Both the position numbers and the translations under genes were made by a program. The notes under the pieces were generated by a model. That model ran no database searches. It saw only the letters and a list, made by a program, of their open reading frames with translations, and was not told the origin of the DNA. From Yuukianura sp. NJ FZ-2021 (taxonomy: Eukaryota), in the NCBI GenBank assembly GCA_046563655.1, contig CM102290.1, positions 3,162,001-3,226,000 on the forward strand: a stretch of DNA of 64,000 nt, read 5' to 3'. Below are positions 1 through 64,000 of this stretch, piece by piece (the first letter of the stretch is position 1; every line of letters starts with the position of its first letter).

Positions 1-3000
1 CAAAGTACCAACGACTCACTTTGTCTCTGCATCCTCCCGTATTTCTCGGTTCCAAACAATCGGCTGAATGTTATTTGTGTCAGTTTTGCCAAATAAGCGT
101 TGGTTAGCAACAATTTTTCAAAAATTCTAAAATTAGGGACAGCCATAGAAGTTTTGTCAAGGAATGTCGCATACCTGTAGTTCTTTCTGGTGGGCAGTGC
201 TGTTGAATTCCATCACAAGTCTCCGTTTGCTGCATTTCCAGCTTACATTGTCGATGGTCAAAGAGTGGAAACTTGTACAGCCTGTCCCGTGTCCTGATGC
301 CCTTGCCACAAGTGACGGAGCAAGGACGCCAAGGGCCCCAATCTGTGACGTCACACCCTTCCCCTACTTCCTGAAACCACAAATTTTGTACTTTTGAGTC
401 ATAAGGTATTATTAAGAGTCGATCTATAGAAGGTCAAAGGTCAAACCTTTGACGAAACGTCTTCAGGATCCCGACATTCTGGAGTTTTGGGACATCTCGA
501 AGTATTTTTCAACTTGATATGCGTCTCACACTTGTGAATTTTGGCTTGCATGGGGCGTAGGAAACTTCTTGTTTGATGTCGGACCCCTTTGCCGCATGGA
601 TCACTGCAGATTGACCAAGGTCGCCATTCAGTTGTTCCACAAACGTCATTTAGTGGATCTCCGAAACCGGGTTCTTCGGGTGGCTTCCGACCGGTATCCG
701 GTACTCCTGGTACCGGTTGGCGGGGGCGTGGCTCGCGGTAGTAAGGACTCCTGTTGTCAACGTTGTAGACATTGAGTTGGTCGTATGGACTTTGTCGACC
801 AGAGTCATCATAAGAGCTTTGACCGGAATAAGTCCCCCTGTACATAGAAACTTAAGATTAGCTTAGTTAGGATAAACAACTAGAAAGATTTAGACTTAGC
901 GGTAAAATTCAGCCGTTAAGACCGAATTTCATACTTGCAAGGTCGTGGATTGTGACATGGTCGTTCAACGGTGTCTTGACGGTTACACTGAGCTTCCCTT
1001 GCGCGCACTTCATTTACATAGCGGCGTGTCTTTTTCTTTGTGCCTGTGCCGCAAGTTGGATTGCAAGGTGACCACTGTGACCAGGGGTACATGGCACATT
1101 CGGCTAAAACAAAAATAAAAAAATGAAAATTAATTAATACGCAGGGTTGTCAAAAATATGTGCTAAAAACTACCAAAATATGGACAAACAAAAATATTTG
1201 TTTAATCGCTCAAATATTTACTTATTTAAGATCAAGCGCAAATAAATAAATATTTAGCAACAAAAACCCGCAAATATTTTTTGCTAAAACTACGTAAATG
1301 AAGACTAAATATTTTTGGCATCCCTGCTAATAAGACACAACAGGACTACTTGTAACTACCGAGGTCTCTTACGTCTGTCTGTGTCCCTGTGTGGTGAATT
1401 CTCGTCGAATTCGTCATCTCCGTAGTCAGTGTGACCAAATGACCCGGTCGGATGAAATGTCTCTTCACATGCCCCGCGCTTGTAAGTTCTTTGTTGCTGA
1501 AGACGCAGAATCGCAAATGGTTTGAGTGCATTTCCATCAGGGTCGTAAAATGGTGAGTCGGGATTGCTGCTCCAAACAAGGCGCTGGATTTCAACTCTCG
1601 GAATTGTTGGTGAATCAGGATCCTAAATTTAGTTAAATAAAAAATTTCATAATTTAAAAAAAATCATAAAAGACGAACTGAAATTATTCCTACCGTGTAC
1701 GATGAACCGCTGTCCGTTCCAGCATCATTTGGATAAAGTTGAAGTACTTTCTCTGCCAACCAGCTTCCGTTTCTTCCACATAAGTTTACAGCCGAAACAC
1801 CAACGAACCAGTCGGGAGAAGGATCTGAATAGAAATTTAAAAATCATCACAATTTGTTAGAGGCGTTAATACGGAAATTTAGAAACCATAATTTTCGTTA
1901 CCAATTTTTGATACAAGGGAGATGAAATTATGGTTTTTGTCGGTTCTAAAAACAGCAAACGTTTTGAGTCCGTTAAAGTTGGTGTGTCGAAGTCCTCGAG
2001 CCTTGATGATGGTGCGAATATTTTCACTCTATGTTACAAAAATTAATTTCAAACTACAGAGCCTGGAATAGAGTTTAGCTAAATTTCCAGGTAAATAATA
2101 AGCAGCATGCTACGTGTGCTTGCTGGGGCTCCGCCAGATGCGCTCAAAATCGTTCTAATTTTTTAACACAACAATAATAACTTTTCCAAAACTAATACGC
2201 TAGAAACTTAGGTAGATGGTGTTTTATAAAGGAAAAATTTTAATTTCTCATGGACTGAGGAGGTTTTACAGTTTAGATAGTTTTAGAAAAAAGCGGTGAC
2301 TTAAAGCGAAAAAAAAGGTTGAGGGTGAAGAAATCACTAATTGTTAGTAAGTATGTAATTTCGGACATACCTCTCATCTGTAACTTTGCATTTGTATATA
2401 AATGGCTATCAAATCGAAATTACCTGTTCTTTGAGTTCCCCTTCCAAAGCCCTTGAGTCACCAGACTCCGCTACTTGACGAAGTCCTTCACTGGCCAAAT
2501 TCCCATAGTCCCAGAACCTTAAATTCAAAATTTTAAGCTTCAAGGAAGGTTTCAGGTTGGGCTTTGAATTGTTTCCACAAAGACTTGGGGAAGCATACAT
2601 GACAACATCATAAAAATCTGGCACAAAAACTAGCATACGATGGAAAAATCAAAATTTTATTAAAACTTTCAAAAATTTTAAAAATTAATATCTCTGCAAC
2701 GAAATGCCATAGAGAGGTAAACTCTTTGCTCCTGAATTTACAAAAATATGGACTTTGACCAAATGTCGAAAAAAATTCATGAACATGTATTTTTTTTTTC
2801 AAAATTTTACAAACAACTTTGTGTTTGACTTTGGAGTTTTCAAAATTTCTGAAAATTCTTCATATGTTTTGAGAGTTTTTAGAGAGTTTTCAGATTTTTT
2901 GACCAAAATAAAAGAAGCTCCTAAAACTGAACTGATCAAGTTGAAGTTCATTAATGTACCTGAAGTGGGGTCCATGTGAGGCTCCGATGATGTCACTGAA

Positions 3001-6000
3001 GTTGGCTCCCCATCCATTGGGGGGAAAGTGTTTTGGGTGGGTAAGGGCTGACCAGACGCCCTCAAAGGTCAACTCGTACTTAGCCTCGTCACAGGCCGTA
3101 CATGGCCCAGCGTCCTCGTCTTCGTCTTCTGGGCATAATGGCTCTGTTAGGTCTTCATCATCCATGTACCACTGCTGGTTGTTTTTCACTACAGTGGCTC
3201 TAGTAATTTAAGCATTTAGAATTAGTTAAAATTCAAATAATTTACATTTCATGAAATACTTGAAGACGACGCATCCAGCAGATACTGGAGGAGCCACCCA
3301 GAGTACTTCCACGCTTGACTTTGGTAGTTCCGAAGCATGCTTGACAGCATTGGGGCAAAATTCACTGAATCTGGCTTGTGAGTCGTCCTTGAGCCGAAAC
3401 GTCCCTGGAGACACTTGACCGGCATTCCCAAGGGCGGGTTCCGCAACGAGCAAAAATTTTGAAAATTTTTCTGTTCCTTGCTGATCATTTTTTCCTTGAA
3501 TTCGAACTACAATGAAACAAACCAAAAATAAATCAAATGCGAAACTTGTTGAGCAACTTCTGTGCTTATTGAAACACATTAGTGTAGCATTTCAAAATAA
3601 GATTAGTCTACCGACAAAAAAATTTTTGCACATAAAAAATATGAAAAAAGTGCAAAGTTTTTGAAATTGTGAAAAGTGATTTTGGCTTTCTCCCAAGTAG
3701 TATCATCAATTTCTTTAGAAAGTGACCTCATACGGCTATCTGGACATAGACTAACTTCACCAACAGTCCAGAGCGTGACACCGTTATTTCCGTTTCTATG
3801 GACCTAATAACAGTCAAATCCATTAGAAACTGTTGACCTTCCAGGAAGTTTCGAGAGTCCTTCTGTTCCGATTACCCCAAAGATCTCATTCGAATTTCCT
3901 GGAAGTGACACTTTCACCACCCTTTCTTATTCTCCAGAAACTTTGGAAGCATAAAGGCCTGTTCCGAATGGAGCCTTTTGTTCCTTGGAAGAGAAAATCT
4001 GGCGTAAGGGAGTGTTGGTCTTGGCTTAATTGCAAATTAATTCCTTCCAGCCGCCTCCTCCTTACTTTACTTTACTGGAAGTTCTGGAAGTGACGCTCTC
4101 CAAGAAACAGCTCTTCATTCAAGTTCCACCATTGGGAATATTTTTCAGCTCTAACTACTTAACTCAAAAGTCTAACATCGAAAATGCTTCTATCAAACTG
4201 CAAATCATACCAACTCTGGCCGATCAATTTTTCAAACATTCAAAATTTCAATCACATGAAATGTGATAACCGAATTTTTCTTATTTTTATTCCCGTTTTC
4301 TTGAATATGTCACCACTAAATATTTTTAGGCATATTTCGGAAAGTTTAAAACATTGAATATTATTAAGTTGAGTAAAATTCGGTTCAACCAAGCACTGAA
4401 AGTGCAGAATGAGCAAATTCTTGTCCTAAATTTCTTCCTATAATGAATGGGTCACAACTGGAACCACACAAATTTTAGCAAAACTTTTCTAAACGGCGTG
4501 AATGTTCATTTACAACCCAATTATCATTTGCCTTGACACATTCTAAACTGTTGGCAAGCGTCCAAGTACCCACCACTTCAATTCCAAGTTAAAATTAGCT
4601 TTAGAATTTCAAAAAATAGAAAATTTTGGATTCTTGTGCTTGATTGCACAATTAAATGTTAATACTTTTTAAAAATGACTAATGAAAGGAGAAAATGTTT
4701 TGGACAGAAAAGATTGAGGGATTTCTCAAGCTAATTTATATTTAGTTAGTTCCAAAAAGTTTGATTAACAAAAAAACGAGAAAGTAAAACTTCATTTTTT
4801 TAGAAAATGAGCCTGTCACTCTTATCCCTACTTTGGTAGAAATTTTAAGAGCTTTCAGTTTTTTTTCGAATTCGGCTGCCTCTTGACACCAACTTTATGA
4901 CAAACTTTCGTTCCCATCTAAATCCTACTTTAGAAACTTATTTTTCGAAGCTTAATTGCTAATCCCCCACAAAAAGTTTTCTCTTATCCCATAACTCTTT
5001 GTCCACAATCCAAAAAGCAAACAAAACGACAAACAAGAACTTTGGAAACACTTCAAACCTGCCTTTCAACAAATGCGAAATTTCAAAATAAAAAGAATTT
5101 TTTTTTCTCCAGGAGTCGATCCTAGCCAAAACCAAGCCTAACTTTTGATTTTTTTTTGGTTAAAGAAAAATCCCAAACGATTTCACACACTGCAGAGTCA
5201 TCGGATTTCGATTTGTGGAGATCCGCACTTTTGGGTGACCAAAAAGTGGTTGGTGACATTTGCATGGAAGTGGTGGTGGAGGCAAAAGGAGATTCGAACC
5301 AATGGATGCATTTGGTGGGTACACCGCTGCGCCCGGTGACACTTGAGACTTTCCTGGAAGGATTTGGTCCATTAGACTTGTAGGCAAACGGGTGTCTGTT
5401 CTGGACAGAACAATATTGAAGGATTTATTACTTCCAGTCACCGCGGCGGCGGTGAGCCTTCCGCCCAAATCCAATCTCTAACCAAAAACCAATTGATCTT
5501 CCTTTTGTTTGAACTAAAAGGTCAAGGAATGCACACTCAAAAACTTAGGCAAACAGAAACAACTTTCTCCACAAGTCATTCGATATCCCCGTCATAACCT
5601 AACAATCCATAGCGAACCATAACCTAGCAATCTAACAGAAACCAACAACTCCATCCATCATCATCCTCCAAGTTACGATTTCCAACAGTCTAAAAAATCT
5701 GTTTTCAGTTTCACCTTGAAACTAGTTTTTTTATTATTTTAGTAAAATTCTCACGCCTGAAGTAAAAGTTGACCTTGACCTTGACCCAGAGTGGGTTATA
5801 TTTTTTCTATTTTTAGCTTCACTTTGAGCATTTTTACGTTCGCCTTGTGTTGTCAAGTGAAATGGATTTTCTACCTGTCAGTGACAGGTTCGAATATTTC
5901 CGTAGGATTTGCTAGAGTACTTTCACTCCCCAAATGAAAAGGTACCGTAAATTGTGACTCCTGGACAGATTTAATTGGCAATTTTAGGAATAAGTTGGAA

Positions 6001-6953
6001 AGTGAAAGTGTGAAAGTGATGGGAACAATTAATTTATGCATTACAAATTGAAAGTTGGTGCTCCATTGTCTGGAAGCGTTGTTCCATCCTCTTAGTTCAG
6101 AATGGAAGAACATGGTTCCCTACTCTGAATAGAGGACATTTCCATGCAAATAAATTAATCAGCCTTTCTCCTGCTACTTTCTACTTCTGCAAATTTAGAA
6201 CTCTGCTGAGAAAATACTTTTGCGACGAAAATTTTAGAACAAACTTGAAACTTTTCCGATTTGGCAAAAAGTTTCCAGTTTTTGTTGTGCGATGGGCACT
6301 TTGGAACAGTCAGACTTTCCCTGATCATTTCTGCCAATTAAGGACCAAGCCAACCGCATAACCACTGAAAAAGAAAACGTTTTCATTCCAGCGCCAAATT
6401 TGAAGTTCTGTATCCAATTTTTGTCATTTTGATAAAAAATCAACGTATTAGCGAAGATTTCAAACCAAGCAAAATATCTTGAAGAAGTGAATAATTTTTA
6501 CGATGGAAATTCAAATTATACAAGAGGCAAAATAGAATTCTGGAAATCGTAGAGATTGGTCATGCCTCAAAGCGCGGTTAATCGAAAAAAAGTGAATTAA
6601 ATCACAACTATCAGCACGAGACCTTCTTGTGCTAAATTTGTACCAAAAGTCTTTGAAAACTTTTTTTTTGTCGTCCATGGGAAGGACTTAAGGAAAGTTA
6701 GAGTAAATATAGGAAAGTTTACAAGGAAAAGTGAAAAGTACTCACCAGGGTACACGGCTCCTGGGACATATTTTCCTGGACTTCCTTGGATGATCACTTC
6801 AAAATTTCCGTTGCCAGGGGTTTTGGGGACTGCCATGGCCGTGGTTCTGTCACACATTGAACCATGGCCCACAGTCCAGAGACACGATGACAAGAGCAGA
6901 ATGAATCCAGCGATCTGGAGCATGTCATGCTGACTCTTCTCCAGTCCAATCAT
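1..6953 (-). CDS. F-spondin / spondin-1-like secreted ECM protein (signal peptide, Reeler, Spondin_N, thrombospondin type-1 repeats); multi-exon, 3' end runs off the window start
   Basis: Exon 6746-6953 gives a hydrophobic signal (FILLLSSCLWTVG) and the Reeler start. Exon ~3260-3508 has VLWVAPPVSAGCVVF. Spondin_N motifs CTACDEAKYELTFEGVWSALTHPKHFP and GLRQVAESGDSRALEGELK, plus SPDWFVGVS (~1795-1825). Several WxxWxxCSxxCGxG TSR exons (104-382, 441-845, ~936-1100). Confidence 0.92.
1142..1326. mobile_element. hAT-type MITE in a spondin intron
   Basis: Terminal inverted repeats CAGGGTTGTCAAAAATAT ... ATATTTTTGGCATCCCTG. Flanking 8-mers TTAATACG / CTAATAAG match at 6 of 8 positions (decayed 8-bp TSD). 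Internal repeat TGCTAAAA(A)CTAC. Confidence 0.6.
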
Positions 6954-8132
6954 TATTCCAGTAATGCTGCTGTCGATTGTGGTGTTTACATTATTTTAAA
7001 AGCTTCACAGATTGAACCGTTTCTTCTCTGCGTTCAGAACAAGACAGAAGTTTTGAAATCTTTTTTCTAGTTGCCTTTCAATTCGAATTTTTGAAATTTG
7101 TAGTGAAACTAAATGCTGGACGAACAGAAAATGGAAAGTAAAAGTGAGTTTCCGTGTATAACTTGTGTTCATGTGATACTGGGTGAAGTTTTTTCAAGAC
7201 TAGAAGTCTTGTTCGTCGTTTAGCATTAAAAATAGACGACCTTTTAAGCGGTGAATCTACGTCGCTACACCGTGGTAGAGGACAGGATTTTTCTTAGAAC
7301 TTTTGGAATGACGAACCAGGATTTCTTCTCGCCCTTCTCTAAAGTCAATCTAGCCAAAATCCCCGCAACTTTGCCAAAAAGACGGAAAAATCCCAGCTCA
7401 CATATTAACATGTCAATTCAAACTGGAAGTCGTCAATTCCAAGAAAACACGAGGCGCAAATAAATTTGAACTTATCCGTACATAGTGATGGCATTTAAAA
7501 AAAAAGGAAGCGAGAATGCGATCTTGTTAAAATTAAGTAATAAAATTCAGCAAATTCTAGAAACAAAAAAAATACTGCGTTTCTAGACAAAATTTTTTAC
7601 TCTGCTTGTTCGGCTTGGCACGAAACGCAGAAAAAGTTGTGCTAAAATCGTGTGCCGAAAAGAAAACGCTCAAACACTTAGCAGAAACAATAAATTTAGT
7701 TTTTAAAACAACAAAGAAAGTAAAAACTTACATGAATATTGTTGTGGACTTGCGGACGCTATAAACTTTTTACATCGGATTTTGCTAACTGAAGGATTCT
7801 TGGAATTTTTTTTTTCAAATTGTCAACAAAAATGTAACCACAAAGTTGACCAAGTATTGTGCCAACTCCACTTTCAAAATCCCACTGTGACACGGAGAAA
7901 GTACTCGAAACCGCAGTATGAACACTTTTGGAGAAAGTTTAGGAAAAAGTCACGCCAAAAGCACTCATTCAGCCTTTATTCCCAAAAACCCTCGACGCCG
8001 TGAACGTCTACGGTAATCTTCACAAAGAATAGCAACGTCTACTACTCTCCGACCTTAGAAAAACAAAAAGTCAGAACACATTATGTAAAAATTTAAAAAG
8101 AAAGAAAACATAAGGTATGCATTTGGTTCCAT

Positions 8133-8294
8133 GCCATTGTAGTATCAATTGAATTACATCAACTGAAATTGTGTCAACTACCCTAAACAAATCTAACCTA
8201 AGCACAATAAGCAGTTCACGCGTTGACACTATTACAGTAGACATAATTCCACCTGATACAATTGTACTTGACAGAATTCAATTGACACAATGGC
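8133..8294. repeat. Degenerate inverted repeat, probable old MITE
   Basis: GCCATTGTAGTATCAATTGAATT... at 8133 is an imperfect reverse complement of ...AATTCAATTGACACAATGGC ending at 8294. No clear TSD. Confidence 0.4.
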
Positions 8295-9691
8295 GTTACA
8301 TCATGCACTTTCCCTCAAAAGATTTCCAAATCCAAAACGCTGTTTAAAAAACATCTTGCTTACAGAAAACCCCGAAAATTTAATCACAGTTTTTATTAAT
8401 ACAAAATTCTGTAATAAATATGTAATGTAAAGTAAATTGAGCATTTAGCAGCAAGTACATAAAGTATGAGAAATTGTACATCTTCATTAAATTAATATAG
8501 GCAAATCTAAATTTTAGTACATTTCAAAATTAATCTCTAAGTAAGTAGTTGTTTGCATTAGTTATAAAATGGAATAATCATAACTTAATTTAGAAAATGC
8601 AAAATTCGTTAGTTTACCGTACATTTCTGTGGAAAATTTGGAGAAAGTCCTTACTCCCCATGCAACGAATAGTTCAAAAGCAACTTTCCCTTCCACAGAC
8701 CCCCAGCATTGTTTAGAACGACATAAATGCTTGTCCATTTCTTTTAAAAGGAAAATATAAGGTTCATAGTAGTACAAAAATATTGTCATCACTGGAGAAT
8801 ACACTAGTACTTTTGGCTATCAAGGGTCAACTCCAAAATTAATATTAGATTCTGCATCCTCATCGCTGACTTGGAGTCCAGTACCATTGAGTTTTTGGTC
8901 ATCAAATGTCTTACATTCTAATGTTAAAGACACTCGGAGCAATAACAAGCAAAGTTGGCGAGAAGCAATATCCAGTCAGTGCTGGCAGGTTTCAGCACAA
9001 TTTTGAAGCGCTCCCAACTTCGAAACACGTCAAGCTAAAATCACATGAAACTAAAACAAGAAACAAGAGGGATAGGAAGTGCAGGGACTGAACAAGTGAT
9101 ATTTACCAAATTAATTTGATAGAAAACAAAAATAAGCAAATAGAAAGCATAAACGAATTGAAACAAGAGGAGTAATCGTAGGGTCTACACAATGGCAAAG
9201 GAAAATTGAAACAAAGAGAAAGTAGTAATTGCAAGTTGAACTGAGCATTGATCTTAAGATGGGAGTGATACCACAAAAACATCTTCACCCGAAGTTGACT
9301 ACAGCAGCACATTTGGTAGGAAACTTGCAAAATAAACAAAACGAAAAATTAAAAGACAAAACAAACGAAGAGTAAAACAATTTGTTTCAACTCTTTTCGA
9401 CAATTTTTACCTTCACAAGTACATTAGTATCTCCACAGAGCAACCTGGAATTCAAACAAGATTTTCCGTTAGCTTAGTGTACCTTAGGAAATTGTGACAT
9501 CCACTTTCTAGTAATGGAAGTTTGACATTGTCCAAAAAATCCATACCTATTCTGCATCCGCAGCAGCAGTGACACCTTCATTAGTTGCAGCATTTCCATC
9601 ATACAACGACTTCACTGGTGTTTTTCGACGTTCCGGCTCATTCATTTGGCCATTCTCCAGGTTTGAACTAAATTGCAAAGATCCAAGAACA

Positions 9692-12600
9692 TCATTCATG
9701 CCTGAAACAAATACAAACAACATAAAGTGATTTAGGAAAGATATACCGTAACTCATGTGTGCTGTCGCTTGTTAGACCAAGCGCCTTCTTCGTCTCTATC
9801 GTCACTAAAGAGACATAGGGTTCGAAACGCTGAGGAATTTCAACTTCAATTGTCTTCAAACAGCCTTTCAATTCATGAAATGGCACACGAAAACGCCCGT
9901 CCTCCAAATTAGTCTCATCTAGTTCGTCATCAGTTTCGACGTAGGAATGCTTGGTGATCCCAGTGAAACGAACACGCTGATTCGGACGCAAATTTAGTTC
10001 CTTGGGCTTCCGTACTTTTGGTGAAGTAGATGGACCAACTGGAACTTTGGCATTCTCTGGTAAAGTAATGTTCATCCCCAGCTTCTCAATTGCCTTCTGA
10101 GCTTCTGCGTACTTCCGGTCATACTCGGCCATGCTTGAATTTGGCAGCAAGTATCGAATTCCACTGAGCTTCCCACCATACTCAATGCAGGACTCTGTCA
10201 TCTTGACATACTGGGATTGCTCTTTTAGAAAAGTTGCTGTTCGTGATCGTACGATTGTTTCTAGTTTCTCTATCTTTTTCTTGTTGCCAGTCAGCTGTCG
10301 TTCAACATTAGCCAGTTGACGTGCGTAATAAATGCGCAAGTCGGTCAATTTCCTCTTTTGGAATTTTGCTGCAGATAGTTTCTTCAGTCTGACATTAAGT
10401 GCGTCAACCTTTGTAAGGCACTGCTTCCTATAACATAAAAACATCAACGTATATTACACCTTAAGCATTTGGAGTGTTTCCTTTCTCTAAATTTGAATTT
10501 GTAACTTACCTTTTGTTGACTAACTTCCGCTCCGCATTTCTCAAATTCAACTGAAGCTCTGACGTCTCCATCTTTCGACGAAGGGCGGCCTTCAACAGTC
10601 GTTCTCTCAGCAGTAGCTCCTTGTGCCGCTTCTCCTGGACAGTACCCTCAAGCGACTGAAATATAAGATTGATAGTTGTTGAATCCTTGGTAGGTTGCTG
10701 TTGAACATGTTCTTCTCCGTTGGCCATTTCAGTAGACTCGTTCACAGTGTCTCCATCCGGTTCCGCCAGGGCATCTCCAAACCTTTCATCAGTCGTGTCG
10801 GCTGCAGTGGTCGAATCTATAGATTCATTGGCTCCTAGTTGTTCTTCCTGCTCCGGAACTGGTAACACCTCTATAACATCCCACTCGAAATCAGTATCTG
10901 GAGTAGCATTCCTAGCACCAAACTGAATGTGGAAACCGATATCTTCAACGCCAGTTTCCGCCGCAGAGGGGCACATACATTCCTCATCCGAGATAGGTTC
11001 TTGCTTGATCTGGGTCACATCCAGCATATCCACTTCCATAGCTGTGCCAACTCCAGCTTGGCCACCAAATGTGTCTTCATGTTCTGTGTCTGCATTCGTC
11101 TCAACTGGCTCTTCTTCCACTTCAATTTTCGGCTGTAGTTGTTCTGTTTCCGGACCTTCTCGCCAATGAACTAGAAGAATTTGAATGTCTGGTTTGGCCT
11201 CAGTTTCATCACCTTCAACTTCCGTTTTCACTTTTACTTGATTGGTTTGAACAGATTCAGGTGTAGTAGTGGGGTAGAGAAGGAGCACTTCTGGTTTCGA
11301 GTCAATTTCAGTGTTTGAGACCGATTCCAGTTGTCCTGTTGTTAAGTTGATGTCTGAATCTGCATGAGTATCTTCAACTTCTTTCTTGACAGTTACACAG
11401 ACAATGGCATCCGGCTCAGTCGCTGGTTTCACTGGTTCTGCTGTGACGACTCTGCCAGAGTCATCCTCCAAAGTATTGACTTCCCTCTTCACTTCTACGT
11501 GGCCATCAAGAGGTTCCGTCATTCGTTTTACTTGTCCTGCAGTAACAACGCTGTCCGAATCGGCTTCTACATTCTCGACTTCCTTCTTGACTTCCACTTG
11601 ATCAAAACGACGTGCCTCCATAGTCGTTTCTGGTTGTTCGGCTCCTGGTGTCGAAATTGTATTTGCATCAGCATGATGAGTTTCAGTTTCTTTCTTTACT
11701 TCAACTTCACCAAAATGAAGTTCAACAATCGGTGCTGCTTGTTCTGTTCTGACGACTACGTCCGGCTCTAATTCAGCAGTTTCTACTTCTTTCTTAACTT
11801 CTAAGTGGCCAATTTCAACATCAGCGGACGCTTCGGACGATTTTGTTGTTTCGGCTGTGTCTGCGTCAGTAGGAACATTTTCAACTTCTTTTTTCACTTT
11901 GGATAGGTCAAATTCAACTTCAGTGTTGACTTCTGGCACGCCAGTTTCGACATTTCCACCGGACTCGACGCTGAGATCTTCAGTTTCTGACTTGGATTCC
12001 AATTCGACGTGATTCAATTCTTGAGCTCCTCTGGCTTCTGTTTCGGAGTAATTAGTTTGAATTTTTGTCGTTTCCGTGGAATCAACTTGAGGTGATTCGA
12101 GTTCTTGACGATGAAGATCAATTTCGTCTTCCGGCTGCTTATCTTTAGCGTTATTCGCTTTGTGCTTGCTGCCTGATTCAGTCTCATGGCTTCCCTCTCG
12201 ATCTCGTGCTGCAGCAGTGGTTAATGGGCCGTTTGTTTCCAAATTTGGTGTTACCACGTCTCGTTGCGAATGGTTTTGTTTAGACAACTTATTCACTTCC
12301 AGAGAATCACGATTCCCTTCTGAATGTGATGTTCTGACGACTCTTTTTCCTGGGGATGGTCTCTGGAAGCTCTTCGGAGATGGCTTATTGCTTAGGCTTG
12401 AAATCTCATTTGTAACGAACCTAGTTGACAATTCATGTCTTTCGACTTCGTTTGGATTGAAAAGATCAGTCTCCACTACTTGACGACGCCGGACATGGCG
12501 GTTTTCAGGGCCTTTTGCGTTTCCCCCCTTGGAATTCGTGAAGTTCATTTGAGCAGTTGAGGAAACTTCCATAGAATCCGCGTGATTATTTTGGAAATGT

Positions 12601-14943
12601 TCCTCGTTAGAAGAATTGTTCGTCTAAAATAAAATATTCCAAGTTTAAGTTATTGAACATAAAGACAATTACGGTTAGATATGAAATGAAGCTTACATGT
12701 GCAGACTTCGCCTCATTTCTGCCTTGACGAGATTCGCGTAAGTTCCGTCTATTGAATCTAGCCGCTACTGACTTACGTGTATGCTCAATAAAGTTGTCGA
12801 TATGAGATGAAACACTGGCTGGAATTGGAACTTCAGTAACTGAACGTTGTGAGCTGGAAACTTTTGACCGTTGATTGTCTGAGAGGTTCTCTTGAGAATG
12901 GCGACGGGAGTTGTTTCTACTAGTAAATCTTGGGGTAGAGTGAGACGAATGTTGATTGGACGAGGCATGCGATCTAGAAGACTCCTTTGTGCCAAATCTC
13001 ACTGTTCTGTTTCTATTCGGAGTGACTACGTCAGATTCATCGGAAGAAGTTTCACCACGGACGTTGATAATAATCGGTCGGATTCGTTTGCGTCTAGTAG
13101 CTAACTTGTTAGCAACCGTGTATCGCATGTTTCGGAAATCTGGTGGTGATTTGGATTGAAATGCCAACTGATTGTAAATTGTGCGCTGTATATTTGGGAA
13201 TCGATTAGTCGAGGACGATGGGCGTGCTGCATTAGATGTTGTTGGAGATGAAAATGCTGGTTTGGATAATGGCGAAGTTACTCCGTTTTGTCGTTTCCAT
13301 TTGTAGACAGAGCCGGTGGTGCTAACTCGTCTGGTGCTTGGATTTTCGCGAGTATCCTGGGAAATATTGACAACTAGATTTTCAGCCACATCTTTGAATG
13401 ATTCTCGCTCTGCTGCCAGTCTCGTCTTAGAGAGCTCGATCAAAAGTTTAGCACGGAGCTGATCCTCATCTTCATAGTGTTGAAATGATGGAGAATTCAC
13501 CAGAGTAACTTTAGGAGTAGGAGTTTCGTTAGAACTTCCTGAAGGTCCAGTTGTACAAGTGACGGTTTGAGATACTGACCGGGGTGAAATCATAGAACTT
13601 GACTGGGGTTGAACATGGCGCGTGGAAATTGACAGCGATTCTGGCATACTTTGCGGTGGAATGATAGAAACTCTCTGTATCGGGACATGGGATGCTCCCA
13701 AGTGAGGAAAACTTGGTCCTGGATCAAACGACGGTGTTGCTTGATTCTGTTGATAATTGGAATTCGGAATTTGCTCGACTACGAAAGTGGTGGCAAGGTC
13801 TCGTGGTTCGTAGGTCTTTGGTAGTTTTGACTTCTCATACATCCGATCCCACTCGGCTTCATGTGAGCGACTATTTCGACTGGAACTGCTGGAATCCTTG
13901 TCATGGAGTATCCTTGCCCGGCTTCTTGTATACTTTGGAGAATATTTCGGTGGGGAGTGTATCCGTCGACGTCTGCGGCTTGGAGATCTTGAATTGGAAC
14001 GATTTCTTTCCCTGAGGAAAGGAGAAGCTCTTCTTTTCTGAGACCGTCTATCGTCAGATTCATGGCGCGAATACCCAGACCGGTTAGTTTCTGTCCTAGA
14101 ACTGTGACGACTTCGATTCCTCTCATATTCGTGAATAGGTCGAATTTCTCCTACTAACTTCACGGTTTGGGTTTTAGGTACCGTGGTAGGCGGAGACTTA
14201 GCCTTGGTATTCTTTTGCTGTCGAGCCTTCGAACTTAGCGGCCGCGCTGATGGTTCAGGGGAAGAATAATGACTGGAAGACCTTGGAGAGAGTGAGAAGT
14301 CCTTTCCAAGACGAATTGCAGGAGGCGGGGGAGGAACAATTCCAAAAGGCTTCTGTGGTTCTACCGGCTTGATTGGATCAGCCGGAGGTGGTTCTGCAGC
14401 AGTGTCCAAGCGCTCGGCTTCTTTCGTGATTTCAGATCCTTGATCGGTGATGGCAGTGGCTGAAATTGGTAAAGGCATTACTGTAGTAGGACTTGCAGGA
14501 GGTAATTCTATTTCTTCTTCGGAGAAATGCTCTTCGCTATTGCAAGGTGAAACGTCCATATAAGTGCTATCGTAATTATCCTGTTGCAGGATACCAGGCT
14601 CAACTCCAATTCCTGTATTCTGTCGAGTTAGAGTAGCTTCGAGAACGTTTCGTCTTAGTTCAAGAATTTCTAAGTCATCCACAACATCAAGTGCATCAGT
14701 TTCATCTGAGCTTATGGATTCATTATCCGAAATGGTAACAACGGGCGGTCCGGCTTTTACTGGAGGTGGAAGCACGACAACGGAGTCGGAATCCGAGACT
14801 CCATCGTTAGAAATATCTTCTACATCATCTGGTAATAATTCATGTTTGAACATTTCAGAGCTCGGTGTGTACGGATCATCATCATCATCTGTAATCTCGC
14901 CTTCGGACACGGGTGACGTAGTTGCCTCTCTTCCAGTACTCAT
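9692..14943 (-). CDS. Large (~1700 aa) low-complexity nuclear protein carrying ZFC3H1-like N-terminal motifs and a coiled coil
   Basis: Three long exons (14943-12697, 12623-10510, 10427-~9692) join in frame across GT-AG introns. Ordered motifs EGEITDDD, LEILELRRNVL, QDNYDSTYMD, EDEDQLRAKLLIELSK, IIINVRGETSSDESD and IDNFIEHTRKS resemble ZFC3H1 motifs as I recall them. The exact C-terminal exon is uncertain. Confidence 0.6.
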
Positions 14944-15264
14944 GGATACGGTATTGCTTGCCAATCTAAAAAAAATATAATCGTTTTAACAATGATGGCA
15001 TCTCTTCTATTTTAGCTCAACAAGTCTTCCATAGAATCTCACTTAATACTCAACAAAAACTATTAAATAATCTTCGTACTAATTTTACTACTATCAGCGC
15101 AAAATAACACAATAACAGCGTGGGTGCTGGGTATAATTGTTTCTTCGATCCGTACGTAGAGCGCAATGACTCATTACCAATATATACGGATGATGAGCTC
15201 CCTATGGATGATGTTCATGTTTGATAAAATACAAACCATTCGAAAGTTTCAAATTGAAACTATT

Positions 15265-15636
15265 GGTTGGATACTAGCAAACGGGGCCCAAATCAAAAAT
15301 TTTCTAAGTCCAGAAAATTTGACCTGGCGTCTCCTGACAACCTCAAAAATGACCCCTACAAAAGTTGTTGAGGTCAATGAGACGATCATTTTGACATATC
15401 GCTTATGGCTATGTGATCACCTGTTGAGGTCAAAGGTTAGGTTTTGTAAAAACCTAACCTTTGACCTATAGGCCAAACCAGTGGTCACAGAGTCGTGTGT
15501 CATATGTCAAAATGATCGTCTCATTGACCTCAACAACTTTTGTAGGGGTCATTTTTGAGGTTGTCAGGAGACGCCAGGTCAAATTTTCTGGACTTAGAAA
15601 ATTTTTCACCTGGGCCCCGTTTGCTAGTATCCAACC
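15265..15636. mobile_element. 372-bp fold-back MITE with GG termini and 8-bp TSD
   Basis: Arms of ~135 bp are nearly perfect inverted repeats (GGTTGGATACTAGCAAACGGGGCCCA ... TGGGCCCCGTTTGCTAGTATCCAACC) with a central palindrome. Exact direct repeat AAACTATT at 15257-15264 and 15637-15644. Confidence 0.88.
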
Positions 15637-16362
15637 AAACTATTTAGTAGTTAGTACATGTATGTCTTAAGACTGATTGGATTTACTATAATGGTAGAAT
15701 CTGAATACTTTACCCGTTATTTCGTTAGACTCAATTCAATCTTAAATTCCTCTTTCAACTTTCACGTGGACGACGGTAACGGTGGACGTTTCCAGGAAGT
15801 TAACGGAGAACTTCCAAAGTAAATTGGATAAACGTTTTTAACTAACGTCGTTAGTGTAACGATCATTGAACCAAACAAAGGGAAGAGATGAACACGAAAG
15901 GTGAAAATCAAAAAGTAAATTTCCTCTATCTTTAAACGTTCAAAAAATCATGTGTTTTCCGCTCACCCACCCTACGATACGACTCTGTCGCGAAATTATT
16001 GTTGTTGAAAAATATGAGGGGGAAAACGGAATATTCTTTTAACAATAAAAATAAAAATTTGTCATTTCGAACTTTAATTGTAAAATTAATATGTTAATTG
16101 TGAGTGATATCAAATAGACAGAAAACCATTACCTACTAATAAGTAACAAATAATCCCTGTTTGCAACTGAGCTGCCCTTCGTTCACTAAACACACATCAT
16201 AAAGTCAATACATTTTATTCTTCGATGCAAAATGTCATTTCACTTTTGCATACTATGACACATTTTTTCTAGACTTTTTTGCTAGCACTTGCAGTAAGCT
16301 TTTTAACTGTTTTTTTTTGTACACCGGAAGTTTGTGATCATTAAAGCTAGTAAATGAAAGAT

Positions 16363-17628
16363 TTACAAGCTCAGTTTCCGTTTGAATTGATCCAACTTTG
16401 CCAAGTTAGCATCTCTCCATTGTCTGCGGTTCGCAAGTTCCGTATTTGGAACAAGAGCTTGGAGTCCAGCATCTATATCTGCAGCAGCTTCGACTGTAAA
16501 TTTTGGAATGGCTTGAGAATCCATTGATACGTCGTAAATTGTTTGGCCATAACGTTGACAGTAATCTAAGAAACCATCAGCGTTCAATTGCGCTGTTTCT
16601 AATGGCCCCATAAAGACATAGCGCGGAGCCAGCCCTTCACGAGTTACAGTGTCAGCGTCGGCAACGCTCAAAACTCCATCCTTGACGAGGTTCCAAGTTG
16701 CGTTGAGAATTGCATATCTAAAAAAATTTACATCAATTAGTCATACTTTGCGTTCTAAATTGTAACAGTATAGAAGGAACTTACTGAACTCGAGGTTGAG
16801 CAAAACCAGTAATTTCTTTGTTAAGTACGACCGGAGCTTGACCAAGGTCAGTCAGAAGTTGACGAACCTTAGAGGTGACCTCTGGATTTGTTTTGGGATT
16901 CGGAACCAACTCGACAAGCCGAATAAAATACGGCGGATTAATCTGTATTACAAATAACAATAACTTTAGAAATTACTCAAATAAATAGTAATAAGACATT
17001 CTTTGCTTACTGGGTGAACAATCAGACTCCGCGTTTGAATTCCCAGGTCATTTACAAACTTCGATGAAGGAATGGCCGAGCTGGAGCTGCCAATAATAGC
17101 CTGTGTGTTCCCAACCTTGTTCAACACTTCGTCAATGTTAACGAAGACTGAACGCTTGACGTCTAGGCGTTCCGGAGTACATTCTTGGATATACGTGGCG
17201 TCCCGGAGGGTGTCCTCAAGAGTAGAATAACCTTAGACATGATGATAAAAAAATATTCTACGGTTAAAACGATTTTTCTTCTCACATTTTTTGGAGGCGT
17301 TCATTCACTTGAAATCTTACTTGAAATGAGCTCGGATTGCATCTTAGATGAAAGTATCTTCGAGTTCTTCAGAGTCCCATCTTCCTCCAGTTTCTCCAGT
17401 TTGTTCCGGATGTCTGTCAATGCCAAATTTACTACAACGGGATCCGTGTCATAAAGTCTGACCTGGTGACCTCCAGAGGCAAAAAGCATTGCCCAAGACT
17501 TTCCAATAAGACCGCTATAGTATGATCAAACAATAGAAAATGCAATAAGTTAATATCGCTAAAAAGCATCATCAGAGGCCGAGCAACACTTACCTCCCGA
17601 TAATGGCTACGATCTCTTTGTTTTCCAT
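16363..17628 (-). CDS. CRYL1: Lambda-crystallin homolog (L-gulonate 3-dehydrogenase, 3-hydroxyacyl-CoA dehydrogenase family)
   Basis: MENKEIVAIIGS|GLIGKSWAMLFASGGHQVRLYD Rossmann motif, QECTPE, IIGSSSSAIPSS, VHP|INPPYFIRLVELVP and REGLAPRYVFMGPLETAQLNADG. GT-AG introns. Confidence 0.93.
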
Positions 17629-17909
17629 GGTATCGATGCCTTGTGTCTAAGTTCTCAGATTCAAGTATTGTAAACTGTAAAGTTGACGCCGAAATCTCGT
17701 TCCTTTGAGATTTATGCTACCAATCTTCAGACCCCAGAAAATGGAACTGGACATTCAATTCGTCTTGGCCGGAGCAGAAGAATCTGAAACAGTCAGAGTC
17801 AGAATTTATTAGGCAATAGGTCAGAGGTTCGGATATCAAGTAAGGCCAAGCTGAACACGATAATTTGTCATGTCTTGGTGTCAAATTTATCAAAGGACTC
17901 ACTTCAGAG

Positions 17910-18170
17910 TGTGAAACAAACGATCCTCTCAACCAATAAGAACCTGAAATGAGGCACACAGAATAAGATGCTGGATACTGGTTTATTGAAAGATAAACCA
18001 GTCAATCAATAATAATACTAATATATATAAAATATGATACAAATGTTGATCCTGTGTCCTGTGTCCTCTCTCCTCGCCGTCCGCTCCAGGAGTGAAGCTG
18101 CTCCGCTCCGTCTTCCTCCTCTGGCGCTGGATCTGCTGAGTTGGGTGGTGGGGGGTGATCCTCCCTCACA
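17910..18170 (-). repeat. 3' LTR
   Basis: TGTGAGGG...TTTCACA on the minus strand, preceded by the polypurine tract. Contains a TATA-like TTTATATATA and AATAAA. Confidence 0.96.
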
Positions 18171-19202
18171 CTCTCCTCCGATTGAGCCCCTTGACCTCCT
18201 TCTGAGGGTCCTCCGACTGGAATAAGGGGTCGTCCTCGTCTCTGCATGAGTCGTCCTGGTTTCTGCATGAATGTTCCGGAATTCTGGGTCTGATGCGGGT
18301 TGTTCCGGAGATGGTTCTTCTTCTTCTGGGTGTGGTTGTGAAGTAATGACTTGTTCCGATTGAGATTCCGAATTGATGAGCTGAAGATTTTCTTGTTTGG
18401 GAACTGGAATGATTTGGAATTGTTCGTCTGGAATGAGATTGATGAGTTCATAGACAATTTCTGGGTCGGATTCTTCGTAAGTTTCACATTCAATCTCCAT
18501 GTCGCTATCTTCTGAGTCTGAATCTGAACTTGTATCGATGATTTGTCGAATTTCCGTCTCCTCTTCGCTGAAATTTTTCTCGTAGAATGGTTTTTGACTG
18601 GCGACGATTCCAAATTGTGATGGTGGGACGTTGTAGACACTTAAGAGGAGGCTGTTCGTATCTGAAATAACTCTCAGAATATCAGTTTCGTATTTGTGAG
18701 TATATTTTGTAATTTTTCGTAAGTCTTCATTTGTAATTGGTGATTTTTTAGCAATTTCTGCTATAATTTCGCTTTTTAAGATTTGGAATACTGGTTTATG
18801 GAGTTCCTTTGCTCGATACTCTGTCCACATGAATATTCTTCGAAACATAGCCTGGTAGATTTGATTTGACGTTGACATGTGCTTAGCTAACTCAGTTTCT
18901 AATGAACTTTTAGTGGGTTTTAGTAATGCTAAGCATCTTTTTGCAGAAATTGGTAACTTTTGATTTGTATTTTCGTCCGAAAACTCCTTCCTGAGGTCAT
19001 TGTTGAGCACATCGACCTCAATCTTCTCCACTAACACATTCCACAGTAAAATTAAGTAATACGTATTCAATCTGACGTATTCAAATAATTTGTTCGGTAC
19101 TCTACCGATTTTGTCTCTCGCAGACCAATCTTTCTTTGCTTGCTGTAAGTTTGAGTAACAGTATTTCTTGAGGTAACTAAAGTCAACTGGATTATTATAC
19201 AT
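18018..19202 (-). CDS. Retrotransposon accessory ORF (394 aa): RNase D/Rrp6-like Exo III segment, HRDC-like domain, acidic and Arg-rich tail overlapping the 3' LTR
   Basis: DWSAR...PNKLFEYVRLNTYYLILLW resembles the DW.xRP...YAxxDxxYL motif of DEDDy nucleases. MFRRIFMWTEYRAKELHKPVFQILKSEIIAEIAKKSPITNEDLRKI...HKYETDILRVI fits the HRDC helical pattern. Confidence 0.75.
   Translation of the reverse strand: MYNNPVDFSYLKKYCYSNLQQAKKDWSARDKIGRVPNKLFEYVRLNTYYLILLWNVLVEKIEVDVLNNDLRKEFSDENTNQKLPISAKRCLALLKPTKSSLETELAKHMSTSNQIYQAMFRRIFMWTEYRAKELHKPVFQILKSEIIAEIAKKSPITNEDLRKITKYTHKYETDILRVISDTNSLLLSVYNVPPSQFGIVASQKPFYEKNFSEEETEIRQIIDTSSDSDSEDSDMEIECETYEESDPEIVYELINLIPDEQFQIIPVPKQENLQLINSESQSEQVITSQPHPEEEEPSPEQPASDPEFRNIHAETRTTHAETRTTPYSSRRTLRRRSRGSIGGECEGGSPPTTQLSRSSARGGRRSGAASLLERTARREDTGHRINICIIFYIY
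18171..18179 (-). other. Polypurine tract (PPT)
   Basis: GGAGGAGAG on the minus strand directly abuts the TG of the 3' LTR. Confidence 0.8.
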
Positions 19203-19439
19203 TTTTACATTAGTTCACCAACTGTGACATATTCTACACTATTCTAACTTAATCTAACCCGGGGTACTAACTTAATCTATTATCTTAAACCTGCTGTCTG
19301 TAACTAACTGGTATTTTTGATCTGAGAATTTTCTTTTCTGGCTCTTTCGCTAATTGGTAATGGTTTTGAGTAACTTTCTGCCCCTTGATTTCGATTCATT
19401 TCAGACAACACTCTTTCGAATCAATATTGACACATTTTG

Positions 19440-20638
19440 TTAGCACTATTTCGATGTAAGTTGGATCATAACACTTTTTTGAGCTTTTCTCGTATGGTTT
19501 CGAACCCATATGATCAATTTCTATAAGTATTTTGTAAGTCATGACGATTGCACTCTGAACAACAGTTTGACACTAAAGTTCAATGAGGCTGACCTCTCTG
19601 ATCCATAACCTTTGTTTTTAAGGCTTCCGTATCTGCAGAATACTTCGTCCTCTAAACAATTTACTATCTTTTTTGCTGTCGTTTTTATACTGATTGAAAG
19701 CATTCCTGTCTTATTTTGAAAGTTATCGAACCTTGTTTGCTGACGAACCATACAAGTTTTGGCATAATTTGCGAGTTAGTGGTTCATGACACTTTAAGTT
19801 GAACGCACACTTAATGCTCTCAAGATCATTATTATAACTAGCACTTAAATTTTAATTCTATTATGTAATCTATTTGTTTTCCTATCTAAGTCGACATTTT
19901 CTTTTTCTGTACGTACTACGTTTGATTCATTTGATGGCAGCGCAATGTGCTCATATTCCGCGGGGCTAGACTGTTGCTCCCGGGTAAGGCCTGTATTTTC
20001 CTTAACAGATACGTTGACTTAGTCGTGAGTCCTGGCGTATCACTGGAACTATTTTGGAGATCTCATCTTTTTAGCAACTCTGTTTTTTATAACATAAATA
20101 ATTCTGACTACTGCGTCGTTTTAACAGCATAATTCTGCTTTTAGTTCGAGGACAATTGCTCGTTTCTTTCAATTTCTTGTTTTCAACCATTTTGGTTTTA
20201 GTAATTTCTTTCTGAATTCAATAATTTCTTTATCATTCTTTTACTCTTCTCGATTAAACTTTAACTAACTATACATTTGAAATTTGACAACGTGTCAGGT
20301 CATCGTCGAGCACGTCGACCTCACCTTGGGAGCATCCCTTATTTCTATTTCATCATCTACTAAATTTTGATCTGTATTAAGAGCTGTTACTGTTGCTCTG
20401 TAAACTGTTAAATGTACAACTTCGTTTTTTCCTTTTAATTTCAGGAATAACACGGCGGAAATCCCATAATCTGAACTGTCTGTCGCGGTATAAATCTTTT
20501 TGACTAATCTAAACTATGTAATGTGACATCTGCGCACATTGTCTTTTTTAATTTTTTAAATTCTTGAATACTAAATTTTAAATACTAAATCGCTGCAATA
20601 ATTATGGAGTAAATTGAGACTTGGTGGGACTCTGTCCC
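19440..20638 (-). pseudogene. Heavily deleted pol remnant (RNase H start and integrase fragments; no protease or RT visible)
   Basis: ~20575-20410 reads QEFKKLKKTMCADVTLHSLD*SKKIYTATDSSDYGISAVLF (gypsy RNase H TDAS motif, with a stop). ~19770-19620 reads NYAKTCMVRQQT and TTAKKIVNCLEDEVFCRYGS (integrase zinc-finger end and core fragments). Confidence 0.82.
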
Positions 20639-22375
20639 TTAGTAATTTAAATATTGATTTTCCTGGCTGTTTCCGTACTGGGGAGGAACATCGTCGAGCA
20701 CGTCGTTCCTCTTATAACCTCTACTGGTAAAAATTGGCATTGTATTTGGAGAAAAATCTTCGTGACTTTGGTCTCTGTGACTATTTTGTTGACGTGAGAT
20801 AGTGGAAAATTCTTGTCCTTGACCTTGGAGATTGACTTCTCGAGGATTATACGTCATCGCAACTGCGTTTACGTTCGGACAATCTCGAACAAAATGACCA
20901 CCCTGGTGGCATACAAAACAGGTTAACTCTTCGTTCTGTTGCGTAAAATCTCTGTTCTGACTTTCAAACTCTTGCGGCCGTTGTTGGTATGTACGTCTTC
21001 CTTTGTAACCGTGAACTCTATTATTTTGAGAATAAAAATTTTGATCTTTTGTCAAGTACTCTGGGGTGTTATTCCATTGTCTGATCACATAGGAATTGCC
21101 TCTAGAAGTTGGACCTGTGTATGTCCTATAACTCTGAGTTTCACTTGGTTGAATTTCATTGTTTTGAAAATTTTGAGAATTTTGAAAATTTTGACCTCTT
21201 TCCTGATTTCCGTGATAATTTCCTCGATTACTGTTCCCTCTGTATGTGTTGTTTTGAAATTTGGGATTTTTTGACTCTGTAGCGTTAGAATCTGTTTTCT
21301 GAGCTGAATTAAGTTCACTCTGCTCTACTGGAATAGTATTAACATGAGGAATTGGGATATACGTTTTCGTTCGTTTAGCCTCTGATCTCAAATCGTAAAT
21401 GACTCTTTTCGCTTCATTAATTAAATCCGTCGGTGTCCAGCTAGCACTATAGCCAATCAATGTCCGAATTGTAGGATACAGAGCGTCTCTGCATCTCCGT
21501 ACAATGACGTGTGTCTCTTCTTTTGGATTCACCTGATGACTTAGAGTAACCATTTCCCATACAAATGACTCTACAGACTCCGTGACTTTCTGTTTTCTGG
21601 TTAATAACAACCTTGCTCTGAATTCTTTTTCTGCGACTGAATCGTATTTGGCTATAAACGCTTTTTTAAACTCTGACCAAGTTTTTATGTCGTCTCTGAC
21701 ATTATCGAACCATGATTTGACCTCCTTTGTCATAATCGTTCTGATCAAGTACAAATACTTGTCTTTTGTATAATTTTGGCTTTGAAAGTACGACTCTACA
21801 TCATGTAAATAAGAAACAGCTGTTCGCTTTCGGTAGTCGTAGACTGGAATAGGAATATTCGGGTTAATACCCGTAATAACGTAGTTGACCTTTGGCATTC
21901 GATTTTTCTTTCTTGTCTCTACTTCACTTTCATCATCGCTACTTTTCTCTTCATCATAATCATCTGAATCTTTTTCTTGGTCTGAGACGTCGACTGAACT
22001 CACGTCGCCTCTGACATTTTTCTTTTTAGGAATTTTATCCAACCACTTTTTGAAATCTGACCATGTGTCTAAACCCGCTTGTTCTAGACCTAATTGTCTA
22101 ATGACTCGTTTCGGTATGTTCTGCTGACCTGTTTGTTCTGGTGAGATACTGGCTCTGGCTGCTACTGTAGCACGACTTGCACCTGGATTAGCTTGAGTCA
22201 TAACGTTCTGCGTTACATTAGAATTTGGCGGACGTTGACCTTGTTCTCTAATTCTGTCTCTATTATTTGCACGTTCGTCTCTAGTGCTGACATGTGATCT
22301 AGGTGGTCTATGAGGTGGTACGTTCGGTTCTTCATTTTCAGTATCATCAACTGTGTCTTGTTCATGATCACTCAT
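20639..22375 (-). CDS. gag: Gag polyprotein (578 aa) with capsid-like region and CCHC zinc knuckle
   Basis: VKSWFDNVRDDIKTWSEFKKAFIAKY and RKQKVTESVESFV (retrotransposon gag / major-homology-region pattern), plus a CFVCHQGGHFVRDC knuckle. The ORF is uninterrupted. Confidence 0.93.
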   Translation of the reverse strand: MSDHEQDTVDDTENEEPNVPPHRPPRSHVSTRDERANNRDRIREQGQRPPNSNVTQNVMTQANPGASRATVAARASISPEQTGQQNIPKRVIRQLGLEQAGLDTWSDFKKWLDKIPKKKNVRGDVSSVDVSDQEKDSDDYDEEKSSDDESEVETRKKNRMPKVNYVITGINPNIPIPVYDYRKRTAVSYLHDVESYFQSQNYTKDKYLYLIRTIMTKEVKSWFDNVRDDIKTWSEFKKAFIAKYDSVAEKEFRARLLLTRKQKVTESVESFVWEMVTLSHQVNPKEETHVIVRRCRDALYPTIRTLIGYSASWTPTDLINEAKRVIYDLRSEAKRTKTYIPIPHVNTIPVEQSELNSAQKTDSNATESKNPKFQNNTYRGNSNRGNYHGNQERGQNFQNSQNFQNNEIQPSETQSYRTYTGPTSRGNSYVIRQWNNTPEYLTKDQNFYSQNNRVHGYKGRRTYQQRPQEFESQNRDFTQQNEELTCFVCHQGGHFVRDCPNVNAVAMTYNPREVNLQGQGQEFSTISRQQNSHRDQSHEDFSPNTMPIFTSRGYKRNDVLDDVPPQYGNSQENQYLNY

Positions 22376-23276
22376 TTTGACTCTTTTCCAAAAAAATTAT
22401 AACCTTGATTTTATGAAGAAAATGTGAGTTTGAACTCTGAAGGTCGATCTGACAAACTCAATTGACCTTTTAGATTCAACTCTACATGTATAACCTTGAC
22501 TCTTTTACTTTATGTACAACGGTGACTGAATAACTTGACTTTGCATGAGTAACCTTGATTGAACTTGAACTGTGTCGTATTAACGTGACTAAATCTTTAG
22601 ACTGCATGAATAACCTCAAATAACCTTGTTGTAACTGTACTGTATGTTAACAACTCAACTGAAACTGTAGATTTGCTTACGAACACGAAATAACCTTGAT
22701 TTGACCTTATATTCTGTGACTCTGCTAGTTCAGTGTGAATAACCTTGTATTACGTTCGACTTAACTTTGCAACTATGAAACTGACTCGTACTGTGAACTT
22801 AAACTTCATAAGTTACTGTATAACCTTGAATTTAAATCATTTGTCTCTCAATATGCTAATTCTGTTAATTAACTTTGCTCTGGTACGTTATTTGTCGTAT
22901 CTTGTCTCTATATACACTCATATGACGTTATGCACATTTCACATGTAACCTTGAAATCACGTCACAACTCTAGTTCATTGACTCTACTTTGCATAACTAA
23001 CTCGTACTACGCGATCTGCTTCATGTCTTTGACTTATATGACCTCAGATTTGACCTTGGACACACTGGAGGGACATTGTTATGCACATCGTCCCTTTGAC
23101 TTAGACTACATTTCACATACCTTCCTTATGAGCGATGTAAGATGCTGAGATGTACAATTGGAGCTTCAGCGTAGCGTAGATCAGCGTTGAAGTGGAGTAG
23201 TGAGTGACCTCTGACCTTCTGATGCGTAGTTTGATGATTTAGTAAGGACTTCAGACTGAAGTTGGAGGTTCCGTAA

Positions 23277-23291
23277 CGTCACAGGTCGCCA
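23277..23291 (-). other. Primer-binding site, probably tRNA-Arg type
   Basis: TGGCGACCTGTGACG lies one base after the 5' LTR. TGG complements the tRNA CCA end, and TGGCGACC resembles tRNA-Arg-primed gypsy-group elements. Confidence 0.8.
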
Positions 23292-23292
23292 A

Positions 23293-23553
23293 TGTGAAAC
23301 AAACGATCCTCTCAACCAATAAGAACCTGAAATGAGGCACACAGAATAAGATGCTGGATACTGGTTTATTGAAAGATAAACCAGTCAATCAATAATAATA
23401 CTAATATATATAAAATATGATACAAATGTTGATCCTGTGTCCTGTGTCCTCTCTCCTCGCCGTCCGCTCCAGGAGTGAAGCTGCTCCGCTCCGTCTTCCT
23501 CCTCTGGCGCTGGATCTGCTGAGTTGGGTGGTGGGGGGTGATCCTCCCTCACA
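23293..23553 (-). repeat. 5' LTR
   Basis: Same 261-bp sequence as 17910-18170, followed on the minus strand by the PBS. Confidence 0.96.
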
Positions 23554-23764
23554 AGAGAGTGTACTGTTAAGTCGAAATGTCAACCGAAATTTTGCCAATG
23601 GTATGCTGCTTTATCAAATTTCAAAATTTTTGCGGTGTGTAGATTGGGTATGAATGTAGTATTTCGTTTTTTTTCCCGCTATTTTTAGAACAAATGAATG
23701 GAACTATACATAACTGTTTACTTCATACAAAAGTACTAATACTTGGACAACAATGGATGAGCAT

Positions 23765-23931
23765 TGCTATACTGTCCAGAGGCAGGCCACCCCTTCCACC
23801 CCCCTCCCCCTCCTCGTCCCCCCTCCGAACTTTCTGGAAGGTTCTGCTATACTGTCCAGAGGCAGGCCACCCCTTCCCCCCCCCTCCCCCTCCTCGTCCC
23901 CCCTCCGAACTTTCTGGAAGGTTCGGCTATA
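23765..23931. repeat. 80-bp tandem duplication, C-rich (G-quadruplex-prone on minus strand), each unit with a heat-shock element
   Basis: TGCTATACTGTCCAGAGGCAGGCCACCCC... starts at both 23765 and 23845. Several runs of 4-9 C. Confidence 0.9.
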
Positions 23932-24037
23932 TCGAAAACCGATCATAGCCAGTAACAGTCTCCATTGTTTTCCATATAGCAGTCGCTGCTTAGAAGCAGT
24001 AGAATCACTGTCCTTCTAGAACCTTCTCGAAGGTTCT
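23826..24037. promoter_or_regulatory. Cluster of three perfect heat-shock elements (inverted nGAAn arrays)
   Basis: GAActTTCtgGAAggTTC at 23827-23844 and 23907-23924 (4 units each), and TTCtaGAAccTTCtcGAAggTTC at 24014-24036 (5 units). Confidence 0.7.
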
Positions 24038-24204
24038 CGTTGCGATGTCGTCGGTCGCCATTTTGAAATCCCGCAGTGATTCTTAGAAACCCGGCCTGGG
24101 TAGACGTACTTTACGTTCCTCGCAAAAAAAACCGCAAAAGTTTCTCTTTTTTTTGCAACACCGTGCAAATTTCGTTTGTGCGGAACAATTTGTGAGCGAC
24201 CAGT

Positions 24205-24885
24205 GTCAATGGACAAGGACGACGGATGACATGGACATACTCACGGTGGACAAACTGTAAAGTTCAAGGGCCCTCACTGTTACCTGGATATTTCCGAAGA
24301 CTTCAAGACCCGACGTCGGTAAGTTGCCAATTTTTTTTTTTGTTTAGCTTATCCTTTCCTATCGTAATGGTTGACTTCAACTTTTGCGAAGTCAATCTCT
24401 GCTTGACCAATCTTCAATGGACAAGGAAGGACGACCTGGGATGCCCTAACAGTAACAGTACTCACCGTGGACATACTACAGAGCTCAAGTGCCAGGACTG
24501 GAATGTGGATATTTGCGAAAACCACCACACGGCGGCAAGTTTTTGGCAACTTCATTTCAGCTTCTCTTTTCCTATCACAATCGCAATGTTTGACTTCTTT
24601 TTGCGAAGTCAATCTCTGCTTGACCAATCTTCAATGGACAAGGAAGGATGACCTAGGACACCTTAAGTACTACCTGTGGACAACCTACAGAGCTCAAGTG
24701 CCAGGACTGGAATGTGGATATTTGCGAAAACTATGAAAACCCACCAGACGTCGGCAAGTTTTTGGCAACTGTGGATGTCAGCTTCTCTTTTCCTATCGCA
24801 ATCGCAATGTGTTTGCGTTCTTTTTGTGACGTCAATCTCTGCTTGACCAATCTGCAACGGACAAGGAAGGATGACCTAGGACACC
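24205..24885. repeat. Diverged ~220-bp tandem repeat (about 3 copies)
   Basis: GTCAATCTCTGCTTGACCAATCT...GGACAAGGAAGGA recurs near 24390, 24608 and 24830. CTACAGAGCTCAAGTGCCAGGACTGGAATGTGG recurs near 24476 and 24685. Confidence 0.8.
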
Positions 24886-24888
24886 AAA

Positions 24889-25375
24889 GGCTCTTTTGAT
24901 AAGTTTTTCGCTCTGTTTCCTCTTACGTTTCACATCTCTCACGGTAGATTCAAAATTTCACGCCAAGTTTTCTGCCATTGTTACCGGCAAAAATTTGAGG
25001 CGATGTTCACTCCAAGTCTGTCGCTCAGTTCAAGGCCTCTGGACTCTGCCAAATCCGCTACTTTGTTCAACAGTTCTTTATCGACTCGGCGCAGAGAATC
25101 CAAGTGGAAGTTGACAACAGCCGAGAGACATTTGATTGCAAGTTCAGCGTAAAGGGGAGAGTGGACGTGCTTGTTCCAGTGCTGGAATCATTTGATGAAC
25201 GTAGGAAACCGGAAGTAGCATAATGCTTTGTTCCAACTCTACTGCCTTGATAGTACTTAAACTTAGCACTTTGGTCATGAAATCATTCAGTGTCTCAGCA
25301 CCGTAGGCTTGCAGGAGAGGGTGTTCGTCGGCACTGTCTTTGAATACATCAAGGAGCTTCGATGAGTTTGTCAGC
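24889..25375 (-). pseudogene. WDR3/Utp12 (Dip2) C-terminal-domain fragment, frameshifted
   Basis: After an AG acceptor: ADKLIEA/LDVFKDSADEHPLLQAYGAETLNDFMTKVLSLSTIKAVELEQSIMLLPVSYVHQMIPALEQ/ELAIKCLSAVVNFHL...DRLGVNIA/LKFL...*NFESTVRDVKRKRKQSEKLIKRA. At least 3 frameshifts and a stop. No WD40 exons upstream. Confidence 0.8.
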
Positions 25376-25926
25376 CTGTTCAGACCAAATTCGAAATTTT
25401 CAAAAAAAAATCTTTTCTAGAAGTTGCAAATTTTGGAATTAGTTTTTGGAAATTACCATTTTTTCAGTATCAGCTGTTTGTAGACTTGGTAGATTTGGAT
25501 TTTTAGTGATGGCTTCTTTCTCCATGTCATCTCATCTTCCCTCTCTCGTTCTCGTTCATCTTTTTCCAAACACGAATTAACTGTTAAGGTGTGATTTGTG
25601 TTTCCGATGCACGAATATGAATAATAACAATTTGAAAGTAAACATGATAAGCACATGGAGCAACCAATCGGGTATGTCTATTCCTCCGAAAACCAGATAT
25701 TTCAGACTGCCGATTCGCAGGTTTTTACGAGTGTTATATTATAGGCATTATGTTACGAGTGTGGATAATATTTTTATCCGGTTTTATCCATAGGGACGGT
25801 TTTAGAAATCATGGGAAAAAAACTTGAAAAAATAAGGAATTTGAAATAGCGAATAGTCACGTCAATTTGCAATTGTGTAACAGGTCAACCAGGCATTTCT
25901 TTTCTCAGATTTTCAAAATTTGGGAT

Positions 25927-28656
25927 TAATTTCGAATTTAGTTTTTGGCAACTCGAATCTCAACTTAAAAAATTTACTTAACGTATCCGAAATTTCTTAA
26001 AACGTAAAAAGGGAAAACAATTCCTTTCTAAATAATATTTCTAAATTTTTTACTAAACCTTCTCTGCACCATCACTTAGGAACACATACTAAATCCCACA
26101 ACCGAAACCTACGGAATCACTTCTTGACGAATGTGTCCATGCACAGATCGTTTCAAAGTCTCAATCCGCATTGGTTCGGGGATGTGGTAAAAAACTTAGT
26201 CCCTGTGTCTCTTGCTTGAATGCGCAGCAGAAGTGTTATTATTAGAGTTAACGAGACTTGACTTGACGTTTAACGTGACTTTCGGTTTTTTTCTATACGC
26301 TGGAACATACGGCATTGTAGTAGATTGGGCGCGAGGACGGATCGAGGCTTGCAAGTAGCTGTTCAGGTGACACAGGGCAGGGAGGGGTGTGAATCTCTCT
26401 CGGTAAGTCCGGAGTGTGCCAGTTCGAGTGAACTGGGGCCGGAATCTCGAGCGTAGTCATTGACTAGTCCTCTGTCGTATGTATCTTCGTGTAGACTAAT
26501 TCCGAATTTCGTTTTTCACAACTCGAATCTCAACTTAAAAAATTTACTTAACGTAGCCGAAATTTCTTAAAACGCAAAAAGTGAAAACAACTCTTTTCTA
26601 AATAATAGTTCTAAATTTTTTCCTAAACCTTCTCTGCACCATCACTTAGGAACACATACTAAATCCCACAACCGAAACCTACGGAATCACTTCTTGGCGA
26701 ATGTGTCCATGCACAGATCGTTTCAAAGTCTCAATCCGCATTGGTTCGGGGATGTGGTAAAAAACTTAGTCCCTGTGTCTCTTGCTTGAATGCGCAGCAG
26801 AAGTGTTATTATTAGAGTTAACGAGACTTGACTTGACGTTTAACGTGACTTTCGGTTTTTTTCTATACGCTGGAACATACGGCATTGTAGTAGATTGGGC
26901 GCGAGGACGGATCGAGGCTTGCAAGTAGCTGTTCAGGTGACACAGGGCAGGGAGGGGTGTGAATCTCTCTCGGTAAGTCCGGAGTGTGCCAGTTCGAGTG
27001 AACTGGGGCCGGAATCTCGAGCGTAGTCATTGACTAGTCCTCTGTCGTATGTATCTTCGTGTAGACTAATTCCGAATTTCGTTTTTCACAACTCGAATCT
27101 CAACTTAAAAAATTTACTTAACGTAGCCGAAATTTCTTAAAACGCAAAAAGTGAAAACAACTCTTTTCTAAATAATAGTTCTAAATTTTTTCCTAAACCT
27201 TCTGTGCACCATCACTTAGGAACACATACTAAATCCCACAACCGAAACCTACGGAATCACTTCTTGACGAATGTGTCCATGCACAGATCGTTTCAAAGTC
27301 TCAATCCGCATTGGTTCGGGGATGTGGTAAAAAACTTAGTCCCTGTGTCTCTTGCTTGAATGCGCAGCAGAAGTGTTATTATTAGAGTTAACGAGACTTG
27401 ACTTGACGTTTAACGTGACTTTCGGTTTTTTTCTATACGCTGGAACATACGGCATTGTAGTAGATTGGGCGCGAGGACGGATCGAGGCTTGCAAGTAGCT
27501 GTTCAGGTGACACAGGGCAGGGAGGGGTGTGAATCTCTCTCGGTAAGTCCGGAGTGTGCCAGTTCGAGTGAACTGGGGCCGGAATCTCGAGCGTAGTCAT
27601 TGACTAGTCCTCTGTCGTATGTATCTTCGTGTAGACTAATTCCGAATTTCGTTTTTCACAACTCGAATCTCAACTTAAAAAATTTACTTAACGTAGCCGA
27701 AATTTCTTAAAACGCAAAAAGTGAAAACAACTCTTTTCTAAATAATAGTTCTAAATTTTTTCCTAAACCTTCTGTGCACCATCACTTAGGAACACATACT
27801 AAATCCCACAACCGAAACCTACGGAATCACTTCTTGACGAATGTGTCCATGCACAGATCGTTTCAAAGTCTCAATCCGCATTGGTTCGGGGATGTGGTAA
27901 AAAACTTAGTCCCTGTGTCTCTTGCTTGAATGCGCAGCAGAAGTGTTATTATTAGAGTTAACGAGACTTGACTTGACATTTAACGGGACTTTCGGTTTTT
28001 TTCCTATACGCTAGAACATACGGCATTGTAGTAGACTGGGCGCGGAGACGGATCGAGGCTTGCAAGTAGCTGTTCAGGTGACACAGGGCAGGGAGGGGTG
28101 TGAATTTCTCTCGGTGAGTCCGGAGTGTGCCAGTTCGAGTGAACTGGGGCCGGAATCTCGAGCGTAGTCATTGACTAGTCCTCTGTCGTATGTATCTTCG
28201 TGTAGACTAATTCCGAATTTCGTTTTTCACAACTCGAATCTCAACTTAAAAAATTTACTTAACGTAGCCGAAATTTCTTAAAACGCAAAAAGTGAAAACA
28301 ACTCTTTTCTAAATAATAGTTCTAAATTTTTTCCTAAACCTTCTGTGCACCATCACTTAGGAACACATACTAAATCCCACAACCGAAACCTACGGAATCA
28401 CTTCTTGACGAATGTGTCCATGCACAGATCGTTTCAAAGTCTCAATCCGCATTGGTTCGGGGATGTGGTAAAAAACTTAGTCCCTGTGTCTCTTGCTTGA
28501 ATGCGCAGCAGAAGTGTTATTATTAGAGTTAACGAGACTTGACTTGACATTTAACGGGACTTTCGGTTTTTTTCCTATACGCTAGAACATACGGCATTGT
28601 AGTAGACTGGGCGCGGAGACGGATCGAGGCTTGCAAGTAGCTGTTCAGGTGACACA
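25927..28656. repeat. Tandem array of a 570-bp unit, ~4.8 copies
   Basis: AACTCGAATCTCAACTTAAAAAATTTAC recurs at ~25950, 26520, 27090, 27660 and 28231. Units are nearly identical and contain no ORF of 60 aa or more. Confidence 0.97.
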
Positions 28657-29134
28657 CGGCAAATGAAAAGCCTAGTAGTTATTACTGTAATGTCTGTAGT
28701 GTGAGCGGGATTTGAAAAGCGCTTTTATTCTGAGGATTAGTGTATCCTCAGTTTGGCCGGTATGCTCAGCATGTGTTTTGTTTAGTACCTCCATTGAAAA
28801 AGGAATCAAATGGGAATGCTTGGTGCCTCGTGCTATCTTCTAACCATCGTGCCAATTTCTTTACGTGTGCCGGTGCCGGTCACACGTTAAAACGTTGCAG
28901 AGAAACATCGATACTTTAATTAATACTGGTATTCTGTTAAGACGAAGCTCGTATGTTTGTTTTCTGGTTTTCGATTGATCAAGGTCTACAAGGTTAACCA
29001 GAGTTCACAAGAAGCAGAAAGGTAACGCAACATACCATGCGATAAGTTACCTATCAGTAATTATGGACTTTGACGTAAACATGTAACCCTTCATCTCGCA
29101 AATGTCATTAAGGTAAACTCACATACCAAGAACT

Positions 29135-31818
29135 ATGCACAAAGCAGCGAAGTTGCTGCGGAAAGACTTCAAGGAACCTGGACTAATCAGCACACCAGTT
29201 GAACCCTCATTGCTTGTACATCAGTTTAAAGATGAGTAAGTTAGTGATTACTTGAAAATTGAGACTGATTAAAAGATTAAATCCTGATAATAAAGTCATA
29301 ATGTTAATAGTTATGATGATATTTATGTATTTTCAGGATTGTTGCGAAAATCCGTAAGAAGCCTGTTGTATCGATTATTGGTCCGACCGGATGCGGAAAG
29401 ACAACACAGGTACCACAGATGGTGCTTGATAGTGGACTTAGTAGAGGGAAAATGGTGGCGATTACTCAGGTGATTAGCATCACTAAGTTAGAATTAGCCT
29501 TCACGCGAGTAATGGTTGAAGTCTCAAGTGTTGGTTGGGTTTCCTAATTTCTAGCCTCGCAGGATAGCAGCGATTAGTTTGGCCAAACGAGTTGCTGAAG
29601 AACGAGGGGAAACCATTGGCGAAGGTGTTGGTTACGCGGTGCGCTTCGAAGAATGTATCTCTCCGCAAACAAAGTTGAAGTTTGTTACTGATGGTCTCCT
29701 TTTGAAGGAGGTCCAAAGTGATAAGTATTTGTCCAAGTATTCAGTTGTTATTATGGATGAAGTACACGAACGCACCTTGAATACGGATCTACTTCTGTCC
29801 GTTCTGTGTAAAGCTGGTGCAGAGCGTAATAGTGGCAGTGCAAAGCAATATGGACCACTCAAGGTGGTTATTATGAGTGCAACATTGGACATGAGACATA
29901 TTACGAACTTGTTCCCTGAGTAAGTACTGACCGTTGTTTTCTATCATATACCTTTAAAGTTAACTTTTAATTGGGTATTTCTTTTTGTTACTTCATGGAA
30001 TCCAGGACTGACGTGGTTTCACTCGACGCCGTTGGCGGAGTACCTGTAAAGTCAATGAATGAAGAAATTCAAATTTTCAATTTGAAAACGGAAAACGCAG
30101 AGTACGTTACTGGTATGATTTCCAAGATCTGCGAGCTCCATGCCGTTGAACCAATTGAGTAAGGCTAAAACCCAAGAATTTAAATTTTAACAACGTTTGT
30201 AGATTTTCATGATACCTACTTGTTTGTTTATAGAAATCACATGTTGGGATTTGTTCCTGGGAGGGAAGAAATTTCCACGATTGTGGCGGTGCTTAAGTCC
30301 TATAATTTGGAGAACATGGTTGTCCTACCGTTGTATGCAGCACTATCACATGAAGCGCAACTGAAGGCTATTTCTGAGAAAAAGGAAGGACATCGACGGG
30401 TTGTCATCAGTACCAATATTGCTGAAACAAGCTTAACTATCCCGGGAGTTACAATTGTCTTTGACTCTGGATACGTGAAACGCAAGTAATTTGAACTCCA
30501 TATAGAGCAAATGATTAATTGATTGTACATGCTAATCTATATCGTGTTTTTTAGAGTTTCTATTACTCAAACGTACGAATCGCTACAAATTATGAGGATC
30601 TCAAAAGCTGAAGCCTTTCAGCGAAGTGGTAGAGCTGGTCGTGAACCTGGTCGGCAAGGGACGTGCTACCGGTTCTACACGAACGAAGAATACAATGACT
30701 TTTATAAATTCCCTGCTGCAGAAATTGAGTACGCCAACATTTCCAAAATCGTTCTCATGATACTGGGCCTCGGCGAAACTCATCCATCTCAGTGGCCTTG
30801 GCTGCAACAACCAAATGAAACTGTAAGTTTATAGTAGTTGGATTTTAGTGGTCTTTTACACTCCAGTGTGCCTTATCGACGAGTGCGTGGCGTCTTATAC
30901 GCTGGCAATTAGGGTATCTCAAAAGGTTTTGTAATGAAAGATCTGTGTTCGTGTGTTCAGACGTTTTGTTTCCTGGTTTTTAGGCGTTAGCGCTGGCCCT
31001 GTTCGAGTTGAAGTGCTATGGTGCAATAACTTCCACAACTGAACCCATCACTCTCACGAAAGAAATGGGTCGATACATGGCTTTTGCTCCAGTTGACCCC
31101 AAGTATGCTGCTCTTCTTATGGTGTCTATCAGGGAAAATTTGTTCCATGAGGCTTCGGCTGTCCTTGCAATTCTATCATCAGAGCCATTCCTTATGCAAT
31201 GTAACGAAGCAATTCAGAAGAAACGGGAGGTGTTCTACTCTGGTGAAGGTGATCTTGTGTTTTACTACAAAATTCTAACAGCCTTCCGAGCCTCAAAAAA
31301 CAAAAAGGAATTCTGCCACACGTACAAATTCAATATCCGGTAAGCATGTTTAGCCAATTGCATTCAATAAGTGTACCGAAATAACAATAACAATTTTGCG
31401 TTAATGCGATTCCAGAGCCCTGCAGTTTGCCACGAAAGTTAGAAAACAGCTTTACCATTACGTACTCAATGCTATAAATAGTCATCCTAACGCTGGTTAC
31501 GATTTGAACAAGAAAACGGATCCATCCAGGATGAGCGAACTGTTGCGTCGTCTATTTGTGAGGGTACTGCCATATAATGTGGCCATTTTGGATGATGACG
31601 TCTACAGAACGCGGAGAGCGGATCGGCAGTCAGTAGAAGTCAAAATACATCCAAACTCGTGTATGATTGGAAAGAAACCACGCGTGGTCCACTACTTAGA
31701 AATTATACAACTGGGAGGAAGTGTCAACTACATTAATCATGTTGGACCAATTGAAAGTCACTGGGTACCAGAGGAAGCTGATATAGTTCATCAACACGAT
31801 GCAATCGTTAGGTCGTGA
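29135..31818 (+). CDS. DEAH/RHA-family RNA helicase, divergent DHX33-like (8 exons, intact)
   Basis: GPTGCGKTT, TQPRRIAA, DEVHER, MSAT, STNIAETSLTIPG and QRSGRAGR motifs, plus HA2 and OB-fold regions (FYSGEGD, VKIHPNS). All seven introns are GT-AG and keep frame. PLKVVIMSAT and ISKAEAFQR favour DHX33. Confidence 0.88.
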
Positions 31819-31829
31819 ACTACTGTTTA

Positions 31830-32558
31830 CTGTCCCTCAACTCCTAACTTCATACCGTCTCTTTGAGCAATCGTGGGTGGTCCTTTTTCTCGAAAAATTG
31901 AAAACCCTTTTCTTATCGCTTTTTCGAGCTCGAGCCTCACAGTTTATCTGCAAAAATGTTGATTATGCAAATGCGGTACCGTGAGGATCCCTGTGTAGAA
32001 GACCTGTGGCTGTTATTTATGAATTAAATTAGCGGAATTAAAAAATTGCACTAATTTGACTAAAAAATTACCGTAAATGCATAAGAAAATTATCAAAATA
32101 AAATGGAAATACTTCCACACATATTCAATACTTTGAAAAAAAATTCCCTACTTCAAAATATTTCAACAGTTAAAAAAATTCGATATTACAAAAAAATAAT
32201 ACTTTAAAAAAATCAACAACTGCAAAACTTTCACTTAATTTCAAAATTCTAAGTATTCAATATGTATGGAAGTATTTCCATTTTATTTTAATTGTTAATT
32301 TTCTTATGCATTACGGTAATTTTTTAGTCAAATTAGTGCAATTTTTTTAATTCCGCTAATTTAATTCATAAATAACAGCCACAGGTCTTCTACACAGGGA
32401 TCCTCACGGTACCGCATTTGCATAATCAACATTTTTGCAGATAAACTGTGAGGCTCGAGCTCGAAAAAGCGATAAGAAAAGGGTTTTCAATTTTTCGAGA
32501 AAAAGGACCACCCACGATTGCTCAAAGAGACGGTATGAAGTTAGGAGTTGAGGGACAG
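31830..32558. mobile_element. 729-bp fold-back element with ~300-bp inverted arms and TA TSD (Tc1/mariner-type non-autonomous)
   Basis: TA|CTGTCCCTCAACTCC ... GGAGTTGAGGGACAG|TA. Arms are essentially perfect for more than 240 bp, with an AT-rich spacer. Confidence 0.9.
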
Positions 32559-33028
32559 TAAGTCAAGCTCCCAGACATGCGATGTCTTTCATGTTGTTTA
32601 AATAACCATAGACGTTGAAAAGTTGCATTTCATAGCATATTTTTTATACGCAATATTTTACAAACAGTGAAAGAAAAGTTTTAAAAGTTCATCAGAACGT
32701 TTTCTTCCGAACAGAAATTATTAAAAAGTTTGGTACACATTTTTAAGTTGAGTTTCTTAACGTACTATCAGAACCCAATAACTTCCCTTAATAACAAAAA
32801 TTATTTGCAATATTCCTATTTATATACTAATTTATATAAAATTTACAGTTTGAATGATTGATTAAAATTGGTTAAAATTTTATGGGTTGTTTAGCAAATA
32901 ATTTGCAAATTATTAATATCAACGTGACTTTAGCATACGAATTTACGAGATTGTGAAACGTTAACAAATCGTCGTAACGTTTCTGAATTTGCAGAATTTT
33001 TTAACTTGAATTGTTAAAACTTTGTGAG

Positions 33029-36000
33029 TCACTTGGTGCGACGCAAAGTCGTTCGACTAATGACTTTCTTTTGGTGTCTTAACTGTGGAAAGAGTTTGCC
33101 ACTTTGTTTGAGTGCTGAGGCAGCAGCACACATCTCTGCATCTTGGATACTGTGACCTGTTTGACAAAATTAACAAAACATTAAGAAAATTAGTAAGCAC
33201 AAATGCACAATTTTCTTAGTTTTTTTTTAAATTAAAGTTTAAAGTTCAAGTTTACCTCCGCCACAGGCAAGACGTTTCCCTCTGAAATAAACTGCTACAA
33301 TGTAAATGCGAGTGTTCGTAGGTCCGAGTGATTCGATGACCTTGTAAACAGGAATGTCCGGCTCACGACCATTCATGGCTCGGAGAGTAAGGCAACACTG
33401 TTGAAGTTTTGACTTTGGATCGTTCCATTCCTGACTCACAATGGAGTTTGTCAGTCTGAAAAACCCAACAGAATCGAATGTAAGTTACATTTTTTCAATA
33501 ATGAGTTACTTCAGTGTTATACTTTACCGTGGAATGAAACAGACTCTACAAAATGCAACGCAGGGAGCAAGACCTTGGTCCACGTATAGAGCTCCCAAAA
33601 ATGCTTCCAAGAGATCAGCTCTGTCCTTTGTCTTCAATTCTCCTCTGGGATCGGACCTCATCACGTACTTGGCCATACCCAATTCATCACACACGAGCGA
33701 CTGAGTACGGTTGTTTACCAGTGAACTTCTTAGAAGCTGAAATTCGACGTTTGGTATCATTTAGCATAAAATCCTCATAAAATTAGTACTTTTTTCGTTT
33801 AGATGAACTTACAGACAAATGTCCTTCGTGATGATCTGGAAAGAACCTGTAGAGATACTCAGAAGCAATGAGCTGCAGAACAGTATCACCCAAGAACTCC
33901 AATCGCTGATTTGAACCACTGGAATCATAAAACTAAACATTATCCTTGCAATGTCATAGACCGTATGAACTATGAATCGTGACTTACCAAGTCAGGTTTG
34001 TATATCCCAAACTTCTGTCAGTAAGAGCCCTTGCTAACAGTCTTAAATGCTTGAACCGAACCCCGATCGCTTCTTCAAACTCCTCGAGATTCTTGAGGAT
34101 GGGATGTGTTGTGACCCAGTGACGATCACCTTGTGGCTCTTGTCTTTGCAAGGGATGCTTCGGGTAATTTATCCAGCGATTCAGCAGTTCCTCGTCGTCG
34201 TGAAACAAAGTATTAGCAAAGATCTTGTCCGCTATCTTCAAAAAATGAAAAAAAAACTTGAATTTTAAAACATGGCCTTAAATTAAAACTTTTTAACTTA
34301 AACTTAAACTTAAATTAAAATTAAAACCAATAGTACTATTTATAGCAACCTAACCTGAAAAAAAAAACAGATGAGTTTTACTACTGAGCGTTCAGCGAAA
34401 AAATCGAACGTTTTTGCAAAATCTCAAGGCACCCCAACAGTTCGAACAATTTCGACTGAGGTTTGGGGCAACGTGAGATTTTTGTAAAAACGTTCATTTT
34501 TTTCGTTGAACGCTCAGCAGAAAAACTCCACTGTTTTTTTCAGGTTAGGCTGCTATGAATAGTGAACAATTATTGTGCTAGTACTACCTCTATGCCTCCG
34601 TCAAGGAATATTGCCCCAAGCAGTGCTTCGAAACAGTTTGCCATAGCGTGACGCAGTTCAGAGTCATGACACAAGTCACTTCCATGGGCATACAGCATAA
34701 ACTGATCCAACTGCAATCCCTGTAAAACTCATTCTTGTTAGTTTATAGTCTTTAGGTATGTTCGGGCTTGAAAGTAATCAAGTTAACCTTTGCCAGAAGT
34801 GCCAAATGCTGATTTTGTACTATAGCAGCACGGTAAGTAGCTAAGCCCCCTTCTTCTAGGTCTGGAAATAAGTGGAACAAGTGAATAGAAGTGATGAACT
34901 CCACTACTGCGTCTCCCAGAAACTCCAGTCGCTCGTTATGCGTTATGCCGGATTCGGTTTCTTCTGATTCTCCGAACCTGGAATAATGAATTTTTACCTG
35001 GAATCAGCGTTTTGCGATAACACAAAAGAAATACTGTTGGCGATTCCAGGTCGTAAACTTACTTTGACATGATGGAGATCAAAGTGTTGATTCCCCTCTT
35101 CCGAGTGGTATCGTAGTGAATCATCCTGTCGCCATATTCCGGTTGACGAATTCCACAATTCGTGATTGCATTTCTTGCGTGATCAGGATTCGTTCCAAAG
35201 TTTTCTCTGTACGAAGGATGAGTCAAGGCCAACTGGAGTAAATACCGCGTTTTGAATTCGTAGCACAACTTTTCTTCCAGCGTCGACAGCCCACGATGGA
35301 ATCGGAGGTGACCAATCAACACCGGTATCAGCATTGCATGCTACAAAAATTGCAATACCATAAACTAATAAGAATAAGAATAATGCCATAATAATACTAT
35401 GTATATTACCTGAACTACATCACAGCAAAGTCCAGTTGTACGAAACCCTTTAGAAGAAACAGCAACAGTCACGTCTCGTTTCATTGAAGACTTTGTTCTC
35501 ATCTCCTGCAACTTGATTTCCTTGGCGACTAACTTCCTACGATCTTCTGCACTGGGTTTAGGCATGTTGGATAAAAGGTGACGGTACTTCACATAACGCC
35601 GCCAGCATCTTTGATACTCTGCATTGCCTGCGTATGACAGTTGAGGAGGACGAATTCCAAAATGAACAATAACTGGAAACGGAACAGCACCCTTCCCATC
35701 TGTGGAGAAAAACAATTTATAATGTAAAAATTCAATGTTAAATGTCAATTTAGAATGTCAAAAATGTTACTCAATAGGAATAGGACATACCATGTTCTTC
35801 GTCGTCAACTTCTCGATCAATCTGATCCACTCTTAGTGCTGCCGGTTTCATGCCCCATTTGGACACAATCGTTCCTTTGTGAGCATCAGCTATCGCCTGC
35901 CACTTCTTATTGTCCATACTGTGGAAGTTCTGCAGTTCCTCCTCCGGCAGAATATCTTTATCGTTCTTGATCAGATGTAAAAGTACCTACAATTTTAAAA

Positions 36001-38437
36001 ACAAAGTTTTGAAAATCGAGATTACTGTTAGTATATGAAACGTAGGAATGACTTACCCTTATAACAGGAAGCAGCTCTTTTCCATTTTCAGGAAGATTTC
36101 GACCAAACCTTGGGAAGATGTGATAATTCGGACAACAATTTTCCGATTCATCTGATCCAAACTTTAAATCCACAAGTTCCAAAAGCTCCGTAAACAAATA
36201 CCTGGACAAAATGTCTAACTCAGCTACACAAAAAGAATCGAGTGGTTTCTCTTCGACGACACTGATGTCATATCGAATATTGAAACGGATAACTGAACAC
36301 GGTGGTAAATCTCTCAACGTCACCTTGTAGTGTGAAAGGAGCGAGAATCCTTCAAACTTGTACTCATGTCCATCATGGAAAATTACCGTTGGCTTGTCGA
36401 CTATGAAGTTCTTGAGTGGACTCACGGTGATTTTGTAGTGGTACAAAGTTGAAGGATTATTGCTGAATTTGTTGCAAGGTGGAAATGGGGTTTCTCCTGG
36501 ATAAAACCCATGCCTAATACCGAATCGTCGAGCTTTTGGGCTGCAGCGACATACTGGACCATCATTCATAAGTCCCGGATCATTGTGCCAAAGTTCTTTG
36601 TGAAGCCGTCGAGGATGAAGAGTGCGGCGCTGGAGCTCTTGATTGGCTTTATCTGTTCGATTCATTGGTTTAGCTTCATCTTCAGAACTGGAGGAATCGC
36701 TTGAATCAGAACTAGAGCTTGAACTGTCTCCAGAGTCTGAATTTGGACACGATCCCGACGGTTTCCTTTCTCTTTCTGTACTGCTACTTTGAATCAGTTC
36801 TGTCATTTTCTCGGCACCAACCTTCTCGGCTTCAAGTCGTAAAGCCATAGCACGATTCACAAGGTTGGTCTCAAACTTGGAGATGATTTTGGTAGCACGG
36901 ATAGTCGCTAAGCTCTCTCTAAGAATAGAAACTTTAATTAAAACTTCTGAAAGAGACAAAATAGAAGGTTAAAATACTGAAAAGCGATGTGTACCCGCCA
37001 GTTCCTTTATCGTAGTATAGGTCATCAGGAGCACATCGAAACCAAGGATCAACTTCCTCTTCGTCACCACTATTTCCATTTTCGTTGGTGTCACGCCGCA
37101 TATTGAAAGCCAATGCATATTCAGTTTCTCCATTAGAAAGAGTATGACGCGGCATATCTTCAGAGTGCGATTTAGGAAGTGATGGTTGTGGTAGCGGCAC
37201 ATGTGGAGACGTAGGCAACTGTGGTGGTTCTGGACGGGAATTGAGAACATGACTGGTCGTATTCGTATATCCTGCGTTCAGAGAGTTGTTTCATATTCAA
37301 TGCCATATTAAATTGCTTTACAGGATTCAGAATTCATGACGACACGAGTCCAGCAATCAATTTAGATATAGCATTGACAGGCTCAAAGTTGAGACGTCCA
37401 GCGACGGAACTTCATTTAAGAAGTGTATCATAGGCGTGGGACCAAATTTTAAACGTTCACTCGTTTGCAGAACAAGCCTATAAAAAAGTTAAGCTAATGC
37501 ATACCAGCCGGATGAATGTTATTCTGGTTTGAGCAATCTGCCGGCGCTGTCGCAGGCCATGAGGTCATGTCATTTAATACAACCGGATGGTCGCCGTGAT
37601 CAAATTGACAAAGCTCGCCGCGTAGGCAAATACCCTTCTCTGAAGATAAATATAGTGAATCAAATTCAAACATAAACGAGGCAGGGATTTTTCATACTCA
37701 GAATTCGTAGGGTACCGTAAAACTCCTTGCAACGTATAGTCCCATTCCTACTATTTCCTGAGTTAGGTGAGGGGATTCCCGGCGCTGGTGCTGGAAAGGA
37801 ATTATTGATCACACAGTACAAAGGGAGAGTCATAGAGTAATCGTACCTACCATGGACTTGTTTGGGAGAAGTCAACGTCGTAGAAGGCGTTTGACTTCTT
37901 TTTCGAACACGAGGTCTGGAACCTGATCTAGAGCGACGTCGTTTTAGCCTCAGATCTCTACGACTACCATTCGTGTTTCTTGGTGGAGGCGAGCGAGAAC
38001 GACCTCGTCGATGATGTGGAGGCAGTGGTGACCTGCGATTAAAACTAGATTATATCCTTATGTTAAGCGTTTTAGAAGTAGTAAGATCTTTTGTTGATGC
38101 ATTTCGTACCGTAAGGCTCTATCTGAAACGCGAGATCTAGTTGGCGAACGTGAATAATTCCGCGAGGCCCTTCCACGGATATCGGATCTTGACGTTGAGC
38201 GGGAGTGATTGCGTGTTCTTTCTTCACCTTCATGTCTTCTGGGCGGATGATAATGAGATCTCGGTGTCGTCGAAGAAGTATTACGACGCTAAAAGAAAAA
38301 CGGATGAATTAGTAACTACGATTACTTACAAAAGAAAGAAACAAATTACTCACCTGAGTGAATGCATCAGAAGATGTCGAATTGGGTCGAGATCTTCCAT
38401 TGTTCCTGCCGTTATTACGAAGTGAATTTCCACTCAT
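33029..38437 (-). CDS. drosha: Ribonuclease III Drosha (Microprocessor nuclease)
   Basis: RS-rich N-terminus, [37 protein letters not shown] and [21 protein letters not shown]. Two RNase III signatures ([21 protein letters not shown]) and a C-terminal dsRBD ([14 protein letters not shown]...GPTNTRIY). Confidence 0.98.
34335..34563. mobile_element. ~230-bp palindromic MITE-like insertion in a Drosha intron
   Basis: ACTATTTATAGCAACCTAACCTGAAAAA... pairs with ...TTTTTCAGGTTAGGCTGCTATGAATAGT. Imperfect arms of ~100 bp lie inside the intron at ~34237-34588. Confidence 0.75.
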
Positions 38438-39755
38438 TCCACGTCCAATTTCCAGAAACGACACCCAGAGAAGTGGTTACGGACGGAATTGACCTTAAAG
38501 TACCAGTGGATAACAACCGTTAGGTTAGCTGAATTGAGTAAATAATCAATTACTGACGATACTTAAGTTAGATTAGGTTAGAACATACCACCAGTACCAC
38601 CAATTACACATTCTTCTACCTCCTCATGATAGTCAAATCAATTGATTGAGTTCGATTTTTCCATTGTTGTCTTGTCGCTACGGGATAACGGGAACCGTGA
38701 AAAGAACAGGTTCGGGTGCACAAAAAGTTCTTGTCATGTTATATACAGAAACCTCTATAAGAAAGCATACCGAAAATGGGCAGATCCAGAATCTGTTACT
38801 AGGCAACACACACAACCTATTCACACTTACTTTGTGGACAATTTGCAAAAAAAAAACTTTTAGCAATTCGATTGCCGTTTAAACAATTTCTCCCATAAGG
38901 TATTTTATTGTTGTTCAGGCAGAAACTAAATTCTCTAAATGCTTAATATCGTATTCTTAAATTTTGTAATGTTTCTATCAATTTTTCATTCTAACAAGTT
39001 GATTTTTATCAGTGCTTTAGTGCTAACTGTAGCCTGAACCCTCAGTAGTTCTTAGAAACGTAAAGGACTTAGAAAGTAATTATCACAAGTAATTAATTCA
39101 AAGCAGTAAATCGTTCTATAAGAAAGAAGAAAACACGTTAACTTTTAGACCTTGTGAGGACTCACAACAAGGTGAAAAGTTGTGACTTTTTGATATGAAT
39201 AAGCTTTAAGCATCGTTTCAAATCGCCCAGCATTCCCTCATTTAAACAGAAAGTGTAACAATTACAGTGTAACCTGACAACTTACATAATGCTGTCTAAA
39301 GCTTAACAACTTTTTAAGTTAGTTCGGGGAGATCAACATTATGCTTACAACTGACAGTTTAACTTTTACCGGAAAGGGGCCGAACTTTCTCCATAACCAA
39401 AAGCGTAGGCACTGCTGAAGCATCCGTATGGTCAAACAGAAGATATGGATATACGGAGGATGCAAATACTGATCAGTTACTCTGTTCCTAAATAGTAATG
39501 CTTTATAGTCTTGGCGGCAGTACACCGGCGTGTATTTCTATACTTTGTAGTCAACGAAAACCACTGTAATCAGAGCACTAAATAGTAGGCACTCCACAAC
39601 TATTGTTAATTAGTCAACTTCTGAAGTCCTGGATTCTACTAATTAATTTGAATCCAGCTCAGTTCCTAGGTACGATTCCGAGCCGCGCTGTCAAGGAATT
39701 TCACATGGCGCTTGGGATTTTGTTACAAAACAAACTATGGGTTGATATGTCATCG

Positions 39756-42700
39756 TCACTGTTGATTGGAGGAGGGTTCGGCTTGTCCATTCTGTGGCGA
39801 AGTTGGGCCAGAGAGGTCAGCATTACTTGCCAAAGTCAATTTGTTGACCCAAGCGAGTGCTTCCTCTCGCGAGGCTGCGCAAAAGAAAAACGTTTTGCGT
39901 CCATGGGAGTGTGCTAGCCGAAATGAGCGGTCCCGCTCTGCCACTGGAACAGTCAGCGTATCGTTCTTATTCAGTTCATCAGCAAGCTGAACAGACATGC
40001 CGGGAATAGGTGTTGCACAGAGAGCCTAGATTAAACAAAAAATATTTTTTTCAGCAATTTTTTTCTAGTCAAGTAAAAGTGTTGCCAATTTTTAATGCCG
40101 AGGTACCTTATCGTCAGTATGCTTAGCGTATGAATAGAGCACAAAATCAGCACGAAGACAAAAGTATCTAGGAACCCACGTATCCCTTAAAAAAATCACA
40201 ATTATTAATCAATTGTACCAATCTATATTGCAGTACAGTTCCGCACTAAAAACTAGTACTCACTTGGACTGTACCCACTCCTTCCTTCCACGCAAACGCA
40301 AGTTCAAGTAGCCACAGAGTACTGAGGGATCACCAGCAGGAACCTTGGCAGAAAATCACACTCATTATTAATTTTCAGCACTCACTCTATTGAAAAATAT
40401 CTAAAATACTGGAATGAATTAACTTACATCTAAAATGCCATGAACCCTGTCCATGGAGTCATCTGGCGAGGACAATCCAGAGTCGTTGAGACTCTTCCGT
40501 TTCTCAGCCTCTTTTCCTTGTAGAATAATTTTGCACGGGTCACACACTCTACTCAGCTTTCCATTGGCGTACTGAAGTGGAAGCTTGGAATTGGAACATT
40601 TGGCACAAACAACCTGAACAATTAGCAAAAAAAAATTAAGCGAAATTCTTTTCAGACAAAAAATGACTTATAAAACTTACAATCCCACATGCATGACAGT
40701 GGTGTTTCCTTCTTTTCAGCATCGTGAAAGTTATGTCGCACAGCATACACTTGAGCTGAATGTCTTTTTTGATTTTTGCTGGTTCCGTTTGACCCAAGTC
40801 ATGAATAAAATCATCACTGAGGCGTAAAGACGACTTCCGTTCCATTAAATCCATTTTGGCTTTGTAGATTGCCTCCATCCAGTCTCGCTTTTCATCTTCT
40901 CGGCTGTAAATGTTCAAAATCACGTTTATTTACTCATTCAGTACTTGCATCAGCGACAGTCAGACTCACTCTGTGAAGAGTTCAATGCGTCTCTTGGCGT
41001 CTTCAATGTAGAATGTATTCATGATTTCAAGATCATCTCCTTGATAGACGGAAATTTCAGCTATGTCCAACTTGGCTCTCAGTTGATACTTTTGACCAGA
41101 CAAATAGGTACTTCTCAATGAACAGAGGAGGATCATATCACTCAGCTACAAATAACAAAAATCTATGTGAAGGTATCCACAAAAAATGCAATTCTTTTTA
41201 CATGTATGGACTTACAAGGAACAGATATCGAACTGAAGACTCCGACGTTCTGGCAGAAATTTTGTTAATTTTCCCTTCCTTGATCATTACTCGAGTGGGA
41301 CTAACTAGATCCATCAACCCTCGAATCTGCTCTTGAGCTTCCAGTAGTTTCTTGAACGAAACTATTCTTCTCATTGCCTCGTTTGCATGTTCCGCTGCTT
41401 TTGAAACGATGTTAAGGGCTTCTGTATAACGAAAAGTCAAATGAAAAACTAAACATTATTTAAAAGCTGCGTGACCCAGAGACTCACGTTCCGTATCCTT
41501 CTTGTCATTGGATTCGTTTGATAATCGTTTCAGATAGGCTTCCAAAAGCAGCCGATACCTTGGAATGCGTTGAATAGGGGCAATAAGATGATGTTGCAGA
41601 GGAAGATTCTGACATTCCGGCATACTCTACAATACAAATTCAAAATTAAAACAAGTTGTTGGATTCATTCTGAATTTGATTTGACTTTACTTGGATCTCG
41701 TTGATGACATTTGCAAAGCGAACGTTCTTGTCTCGGTAGTAGTTGATCAAGTTGAGAGAATTGTCGAAATTTTGAACATACTCGGAGTACATCTTCAAAA
41801 ATGGCGAGAATTCCACCATGATATCCCCTGAAACAAAAAATGAAGAACAAGGTTCAGTTTTGTGACCAAAATAGAGACGGTGGTTACACTGGATGCAATT
41901 TATTTTTACGTTAACCGAAAAACAAAATTATTTTAACGCCATACCAATTCTAGGGTCATCGTTCCATCTTTCCAGTCTCTCTTCCAATCTCGGGAGCAAA
42001 TGATCATGGTGAAGAGTGTAAATGGACTTGATGTTACAGAAAATCTGGTTCAGTGTCTCCAGGGGAAAGATGGGTTGAACTCTGTTCTCTTGGGCAACTC
42101 GAAAGTGAAATATCTGATCAATTAGGTGAAGAATACGGACGTATGTTCGCTCAGTCTCAACCAGTTCTTGAGCCACTTTGAATGCTTTCTGAGTGTTCTC
42201 TGGAGATGATGGAGCTTGATGTTCGACAAAGTTTACATTATCCTCTTCCCTGCATTTGCACATGACATTATCATATTATAATATTGAAATATTGAATTGA
42301 GTAATCCCCAAGTATATTTAAAGTTTAGGACTCTTACAGGGGCTCAATGTCCCGAACATCTAGTTCCGAAGGAGCAACAGAACTGGCAGTATCATCCTCA
42401 GACGGAGCTGAAGGCTTGTCCAGAAGGGCCAACCGGGGTTTGCTCTTCAGAGCCGGCTTCTCCTTAAATCCTATGGTTCTCTTCATAAGAAAATCGTCAT
42501 CTTCGTCATCAGATTCCTCTGATTCTGATGGTCCATAGCTTTGACGTAGAAAAACTCGGTCTTGGTAGGCAGCGGCTCTGCAAAGAATGAAACACCGTTA
42601 AAACTTAACAAATATTCTAGTGAACTCTGAGTTTATTATAATAACTTACCTGAAAGAACCATTAGACGACGATTCAAAAATATGCTGAGACTGGGAAGCA

Positions 42701-43669
42701 CTGAATTGAATTTGCGTCCTTGTTTTCAAGTCTGAAGACAAATCCCAAGTTTTTCTATTGTTTTTGAGTAGTTCACTTTCGAATGGAAAGTTATTATCAG
42801 TCCACAGAGGACCTTCAAAATTTCTGAATGTAAATGGAGTTCGTCGGGGTGACAATGGAAGAGCTGGAGGACTATTTCTCCTTGTAGTCAGCGCAGTTAC
42901 TTCTCCATTTGGTCCAATTTCTTCTACTTGTACTTGACCTGGTTCGTTGTCATTATTAAATCCACCAATAGACGTTGGAAATCCAGAATTGGACGAGTAG
43001 CTTCTCGTGACTCCAGTGGTCGAAGAATTGGCAATTAGTATTTTCTTCTTGGTAGCTGTTGCTGAAATCTTTTGGTTTCCATTCAATAGTCCTTCTTGTC
43101 GTAACTTTTCTTCTAACCACGGTGGGATTTGTTGATTGTCGTTACTACTGCCAGTCACTGTAGCCTGGATAGTAGCAGATCTTGAATCTGCAAATACTTT
43201 CGTATTCTCTCCCATATTTCTCGTTTGTCCCTGCATGATTGTCATACCACTGTCCATCCGTCCCAGTCCTCCTCCATTTGTTGAGAACATTTCACTGCTT
43301 CCTCCACTATTCATAAATTGTGACATGGCCTCAAAATTCCTAGCGGAAAAGTTTTCGGCACTCATCTGCATTTTCTTTCTCATGAGGTCAGCCAAATCGT
43401 CTTGTCTGTTGGGATCCATTTTCATCATCAGGGGGAAATCCTCTACCTATACAAACAATAAAATTGGAAATACCCGATTATCTCTTTTGCTAATACAACA
43501 ATAGTATCAGTGTAATTTAACGCTAGTTTTAACTTACATTCGAAGAATTAGCAGAAGAAGTTAGTCGGATTTCGCTTTGTAGAACCCGTGTAGTCTGATG
43601 ACTAATACTATGGTTTTGTTGGCGTTCTAACTTCCACGTTGTGCCGAGACTGCCACTGCTTCCATCCAT
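39756..43669 (-). CDS. FGD/Frabin-family Cdc42 GEF (DH-PH-FYVE-PH)
   Basis: DH domain (KVAQELVETERTYVRILHLI, PFLKMYSEYV, LQHHLIAPIQRIPRY), PH (MIKEGKINKISAR), FYVE (RRKHHCHACG...VCDPC) and a second PH. ATG at 43669 has an upstream in-frame stop. An alternative first exon is possible. Confidence 0.93.
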
Positions 43670-46600
43670 ATCTTATTCTGAACACAGCTTCCGACTAGAT
43701 CCGCCAAGTTTGTTCTGTGTGCCAAAAAATAAATTCAATTAAAAATCCGGGAGTAGTATAACGAATTCTGTTTTTCTGCATTGTAATAAAAGCTAAAGAA
43801 AATCCCCGAGTCTCGAATTCAATAACTATTATACAAGTCTATACCTCATTGTGTTCTCCCGTTTTACCAAAATCAGGCCAACACGGTGACAGACACATCG
43901 CAATTATTGCCAAGATGCACCTAATAACACCTCTTCTTACGAGTGCCAAAAACAACACCAAATAAATGCCCGTGTTATTTTTTTATAGTATTGCGAATTA
44001 GAAAAACCGAAAAAATCCAGAACCCTATTAGTCATGCAGTACACGTAGAGAGTGTCAAGTCACGCTTCACTCCGTTAGCAATGAATTTCAAAACTGAATG
44101 ATTTACAACTTAAATCTTAGTTAGTGACTTATTTACGTAAAGACTAAAACCAAGAATGCATTTTTCCTGTCATACATGACCCAAAAACTTCTACCTCTCC
44201 GAACCAGTTTAAATAATGTTTGGCCCAATTTAAAAAAAATGTTAAAGTGAATTACTGGTTTTATAAATTGAATTATAAATTTTAAGAGCTTGTTTCAATA
44301 GAATTGGTATAAAAATTGTACCTTGTTGAACTACGTTTGTTCCGAATGTCGAAATGTATCGTCAACAGTAATTTGCGAAATGTATTTACACACGCGATGT
44401 CGGTACTGCCAAAAGAGTTTGCTCTTTTAGATCAAAATAGACCAAAGGTCAAAAACTTATCAAAACAAATTAAATTAAGTTTCACTTAAGACTTGAAACC
44501 ACACGACAATGAGTCAGTCGCCTACAAAAACTGTAGATGATTGATAAAACTGAACAGGAAATTCGGAGTCACTTTTAATTCAGACGTTAATCTACCCTCA
44601 AAAACTGGATTAACTCACTGCCCCTTCAGTAACGAACAACTTCAACTGCAACAGTGCAATACCAAAAAAATTGACAAAGTTAAAGTTAATCCCACTTGCA
44701 CAATTTGAGTTCTAAAATCAGTTTCTACGAATTCTGGTTTCTATGACGGTCCCTCGTGTTATGAGGTCGTAGTGGGAGCTTACTTGTCAAGAGGGACCAC
44801 ACGACAAGTAGTTCATCCAAACAGATAAATGAAGTTAGTAAAGTTGTGACCGCAACTTAACCACTTTGAATTTTTAGTAATGTCAATTAATTGGGATTTT
44901 GAGGGCGTATAGGCTCAGTGGAGCCTGAAACGTCCACAAGGAACTAAAAAAACGGTATACCGCAGTAGCAAAAGTAGCAGGACTGTGGGAACTAGCTTAA
45001 CTCTGGGGCCGTAGTACTGATTAATAGTTATTTCCCCTTTGTGTCCATGAGTCAAGGCTGACTGGTTTTAAAAGTGCCTTGCCTCAGTCTGTGCATGATG
45101 AAGATCATAATGGTATGTACAGTGATGAAGATCAACAGGAATGGAGGGGTTACACGCCTCAAAAAAATATTACTGAGACAGTGTTTGTGAATTAGTAATC
45201 GGAATCACTCTTCTGGAAATGACGTCAGTGCACAAATGAATTCTGTACACCACAAGTGGTCCATATTTCTCAACAAATAGTGCATAAGATCACAATAAGT
45301 TTCTAAAAAAAAAGTCAGTGTGGGAAGGAAAGGCGTCAAAAAATCCATGTCAATTCAGCAAGACATGAGATGCTCTAACCTATCTTTAAGCTGTGTGGCT
45401 TCCTTAACACCTACACTTAAAATGTCACTTACAAATTACACAACTCCATAAATAACAAATTACTACAACTACCTGCTAATCATAGACAAAAGAAAAATAA
45501 CCATTGTTCCTCATCCCTAAGATCTTATTTTGGCATTCACTTGTGACCATGACCTTGACATTCATCAAATATCCAAACCACCAGTTCCGTTCCGTACCCC
45601 AACATCATACGCTCTTATAGCCCTAATTCCATTTGATTTATGAAATGAAAATGAAAACTTGTAATTAAGTCCTTGACCTTAACGTCTAACGTGCGTGTCT
45701 GATATTGCATTTTCACCTACAGATTAATAGGTTTGATACAGACATTGCAATTGTTAAGGTCAATGACAGATCTCATCACGACGCTAGTACAAAGCTCACG
45801 CTATCACGTATCTTTTGTTGCATCGGTTATTGTTATTAAACCAAGGTTAATAATTAATAAAGTAATAAAAATTATTAACTAATATTACGTACCGAGCTGA
45901 ATACGATCCGTATTGGCTGTAATGTAAAATAAACACTGAGGTAAAATGCGATCGAAAGCACAATAGACAATACCTATCTTTTGAACGTTTTAAAATCTGA
46001 TTCTCTAAAATTCGAATGTGGAGTGATATTTGCAACACAAAATGTTTTTGCAAACTTTGGAATTTGCAAGTCGGGTGCTCCCTTTAGTCTGTCACTGCCA
46101 CTAGTAATCCGAATCTTATCTCTACTGAACTTCACCCTAAATTTGTAAAAACATAAAAAGCACTTAAGTTTTACACGTTTTTAACACGGAAAAGATAATG
46201 GTATCAACCATAGCATCCGCTTTTTCTGCTAAAATCTGCGATAACACCTTAGTGATTTCCTAAAATTCTTCACACTATGGCATTGACATTACTATGAACT
46301 TGCTACACACTAAAAGACATTATGACATTTCATGCCGGAGAATTGGGTACATTATATTAGTATCAAAAATTATGTTTTTGGAAACAATGTTTGTTAGTAT
46401 ACCTGCCCGGAATGTACACAATTGGTTAGACACTTTTCCTGTTAACGTTAATAATGTAAGATGCAAGAACACATGACCTCAGTGATACTTTACGTAACGA
46501 AAAATCTCGAAATTGATCTTGTTCCTTCTGTTCAAAAGAACGTTACTTTAAACAATGTCTGTCAAATCTGAAATGAAGAGTGTTTAAGTTAACTTAAAAG

Positions 46601-49161
46601 TTGAGTTAAATTTCGTTTGAGTTGCACTGCACTTGCATTCTAGCCCCAAAGTGTACTGCTGGTCCTCAATTAAACCCAAAATCCCATACAACCAATGTGG
46701 TTAAAACAGTAAATACAAACTTCCGTTTTCCTCTGCGTCAATAGTTTGAGAGTTTAACGGAAGCCAGTCAACGTAAAACAACTTCCTCAAAGTCAGTTCA
46801 ACTTAAGAGGGTGTAATGTTTACGTAATTCATAGACTTAAGAATACTACTTAATGATTCATAAAAGGTGACAACAGTTTAAATTAATGAGAGTTTACTTA
46901 CGACATTCTTGTTGGAACGTTGATTTAGAACCAAAGGAGACAACAATGTTGATGATCGGCAGTAGCAGAAGCAGTAGTGGTCAGTTCTGGTTCTGACCTC
47001 CATTTATGCCGTAGTCCTAAAGTGTTTGTTTCCTTAACTTGCACAACATGAGAGACACAGATTAGACAATCCTTAATTAAGTTCGTAATGACAATTAAGA
47101 ATTATGATTTAACTTGAAATGTTCACATTGTGTGTAGCGTTCCCGTTACCCGTTTTTACACAGTTTCCATTCTCATCCAAAACTGAAAGTATCAGGAGGA
47201 ATGAACTCCAAATCTCAAAAACTACACCCCAAAACAAAGTGGAATCTAAATCCAATGAAAGTGAATGACTTTCACACCCTCCAGTCCAGAACATCGGGTA
47301 TGAGTCCGACTCTGCGCCATCTAAACTATCGATTACTGGGATTAATAGGAGAATAACCCCACAAAAATGTTATGAGCTAACCTGAAAAAAAAATCAAAGA
47401 AAACGAAAACAATTTTGTTTTTAAATATTCTTGACATGTTCAAGCTCAGTCCATTAAACTACTTTATTTTTGTCATATAAACCTTAATAAGAGTAACTAA
47501 ATAGCAATAAATCTTAGTAATATGAATGTTAAGTCATCTCGCTTAAGCATTTAACCATGCCCAGTATAGTGTAATTAATTCATGTGTTAAACAGAATTTC
47601 TAGTAATACAGATACGCTTCTAATACAAAAAGTAGTAAAATCCCAATCAGCCAATCACAATTCACAAAGGTGTCAAACGTGTAATTTAATATTCACGTCT
47701 TCAGGACCTATTGCACAATTTATTACGACACAGTTAGGAATCAGCATATGTAATGATTGAAAAGTTTTACTAATTTTAGGTTGTCAATCATCTTCAGTAC
47801 ATTCAATTAACGTTAACAAGATTTGGTTGATTAGTTTTTTTTTTACTTTGTATTTGTATAATACATAATACGAATTTCCCTTTGTCTGTGTTTATGTTCC
47901 CCGTCATACCAGTCCATAATAAAATTTACTAAAAAATTTAGTAACTAACATCACAACAACGTCATCCAGTTCATAATTTTAAATAAACTCTGCTCTTTCC
48001 TTGTTTTGTTTTAGTTATGTTATACTTTTTAGTTATGTTTAATTCTCTACAAAAAAAAAATATTGCATTAAAATTTACTTAACTTATAACGATAATTTTC
48101 TTTTCTTGAAAGACACAATATGGAGATTTTTCCTGACGAGATTTGAGAAAATCAAAAAAGTAATTTTTTTTTTGGTTTTAGGTTAAATTGTTTTGTTATA
48201 GGCTGACCAGACATAAAATAAAATCAACGACTAAGAAGTAGTCATGACTTTGGAACGCTAACTAAATCAACTAACCAAGCGGGTTGAATAAAGCTAGCAT
48301 TTGATTGTCTGTCATGTGGAACACAAATTTAAGTTTTAAATATTGATAGAGACTTTTTTCTTAATTATGTTGGTTATTTCATAAGCAGTTAAGGTATTCA
48401 CTAGCTAACGTGCCTTGTTAAGGATTCGTACTCGTAGGCAACAAATATAGAGTCGAGTTAATAAATATCTAGTGAATTCTAACTCGCTTTTTAAAAAACG
48501 CTTATACATCTATCTAACTTTTAGTATTTTAATAATGTTTTGTATATTTTTTTTTACTTAATCGGTGGGAACTTCAAGGCAATTGTTAGTTAGCATTTAG
48601 TTATAAGTTTGTTCCTAAATTGTTCAAGATTTGTATAAATTTGGGTAAACTGAGCAAAGAACTGAAGGTAAACTGAACTAAATAGCTGTCTTAACCTGAG
48701 TTGAGAGCGATACTTAAGTCAGATACGATTTAGCAGTTTTGAACTTGGAATTAAGGCATCTTTTTGGTAAAAATTTCTAGTTAGCAAAAGTAACCCTATC
48801 AAGTCCATCTAATGAAAACTAAACGTTGGATTATCCTCTTCGCACACTCACCCGTTTGTAAAAATAACGAAATTGGACATTTCAAAAAAAATTAAGTGAA
48901 AAACTGTCTATAAGGTTAGCCTGTACGGAGGTGTTAGGAAGATAAAGGAATAATACGTTGAGGCTGAGAGTGACAATAGAATATTATACCAATCGAACAA
49001 CTAATACTATTACTTGTGATAATCAATGAATAATTCTAGTTGAAATATTACTATTTGGGTACTTACTTTTACGTAGCATCGATGTTCAGACAGGAGTTTT
49101 CGAATTTGACGATTACATGTAGAATAGAATGCAAGCAGTGAAGGTGAGTGGTAGTACAGAG

Positions 49162-51734
49162 CTACCATTCCTCGTCGTCATCTAGTAGAAATTCGTCTTC
49201 GAATTCTAGATCCAGGATGTTTTCGACAGTAATTTGAATGCTTGTCTGACGACCCGGGTTGAGGAGTCTACTTCTTGCCAGAACACCCAATTCATCTCCA
49301 ACCTAAGTACACGTTCGTATTAAACTTAAACCCATCAAAATGAGAAAGAACTTCATGGATATTCCAGTACTTACTAGTGCATCGACTAAAGCATTATCGC
49401 CCGAAGACGTTGAAGATGTCCTTCTGCCACGTTCGTCGATGGCATGAAGATAGAAACACTTCTCCCCAAACGGGCAAAATCCAGAGCCTCCAGCAAAATA
49501 CCGACATTTCTTGCTTCTGTACAAAATGAAAAAAAAATATAAGCGTACTTGAGAACAGTCCTTGCTGTCGTAAGTTATTTGATGACTGTTAAGAATTCTC
49601 AATTACCTCATCCCAGATTTATAGCTAGTGATCAATCGATCCTTCTCCACTTGGCTGTCCACCCAGAAGCGACTAGGGACGATGTAATCGGATGGTATTC
49701 GACAGACAGGGCAGCTTCGACCAACACGACTTTCAAATTCCCGCGCTCGTTGTCGCCAACTTCTGATACAACCGAGACAGAAGCAATGAAAGCACCCAGG
49801 AAGAATACCAAACCGCTGATCTCCAGGGGCCTCCTTGTCCATAATCACCTGCATTACAAATTAAAAGTTAAGGTAAATGTGGTAATTCCACTCTTTCAAA
49901 AGTTAAATTCAATAAAAATTGTCCGACTTTACGAATTCTATAAAAACCTTAACTTTACTTACATCGTAACAAATGTAGCATGTCTTCTCGGCAGTTGCGG
50001 CAACCGCAAATGAATATTCCATATCTCGTTCCATTTGCTCCAAGCAACTCTAAAAAAACAATTTTTTTTAAAAACAAAATCCGTTGACTCATTGTCGCGT
50101 TTTCAAAAGTTAGCAAGTTCTTGCCTTCTTATGGCTCGCTGCCTGCTCAGTGCACCGTGGATGTAAGGCGTTAAGACCGCAGTATTCGCAAGTGTTGCCA
50201 TGGACGAAACAACAACCGTCTCCATACCGGCATTCACCGATCAGACCATACGGGCATATTTCTAGATCAGCTTCCGCAACAGTCACTGTTCAGAGTTAAA
50301 CAACGTTGGCATCATTTTTAACTTTCTGAACTTTAACTGTCTCGTTGAAATAGTACGGAAAACATTTAGATATTGATATAAAGTCATTTGAGAAAAGACT
50401 TGTGCGTTGGCTATACTGTTTATAGAAATGTTTTCTACAACTACCTATACTTTCTATTCGGTGTACGGAACTTACGCCTTTCCCCGGAATTCCTTGGAGC
50501 AAACGGAATTGGCGTCGGCAGCAATGCCCCAGTCTGGATGCATTGAGCTCGTGCATTCCAAAGTTGCTCAACATCTATTAAAAAAAATGTCAAAGACACT
50601 GTACAAATCAAATATGAATTGAGTGATTGAAAATCTTGCAAACAACATTACCAATACCATGTTCGATGGGAGCATTCTCTAGACGTGGCAGTCCATCCAA
50701 GCGAGTTCTAGCCGTTGAAGAACCAACTTCATTGGGAGTAAGCACAGCGCTTCGACTAGTTGATCCAGAATTAGATGACCTGTTGCGCCGATCAGCAAGG
50801 AGCCGAGCTGGGGCGATTATGCTTCGTTCGGCATTCGACGAATTTTCACGGGACGGTACAATTGACAATGAAGGTGCAAAGCTGTTCCTTGGTATAAATT
50901 CAGGAGCGTTGACCCAGTTTGGAGATCTCAGTTCAATGGCTGAAGCAGGTTGAAGCGCTGTAACATCTTTAGAAAATACAAAATCTTTAGAATCTGTTTT
51001 TAGAATTAGAATCTGTAATAGAAGAAAGACTAACCTGCATTAGAAATACGTTTAAAAATTATAATTTTCCGAATACTTGACTTACCTTGAGTGACATCAT
51101 TATGCTCAGCAGGACTTGCATTTCCAATTTTATCTTTCTTACTGCGATTTTTTCCAGCCGTGAGTGTACTACTAACGGTACCTTCACTAATCGCCATACC
51201 CGAGGTAGATGGAACAACAACTGCAACTGGAGAGACCACACGGACAGGAACTGTCGGAGGAACTTGAACAGCATCGGTTTGAATTGATGGCGACAGAAGG
51301 GCCAGATTCGAAGTGCTTCTTGGAACGAATTCTGGTGCGTCCAACCACCCTCGTCTGCACCTTGGAACGAATTCCGGTGCCTTCGCCCATTCCTCCGGAA
51401 TTCGGAACATAGTTGTCCCTGCTGGTGCTCCAACCGAAATGGACAAATTGCCAGCATCAGCACTCCGACGAGGGTTGCGTTCTGTTCGTTCATTGACATC
51501 CCTGGTAAACAGAAACAATGATGTTAGTTAAACTGATGAATTATGGAACAATAATGTCTGGTGTTCCTCTTTTATGCTTTGGAATTAGGATTAAGGTTAT
51601 GACTTGTGATCATGTACACTTTCATTTACAGATGAACGAAGCGAAATAACAAAGGAATACATAAAATATTAAACACAAAGGGAGAATTCGTACGTGGTAA
51701 CGGTAAGAGACGATGGAATGAGATGACGATCCAT
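49162..51734 (-). CDS. Makorin-family RING E3 ubiquitin ligase
   Basis: C3H finger CPYGLIGECRYGDGCCFVH, makorin Cys-His motif CEYCGLNALHP, RING CYICYD...RFGILPGCFHCFCLGCIRSWR...CPVCR, and C-terminal C3H CRYFAGGSGFCPFGEKCFYLH. The start codon is inferred. Confidence 0.9.
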
Positions 51735-54037
51735 TCTGAAATTGCAAGGAATCGTAGCAGAGTTTATCGTGAACTGGAACGTCGTCCAGTTCAATGACCT
51801 AGTGTTGGCTGCTGTTGAATTTTAGGCAAAAACTGGTGATGGTTGACCTCTGGTGTGAACTGGACTGAAGAAAATCTTCGTACCTCTCGCCCTCTCAAGT
51901 CTCAACAACTGACTGAGAGCCACTGGAAAAAAGAAAAACTTTCGTTTAGAAACCAAGGAATAGCCGACTAATCCTCAGAACAAGGCAACTTTTCGACGTA
52001 TATCTTTTCGTTTTTTTTCCTCATACGACGTACTTGTCTTGAGTGCTACGATGATCTTCTCAAGTATTTGCATGTATTATTCTTTTCAAACAAAATAAAC
52101 AATTTAATGGCAAATAATTGGTGTGCGACGATGTCATAAAACTAACTGGCTGTTTAAAACTATCACACACAACCTTTGAGAGTCAAAGTTTCTAATCTCA
52201 GGGGTTTTTGAAATCAATTTTTTTAAATTGTAAATAAAATTTTACAGCTTATTTTTAACTCTGTTTTTAATAAAACCAGATTTGTAAACAGAAAACAAAT
52301 TTTCGTTTGGAAAAAAAATCTGGTTTAATTTTTAAAAAATTCAATTCGTGAATGTTCGGAAATGGTTTTGCTGCAAACATTCATTTGTCATATTTTTTCC
52401 AGCTTCTGCATATAATAAAATTGACTTGTCAAACATTTTACTACTAACTACTATTTTCGCATCAACTCCTAGCACTAGTGTACCCAAGCTTGAAATACTA
52501 CTGAAGTACTAGTATTAGCAGTTCAATTCATATAACTTTCAGCGTATCAACGTATGCTCATGGAACAAACTATTACCATGATTAGTCAATCCAATAATTC
52601 TTCGCACTGAGAAAAAAAAAACAACAAAAAAGGAGACAAATACACAAAATGAAACCGAAAACGGCGCGCGAATTCTCTTTTTGTGTCTCCTCCTTATTAC
52701 TTCTGCCTACAATTACAGCAACAACAACAACCTGCTGACTTCCTCTTCCGAAGTATCAGTTAGACGGCTGCACGTTTTACGGAAGCTAACACTAGTTAAA
52801 CTAAACCCACACCCAACCAATGTATTAACGTATTAAGTGTTTTATGTTATTACTTGCAATTATAATTATTACTACTACGGAATTTGAAACTTTTGGTTGA
52901 AATAACGAAAATTTCCAACTTAGTTAGCAGTAATCCCTATTCGTATCCTCATCAGAAATAAGAAGACAAACAAGTTGAGATGCAAGGTCTTGTAGGATTT
53001 TAGTTGAAGTGCACGTGTCTGGTATACAAGGACAGCAATGAGGCGTACGATATTCTAAAGGCGCTAAATCTGCTTGAATTTTTTAACCTGAATTGAACTT
53101 TTAACAAAACAAACAAACTAAAAAGCTAAACAAGAAAAACATAAAGGTCAAATACGTACAACGAACACGCAAAAACTAAGGTAAACGAAAGAAGACAACA
53201 CTTCAGAAATTTGCACATATGATCGCCTTCTAGCACAAGGACAGGGATGTCGAGGTCAAGGATTTACAAAAGCAACTACCGTGGACTTACCTCCAGGAAG
53301 ATGGCAGTTGAGTCTCAAACGAAGGAAGTAGTACTGGATACTGCCACAGAGATTCCACAAGTATCGCCGATCTCCACTAGTACATCACCTCCTCCAGCTC
53401 CTGCCTTATCCCTGTCCGCAGAGAAAAGAACACATTCTCGTCCGCCAATACTGATCACTGATGCTCCACTTGCACCCGGATACTTCCTTGTAGCTCGAGA
53501 GGTAGTGACGTCTGTTACGTAGTTTTCGACATGATCAAACTATTACTAACATTTTTTTCTGGGTTTGACAGGGTTACGATCTTCGTGTGATACAGGTTCG
53601 ATCAGATGGAAGTCAACAGTCAATAGATGAAGTATTTTATGAAAAACGAAAGAATCTTTGGAAGAAAAAGCAGAGCAAAAGCTGACAAGCGAATACGAAA
53701 CGCCTGGAGCCAATTTGTATCGTCGTCATGAACTAAAAACTTCAACATTAAGTAAGGCCCAATGTTGGCCAATGTTAGCTGTAACTGTAAATAATTTCAT
53801 GTAGGTAAGTCGTAAGCGTATTTTTTGTAAGTCTTAATACAGTCTGCTTAAGTCTAGCCGCACAACACGCTCTTAACTTTAAACAAGGAATGATTTAAGT
53901 TTAATGGTTTCCGTAGTACAAAAGGAGGTTCGAATCAATCTATGTTATGCTCTTTCAATAGTAAATTATAAATAGTTAATTTATTTTGGAAACGTATGTA
54001 TTAAAAATCTTTAATATAGTAAAACGGAAAAATGGAT

Positions 54038-54925
54038 TCAGTCAGTAACATGAGTACTTATTATTCGGACATCGTCAACTGGCCTGTCATTATGATCCGT
54101 CTCTACTTCAGAGATACGTTTCACAACACGCATTCCGGACCGGATTCGGCCAAATATTGTATGGTGTCCGTCGAGCCATTGTGTCGGTGCTGTCGTAATG
54201 TAGAACTGGGATCCATTCGTATCTTTCCCTGTATAATTCGGGCACATTAGTTAAACAGTCTTGAATAAGTTCGTTCTCCGTTATGAATCAGGTTTGTAAA
54301 AACATACCAGCATTTGCCATGGCTAAAATACCGGCTCCAGCATGCTTCAAATCGGGATGAATCTCGTCTTCGAAATACTTCCCATAAATTGACGCTCCAC
54401 CTAGTAGAAATTACGAAATCGCTTTCATTCAGCACTAAAAAAATAACCCGTACAACATTGTAGCAGTACAAAAAAAACGTACCACGTCCAGTTCCAGTGG
54501 GATCTCCACCTACAAAATCAGAAACATTACTTGTAGATTTGAGTACATTGGAAAACTGTACTCCGCTACTGTTTAAGTTTACCTTGTATCATGAAATCGG
54601 GAATGATGCGATGAAATTTGGTTGAGTTATAGTACTGACGACGGCATAATTCAGCGAAATTTGCACATGTCCTTGGTGCATGGTCCCAGTAAAGTTCCAC
54701 TTCCAGATCACCCATACTAAACCCCATAAATAAAGTTGAGTTAATTCTAGCACTCGTTGTTACAGTAAATTAAGCACTATTTATGAAATGGCAATACTGC
54801 TACCCCAGCAGATAGGTTTTAAAGACTTGTCCGTTGTCCCCTGTCCCCCTTGTCATTAAACATTGCAAACGAACTCACCTCGTAATGATATCCACCGTAG
54901 ACGGTCTTGACGTGCTCTGAGACAT
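54038..54925 (-). CDS. PPIL1: Peptidyl-prolyl isomerase-like 1 (spliceosomal cyclophilin)
   Basis: [60 protein letters not shown]...[16 protein letters not shown]...[11 protein letters not shown] over 5 exons. Confidence 0.95.
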
Positions 54926-55631
54926 CGTGTTTGAATTAGCTCACGACCGGAATTAATTGTAGATTCGAACTTACTCGTCGCAGCTTAATTTTATATTGTT
55001 TGAACCGTTGAAATTGAGAGCAAAACGTTTAAAAAATTAAAAAAAGAATGTCAATCAGCTGTTCGGTTCTACTGCATAAACTAAACTTAATTTCCCGCAA
55101 ATTCTAATTCAAACTTGAATTTTTCCCACGGTTCTCAATGTTCATTCTCCAATTTTCATAGCGTCTGTTCTGTTACGAGGATGAAAATTACTTTGGTTTT
55201 TTTTTTTGAAAATTCAAAATGTATTTTTGATTTCCTTACGAAAAGCGCAGTTATTAAAAAAATTTAACAGCTCGATTTTTTATTTATTAAAGCAAAGAAA
55301 TAGAAATGAGTAGCAAAGGTAATTAACATTTCTTCCTTTATCAAAGTAGAAAATATGTTCTAACTACCTGCTTTTGGTCCACTTGTGTGTCGTCCTGGTC
55401 CTGAATTCAAGTTGAAATTTTCATCGAATAATTTGAAAACTAAAAAAATTTCACCAATTAATTTAGGTAATTAATAGGAAAAACAGTAAACTATGTTAAA
55501 CTTTCGGAAGACTCTCATTACCACAAGAAACAGATAGAAACTGTTTTTAAAAGTAAAACAAAGAAGCATGTAGCAACTTACAATGGTTTCAAAATTGAAA
55601 AATAGCATTTGCAGAAATGTTTACACTTTTT

Positions 55632-56302
55632 TTAAATGATAGAACAGCATGGCTCTTTCTCATGCTTAGCCGGTCTCTTGACCTCCGGAGTCAATCCATG
55701 ACCTGGATTAATCTTTTGTTCTCGATCGTCGTCACGACGAAGTCCACAACTCATCTTGGTAGGAACTGCATGGCTGGCCTCATAAATAATTCGACGTGCT
55801 GGACAAAAGTGGCGGATTTGAATTGAATCCAGTTGAGAACGAAACTGACCGTCTTGTGACATTCCGCTAATCTCGGACTGGACAATCACGTGAGGCCTTT
55901 TTTGAAGTACTATTGCTGGAATTCCAAAGTTTTTGAACTTTTTTAAATTCAAGCATCCCAGAATTATGTTTTTAGATTTTAAAGCTTACGTTTCGAAATG
56001 TACTTTTTCCCGCCAAAATCTTCAAGTGCTTTGACCTTGCCTTCCTGTTTCACCTTTGACCTTGTAAACAACTCTCCGTTAGGCTCATCGTAACAACTGC
56101 AGTCATCTTCCATCTTGTTTACAAAAACTTCGTCCTGTCCGTCCGCCGGCGTGCGCTTAGCAAGATCATTTGTATTCTCCGTCGGCTGGATCCGAACTTC
56201 CCGAAGTTTGTTGGCCTCTCCGTTGATGATTTTTCTTGGATGAACGTCTCCTAGCAACGGCATCTTCAGTTGATGATGACCTGAGTGACCGTGACAATCC
56301 AT
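55632..56302 (-). CDS. Putative two-exon orphan protein (198 aa) ending in CaaX-like CCSII
   Basis: Exons 56302-55990 and 55915-55632 join in frame over a GTAAGC...CCAG intron (313+284 = 597 nt). No recognisable domain. Confidence 0.5.
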
Positions 56303-58775
56303 GGTTACTTGGCAATTTTAAGTTGAGGGCGTTGACTTGCTGACTTGGACGAATTCCAAACCGGACTGAGGGTGGTGGGAATGCTGCCTGGTAGTTTTAA
56401 GTCCATTGGGCAGTTGGAAATGAGGCAGAGACGGACGGTGCCGGTTGGACCCGGGAGGATTGGATCGTACGACGACTTTGTCCTTCCAGAAAGTCAGGCA
56501 CTGTTTACAATTGTAGTGCTAATCTGGGTTCTAAGACTAACATGATCCGTGTGAAAACGACCTTTGACTTTGTCAAGATCTTCAGACATAATGGTTCTAT
56601 TTTCAAACATTTCATTCCATCCATCCGACTCATTCGCGGTACAATGAAAAGAGGATATCCTCAAACCAGCCCTCACAAGTAAACTAGTCGTCAATTTCTT
56701 AAAGGCAATTAAAAAAAAACAAGCAAATCTTCATTAAAAAAAGTCGTCATTTTTATTCAAAAATTTGTACTCGAATTGAAAAAATTTTTGAACGAAACGT
56801 AGCTGTAAATTTTTAGTCCCATTCCAAAATTTTTTTTTAGTCTTTCGTACCTATGAGTAGTTATCACAATTCCGCAAAAATAAATTAAAACTTCCGCAAG
56901 TAAAATTATGAAGCTGAATATGTGACAATGTCGTAATGATTTGTATTCGCCAATTTTTCGGATTTCAGTATTTGAGGACATCTTTAGTAGGAATTTGCCT
57001 AACTTTGACATTGGACACCAAATTACTGAAGAGTTAACTCCGATGTTCGTTTTTTGATGACACCAGCAAAACTGGTGCCAAAGTGAGAAGCAATATTCAA
57101 TCGAAACATTTTCGTTAGCAGTATGGATATGCTGACGCAACAATAATTTTAAACTCACTAATTTATCCAAACAAAGAACACGATTAATTCGGTTTCCGAA
57201 TGAATCATCTTCCTTAACGTTATGCTTAGCCGCTAAACTTAGTTGTGGCGTTTCAGCCCATGTTCTTACAAATTGTGTTGGTTAAATTTTTTTTAAAGAA
57301 ATTGAATATCTACATCATCGGTGGTACGGTTTTTGAGTCATCAAGAATTTTGGAAGCAGTGACTCATACAAGTTAAACTCAACGTAGTTAACTGAACTTC
57401 ATTTTTTAAATTACGCATTTGATATTTTCCAAAGCAGTCCATACATCCTTCAGTTTTCAATCAGCGTAAAATTTCATGTTGTAAATGTTGAGTCTCATAA
57501 TTTAACTGTTTGCATAAGTTATGTACGCAGCATAATGCATAACAAATGCCAATTTTGAAAGTTGTTTTTCTAAAAGTTCAGAATGCAAATAGTAATCAAA
57601 AAAGTATCGTTTTCAAAACCAGAAATAAAGTTCTAAGCACGTTTCTCTGCTAACACTTTCCAAATCCTTTCGTTCGTGAATTTTTGAAAAGCGTTTGGTT
57701 CAAAATCCACCAATTAACGTTTTAAGTCAAATACAAAAAAAAGTACCGTTTCTCGAAACTTTTGAGTCTCAAAATATAAATAAACTCTTTAATTCAGCAA
57801 ATCCTTAGTATTTTGTGAGAACATGTAATACGCAGGTTCGAGCATCGGAAATCTTCGTTTACATGTTTTAAACTCTTCGCATTTTGCTTATGCTGCCTAT
57901 CCCTTGACAATTAACTTTCCAGTGAACCAATCCTTACATTTTAATCAGTAACATTTAAATTATTTAGAATAAGTAGAGAAAATTAGCCTAACTTCTAACC
58001 ACTTACTTAACAAATTATGATTAACTGAGAGGGCCCAATGTGATGTCAAACGAGTGCGCAAAAGGACACATGATTCCATGAGCATTTAGCTCTTAAAATA
58101 ACGTCCTGTCTTCTTAACATTGCGAACCAGCAGCACTACTCGCTCAATTTTACAACTAGAACATTATTGTGATTTGTAATAAATCGGGGTCGAAATCCGG
58201 CGTAATCAACTATTTCCGAAAAACTGAATTTTTCGTTTTAATTAGTCCCGAGATAGAAAATTGGTGCAAAACTGTGATACCCGCACTACTAAATAAAGTT
58301 TACTATTGGCTTGTATTTAGAAATGCAACCACTAACACAAACAATGGTGCTAGTTAATTAAAACATGGTTGCGTATATCTCCAAGAAGTTTTGCAACATT
58401 TATAATTGCACGAAATAACTTTGAAAAAGTTTTGTCGAATAAGAAACATTTTGAACATGCACACTTGCCAGTTCTACCAACTTAAATTGACTTTTTTTAC
58501 CAGCAGTTGCCCCATACTTGGATACTTCCTTTCCCTTCAATTCCTTTCAGAAAGATTCGAAAAGAATTTAAACATTTTAGAAATTTTCGTAAGTAATACC
58601 TCCGGATTTCGACCCATTTGTGATATTTTGCTAACCTAAAAAATAATTTCAAATTGATAGAAATAGATTAATAATAGTAACGCTTTGTATCAAGTTGTGA
58701 TATAAATAGGAGCTCTCCTCGACCATTTTCTTAATGATAAGATCGATTCAAACATTTAGTTCCATTCGCTCTAGT

Positions 58776-61045
<2,270 letters not shown>

Positions 61046-62693
61046 GATGGTGAGACACTGTCAAAGGTCACTGATTGACCTGGAAGGCGGAGTGAGTGGC
61101 GGAGTGCTGCTAACGGTCACAACGTTGTTGGTGTGTATGGAAGATAGTAAAAATCGGGTGATAGGACGCTTGGTTGTGTCCGTCTCGGTGGTCTTTATGG
61201 CCCATTTGTGTGTTCCGTGAGACTAGAGAGGGGAATTAGCACAAGCCAAACTCCCTTTACACGCTCTCACACTCTTACCCCGAATCCCCAATACTACATT
61301 ACCCGACCGAAGAGTCCTGCGCCACCTCAAAACTGTGTATTACTCAAACAATATCTTATTAATTTCATCGAAACATATCATTCTATCGATTTGGATATTA
61401 TCACTTTATCTTCTTAGGATAACCATATTTGAAATAAATACTTAACCTAGTGACCTGTGCCCAGTTATTTCTATTGTACGCTAGAAATCTTTCGTTTAAT
61501 CTTAAAGGAATCATTTAATTTTTACTTATTTTTTTTGTTTTCAGCTAACTTATTATTATGACTTATTTATTATATTTTAAGAATTAACAATGAAACTAAG
61601 AATTAGATTATGCATTAGCTCAGGTTAGAATTAAGGGGAGAAAAAGTTATTAGAAAGTGAGGAGAAAGTGACAAATTTTTTTAAATGTTTAAAGTCATCA
61701 AGCCCAACAGTATGCTTAAGTGGTTTACTATTTTTTATTCGCTTTGGATGTCCACTTCTTTTATTATAAACTGATCATGACGCATGACATTTACGGCTTG
61801 CGTTATGTATGCTTAATCAAAAATGCCGTTGCCTTGTTTTCAATTTAACTTTTACCAGGTTGCTACTGCGCAAAATTCCCGCCAAACTTTTGTGTAAATG
61901 ACAGTTTCGTGGGTGGAGCTTTACCTGTCTCCTTCTTCCCACACTTTTACTTTCGTTTCTCAACAGACCAATCACAATGTGAGCGCGGAGAGAGATGGAG
62001 AAGATGCAAATTTTAAATCACGGCGGGCAAGCGGGGGAAAATTTAACTGGGCACGTCCATATTGGACAATAGTAAATGGTCAATTTCATTTGAGAGACGA
62101 TTTAATTGATAATTCGTATTTGATTAATGTTGGCCGCTGTTCTCTTCCCAGAACTAAATTCATCTTTAAAAAAAAGTCTTCTAAAAATAAACTTATTGTT
62201 ACACAGACTACCGAAAAGAAAATATCCAAATTTTAATAGATGTCATTTCAGTACACTTTCACTTTCATCTGTGCGTGCAACTGCTTGAGGAAATGGAAAT
62301 AGCCTTCACGATTGTTCAATCCATTTACTAAACAATCAACTTCTACAGATCTCTCTTTTCTTAATTCCATTTTGCTAATTAAGTCAAACAAAGGCTATTT
62401 ATTTGATTGTTCTCTGATATAAATAGGACTAAATAGAAATGTTAAAGACATAGGAAGTAATATGAAGTACAAATGCAGCACTGAAACGTTTTGAAAATCA
62501 TTACCCTAAGTGGCTATGAGAAAAAAAAGTTTAGATATTCAGCGTCATTTCTTTCATTTGAGAGAGCAACAGTTTAAATGTCAAGTCTTTTAAAGTTAAT
62601 TAATAAAAAAGACGAGGAGATCTAAAGAAGAAGTAGGGACGCACACCATACCATAGCGTTGTTAATTGGTTGAGTAACTTTGGTTTTTGTCAA

Positions 62694-64000
62694 TTACTTG
62701 CTGTAGCCCCCTGATGTGGCTACTGGAGCACCATAGCTTGACTGTGGTGGAGCACCGTAGCTTGACTTCGGTGGAGCACCGTAGCTGGATTGTGGTGGGG
62801 CACCATAGCTAGACTGTGGCGGAGCACCGTAGCTTGATTGAGGGGCTGGTCCATGACCTTCGAAAACAGCGGCGACTATAATGATTTGTTTTAATTTAAA
62901 AAATTTAAGAATGCCATACCTCCTGTGGGTGCTCCGTATTGCTGACTGCCACCTTTGCCGCCACCGCCACCTGACGGGGCTCCGTAGCTTGATGAGGGAC
63001 CTGATGGGGCTGGAAAGTAAATTAAACATAAAAATAGGTTTGGTGTGCCTTGGATTTCGAACTTTTTAAAACAACAGTAAATGACTTGCCTCCGTATTGT
63101 TGCTGGCCTGACGAACCTTTAGACGAGCCACCTAAAGAACAAATTCAAACTACTATTTCATGCAAGACTGAAATAATCCGGCGCTAAGTACCTGGTGCAC
63201 CATAGCTTTGACTTGGTGGTGAGCCATAGCTTTGACTGGGTGGTGAGCCATAACTTTGGCTTGGTGGCGATCCATAACTTTGACTTGGTTGTGATGGTGA
63301 GCCATAGCTTTGACTTGGTGGGGAACCATAACTTTGACTTGGTGCCGATGGTGATCCATAGCTTTGGCTTGGTGCCGATGGTGAGCCATAGCTTTGACTT
63401 GGTGGGGCTCCGTAGCTCTGACTTGATGATCCTCCACCGGAAGGTGCACCATAAGTTGAAGCCGGTGGAGCTGTCATAAGACGGTATTTAGCACTGATGT
63501 GAAACATTAGTTTGTACGGTTGAAGAATTTAATTTTCGAAAGGTTTACCTCCATAACTTTGTTGCGGTGCAGCTTTTGGAGCTGTCAAACGCAGGCCAAA
63601 AATTTAGCAAATGAACTGTAACTTAGCAACACTGACCATTGTGCTTAACCTCACCTGAGTATTGCGGAACTGGGCCTATCGTAGGACTCCCGTATGCAGG
63701 AGACGGACTCTTATATCCAGACGACGCTAAATTTCATCAAATTTTGACTGAAATTAACTTTACCGCTCTACATCATTTAATGATAAATTGCATACCTCCT
63801 CCTCCACCGGAAGAGTAGCCGGTAGGTGCCGAGTATGAGCTGGATCCACCCCCTCCGCCTAGATTTACAAATGTTAGCTGATTGTTTAACAGAATTAAAG
63901 TAAATGTAGCTTACCGCCACCAGAGGAGTATCCACCCGAAGAGCCACCGCCTAAGACATGGAAATGAATTAAAATTATAATTAAACTCAAATTTGTTGAA
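62694..64000 (-). CDS. Gly/Ser/Pro-rich SYGAP/SYGSP-repeat structural protein (pro-resilin/cuticle-like); 5' part outside window
   Basis: PPQSSYGAP and PSQSYGSP tandem repeats are spread over many short exons with phase-1 introns. Ends GGYSK*. Confidence 0.8.

Follow-up and report, generated by a model that had tools for sequence, protein, structure and literature searches.

The 64-kb window (the whole stretch of DNA analysed, with positions counted from its first letter) contains a 5,644-bp LTR element at 17910–23553 on the minus strand. Within its bounds lies a third open reading frame, ORF3, whose homology supports descent from a gene of the Rrp6/RNase D type, comprising the tail of the exonuclease domain (Exo III) and an HRDC domain. 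The element is best explained as a non-autonomous derivative that arose by deletion from a Ty3/gypsy-type LTR retrotransposon and was inserted recently. We give about an even chance to the reading in which a pol-less lineage, moved in trans, keeps gag together with a putative non-catalytic, HRDC-based nucleic-acid-binding accessory protein encoded by ORF3. Extra genes are rare in LTR retrotransposons, and they reveal what retroelements need beyond gag and pol.

Architecture of the element and its insertion

The hallmarks of LTR retrotransposons are present: paired LTRs bounded by TG..CA, a short target duplication, and tracts resembling a primer-binding site and a polypurine tract (Table 1). 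The two LTRs (17910–18170 and 23293–23553) are direct repeats of 261 nt and are 100% identical. CTCT flanks the element on either side, read from the sequence as a 4-bp target duplication. Integration was exact. Contigs from four of four public DNA runs contain the empty site, with 17905 joined to 23554; they skip 5648 bases, which is the element plus one copy of the duplication, and the four letters at the joint fit either side. A tRNA scan found no tRNA genes in the 64-kb window.

Table 1. Features of the element and its target site, listed in the direction of the element strand (window positions)
Feature	Position	Strand	Basis
Target-site duplication, upstream copy (CTCT on element strand)	23554..23557	-	Sequence reading
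5' LTR, 261 bp, TG..CA	23293..23553	-	Identical direct repeat
Primer-binding-site-like TGG... stretch, 1 nt past 5' LTR	23277..23291	-	Sequence reading
Leader with 8 sense-strand copies of CAAGGTTA	22400..22953	-	Motif count
gag, 578 aa, intact	20639..22375	-	Pfam Retrotrans_gag and CCHC knuckle
pol scraps: RT/RNase H junction piece, RNase H start, integrase-like bits	19203..20638	-	Translations, weak profile match
ORF3, 394 aa, ATG start	18018..19202	-	ORF call
ORF3 residues 10–57, matching end of DEDDy exonuclease domain (Exo III region)	19032..19175	-	Alignments, shuffles
ORF3 residues 118–170, HRDC domain by profile	18693..18851	-	Pfam PF00570, NCBIfam rnd
ORF3 residues 216–330, acidic, Ser/Pro/Gln-rich, no family match	18213..18557	-	Composition, Pfam
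ORF3 residues 331–394, Arg-rich tail crossing polypurine tract into U3	18021..18212	-	Composition, LTR overlap
Polypurine-tract-like GGAGGAGAG, immediately before 3' LTR	18171..18179	-	Sequence reading
3' LTR	17910..18170	-	Identical direct repeat
Target-site duplication, downstream copy	17906..17909	-	Sequence reading and empty-site contigs

The leader is enriched in a short motif, CAAGGTTA, which has 11 matches across the window against 2.4 expected, 8 of the 11 falling in the leader. Also in the leader, a GTATGT at 23120 resembles a splice donor, and AG dinucleotides occur less than 100 nt ahead of the ORF3 ATG; on sequence reading, these are candidate splice sites for a subgenomic mRNA. 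The gag product matches Pfam Retrotrans_gag (PF03732; E 8.8e-7, 29.5 bits) above the cut-off; one CX2CX4HX4C knuckle can be read in it, and knuckle profile matches fall below cut-off. Its nearest Atlas cluster is Ty3 capsid-like, and the 'gypsy' label is drawn solely from gag, pol being too damaged for classification. As a side observation, Rotifera is where that cluster occurs most often (0.95); we treat this as a lead, not as a test.

Between gag and ORF3 (19203–20638), the longest open run in a sense frame is 78 codons. Translations of this interval reveal scraps of pol carrying a stop, a frameshift and internal deletions, with a stop and a change of frame within 150 nt of each other, and the match to RT_RNaseH_2 is weak (E 0.053). 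RNase H lies ahead of the integrase-like bits, an order that we take, from a motif-level reading, to fit gypsy elements. Contigs from the public DNA runs have loose ends at 20411, 20560 and 19388, where other copies continue differently, and copies holding more of pol exist. A further loose end at 19353 was rejected as a structural difference; on inspection, it belongs merely to a more diverged copy.

ORF3 and its relation to Rrp6 and RNase D

From stop to stop, the ORF3 frame spans 18018..19214, with an in-frame stop four codons upstream of the ATG. Its final 50 codons sit in the 3' LTR, so that residues 345–394 match the 5' LTR copy at 100%; this extension of the tail into U3 seems to be an accident. 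Chance does not account for the openness of the frame in either half: in 20,000 shuffles each, the first 600 nt never gave an open frame and the last 582 nt gave one twice. Coordinates, LTR overlap and shuffles thus agree with the initial annotation, which had described an uninterrupted 394-codon frame between a ruined pol and the 3' LTR, entering U3 by about 50 codons. Codon usage in the called frame correlates best with that of gag (0.68, against 0.46 and 0.54). Composition differs along the C-terminal part, where residues 216–330 hold 29 D+E against 6 K+R in 115 residues and have no Pfam match, and residues 331–394 hold 13 K+R in 64 residues.

The initial annotation had read an Exo III motif followed by an HRDC domain, and had named Pfam as a check. 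Pfam HRDC (PF00570) matches residues 118–170 (E 1.7e-6, 28.3 bits against a cut-off of 23.8) over profile positions 3–59 of 68, and the NCBIfam RNase D model rnd matches residues 37–173 (E 8.2e-6). A phmmer search with residues 1–200 against 1.84 billion representative proteins returned four matches at E<=1e-3, two of them HRDC-repeat proteins and two of them collinear proteins with both exonuclease and HRDC domains. Each of the latter aligns in a single stretch: P0003 (E 3.2e-5) pairs ORF3 residues 23–181 with its residues 273–423, and P0004 (E 5.2e-4) pairs residues 24–175 with 295–438. P0003 falls in an oat protein cluster that is uncharacterised in its source, and the best solved relatives of P0004 are Rrp6/EXOSC10, with Rrp6 structures such as 2HBJ and 3SAF. 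Identity to the best Rrp6-like proteins is 26–28%, and BLASTP similarity stops near residue 181. The PDB sequences matching at E<=10 are all human EXOSC10; the match is non-significant (E 0.44) and collinear, with ORF3 residues 11–155 aligned to 408–546. The nearest Atlas cluster to ORF3 is 'exosome component 10-like' (0.93).

The part of ORF3 ahead of the HRDC domain carries a signal of its own. Aligned with the corresponding segments, residues 1–62 alone reach scores of 58 for P0003 and 76 for P0004, a level attained by none of 5000 shuffles (23.5+-4.4). When two Rrp6-like proteins were compared with the whole element by tblastn, they found ORF3 only (E 3e-11 and 5e-13), all other matches having E of at least 0.5. 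By sequence alignment, residues from about 10 to 185 run collinearly through three parts of Rrp6/EXOSC10/RNase D, namely the Exo III helix, the linker and the HRDC domain.

Relatives of ORF3 are otherwise sparse. Word-indexed searches gave nothing at E<=0.01, either for whole ORF3 against proteins of 216–690 aa or for residues 1–200 against proteins of 691–2000 aa, and an alignment-based search of 1172–3345 aa proteins gave only four long proteins with an exonuclease domain, two of them also with HRDC. Whole ORF3 against PDB sequences produced two unrelated matches at chance level. No close relative was found in the protein collections searched, the 1.84 billion representatives included, and no relative in metagenome contigs scanned with ORF3 and with gag or in viral contigs scanned with ORF3. 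AlphaFold2 models of residues 1–200 are of low confidence, with a mean pLDDT of 50.9 alone and 41.8 with an 8-row alignment, and so give no folding support for a domain stump joined to an HRDC domain.

The quoted motif residues of the Exo III region are present (D25-W26, Y42, N46 and Y49-L50), and ORF3 begins about 15 residues ahead of DW in this region. The Y-x3-D motif is incomplete: Tyr42 is kept, and Asn46 takes the place of the Asp seen in P0003, P0004 and human EXOSC10. The region also holds a 4-residue insertion. The alignment of these residues and the HRDC match above cut-off bear out the order of motifs, and the change of Asp to Asn, that had been proposed. Exo I (DxE) and Exo II (D) are absent from ORF3, Pfam DNA_pol_A_exo1 (PF01612) does not match it at E<=1, and tblastn with the Rrp6-like proteins found no remnant of either motif in any frame of the DNA upstream; the absence of Exo I and Exo II noted initially holds for the whole element. 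Lacking both motifs and having Asn for Asp in Exo III, the ORF3 product is predicted to be unable to cut nucleic acid. LTR anatomy, collinear homology and motif loss together uphold the description of ORF3 as a non-catalytic, Rrp6/RNase D-derived frame inside an LTR retroelement.

Its place between pol and the 3' LTR is all that would recommend ORF3 as an env-like protein, an extremely improbable assignment. No hydrophobic segment is found (the top 19-residue Kyte-Doolittle mean is 1.23, on which the env reading was rejected), no fusion-protein family matches, and the enzyme to which ORF3 is homologous processes RNA in the nucleus.

Rrp6 binds Rrp47/Mtr4 through its N-terminal PMC2NT domain and the exosome core through a C-terminal association region, and the nuclear exosome acts on retrotransposon transcripts. 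A dead, Rrp6-derived fragment might therefore compete with host Rrp6/EXOSC10 for substrates or partners and shield element RNA from the nuclear exosome. As an anti-surveillance factor, ORF3 has the expected origin and lack of catalysis. PMC2NT was not detected, however, and there is no room for it N-terminally, Pfam giving HRDC alone; neither was the C-terminal exosome-associating region, by Pfam or by BLASTP, in which similarity ends near residue 181. These absences weaken the decoy reading, that of the C-terminal region to a lesser degree than that of PMC2NT, as the region is poorly conserved in Rrp6 generally. Nor did titles and abstracts among the literature matches listed contain such an Rrp6-type retrotransposon decoy, and we regard this role as very unlikely. 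A broader version, in which a pol-shedding lineage keeps gag and a dead Rrp6 fragment that would act either as a dominant-negative or substrate shield against nuclear RNA surveillance or as an RNA 3'-end chaperone, is decidedly unlikely. If shielding were the true role, a retroelement would have turned part of the nuclease by which its transcripts are degraded into a counter-measure.

Possible constraint on ORF3 and its candidate role

Both gag (578 aa) and ORF3 (394 aa) are uninterrupted while pol is broken. Given its identical LTRs, the present copy is of too recent origin for its intact state to demonstrate selection. Diverged, frame-preserving sister versions of ORF3 exist in the public-run contigs: three diverged pieces on ORF3 (27–33 differences, two of the three sharing one sample and possibly being the same sequence) have 0 gap letters, and four diverged pieces on 19203–20638 (7–33 differences) have 5–10. 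The 19 variant places listed within ORF3 comprise 9 synonymous and 10 non-synonymous changes, against an expected synonymous share of about 21% (binomial p about 0.01), and 12 of the 19 lie at third codon positions. Site counts give a crude dN/dS of about 0.3. The sample behind these values is small and tool-chosen (40 of 955 places listed), and its contigs are mixed and its variants unpolarised, with transition bias uncorrected. The initial annotation had held ORF3 to be kept under selection and had suggested dN/dS among copies as a check. The synonymous share, the lack of indels and the integrity of gag and ORF3 lend the claim no more than modest support; the ratio points the same way at the resolution of a small variant sample.

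In the reading we prefer, a retrotransposon family would carry a third gene taken from an exonuclease of the Rrp6/EXOSC10/RNase D type. As encoded here, ORF3 opens within the final helix region of that enzyme's exonuclease domain (Exo III) and continues through a linker and one HRDC domain to an acidic and then Arg-rich tail. Protease, RT and integrase would be supplied in trans by pol-bearing relatives, and the ORF3 protein would be retained alongside gag because it aids the element in cis, most likely through HRDC-type binding to the element's own RNA, cDNA or particle. Should selection on ORF3 be confirmed, the candidate roles would narrow to binding (of RNA, cDNA or host partners) and not trimming.

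Two other histories would leave ORF3 without a function. Autonomous relatives may encode an ORF3 with a full DEDDy exonuclease and an HRDC domain, in the manner of the RNase D-like ORF3s of rotifer Juno and Vesta elements, the 3' stump seen here being functionless after the deletions that removed pol. Coding does begin mid-domain, since the Rrp6 homology reaches the first ~10 residues of ORF3 and an in-frame stop lies four codons upstream; internal deletion is demonstrable from the loose ends at 20411, 20560 and 19388; and the rotifer precedents are RNase D-like DEDDy exonucleases with invariant residues reported intact (PMC5408684). We nevertheless consider such a vestige unlikely. One contig, which diverges only past 19388, shares the 186 nt ahead of the ATG, and these hold no coding sequence resembling Exo I or Exo II; in Exo III, the replacement of Asp by Asn and the insertion of four residues suggest that the sequence has long evolved without catalysis; and diverged sister versions keep the frame.

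ORF3 might instead be carried along neutrally, as part of a host EXOSC10-type mRNA that was acquired by template switching and is open only through the youth of the lineage. The presence of the gene as a fragment only, a C-terminal tail that enters U3, the identical LTRs and the absence of folding support from the AlphaFold models are all compatible with such an origin. At 26–28% identity at best, with nothing closer among the 1.84 billion representatives, any capture would be old or from an unsampled donor; the frame is whole beside a broken pol, and the diverged versions show a synonymous excess and no indels. On balance, a passenger origin is somewhat less likely still than a vestige.

Comparison with known systems

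RNase D-like DEDDy ORF3s have been reported from bdelloid rotifers, in Juno/Vesta LTR retrotransposons and Athena/Terminon elements (Rodriguez, Kenefick & Arkhipova 2017, PMC5408684), so the initial statement that no lineage with such cargo had been described was wrong in the broad sense, though HRDC is not mentioned for the rotifer proteins in that main text. Juno/Vesta and the element described here have in common an extra ORF after pol, near-identical TG..CA LTRs and a CCHC gag, and the 261-bp LTR falls within the Juno/Vesta range of 159–551 bp. Both ORF3s are, by description, of RNase D/Rrp6-group DEDDy origin and are without transmembrane or coiled-coil features. They differ in catalytic potential: the rotifer proteins are reported with invariant residues intact, DEDD being changed to DEED (PMC5408684), whereas only the Exo III end is present here, with Asp replaced by Asn. 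HRDC, the best-supported domain of ORF3 here, has 0 occurrences in the main text of that study. Juno/Vesta are further marked by a dUTPase between PR and RT (PMC5408684); pol is deleted in our element. For the rotifer ORFs whose variation was examined, no significant departure from neutrality was reported (PMC5408684).

Cellular Rrp6/EXOSC10 and bacterial RNase D have their Exo III helix, their linker and their HRDC domain in collinear order with ORF3, at the 26–28% identity given above. Unlike them, ORF3 is encoded inside a mobile element and is without the ~170 residues with which the exonuclease domain begins, PMC2NT and a recognisable C-terminal exosome-binding region.

In a set of 372 prokaryotic diversity-generating retroelements, 14 have a stand-alone HRDC gene as an accessory (Wu et al. 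2018, PMC5758913). As with ORF3, the product is a small non-catalytic protein beside a reverse-transcribing element and a presumed nucleic-acid binder; those elements are prokaryotic and perform mutagenic homing, unlike the one here, and the likeness is one of function only. By this analogy, HRDC proteins may be a recurring helper of reverse-transcribing elements. Among the titles and abstracts of the matches listed, a literature search gave no HRDC-bearing eukaryotic LTR element, and the work with both HRDC and retroelement terms in title and abstract was prokaryotic.

Maelstrom and EXD1, catalytically inactive DEDD derivatives cited in the discussion of PMC5408684, are likewise DEDD-family modules that have lost catalysis and are thought to keep RNA binding. 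They are whole folds encoded by host genes of the piRNA pathway, whereas ORF3 holds a stump of the fold and is borne by an element.

Among the matches listed for DEDDy ORF3s in retrotransposons, the literature consisted of the rotifer study and one review, and bdelloid rotifer elements are so far the only ones described with RNase D-like exonuclease cargo, no function being assigned to it. The element described here adds that such cargo can exist as a non-catalytic HRDC module and can persist with gag in a pol-less lineage. The cargo itself is not unprecedented, ORF3 being a rarer, nuclease-dead version of the one known from rotifers.

Anatomy and insertion of the element

Retained in the 5,644-bp LTR retrotransposon are two whole genes, gag and ORF3, the latter being the 394-codon frame between the pol scraps and the 3' LTR. 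The two are separated by 1,436 nt in which the longest sense frame is at most 78 codons. Protease, reverse transcriptase (RT) and integrase are gone and the element is thus non-autonomous; the pol scraps give a weak match to RT_RNaseH_2 (E 0.053). The nearest Atlas cluster to gag is commonest in Rotifera (0.95).

Features of the element and of its surroundings in the window
Feature	Position	Strand	Size	Observation
Direct repeats (LTRs)	17910-18170 and 23293-23553		261 nt each	100% identical
LTR ends				TG start, CA end, on the element's strand (sequence reading)
Target-site flanks	both element ends			CTCT (sequence reading)
Primer-binding-like tract	one base past the 5' LTR			TGG... (sequence reading)
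Purine tract	adjoining the 3' LTR			GGAGGAGAG (sequence reading)
gag	upstream of ORF3		578 aa	intact; Pfam Retrotrans_gag above cut-off and one CCHC knuckle
ORF3	18018..19202	minus	394 codons	ATG start; in-frame stop four codons upstream
Second open frame	18002-18640	minus	212 codons	overlaps the C-terminal half of ORF3
Leader copies of CAAGGTTA	22400-22953	minus		8 sense-strand copies, ~50-125 nt apart
Tandem duplication	23765-23924		80 bp	C-run-rich; directly upstream of the insertion site
Three repeats	24236-24885		~220 bp each	directly upstream of the insertion site
Tandem array	25924-28661		five ~570-bp units	94-100% identity; just past the element
Three collinear ORFs	9692-14943	minus	250, 688 and 778 aa	gaps of just 62 and 35 nt

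The element is present in contigs from five DNA runs, belonging to two studies and carrying two organism labels; the run that matches best may come from the source sample itself. In each of the four runs compared, a contig joins position 17905 to 23554, with 5,648 bases left out and 4 letters common to both sides. The omitted length equals exactly that of the element and a single copy of the duplication, which fixes the boundaries of the element and shows a true integration, whether the joining contig comes from an empty allele or from a paralogous site that is empty. The insertion is recent, and a non-autonomous element must have been moved by enzymes acting in trans.

Contigs leave the window sequence at 20411, 20560 and 19388. 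Past the first two positions, other copies run on into what we take, from Ty3/gypsy motifs and with the weak RT_RNaseH_2 match as the one profile that supports it, to be the continuation of RNase H and of the RT/RNase H junction; the copy in the window is therefore an internally deleted derivative, of which fuller relatives exist. The 150 nt of pol that remain from 20411 to 20560 contain a stop and a frame change as well. The contig leaving at 19388 shares with the window 186 nt upstream of the ORF3 ATG, so that a single contig hints, weakly, that the deletions in this copy did not create the short start of ORF3.

Between the 5' LTR and gag is a 917-nt leader with repeated copies of CAAGGTTA, which could be host-factor binding sites or a packaging signal; matches to it number 11 in the window against 2.4 expected, a count reached in 0 of 100 shuffles. 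Many contig joints and variants in the upstream flank suggest that it is itself repetitive. Elsewhere in the window, the three collinear ORFs resemble the exons of a single host gene whose introns are very short; the encoded proteins, of low complexity and acidic/Ser-rich, match no Pfam family.

Frame and domains of ORF3

The frame of ORF3 is uninterrupted, as the initial annotation had described it at this position, and is open beyond chance, its first 600 nt being open in 0 and its last 582 nt in 2 of 20,000 shuffles. It crosses the GGAGGAGAG purine tract and continues through 50 codons of LTR, residues 345-394 matching the 5' LTR copy too. The second frame fits the low T content (17.5%) of that stretch and is no evidence for a second gene.

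At residues 118-170 is an HRDC domain (Pfam, 28.3 bits against a cut-off of 23.8, E 1.7e-6). Searched with phmmer against 1.84 billion representative proteins, residues 1-200 found just four matches at E<=1e-3, of which P0003 (E 3.2e-5, ORF3 23-181 with 273-423) and P0004 (E 5.2e-4) are exonuclease+HRDC proteins by Pfam, each in a single collinear alignment at 26-28% identity, and the remaining two are HRDC-repeat proteins. P0004 has Rrp6 and EXOSC10 as its best solved relatives, and P0003 is a member of an oat protein cluster, uncharacterised in its source. The NCBIfam RNase D model matches residues 37-173 (E 8.2e-6) with a score far under the cut-off set for the full-length protein, as a fragment should. 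Among PDB sequences at E<=10, residues 1-200 retrieve human EXOSC10 only, collinearly (11-155 with 408-546) albeit not significantly (E 0.44). The nearest Atlas cluster is 'exosome component 10-like', commonest in Platyhelminthes (0.93). No close relative was found in any protein-library search, and both AlphaFold models were too poor for a fold search. The best-scoring library match, P0001, a 525-aa protein from outside the window, combines four HRDC repeats with a CCHC knuckle and a GIY-YIG nuclease domain, an odd architecture; GIY-YIG with a zinc knuckle recalls mobile-element proteins.

In a targeted comparison, residues 1-62 alone score 58 with P0003 and 76 with P0004 over the matching parts, against 23.5 ± 4.4 for shuffles, none of 5,000 equalling them. 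In the alignments Tyr42 falls on the catalytic Tyr, Asn46 stands where Exo III has its Asp, and four residues are inserted after DW; upstream of the ATG there is no Exo I/II likeness in any frame. The Rrp6/RNase D-type Exo III tail followed by HRDC, the Asn at the Exo III Asp position and the missing Exo I/II, all proposed initially, are thus borne out. The protein thus comprises a stump of the exonuclease fold, a linker and HRDC; with Exo I/II absent and Asn46 in place of Asp, it cannot act as a nuclease, in agreement with the earlier description of it as catalytically dead.

Past residue ~185 are an acidic Ser/Pro/Gln-rich stretch and then an Arg-rich tail, neither with a Pfam family match. 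An env-like protein, suggested by the position, is scarcely credible and was set aside, as there is no hydrophobic segment.

Diverged copies and hints of constraint

Two contigs of the same run over 18617-18854 differ from the window at 0 and 27 places, and a piece from a different run does so at 33 places over 18268-18641, so diverged versions of ORF3 exist. The diverged pieces on ORF3 (n=3, two of them maybe one sequence) contain 0 gap letters; those on 19203-20638 (n=4) contain 5-10. Inside ORF3 are 19 of the 40 variant places listed out of 955, unpolarised and from mixed contigs; 12 fall at third codon positions, and 9 are synonymous and 10 not, against a random expectation, computed without transition bias, of 21% synonymous (binomial p about 0.01; crude ratio from site counts about 0.3). 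Codon usage likeness to gag is 0.68 in the called frame and 0.46 and 0.54 in the others. The claim that ORF3 is kept under selection is therefore modestly supported, by the synonymous excess and the gap-free pieces in a small, mixed-contig sample; that ORF3 is a neutral captured fragment is, beside these hints, unlikely.

In the organism B run, window positions 18759-19274 carry 1 difference in 516 nt and 19990-20354 carry 0 in 365 nt; in the organism A runs, identical versions occur beside ones that are ~10% diverged. The two labels may stand for one species or for close relatives, or the likeness may reflect a transfer.

Proposed role and precedents

Owing to the wholeness of gag and ORF3 on either side of a decayed pol, the in-frame, synonymous-leaning divergence and the gag-like codon usage, ORF3 is probably retained for a benefit that it gives the element in cis. 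HRDC, found in RecQ helicases and RNase D, is a nucleic-acid-binding module. As it is the only well-supported domain of ORF3, a binding role is the most economical: non-catalytic ORF3 would bind the RNA, cDNA or particle of the element through HRDC, while protease, RT and integrase would be supplied in trans. We give this combined reading an even chance. Rrp6 has regions that bind Rrp47/Mtr4 and the exosome core; these are undetectable in ORF3, and a role as an exosome decoy, attractive as it is given the Rrp6 likeness, appears very unlikely.

The initial annotation knew of no described lineage with such cargo, but RNase D-like DEDDy ORF3s have been published from two LTR retrotransposons of bdelloid rotifers, Juno and Vesta, where they were acquired at least twice, and are common to Athena/Terminon elements as well (Rodriguez, Kenefick and Arkhipova 2017, PMC5408684). 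Those authors argue for a retroelement pool of DEDDy ORFs rather than recent host captures, report no clear sign of selection and suggest 3'-end processing (PMC5408684); a later opinion article includes the DnaQ-like exonuclease in its count of accessory domains known from LTR elements (PMC6338049). Among papers that pair HRDC with LTR retrotransposon, gypsy or retroelement, none was seen, from title, abstract or passages, to describe an HRDC gene in a eukaryotic retrotransposon. Stand-alone HRDC accessory genes occur in 14/372 prokaryotic diversity-generating retroelements (PMC5758913) and are a parallel in function.

ORF3 is a genuine and uncommon gene that shows hints of constraint, its function is one that we infer, and its cargo has a precedent. 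Unlike the Juno and Vesta genes (PMC5408684), it has the Exo III end only, with the Asp lost; its main domain is HRDC, absent from the main text of that paper, and its carrier is a pol-less gag+ORF3 element. That it is a vestige of a full DEDDy ORF3 we consider rather unlikely. ORF3 derives from the kind of exonuclease cargo that rotifer retroelements carry, but is nuclease-dead, centred on HRDC and kept with gag in a non-autonomous lineage.

Follow-up and report, generated by a model that had tools for sequence, protein, structure and literature searches.

A compact RNA stem-loop recurs four times on the sense strand of a young, gag-bearing retroelement in a 64-kb stretch of DNA from Yuukianura sp. 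NJ FZ-2021 (contig CM102290.1; this whole stretch is called the window). Each hairpin is built from a lower stem of 5-8 pairs, a G.U pair, an A/A mismatch, an upper stem of 3 bp and a GCNNR pentaloop, and the sequence of the lower stem varies freely among the copies. The recurrence is almost certainly real and not a product of chance, and we consider it probable that the hairpins are a structure on which selection acts in single-stranded form. The best overall explanation, which we put forward tentatively and which draws on sequence evidence, would be that the hairpins form an RNA module on the sense strand that is under selection and offers several binding sites to a protein, with Gag as its most likely partner. 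The features of the element are listed in Table 1.

Table 1. Features of the retroelement and of its hairpins, in window coordinates.
Feature	Position	Strand	Details
Target-site duplication CTCT	17906..17909, partner 23554-23557	.	4-bp; from sequence reading
3' LTR	17910..18170	-	100% identity with 5' LTR
ORF2	18018..19202	-	394 aa; exonuclease-domain tail, HRDC, acidic stretch, Arg-rich end; reaches into 3' LTR
Hairpin copy 4, inside ORF2	18992..19020	-	encodes ..EVDVLNNDL..; -14.8 kcal/mol, z -4.3; 45.1 bits
Integrase remnants, weak	19617..19766	-	tblastn, L002 pol residues 803-824 / 876-897, E 0.21 / 0.011
Hairpin copy 3, between RNase H and integrase remnants	20297..20321	-	-14.2 kcal/mol, z -2.7; 44.6 bits
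RNase H remnant from deleted pol	20340..20483	-	tblastn, P0116 residues 513-556, 42% identity, E 0.018
Gag-pol -1 frameshift site, relic candidate	20626..20651	-	in-frame heptamer T TTA AAT (20651-20645), 6-nt spacer, hairpin GGGAC-AGA-GTCCC (20638-20626)
gag ORF	20639..22375	-	578 aa; Retrotrans_gag and one CCHC knuckle
Hairpin copy 2, gag C-terminal tail	20683..20711	-	encodes ..RNDVLDDVP..; -14.2 kcal/mol, z -4.2; 47 bits
Claimed fifth variant	22919..22945	-	shares 11-mer ATGTGCATAAC with copy 1; z -0.6; 3.2 bits
Hairpin copy 1, leader	23069..23095	-	AGGGAC-GA-UGU-GCAUA-ACA-AU-GUCCCU; -13.1 kcal/mol, z -4.1; 43.8 bits
Primer-binding-site-like stretch (putative)	23277..23291	-	TGGCGACC...; 1 base past LTR; sequence reading
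5' LTR	23293..23553	-	261 nt; ends TG..CA; 100% identity with 17910-18170

An earlier sequence-only reading had counted 4-5 copies of the stem-loop, and four of them were recovered on the minus strand. A degenerate pattern of the 16-nt core (GAYGTGCWYRACRATG) gave 4 exact matches in the 64 kb against an expectation of 0.00 from shuffled sequences and with any match in 0/100 shuffles. Each match is on the minus strand, which is the sense strand of the element; when 2 mismatches were allowed, again 4 matches were obtained versus 0.53 expected. The covariance model that the reading had proposed was run on the window, and the four copies scored 43.8-47 bits versus 14.9 for the runner-up site. Resemblance among the copies is confined to 17-29 nt and ends at the hairpin edges, and a segmental duplication as source of the copies was ruled out, as their flanks are without similarity. 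Only copy 1 is placed past the primer-binding site and ahead of gag, the other three being located 2.4-4.1 kb downstream, and copy 3 was confirmed to lie amid deleted pol, flanked by the RNase H remnant on one side and the integrase remnants on the other. The fifth site is where the earlier count failed. The 11-mer that it shares with copy 1 has 2 matches in the window versus 0.03 expected; however, the site folds with only -6.8 kcal/mol, 56/200 shuffles doing equally well, and because its fold is no better than that of shuffles and its model score is low, it may at most be related to copy 1 in decayed form.

From the alignment of the four copies, which all come from one element, it is evident that pairing is retained in 42/44 stem cells and that, of the 11 stem pairs, 6 have both partners changed and 0 have a single partner changed. 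The covariation score of the four copies was reached by 0/500 shuffles, and when the 3' partner was shifted by 1-3 columns, pairing fell to 25-61%. The outer stems thus differ in sequence and yet pair, as the reading had stated, and the G.U pair and A/A mismatch that it described as kept are indeed invariant in 4/4 copies, as are the first two loop bases (GC). Its further statement that the inner stem covaries (C-G versus U-A) holds for the change itself, but the core differs at only 3 positions, each a CpG-to-TpG/CpA transition, so that the inner-stem covariation is the weakest part of the evidence and, judged on the sequence, could be neutral. The double changes of the outer stem lie away from CpG sites in the four-copy alignment. 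As the observed/expected ratio of CpG is 0.90, CpG decay is not strong here.

Each of the four copies folds as proposed, with the energies and z-scores given in Table 1. Along the sense strand of the 5.6-kb element, 33-nt windows that reach -13 kcal/mol or lower are found at the four hairpins only, and clusters of such windows number 4 on this strand versus 17 on the 64 kb. The minimum free energy structure of the whole element contains all four hairpins. Pair probabilities of copies 1, 2, and 4 stay at 0.96-0.99 with flanks that bring the folded stretch to as much as 816 nt (0.96-0.97 for copy 1 across contexts of 216-816 nt); for copy 3 they are 0.76 and 0.66 in smaller contexts and 0.00 in the 816-nt ensemble. 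Antisense RNA folds with -10.1 to -15.5 kcal/mol, which is weaker than the sense RNA in 3/4 copies, and in it an A/C mismatch takes the place of the invariant G.U pair, giving a 2x2 internal loop. For these two reasons the hairpin is better suited to the sense than to the antisense strand, in agreement with the observation that its wobble pairs work on the former.

The element that harbors the hairpins appears to be a pol-less, non-autonomous Ty3/Gypsy derivative. It has direct LTRs that end in TG..CA, and its insertion site carries a short duplication. Contigs with the empty-site joint 17905->23554, at which 4 letters are common to both sides, occur in 4/4 sequencing runs, and since the LTRs are identical and insertion-free contigs are present in all these runs, the element is regarded as young. 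The window contains 0 further copies of the element and no tRNA genes were found in its 64 kb, nor tandem repeats in the leader (TRF). Many variant contigs of the element family exist in the 4 sequencing runs, and among the 40 of 920 variants listed 0 fall inside a hairpin, which is too few to judge hairpin variation in sister copies. The runs containing the sequence are 5 DNA runs from 2 studies, with 0 RNA runs listed.

In the gag product, Retrotrans_gag was recognized above its cut-off (Pfam, 8.8e-7) and the zf-CCHC match (0.002, 18.6 bits) lies under its cut-off of 20.8; C486, C489, H494, and C499, which make up the knuckle, hardly vary in the gag alignment. A full scan yielded 327 gag relatives at E<=1e-3, the top one with 42% identity, and a word-index search yielded none. 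Traces of pol are limited to the weak RNase H and integrase remnants, which follow the order expected for Ty3/Gypsy, and the P0116 segment used for the former corresponds to RT_RNaseH (Pfam). Full-length relatives have the order RT-RH-IN; a PR domain was detected ahead of it in P0102, and none in the pol of L002, a related metagenome locus. The heptamer T TTA AAT together with the hairpin that follows it is likely a relic gag-pol -1 frameshift site, to judge from its layout, and the pattern of this hairpin occurs a single time in the window. Copy 2 was rejected as a stimulator of -1 frameshifting, which needs to be placed 5-9 nt downstream of the heptamer, as its end is 31 nt upstream of this heptamer, which is the only one in frame, and the stimulator position is occupied by the different hairpin at 20638-20626.

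The second ORF indeed encodes the HRDC-like protein that had been noticed: HRDC (1.7e-6) is its sole Pfam domain, its Atlas features give 0.93 to HRDC/EXOSC10-like clusters, and in a BLASTP comparison it aligns with residues 226-350 of L002 ORF3 (22% identity, E 4e-5), a region that comprises the end of the exonuclease domain and the HRDC domain. L002 ORF3 contains DNA_pol_A_exo1 (2.9e-25) and HRDC (7.5e-7). ORF2 lacks the first two thirds of the exonuclease domain, the catalytic part included, has Asn opposite the Asp of the ExoIII region, and shares with L002 ORF3 an Arg-rich C-terminal stretch. By this alignment, ORF2 is classed as a truncated homologue of the exonuclease-HRDC ORF3 of an autonomous relative. 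A word-index search returned no ORF2 homologues, and a single-sequence AlphaFold model of ORF2 (pLDDT 47) was too poor for analysis.

A search for the hairpin outside the element covered 6 metagenome loci, which are distant relatives. The motif was absent from all 6 (best model score 11.3 bits, E 0.34), and no recurring hairpin of their own was found in these loci, L002 included. The gag-tail segment encoding copy 2 is not conserved in gag relatives and copy 4 falls within a 13-residue gap of the alignment between ORF2 and L002 ORF3; because relatives have no residues there, the protein sequence at the coding copies appears dispensable. Both coding copies (2 and 4) keep the reading frame. Rfam 15 gave 0 matches at gathering score over the window and 6 weak matches over 17900-23560 (E 0.62-5.6), of which 0 overlap a hairpin. 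Viral contigs contained neither a gag relative nor a match to the 23-nt hairpin pattern. In 596 Gb of prokaryote genomes, 3 matches to this pattern were obtained, all in open frames reading VDVLDDD on bacterial contigs of 61-67% GC, and they were taken as chance hits in a search space of this size. In the literature searched, no multi-copy covarying hairpin was found described for an LTR retrotransposon, and nothing relevant was found on HRDC with retrotransposon gag or on stem-loop packaging signals of LTR retrotransposons in non-autonomous elements.

Whether these hairpins reflect selection on an RNA structure must be weighed against other origins. Chance, or selection on a peptide DVL[DN][DN] and not on nucleic-acid structure, is hardly credible: three copies can be read in one frame as xDVLxxDx, but copy 1 belongs to the leader, which is untranslated, and copy 3 to decayed pol, the flanking arms covary, the peptide DV[LH][DN][DN] is present in 0/154 proteins searched, of which about 150 are gag relatives, and shuffles yield 0.00 matches. 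It is also unlikely that the hairpins are a functionless by-product, a near-palindrome spread by template switching in reverse transcription with its arms matched by hairpin-templated correction. The units are compact (27-31 nt) with dissimilar flanks, every one of the four combinations of arm type with core type is represented, which inter-copy recombination would yield, distant relatives are without the hairpins, and contig pieces terminate within three of them (20306, 18995, 23092). However, such correction should have perfected the G.U pair and the A/A mismatch, which are both maintained in every copy, and neither the intact frame of both coding copies nor six double changes with no one-sided intermediates fits well with it. 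A role of the structure as single-stranded DNA in reverse transcription, for instance by causing a pause, by allowing strand transfer or by serving the exonuclease/HRDC protein as substrate, appears very improbable. Sense-strand DNA does fold into the same hairpins (-6.8 to -8.6 kcal/mol, z -1.9 to -4.2), and HRDC domains and DEDDy exonucleases act on single-stranded DNA too, as stated in PMC5408684, but the DNA hairpins have about half the stability of the RNA, minus-strand DNA is weaker still (-4.8 to -7.8 kcal/mol), and the conserved G.T mismatch is of no obvious use in DNA.

The earlier reading had suggested packaging, export or germline localisation as roles of the hairpins, possibly with Gag or the HRDC-like protein as reader. 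On the reading that we tentatively prefer, the four hairpins would be one structural module of the sense-strand genomic RNA, its pairing held by selection, which would fold in vivo so that the invariant internal loop and first loop bases, resembling a recognition surface, are presented on a lower stem that need only pair. What speaks against it is that all the covariation comes from four copies in one element, that the 6 distant loci and the 154 proteins are without the motif, that antisense RNA and single-stranded DNA fold too, and that copy 3 has a pair probability of 0.00 in the 816-nt ensemble. The module would give a protein encoded by the element several places to dock, the most likely candidate being its own Gag acting via the single CCHC knuckle, and four sites per RNA would mark the pol-less RNA for capture into particles, the enzymes of which would be supplied by an autonomous helper. 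Reading by Gag for packaging is, taken by itself, a possible but doubtful part of this proposal. Less likely still, the reader may be ORF2, whose role would be that of an adaptor, comparable to Rev with its RRE, or of an RNA shield. The HRDC domain, the alignment to the exonuclease end and HRDC of L002 ORF3 with the first two thirds of the exonuclease domain missing, and the Arg-rich ends of both ORF3-type proteins would suit such a function, and inactive DEDD nuclease derivatives can still bind RNA according to PMC5408684; yet L002 has a full ORF3 and no such hairpins, and the word-index search gave ORF2 no homologues. As a speculation, the hairpins might form a private address system, in which four operator-like hairpins are read by Gag and/or by a nuclease-dead exonuclease-HRDC protein with an Arg-rich tail, letting the parasite RNA out-compete helper RNA for particles or export; this would be a Rev/RRE- or MS2-like pair evolved within an invertebrate retrotransposon.

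The coat-protein operators of MS2 and PP7 are small hairpins with an unpaired purine a few pairs under a small loop, which allow any stem sequence and keep the unpaired base and those of the loop constant. The layout is alike here, but a 1x1 A/A mismatch beside a G.U pair takes the place of the bulge, and organism and protein are unrelated. The CTE of MPMV and the RRE of HIV are each one large structure at a single site; what is comparable is a repeated internal-loop motif on unspliced retroelement RNA and a possible Arg-rich accessory reader. The signals for packaging and dimerisation in the leaders of retroviruses and of Ty1/Ty3 (PMC4974528) share with the present case a cis-acting RNA structure, a Gag zinc knuckle, and one copy in the leader, whereas here 3/4 copies are far off, in the end of gag, the pol remnant, and ORF2. 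Kissing-loop dimerisation was rejected, the loops not being self-complementary. According to PMC4974528, the places where Gag of Ty1/Ty3 binds RNA lack a precise definition and may be scattered. The packaging signals dispersed over the genomes of ssRNA viruses and of hepatitis B virus (PMC6281560, PMC7612645) likewise comprise several stem-loops, coding regions included, and likewise carry one short recognition motif upon variable stems, as the four hairpins do; their motifs, in contrast, are degenerate and located in loops (e.g., RGAG), whereas here a near-identical 16-nt core with an internal loop is found, the host is an LTR retroelement, and the hairpins are a candidate signal. The bdelloid rotifer LTR retrotransposons Juno and Vesta carry a DEDDy-exonuclease ORF3 (PMC5408684); they are of Ty3/Gypsy type, and where env would lie they have a gene for an RNase D-like exonuclease, as in L002. 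The window element, in contrast, is without the catalytic part of the exonuclease and without pol; the likeness lies in ORF2, which aligns with the tail and HRDC of L002 ORF3. In that paper, the terms "stem-loop," "hairpin," and "HRDC" have 0 occurrences.

The element presents a compact and sharply defined hairpin in four copies, with free and fixed positions clearly split, in a young gag-bearing retroelement that has lost pol. If the hairpins are read by a protein, they would offer a simple and testable model for the choice of RNA by a non-autonomous retroelement, and also for the role of accessory exonuclease/HRDC genes in such elements.

A search of the 64 kb for the hairpin core GAYGTGCWYRACRATG returned four matches, every one of them on the minus strand (expectation from 100 shuffles: 0.00), and when two mismatches were allowed the same four sites were found and no extra one appeared (0.53 expected). 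These copies fold as drawn in the sequence-only reading, which had described a stem-loop recurring along the sense strand of the retroelement, with folding energies of -13.1, -14.2, -14.2, and -14.8 kcal/mol and z-scores of -4.1, -4.2, -2.7, and -4.3. A covariance model made from them and scanned with filters off gave 43.8-47 bits for the four copies and 14.9 bits for the runner-up site in the window. The fifth copy claimed as a variant at 22945-22919 did not hold up, as its z-score was -0.6, 56 of 200 shuffles folded as well, and the model gave it 3.2 bits. It has the 11-mer ATGTGCATAAC in common with the leader copy (2 matches versus 0.03 expected), and the count is four hairpin copies and one possible decayed relative.

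The four copies align without gaps, and in the resulting structure of 11 pairs standard pairs occupy 42 of the 44 cells. Two-sided changes were found in six of the 11 pairs and one-sided changes in none, in agreement with the claim that the outer stems vary yet pair. Of 500 shuffles, none equalled the copies in covariation score or in percentage paired, and pairing fell to 25-61% when the 3' partner was shifted by 1-3 columns. The G.U pair, the A/A mismatch, two upper-stem pairs, and the first two loop bases are invariant. This covariation comes from four copies in a single element, and the three differences within the core (C>T, G>A, and G>A) all lie at CpG sites, so that the inner-stem exchange of C-G for U-A, also put forward as covariation, could be due to CpG decay on both arms. 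The CpG observed/expected ratio of 0.90 in the element, compared to 0.91 outside, indicates that such decay is weak there, and a fourth CpG, containing the G of the G.U pair, is unchanged in all copies. None of the outer-stem double changes is located at a CpG site.

The LTR retroelement carrying the hairpins is 5,644 bp long and lies on the minus strand; its features are listed in the table.

Features of the retroelement and positions of the four hairpin copies
Feature	Position	Strand	Remarks
LTR pair	23553-23293 and 18170-17910	-	261 nt each, 100% identical, TG start, CA end
Target duplication CTCT		 	4 bp, both sides of LTR pair; read from sequence
Primer-binding-site-like TGGCGACC...	one base past 5' LTR	-	sequence reading
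Hairpin copy 1	23095-23069	-	leader
gag	22375-20639	-	578 aa; Retrotrans_gag match exceeds Pfam cut-off
Hairpin copy 2	20711-20683	-	end of gag
RNase H remnant	20483-20340		between gag and ORF2; E 0.018
Hairpin copy 3	20321-20297	-	
Integrase remnants	19766-19617		between gag and ORF2; weak
ORF2	19202-18018	-	394 aa; HRDC domain
Hairpin copy 4	19020-18992	-	in ORF2

The zf-CCHC match in gag is under the cut-off, and the knuckle residues hardly vary between gag relatives. Copy 3 lies between the RNase H and integrase remnants, so that its earlier placement inside decayed pol was right. No second copy of the element was found within the window. Contigs in all four sequencing runs, from two studies, pass from 17905 straight to 23554, sharing 4 letters at the joint, which implies that insertion-free versions of the site exist and that the element boundaries are right; as summed depth over the flanks is high and variants there are numerous, these joints may instead come from further members of a host repeat and not from an empty allele. 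Nearer sister copies of the element family are present in the sequencing runs. Logan contig pieces start or stop inside hairpins 4, 3, and 1 (18995, 20306, and 23092), and hairpin 1 also contains one end of a contig joint (22910 to 23092); such ends could mark divergence or recombination points of family variants.

Several other features were observed in and around the element. An in-frame heptamer T TTA AAT, which we take to be of the canonical slippery type, stands two codons ahead of the gag stop and is followed after 6 nt by a hairpin GGGAC-AGA-GTCCC, whose arms match those of copy 1; the -1 frame past it shuts after about 26 codons, and the region (20626-20651, minus strand) resembles the relic of a gag-pol -1 frameshift site. 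The leader (22400-23059, minus strand) contains seven YCAAGGTYA in 660 nt (13 in the whole window, 2.5 expected), with further one-off variants seen by eye, and TRF detected no regular tandem repeat in it. The motif presumably resembles an extended AGGTCA-type nuclear-receptor half-site, and the set may be a transcription-factor site array. Adjoining the 5' LTR, at 23765-23924 and 24236-24885, are an 80-nt C-rich unit duplicated in tandem and a repeat of about 220 nt in three copies (D4-D6), and at 25924-28661 a 570-bp unit is present five times in tandem with 94-100% identity (families D1 and D2). On the minus strand at 9692-14985, three long open frames measuring 253, 705, and 792 aa between stops are low-complexity and Ser/Arg/Glu-rich, had no Pfam match, and probably belong as exons to a host gene for a disordered protein.

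Gag relatives numbered 327 at E<=1e-3, the best with 42% identity; the named relatives among 10 of these come from a springtail and a pseudoscorpion, and two of them are Ty3/Gypsy-type polyproteins with the order gag-PR-RT-RH-IN. L002, a metagenome locus, is an autonomous Ty3/Gypsy relative with gag, pol, and an ORF3 (5755-7539, plus strand) that has a 3'-5' exonuclease domain (2.9e-25) and an HRDC domain (7.5e-7). Passages of PMC5408684 report ORF3s of this exonuclease type in Juno and Vesta, elements of bdelloid rotifers, and do not mention stem-loop, hairpin, or HRDC. ORF2 aligns with the exonuclease-domain end and HRDC of the L002 ORF3 (E 4e-5, 22% identity); it retains the exonuclease-domain tail, the HRDC, and an Arg-rich end, lacks the remainder of the exonuclease domain, and the ExoIII-region Asp stands opposite Asn. 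ORF2 looks to be a truncated and probably inactive derivative of such an ORF3. In six relative loci (20.9 kb) the best match to the hairpin model was 11.3 bits (E 0.34) and no recurring hairpin of their own was found; as these loci have just 28-56% gag identity and are mostly fragments, this absence shows a lineage-specific feature, not a lack of function.

In local alignments of 176-nt stretches, similarity between the copies is confined to 17-29 nt, the hairpin itself, which is a compact module and not a duplicated segment. Two arm types (AGGRAC/GUYCCU and GAGGUC/GACCU) and two core types (innermost variable pair C-G or U-A) occur in all four combinations; that the hairpins were generated incidentally, by template switching plus hairpin-templated correction, is unlikely, albeit worth keeping in mind. 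A 33-nt window slid over both strands finds just four clusters reaching -13 kcal/mol or lower on the element sense strand, namely the four copies, compared to 17 over the full 64-kb minus strand, and the minimum-energy fold computed for the entire element (500-nt span limit) contains all four. When folded in 216- to 816-nt contexts, copies 1, 2, and 4 pair with a mean probability of 0.96-0.99, and copy 3, with 0.76, 0.66, and 0.00 as the context grows to 816 nt, is the least secure. The wobble pair fits the sense strand, as had been claimed: the G.U pair is invariant and becomes an A/C mismatch on the opposite strand; the antisense RNA, carrying a 2x2 internal loop, folds at -12.8, -15.5, -10.1, and -12.4 kcal/mol, weaker in three of four copies. 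This comparison favours a sense RNA and leaves room for other readings. An action in single-stranded DNA seems improbable; such hairpins are predicted to be about half as stable (sense -6.8 to -8.6, antisense -4.8 to -7.8), and here too the sense range is the stronger.

Selection on an encoded peptide, or chance, is very hard to credit. Copy 2 encodes ..RNDVLDDVP.. in the gag C-terminal tail and copy 4 ..EVDVLNNDL.. in ORF2, the core being read in one and the same frame in both, and the peptide DV[LH][DN][DN] was absent from the 154 proteins compared, about 150 of them gag relatives (0.26 expected). The copy-2 segment has no counterpart in four of five aligned relatives, and copy 4 coincides with a 13-residue gap versus the L002 ORF3, whose placement is approximate at 22% identity. 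The hairpins therefore look to occupy spots where protein sequence is free, and their placement fits a nucleic-acid signal set into tolerant coding sites. That ORF2, with its HRDC and Arg-rich end, is the reader of the hairpins is doubtful, and somewhat more so than the template-switching origin.

No Rfam family matches the hairpins, and a literature search found no LTR retrotransposon described as having a covarying hairpin in multiple copies. In its presumed working the module comes closest to dispersed packaging signals or to coat-protein operators, but it cannot be assigned to them, since they are defined by protein binding whereas the module is known from sequence. Passages of a review state that Gag sites on Ty1/Ty3 RNA are undefined and perhaps scattered (PMC4974528), and abstracts on ssRNA viruses and HBV treat dispersed packaging signals as established (PMC6281560, PMC7612645). 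From these precedents, the fixed loop and internal loop on a free stem, and the presence of gag without pol, we tentatively propose, at somewhat short of an even chance, a selected sense-RNA module that would be a repeated protein-binding site, with Gag the likeliest reader and packaging the likeliest outcome. A free stem sequence with fixed internal-loop and loop bases is the pattern typical of protein-recognised hairpins. An element with gag and without pol would depend on selection by particles using a helper's enzymes, and the repeated hairpins would serve as docking sites that Gag reads, the RNA being packaged.
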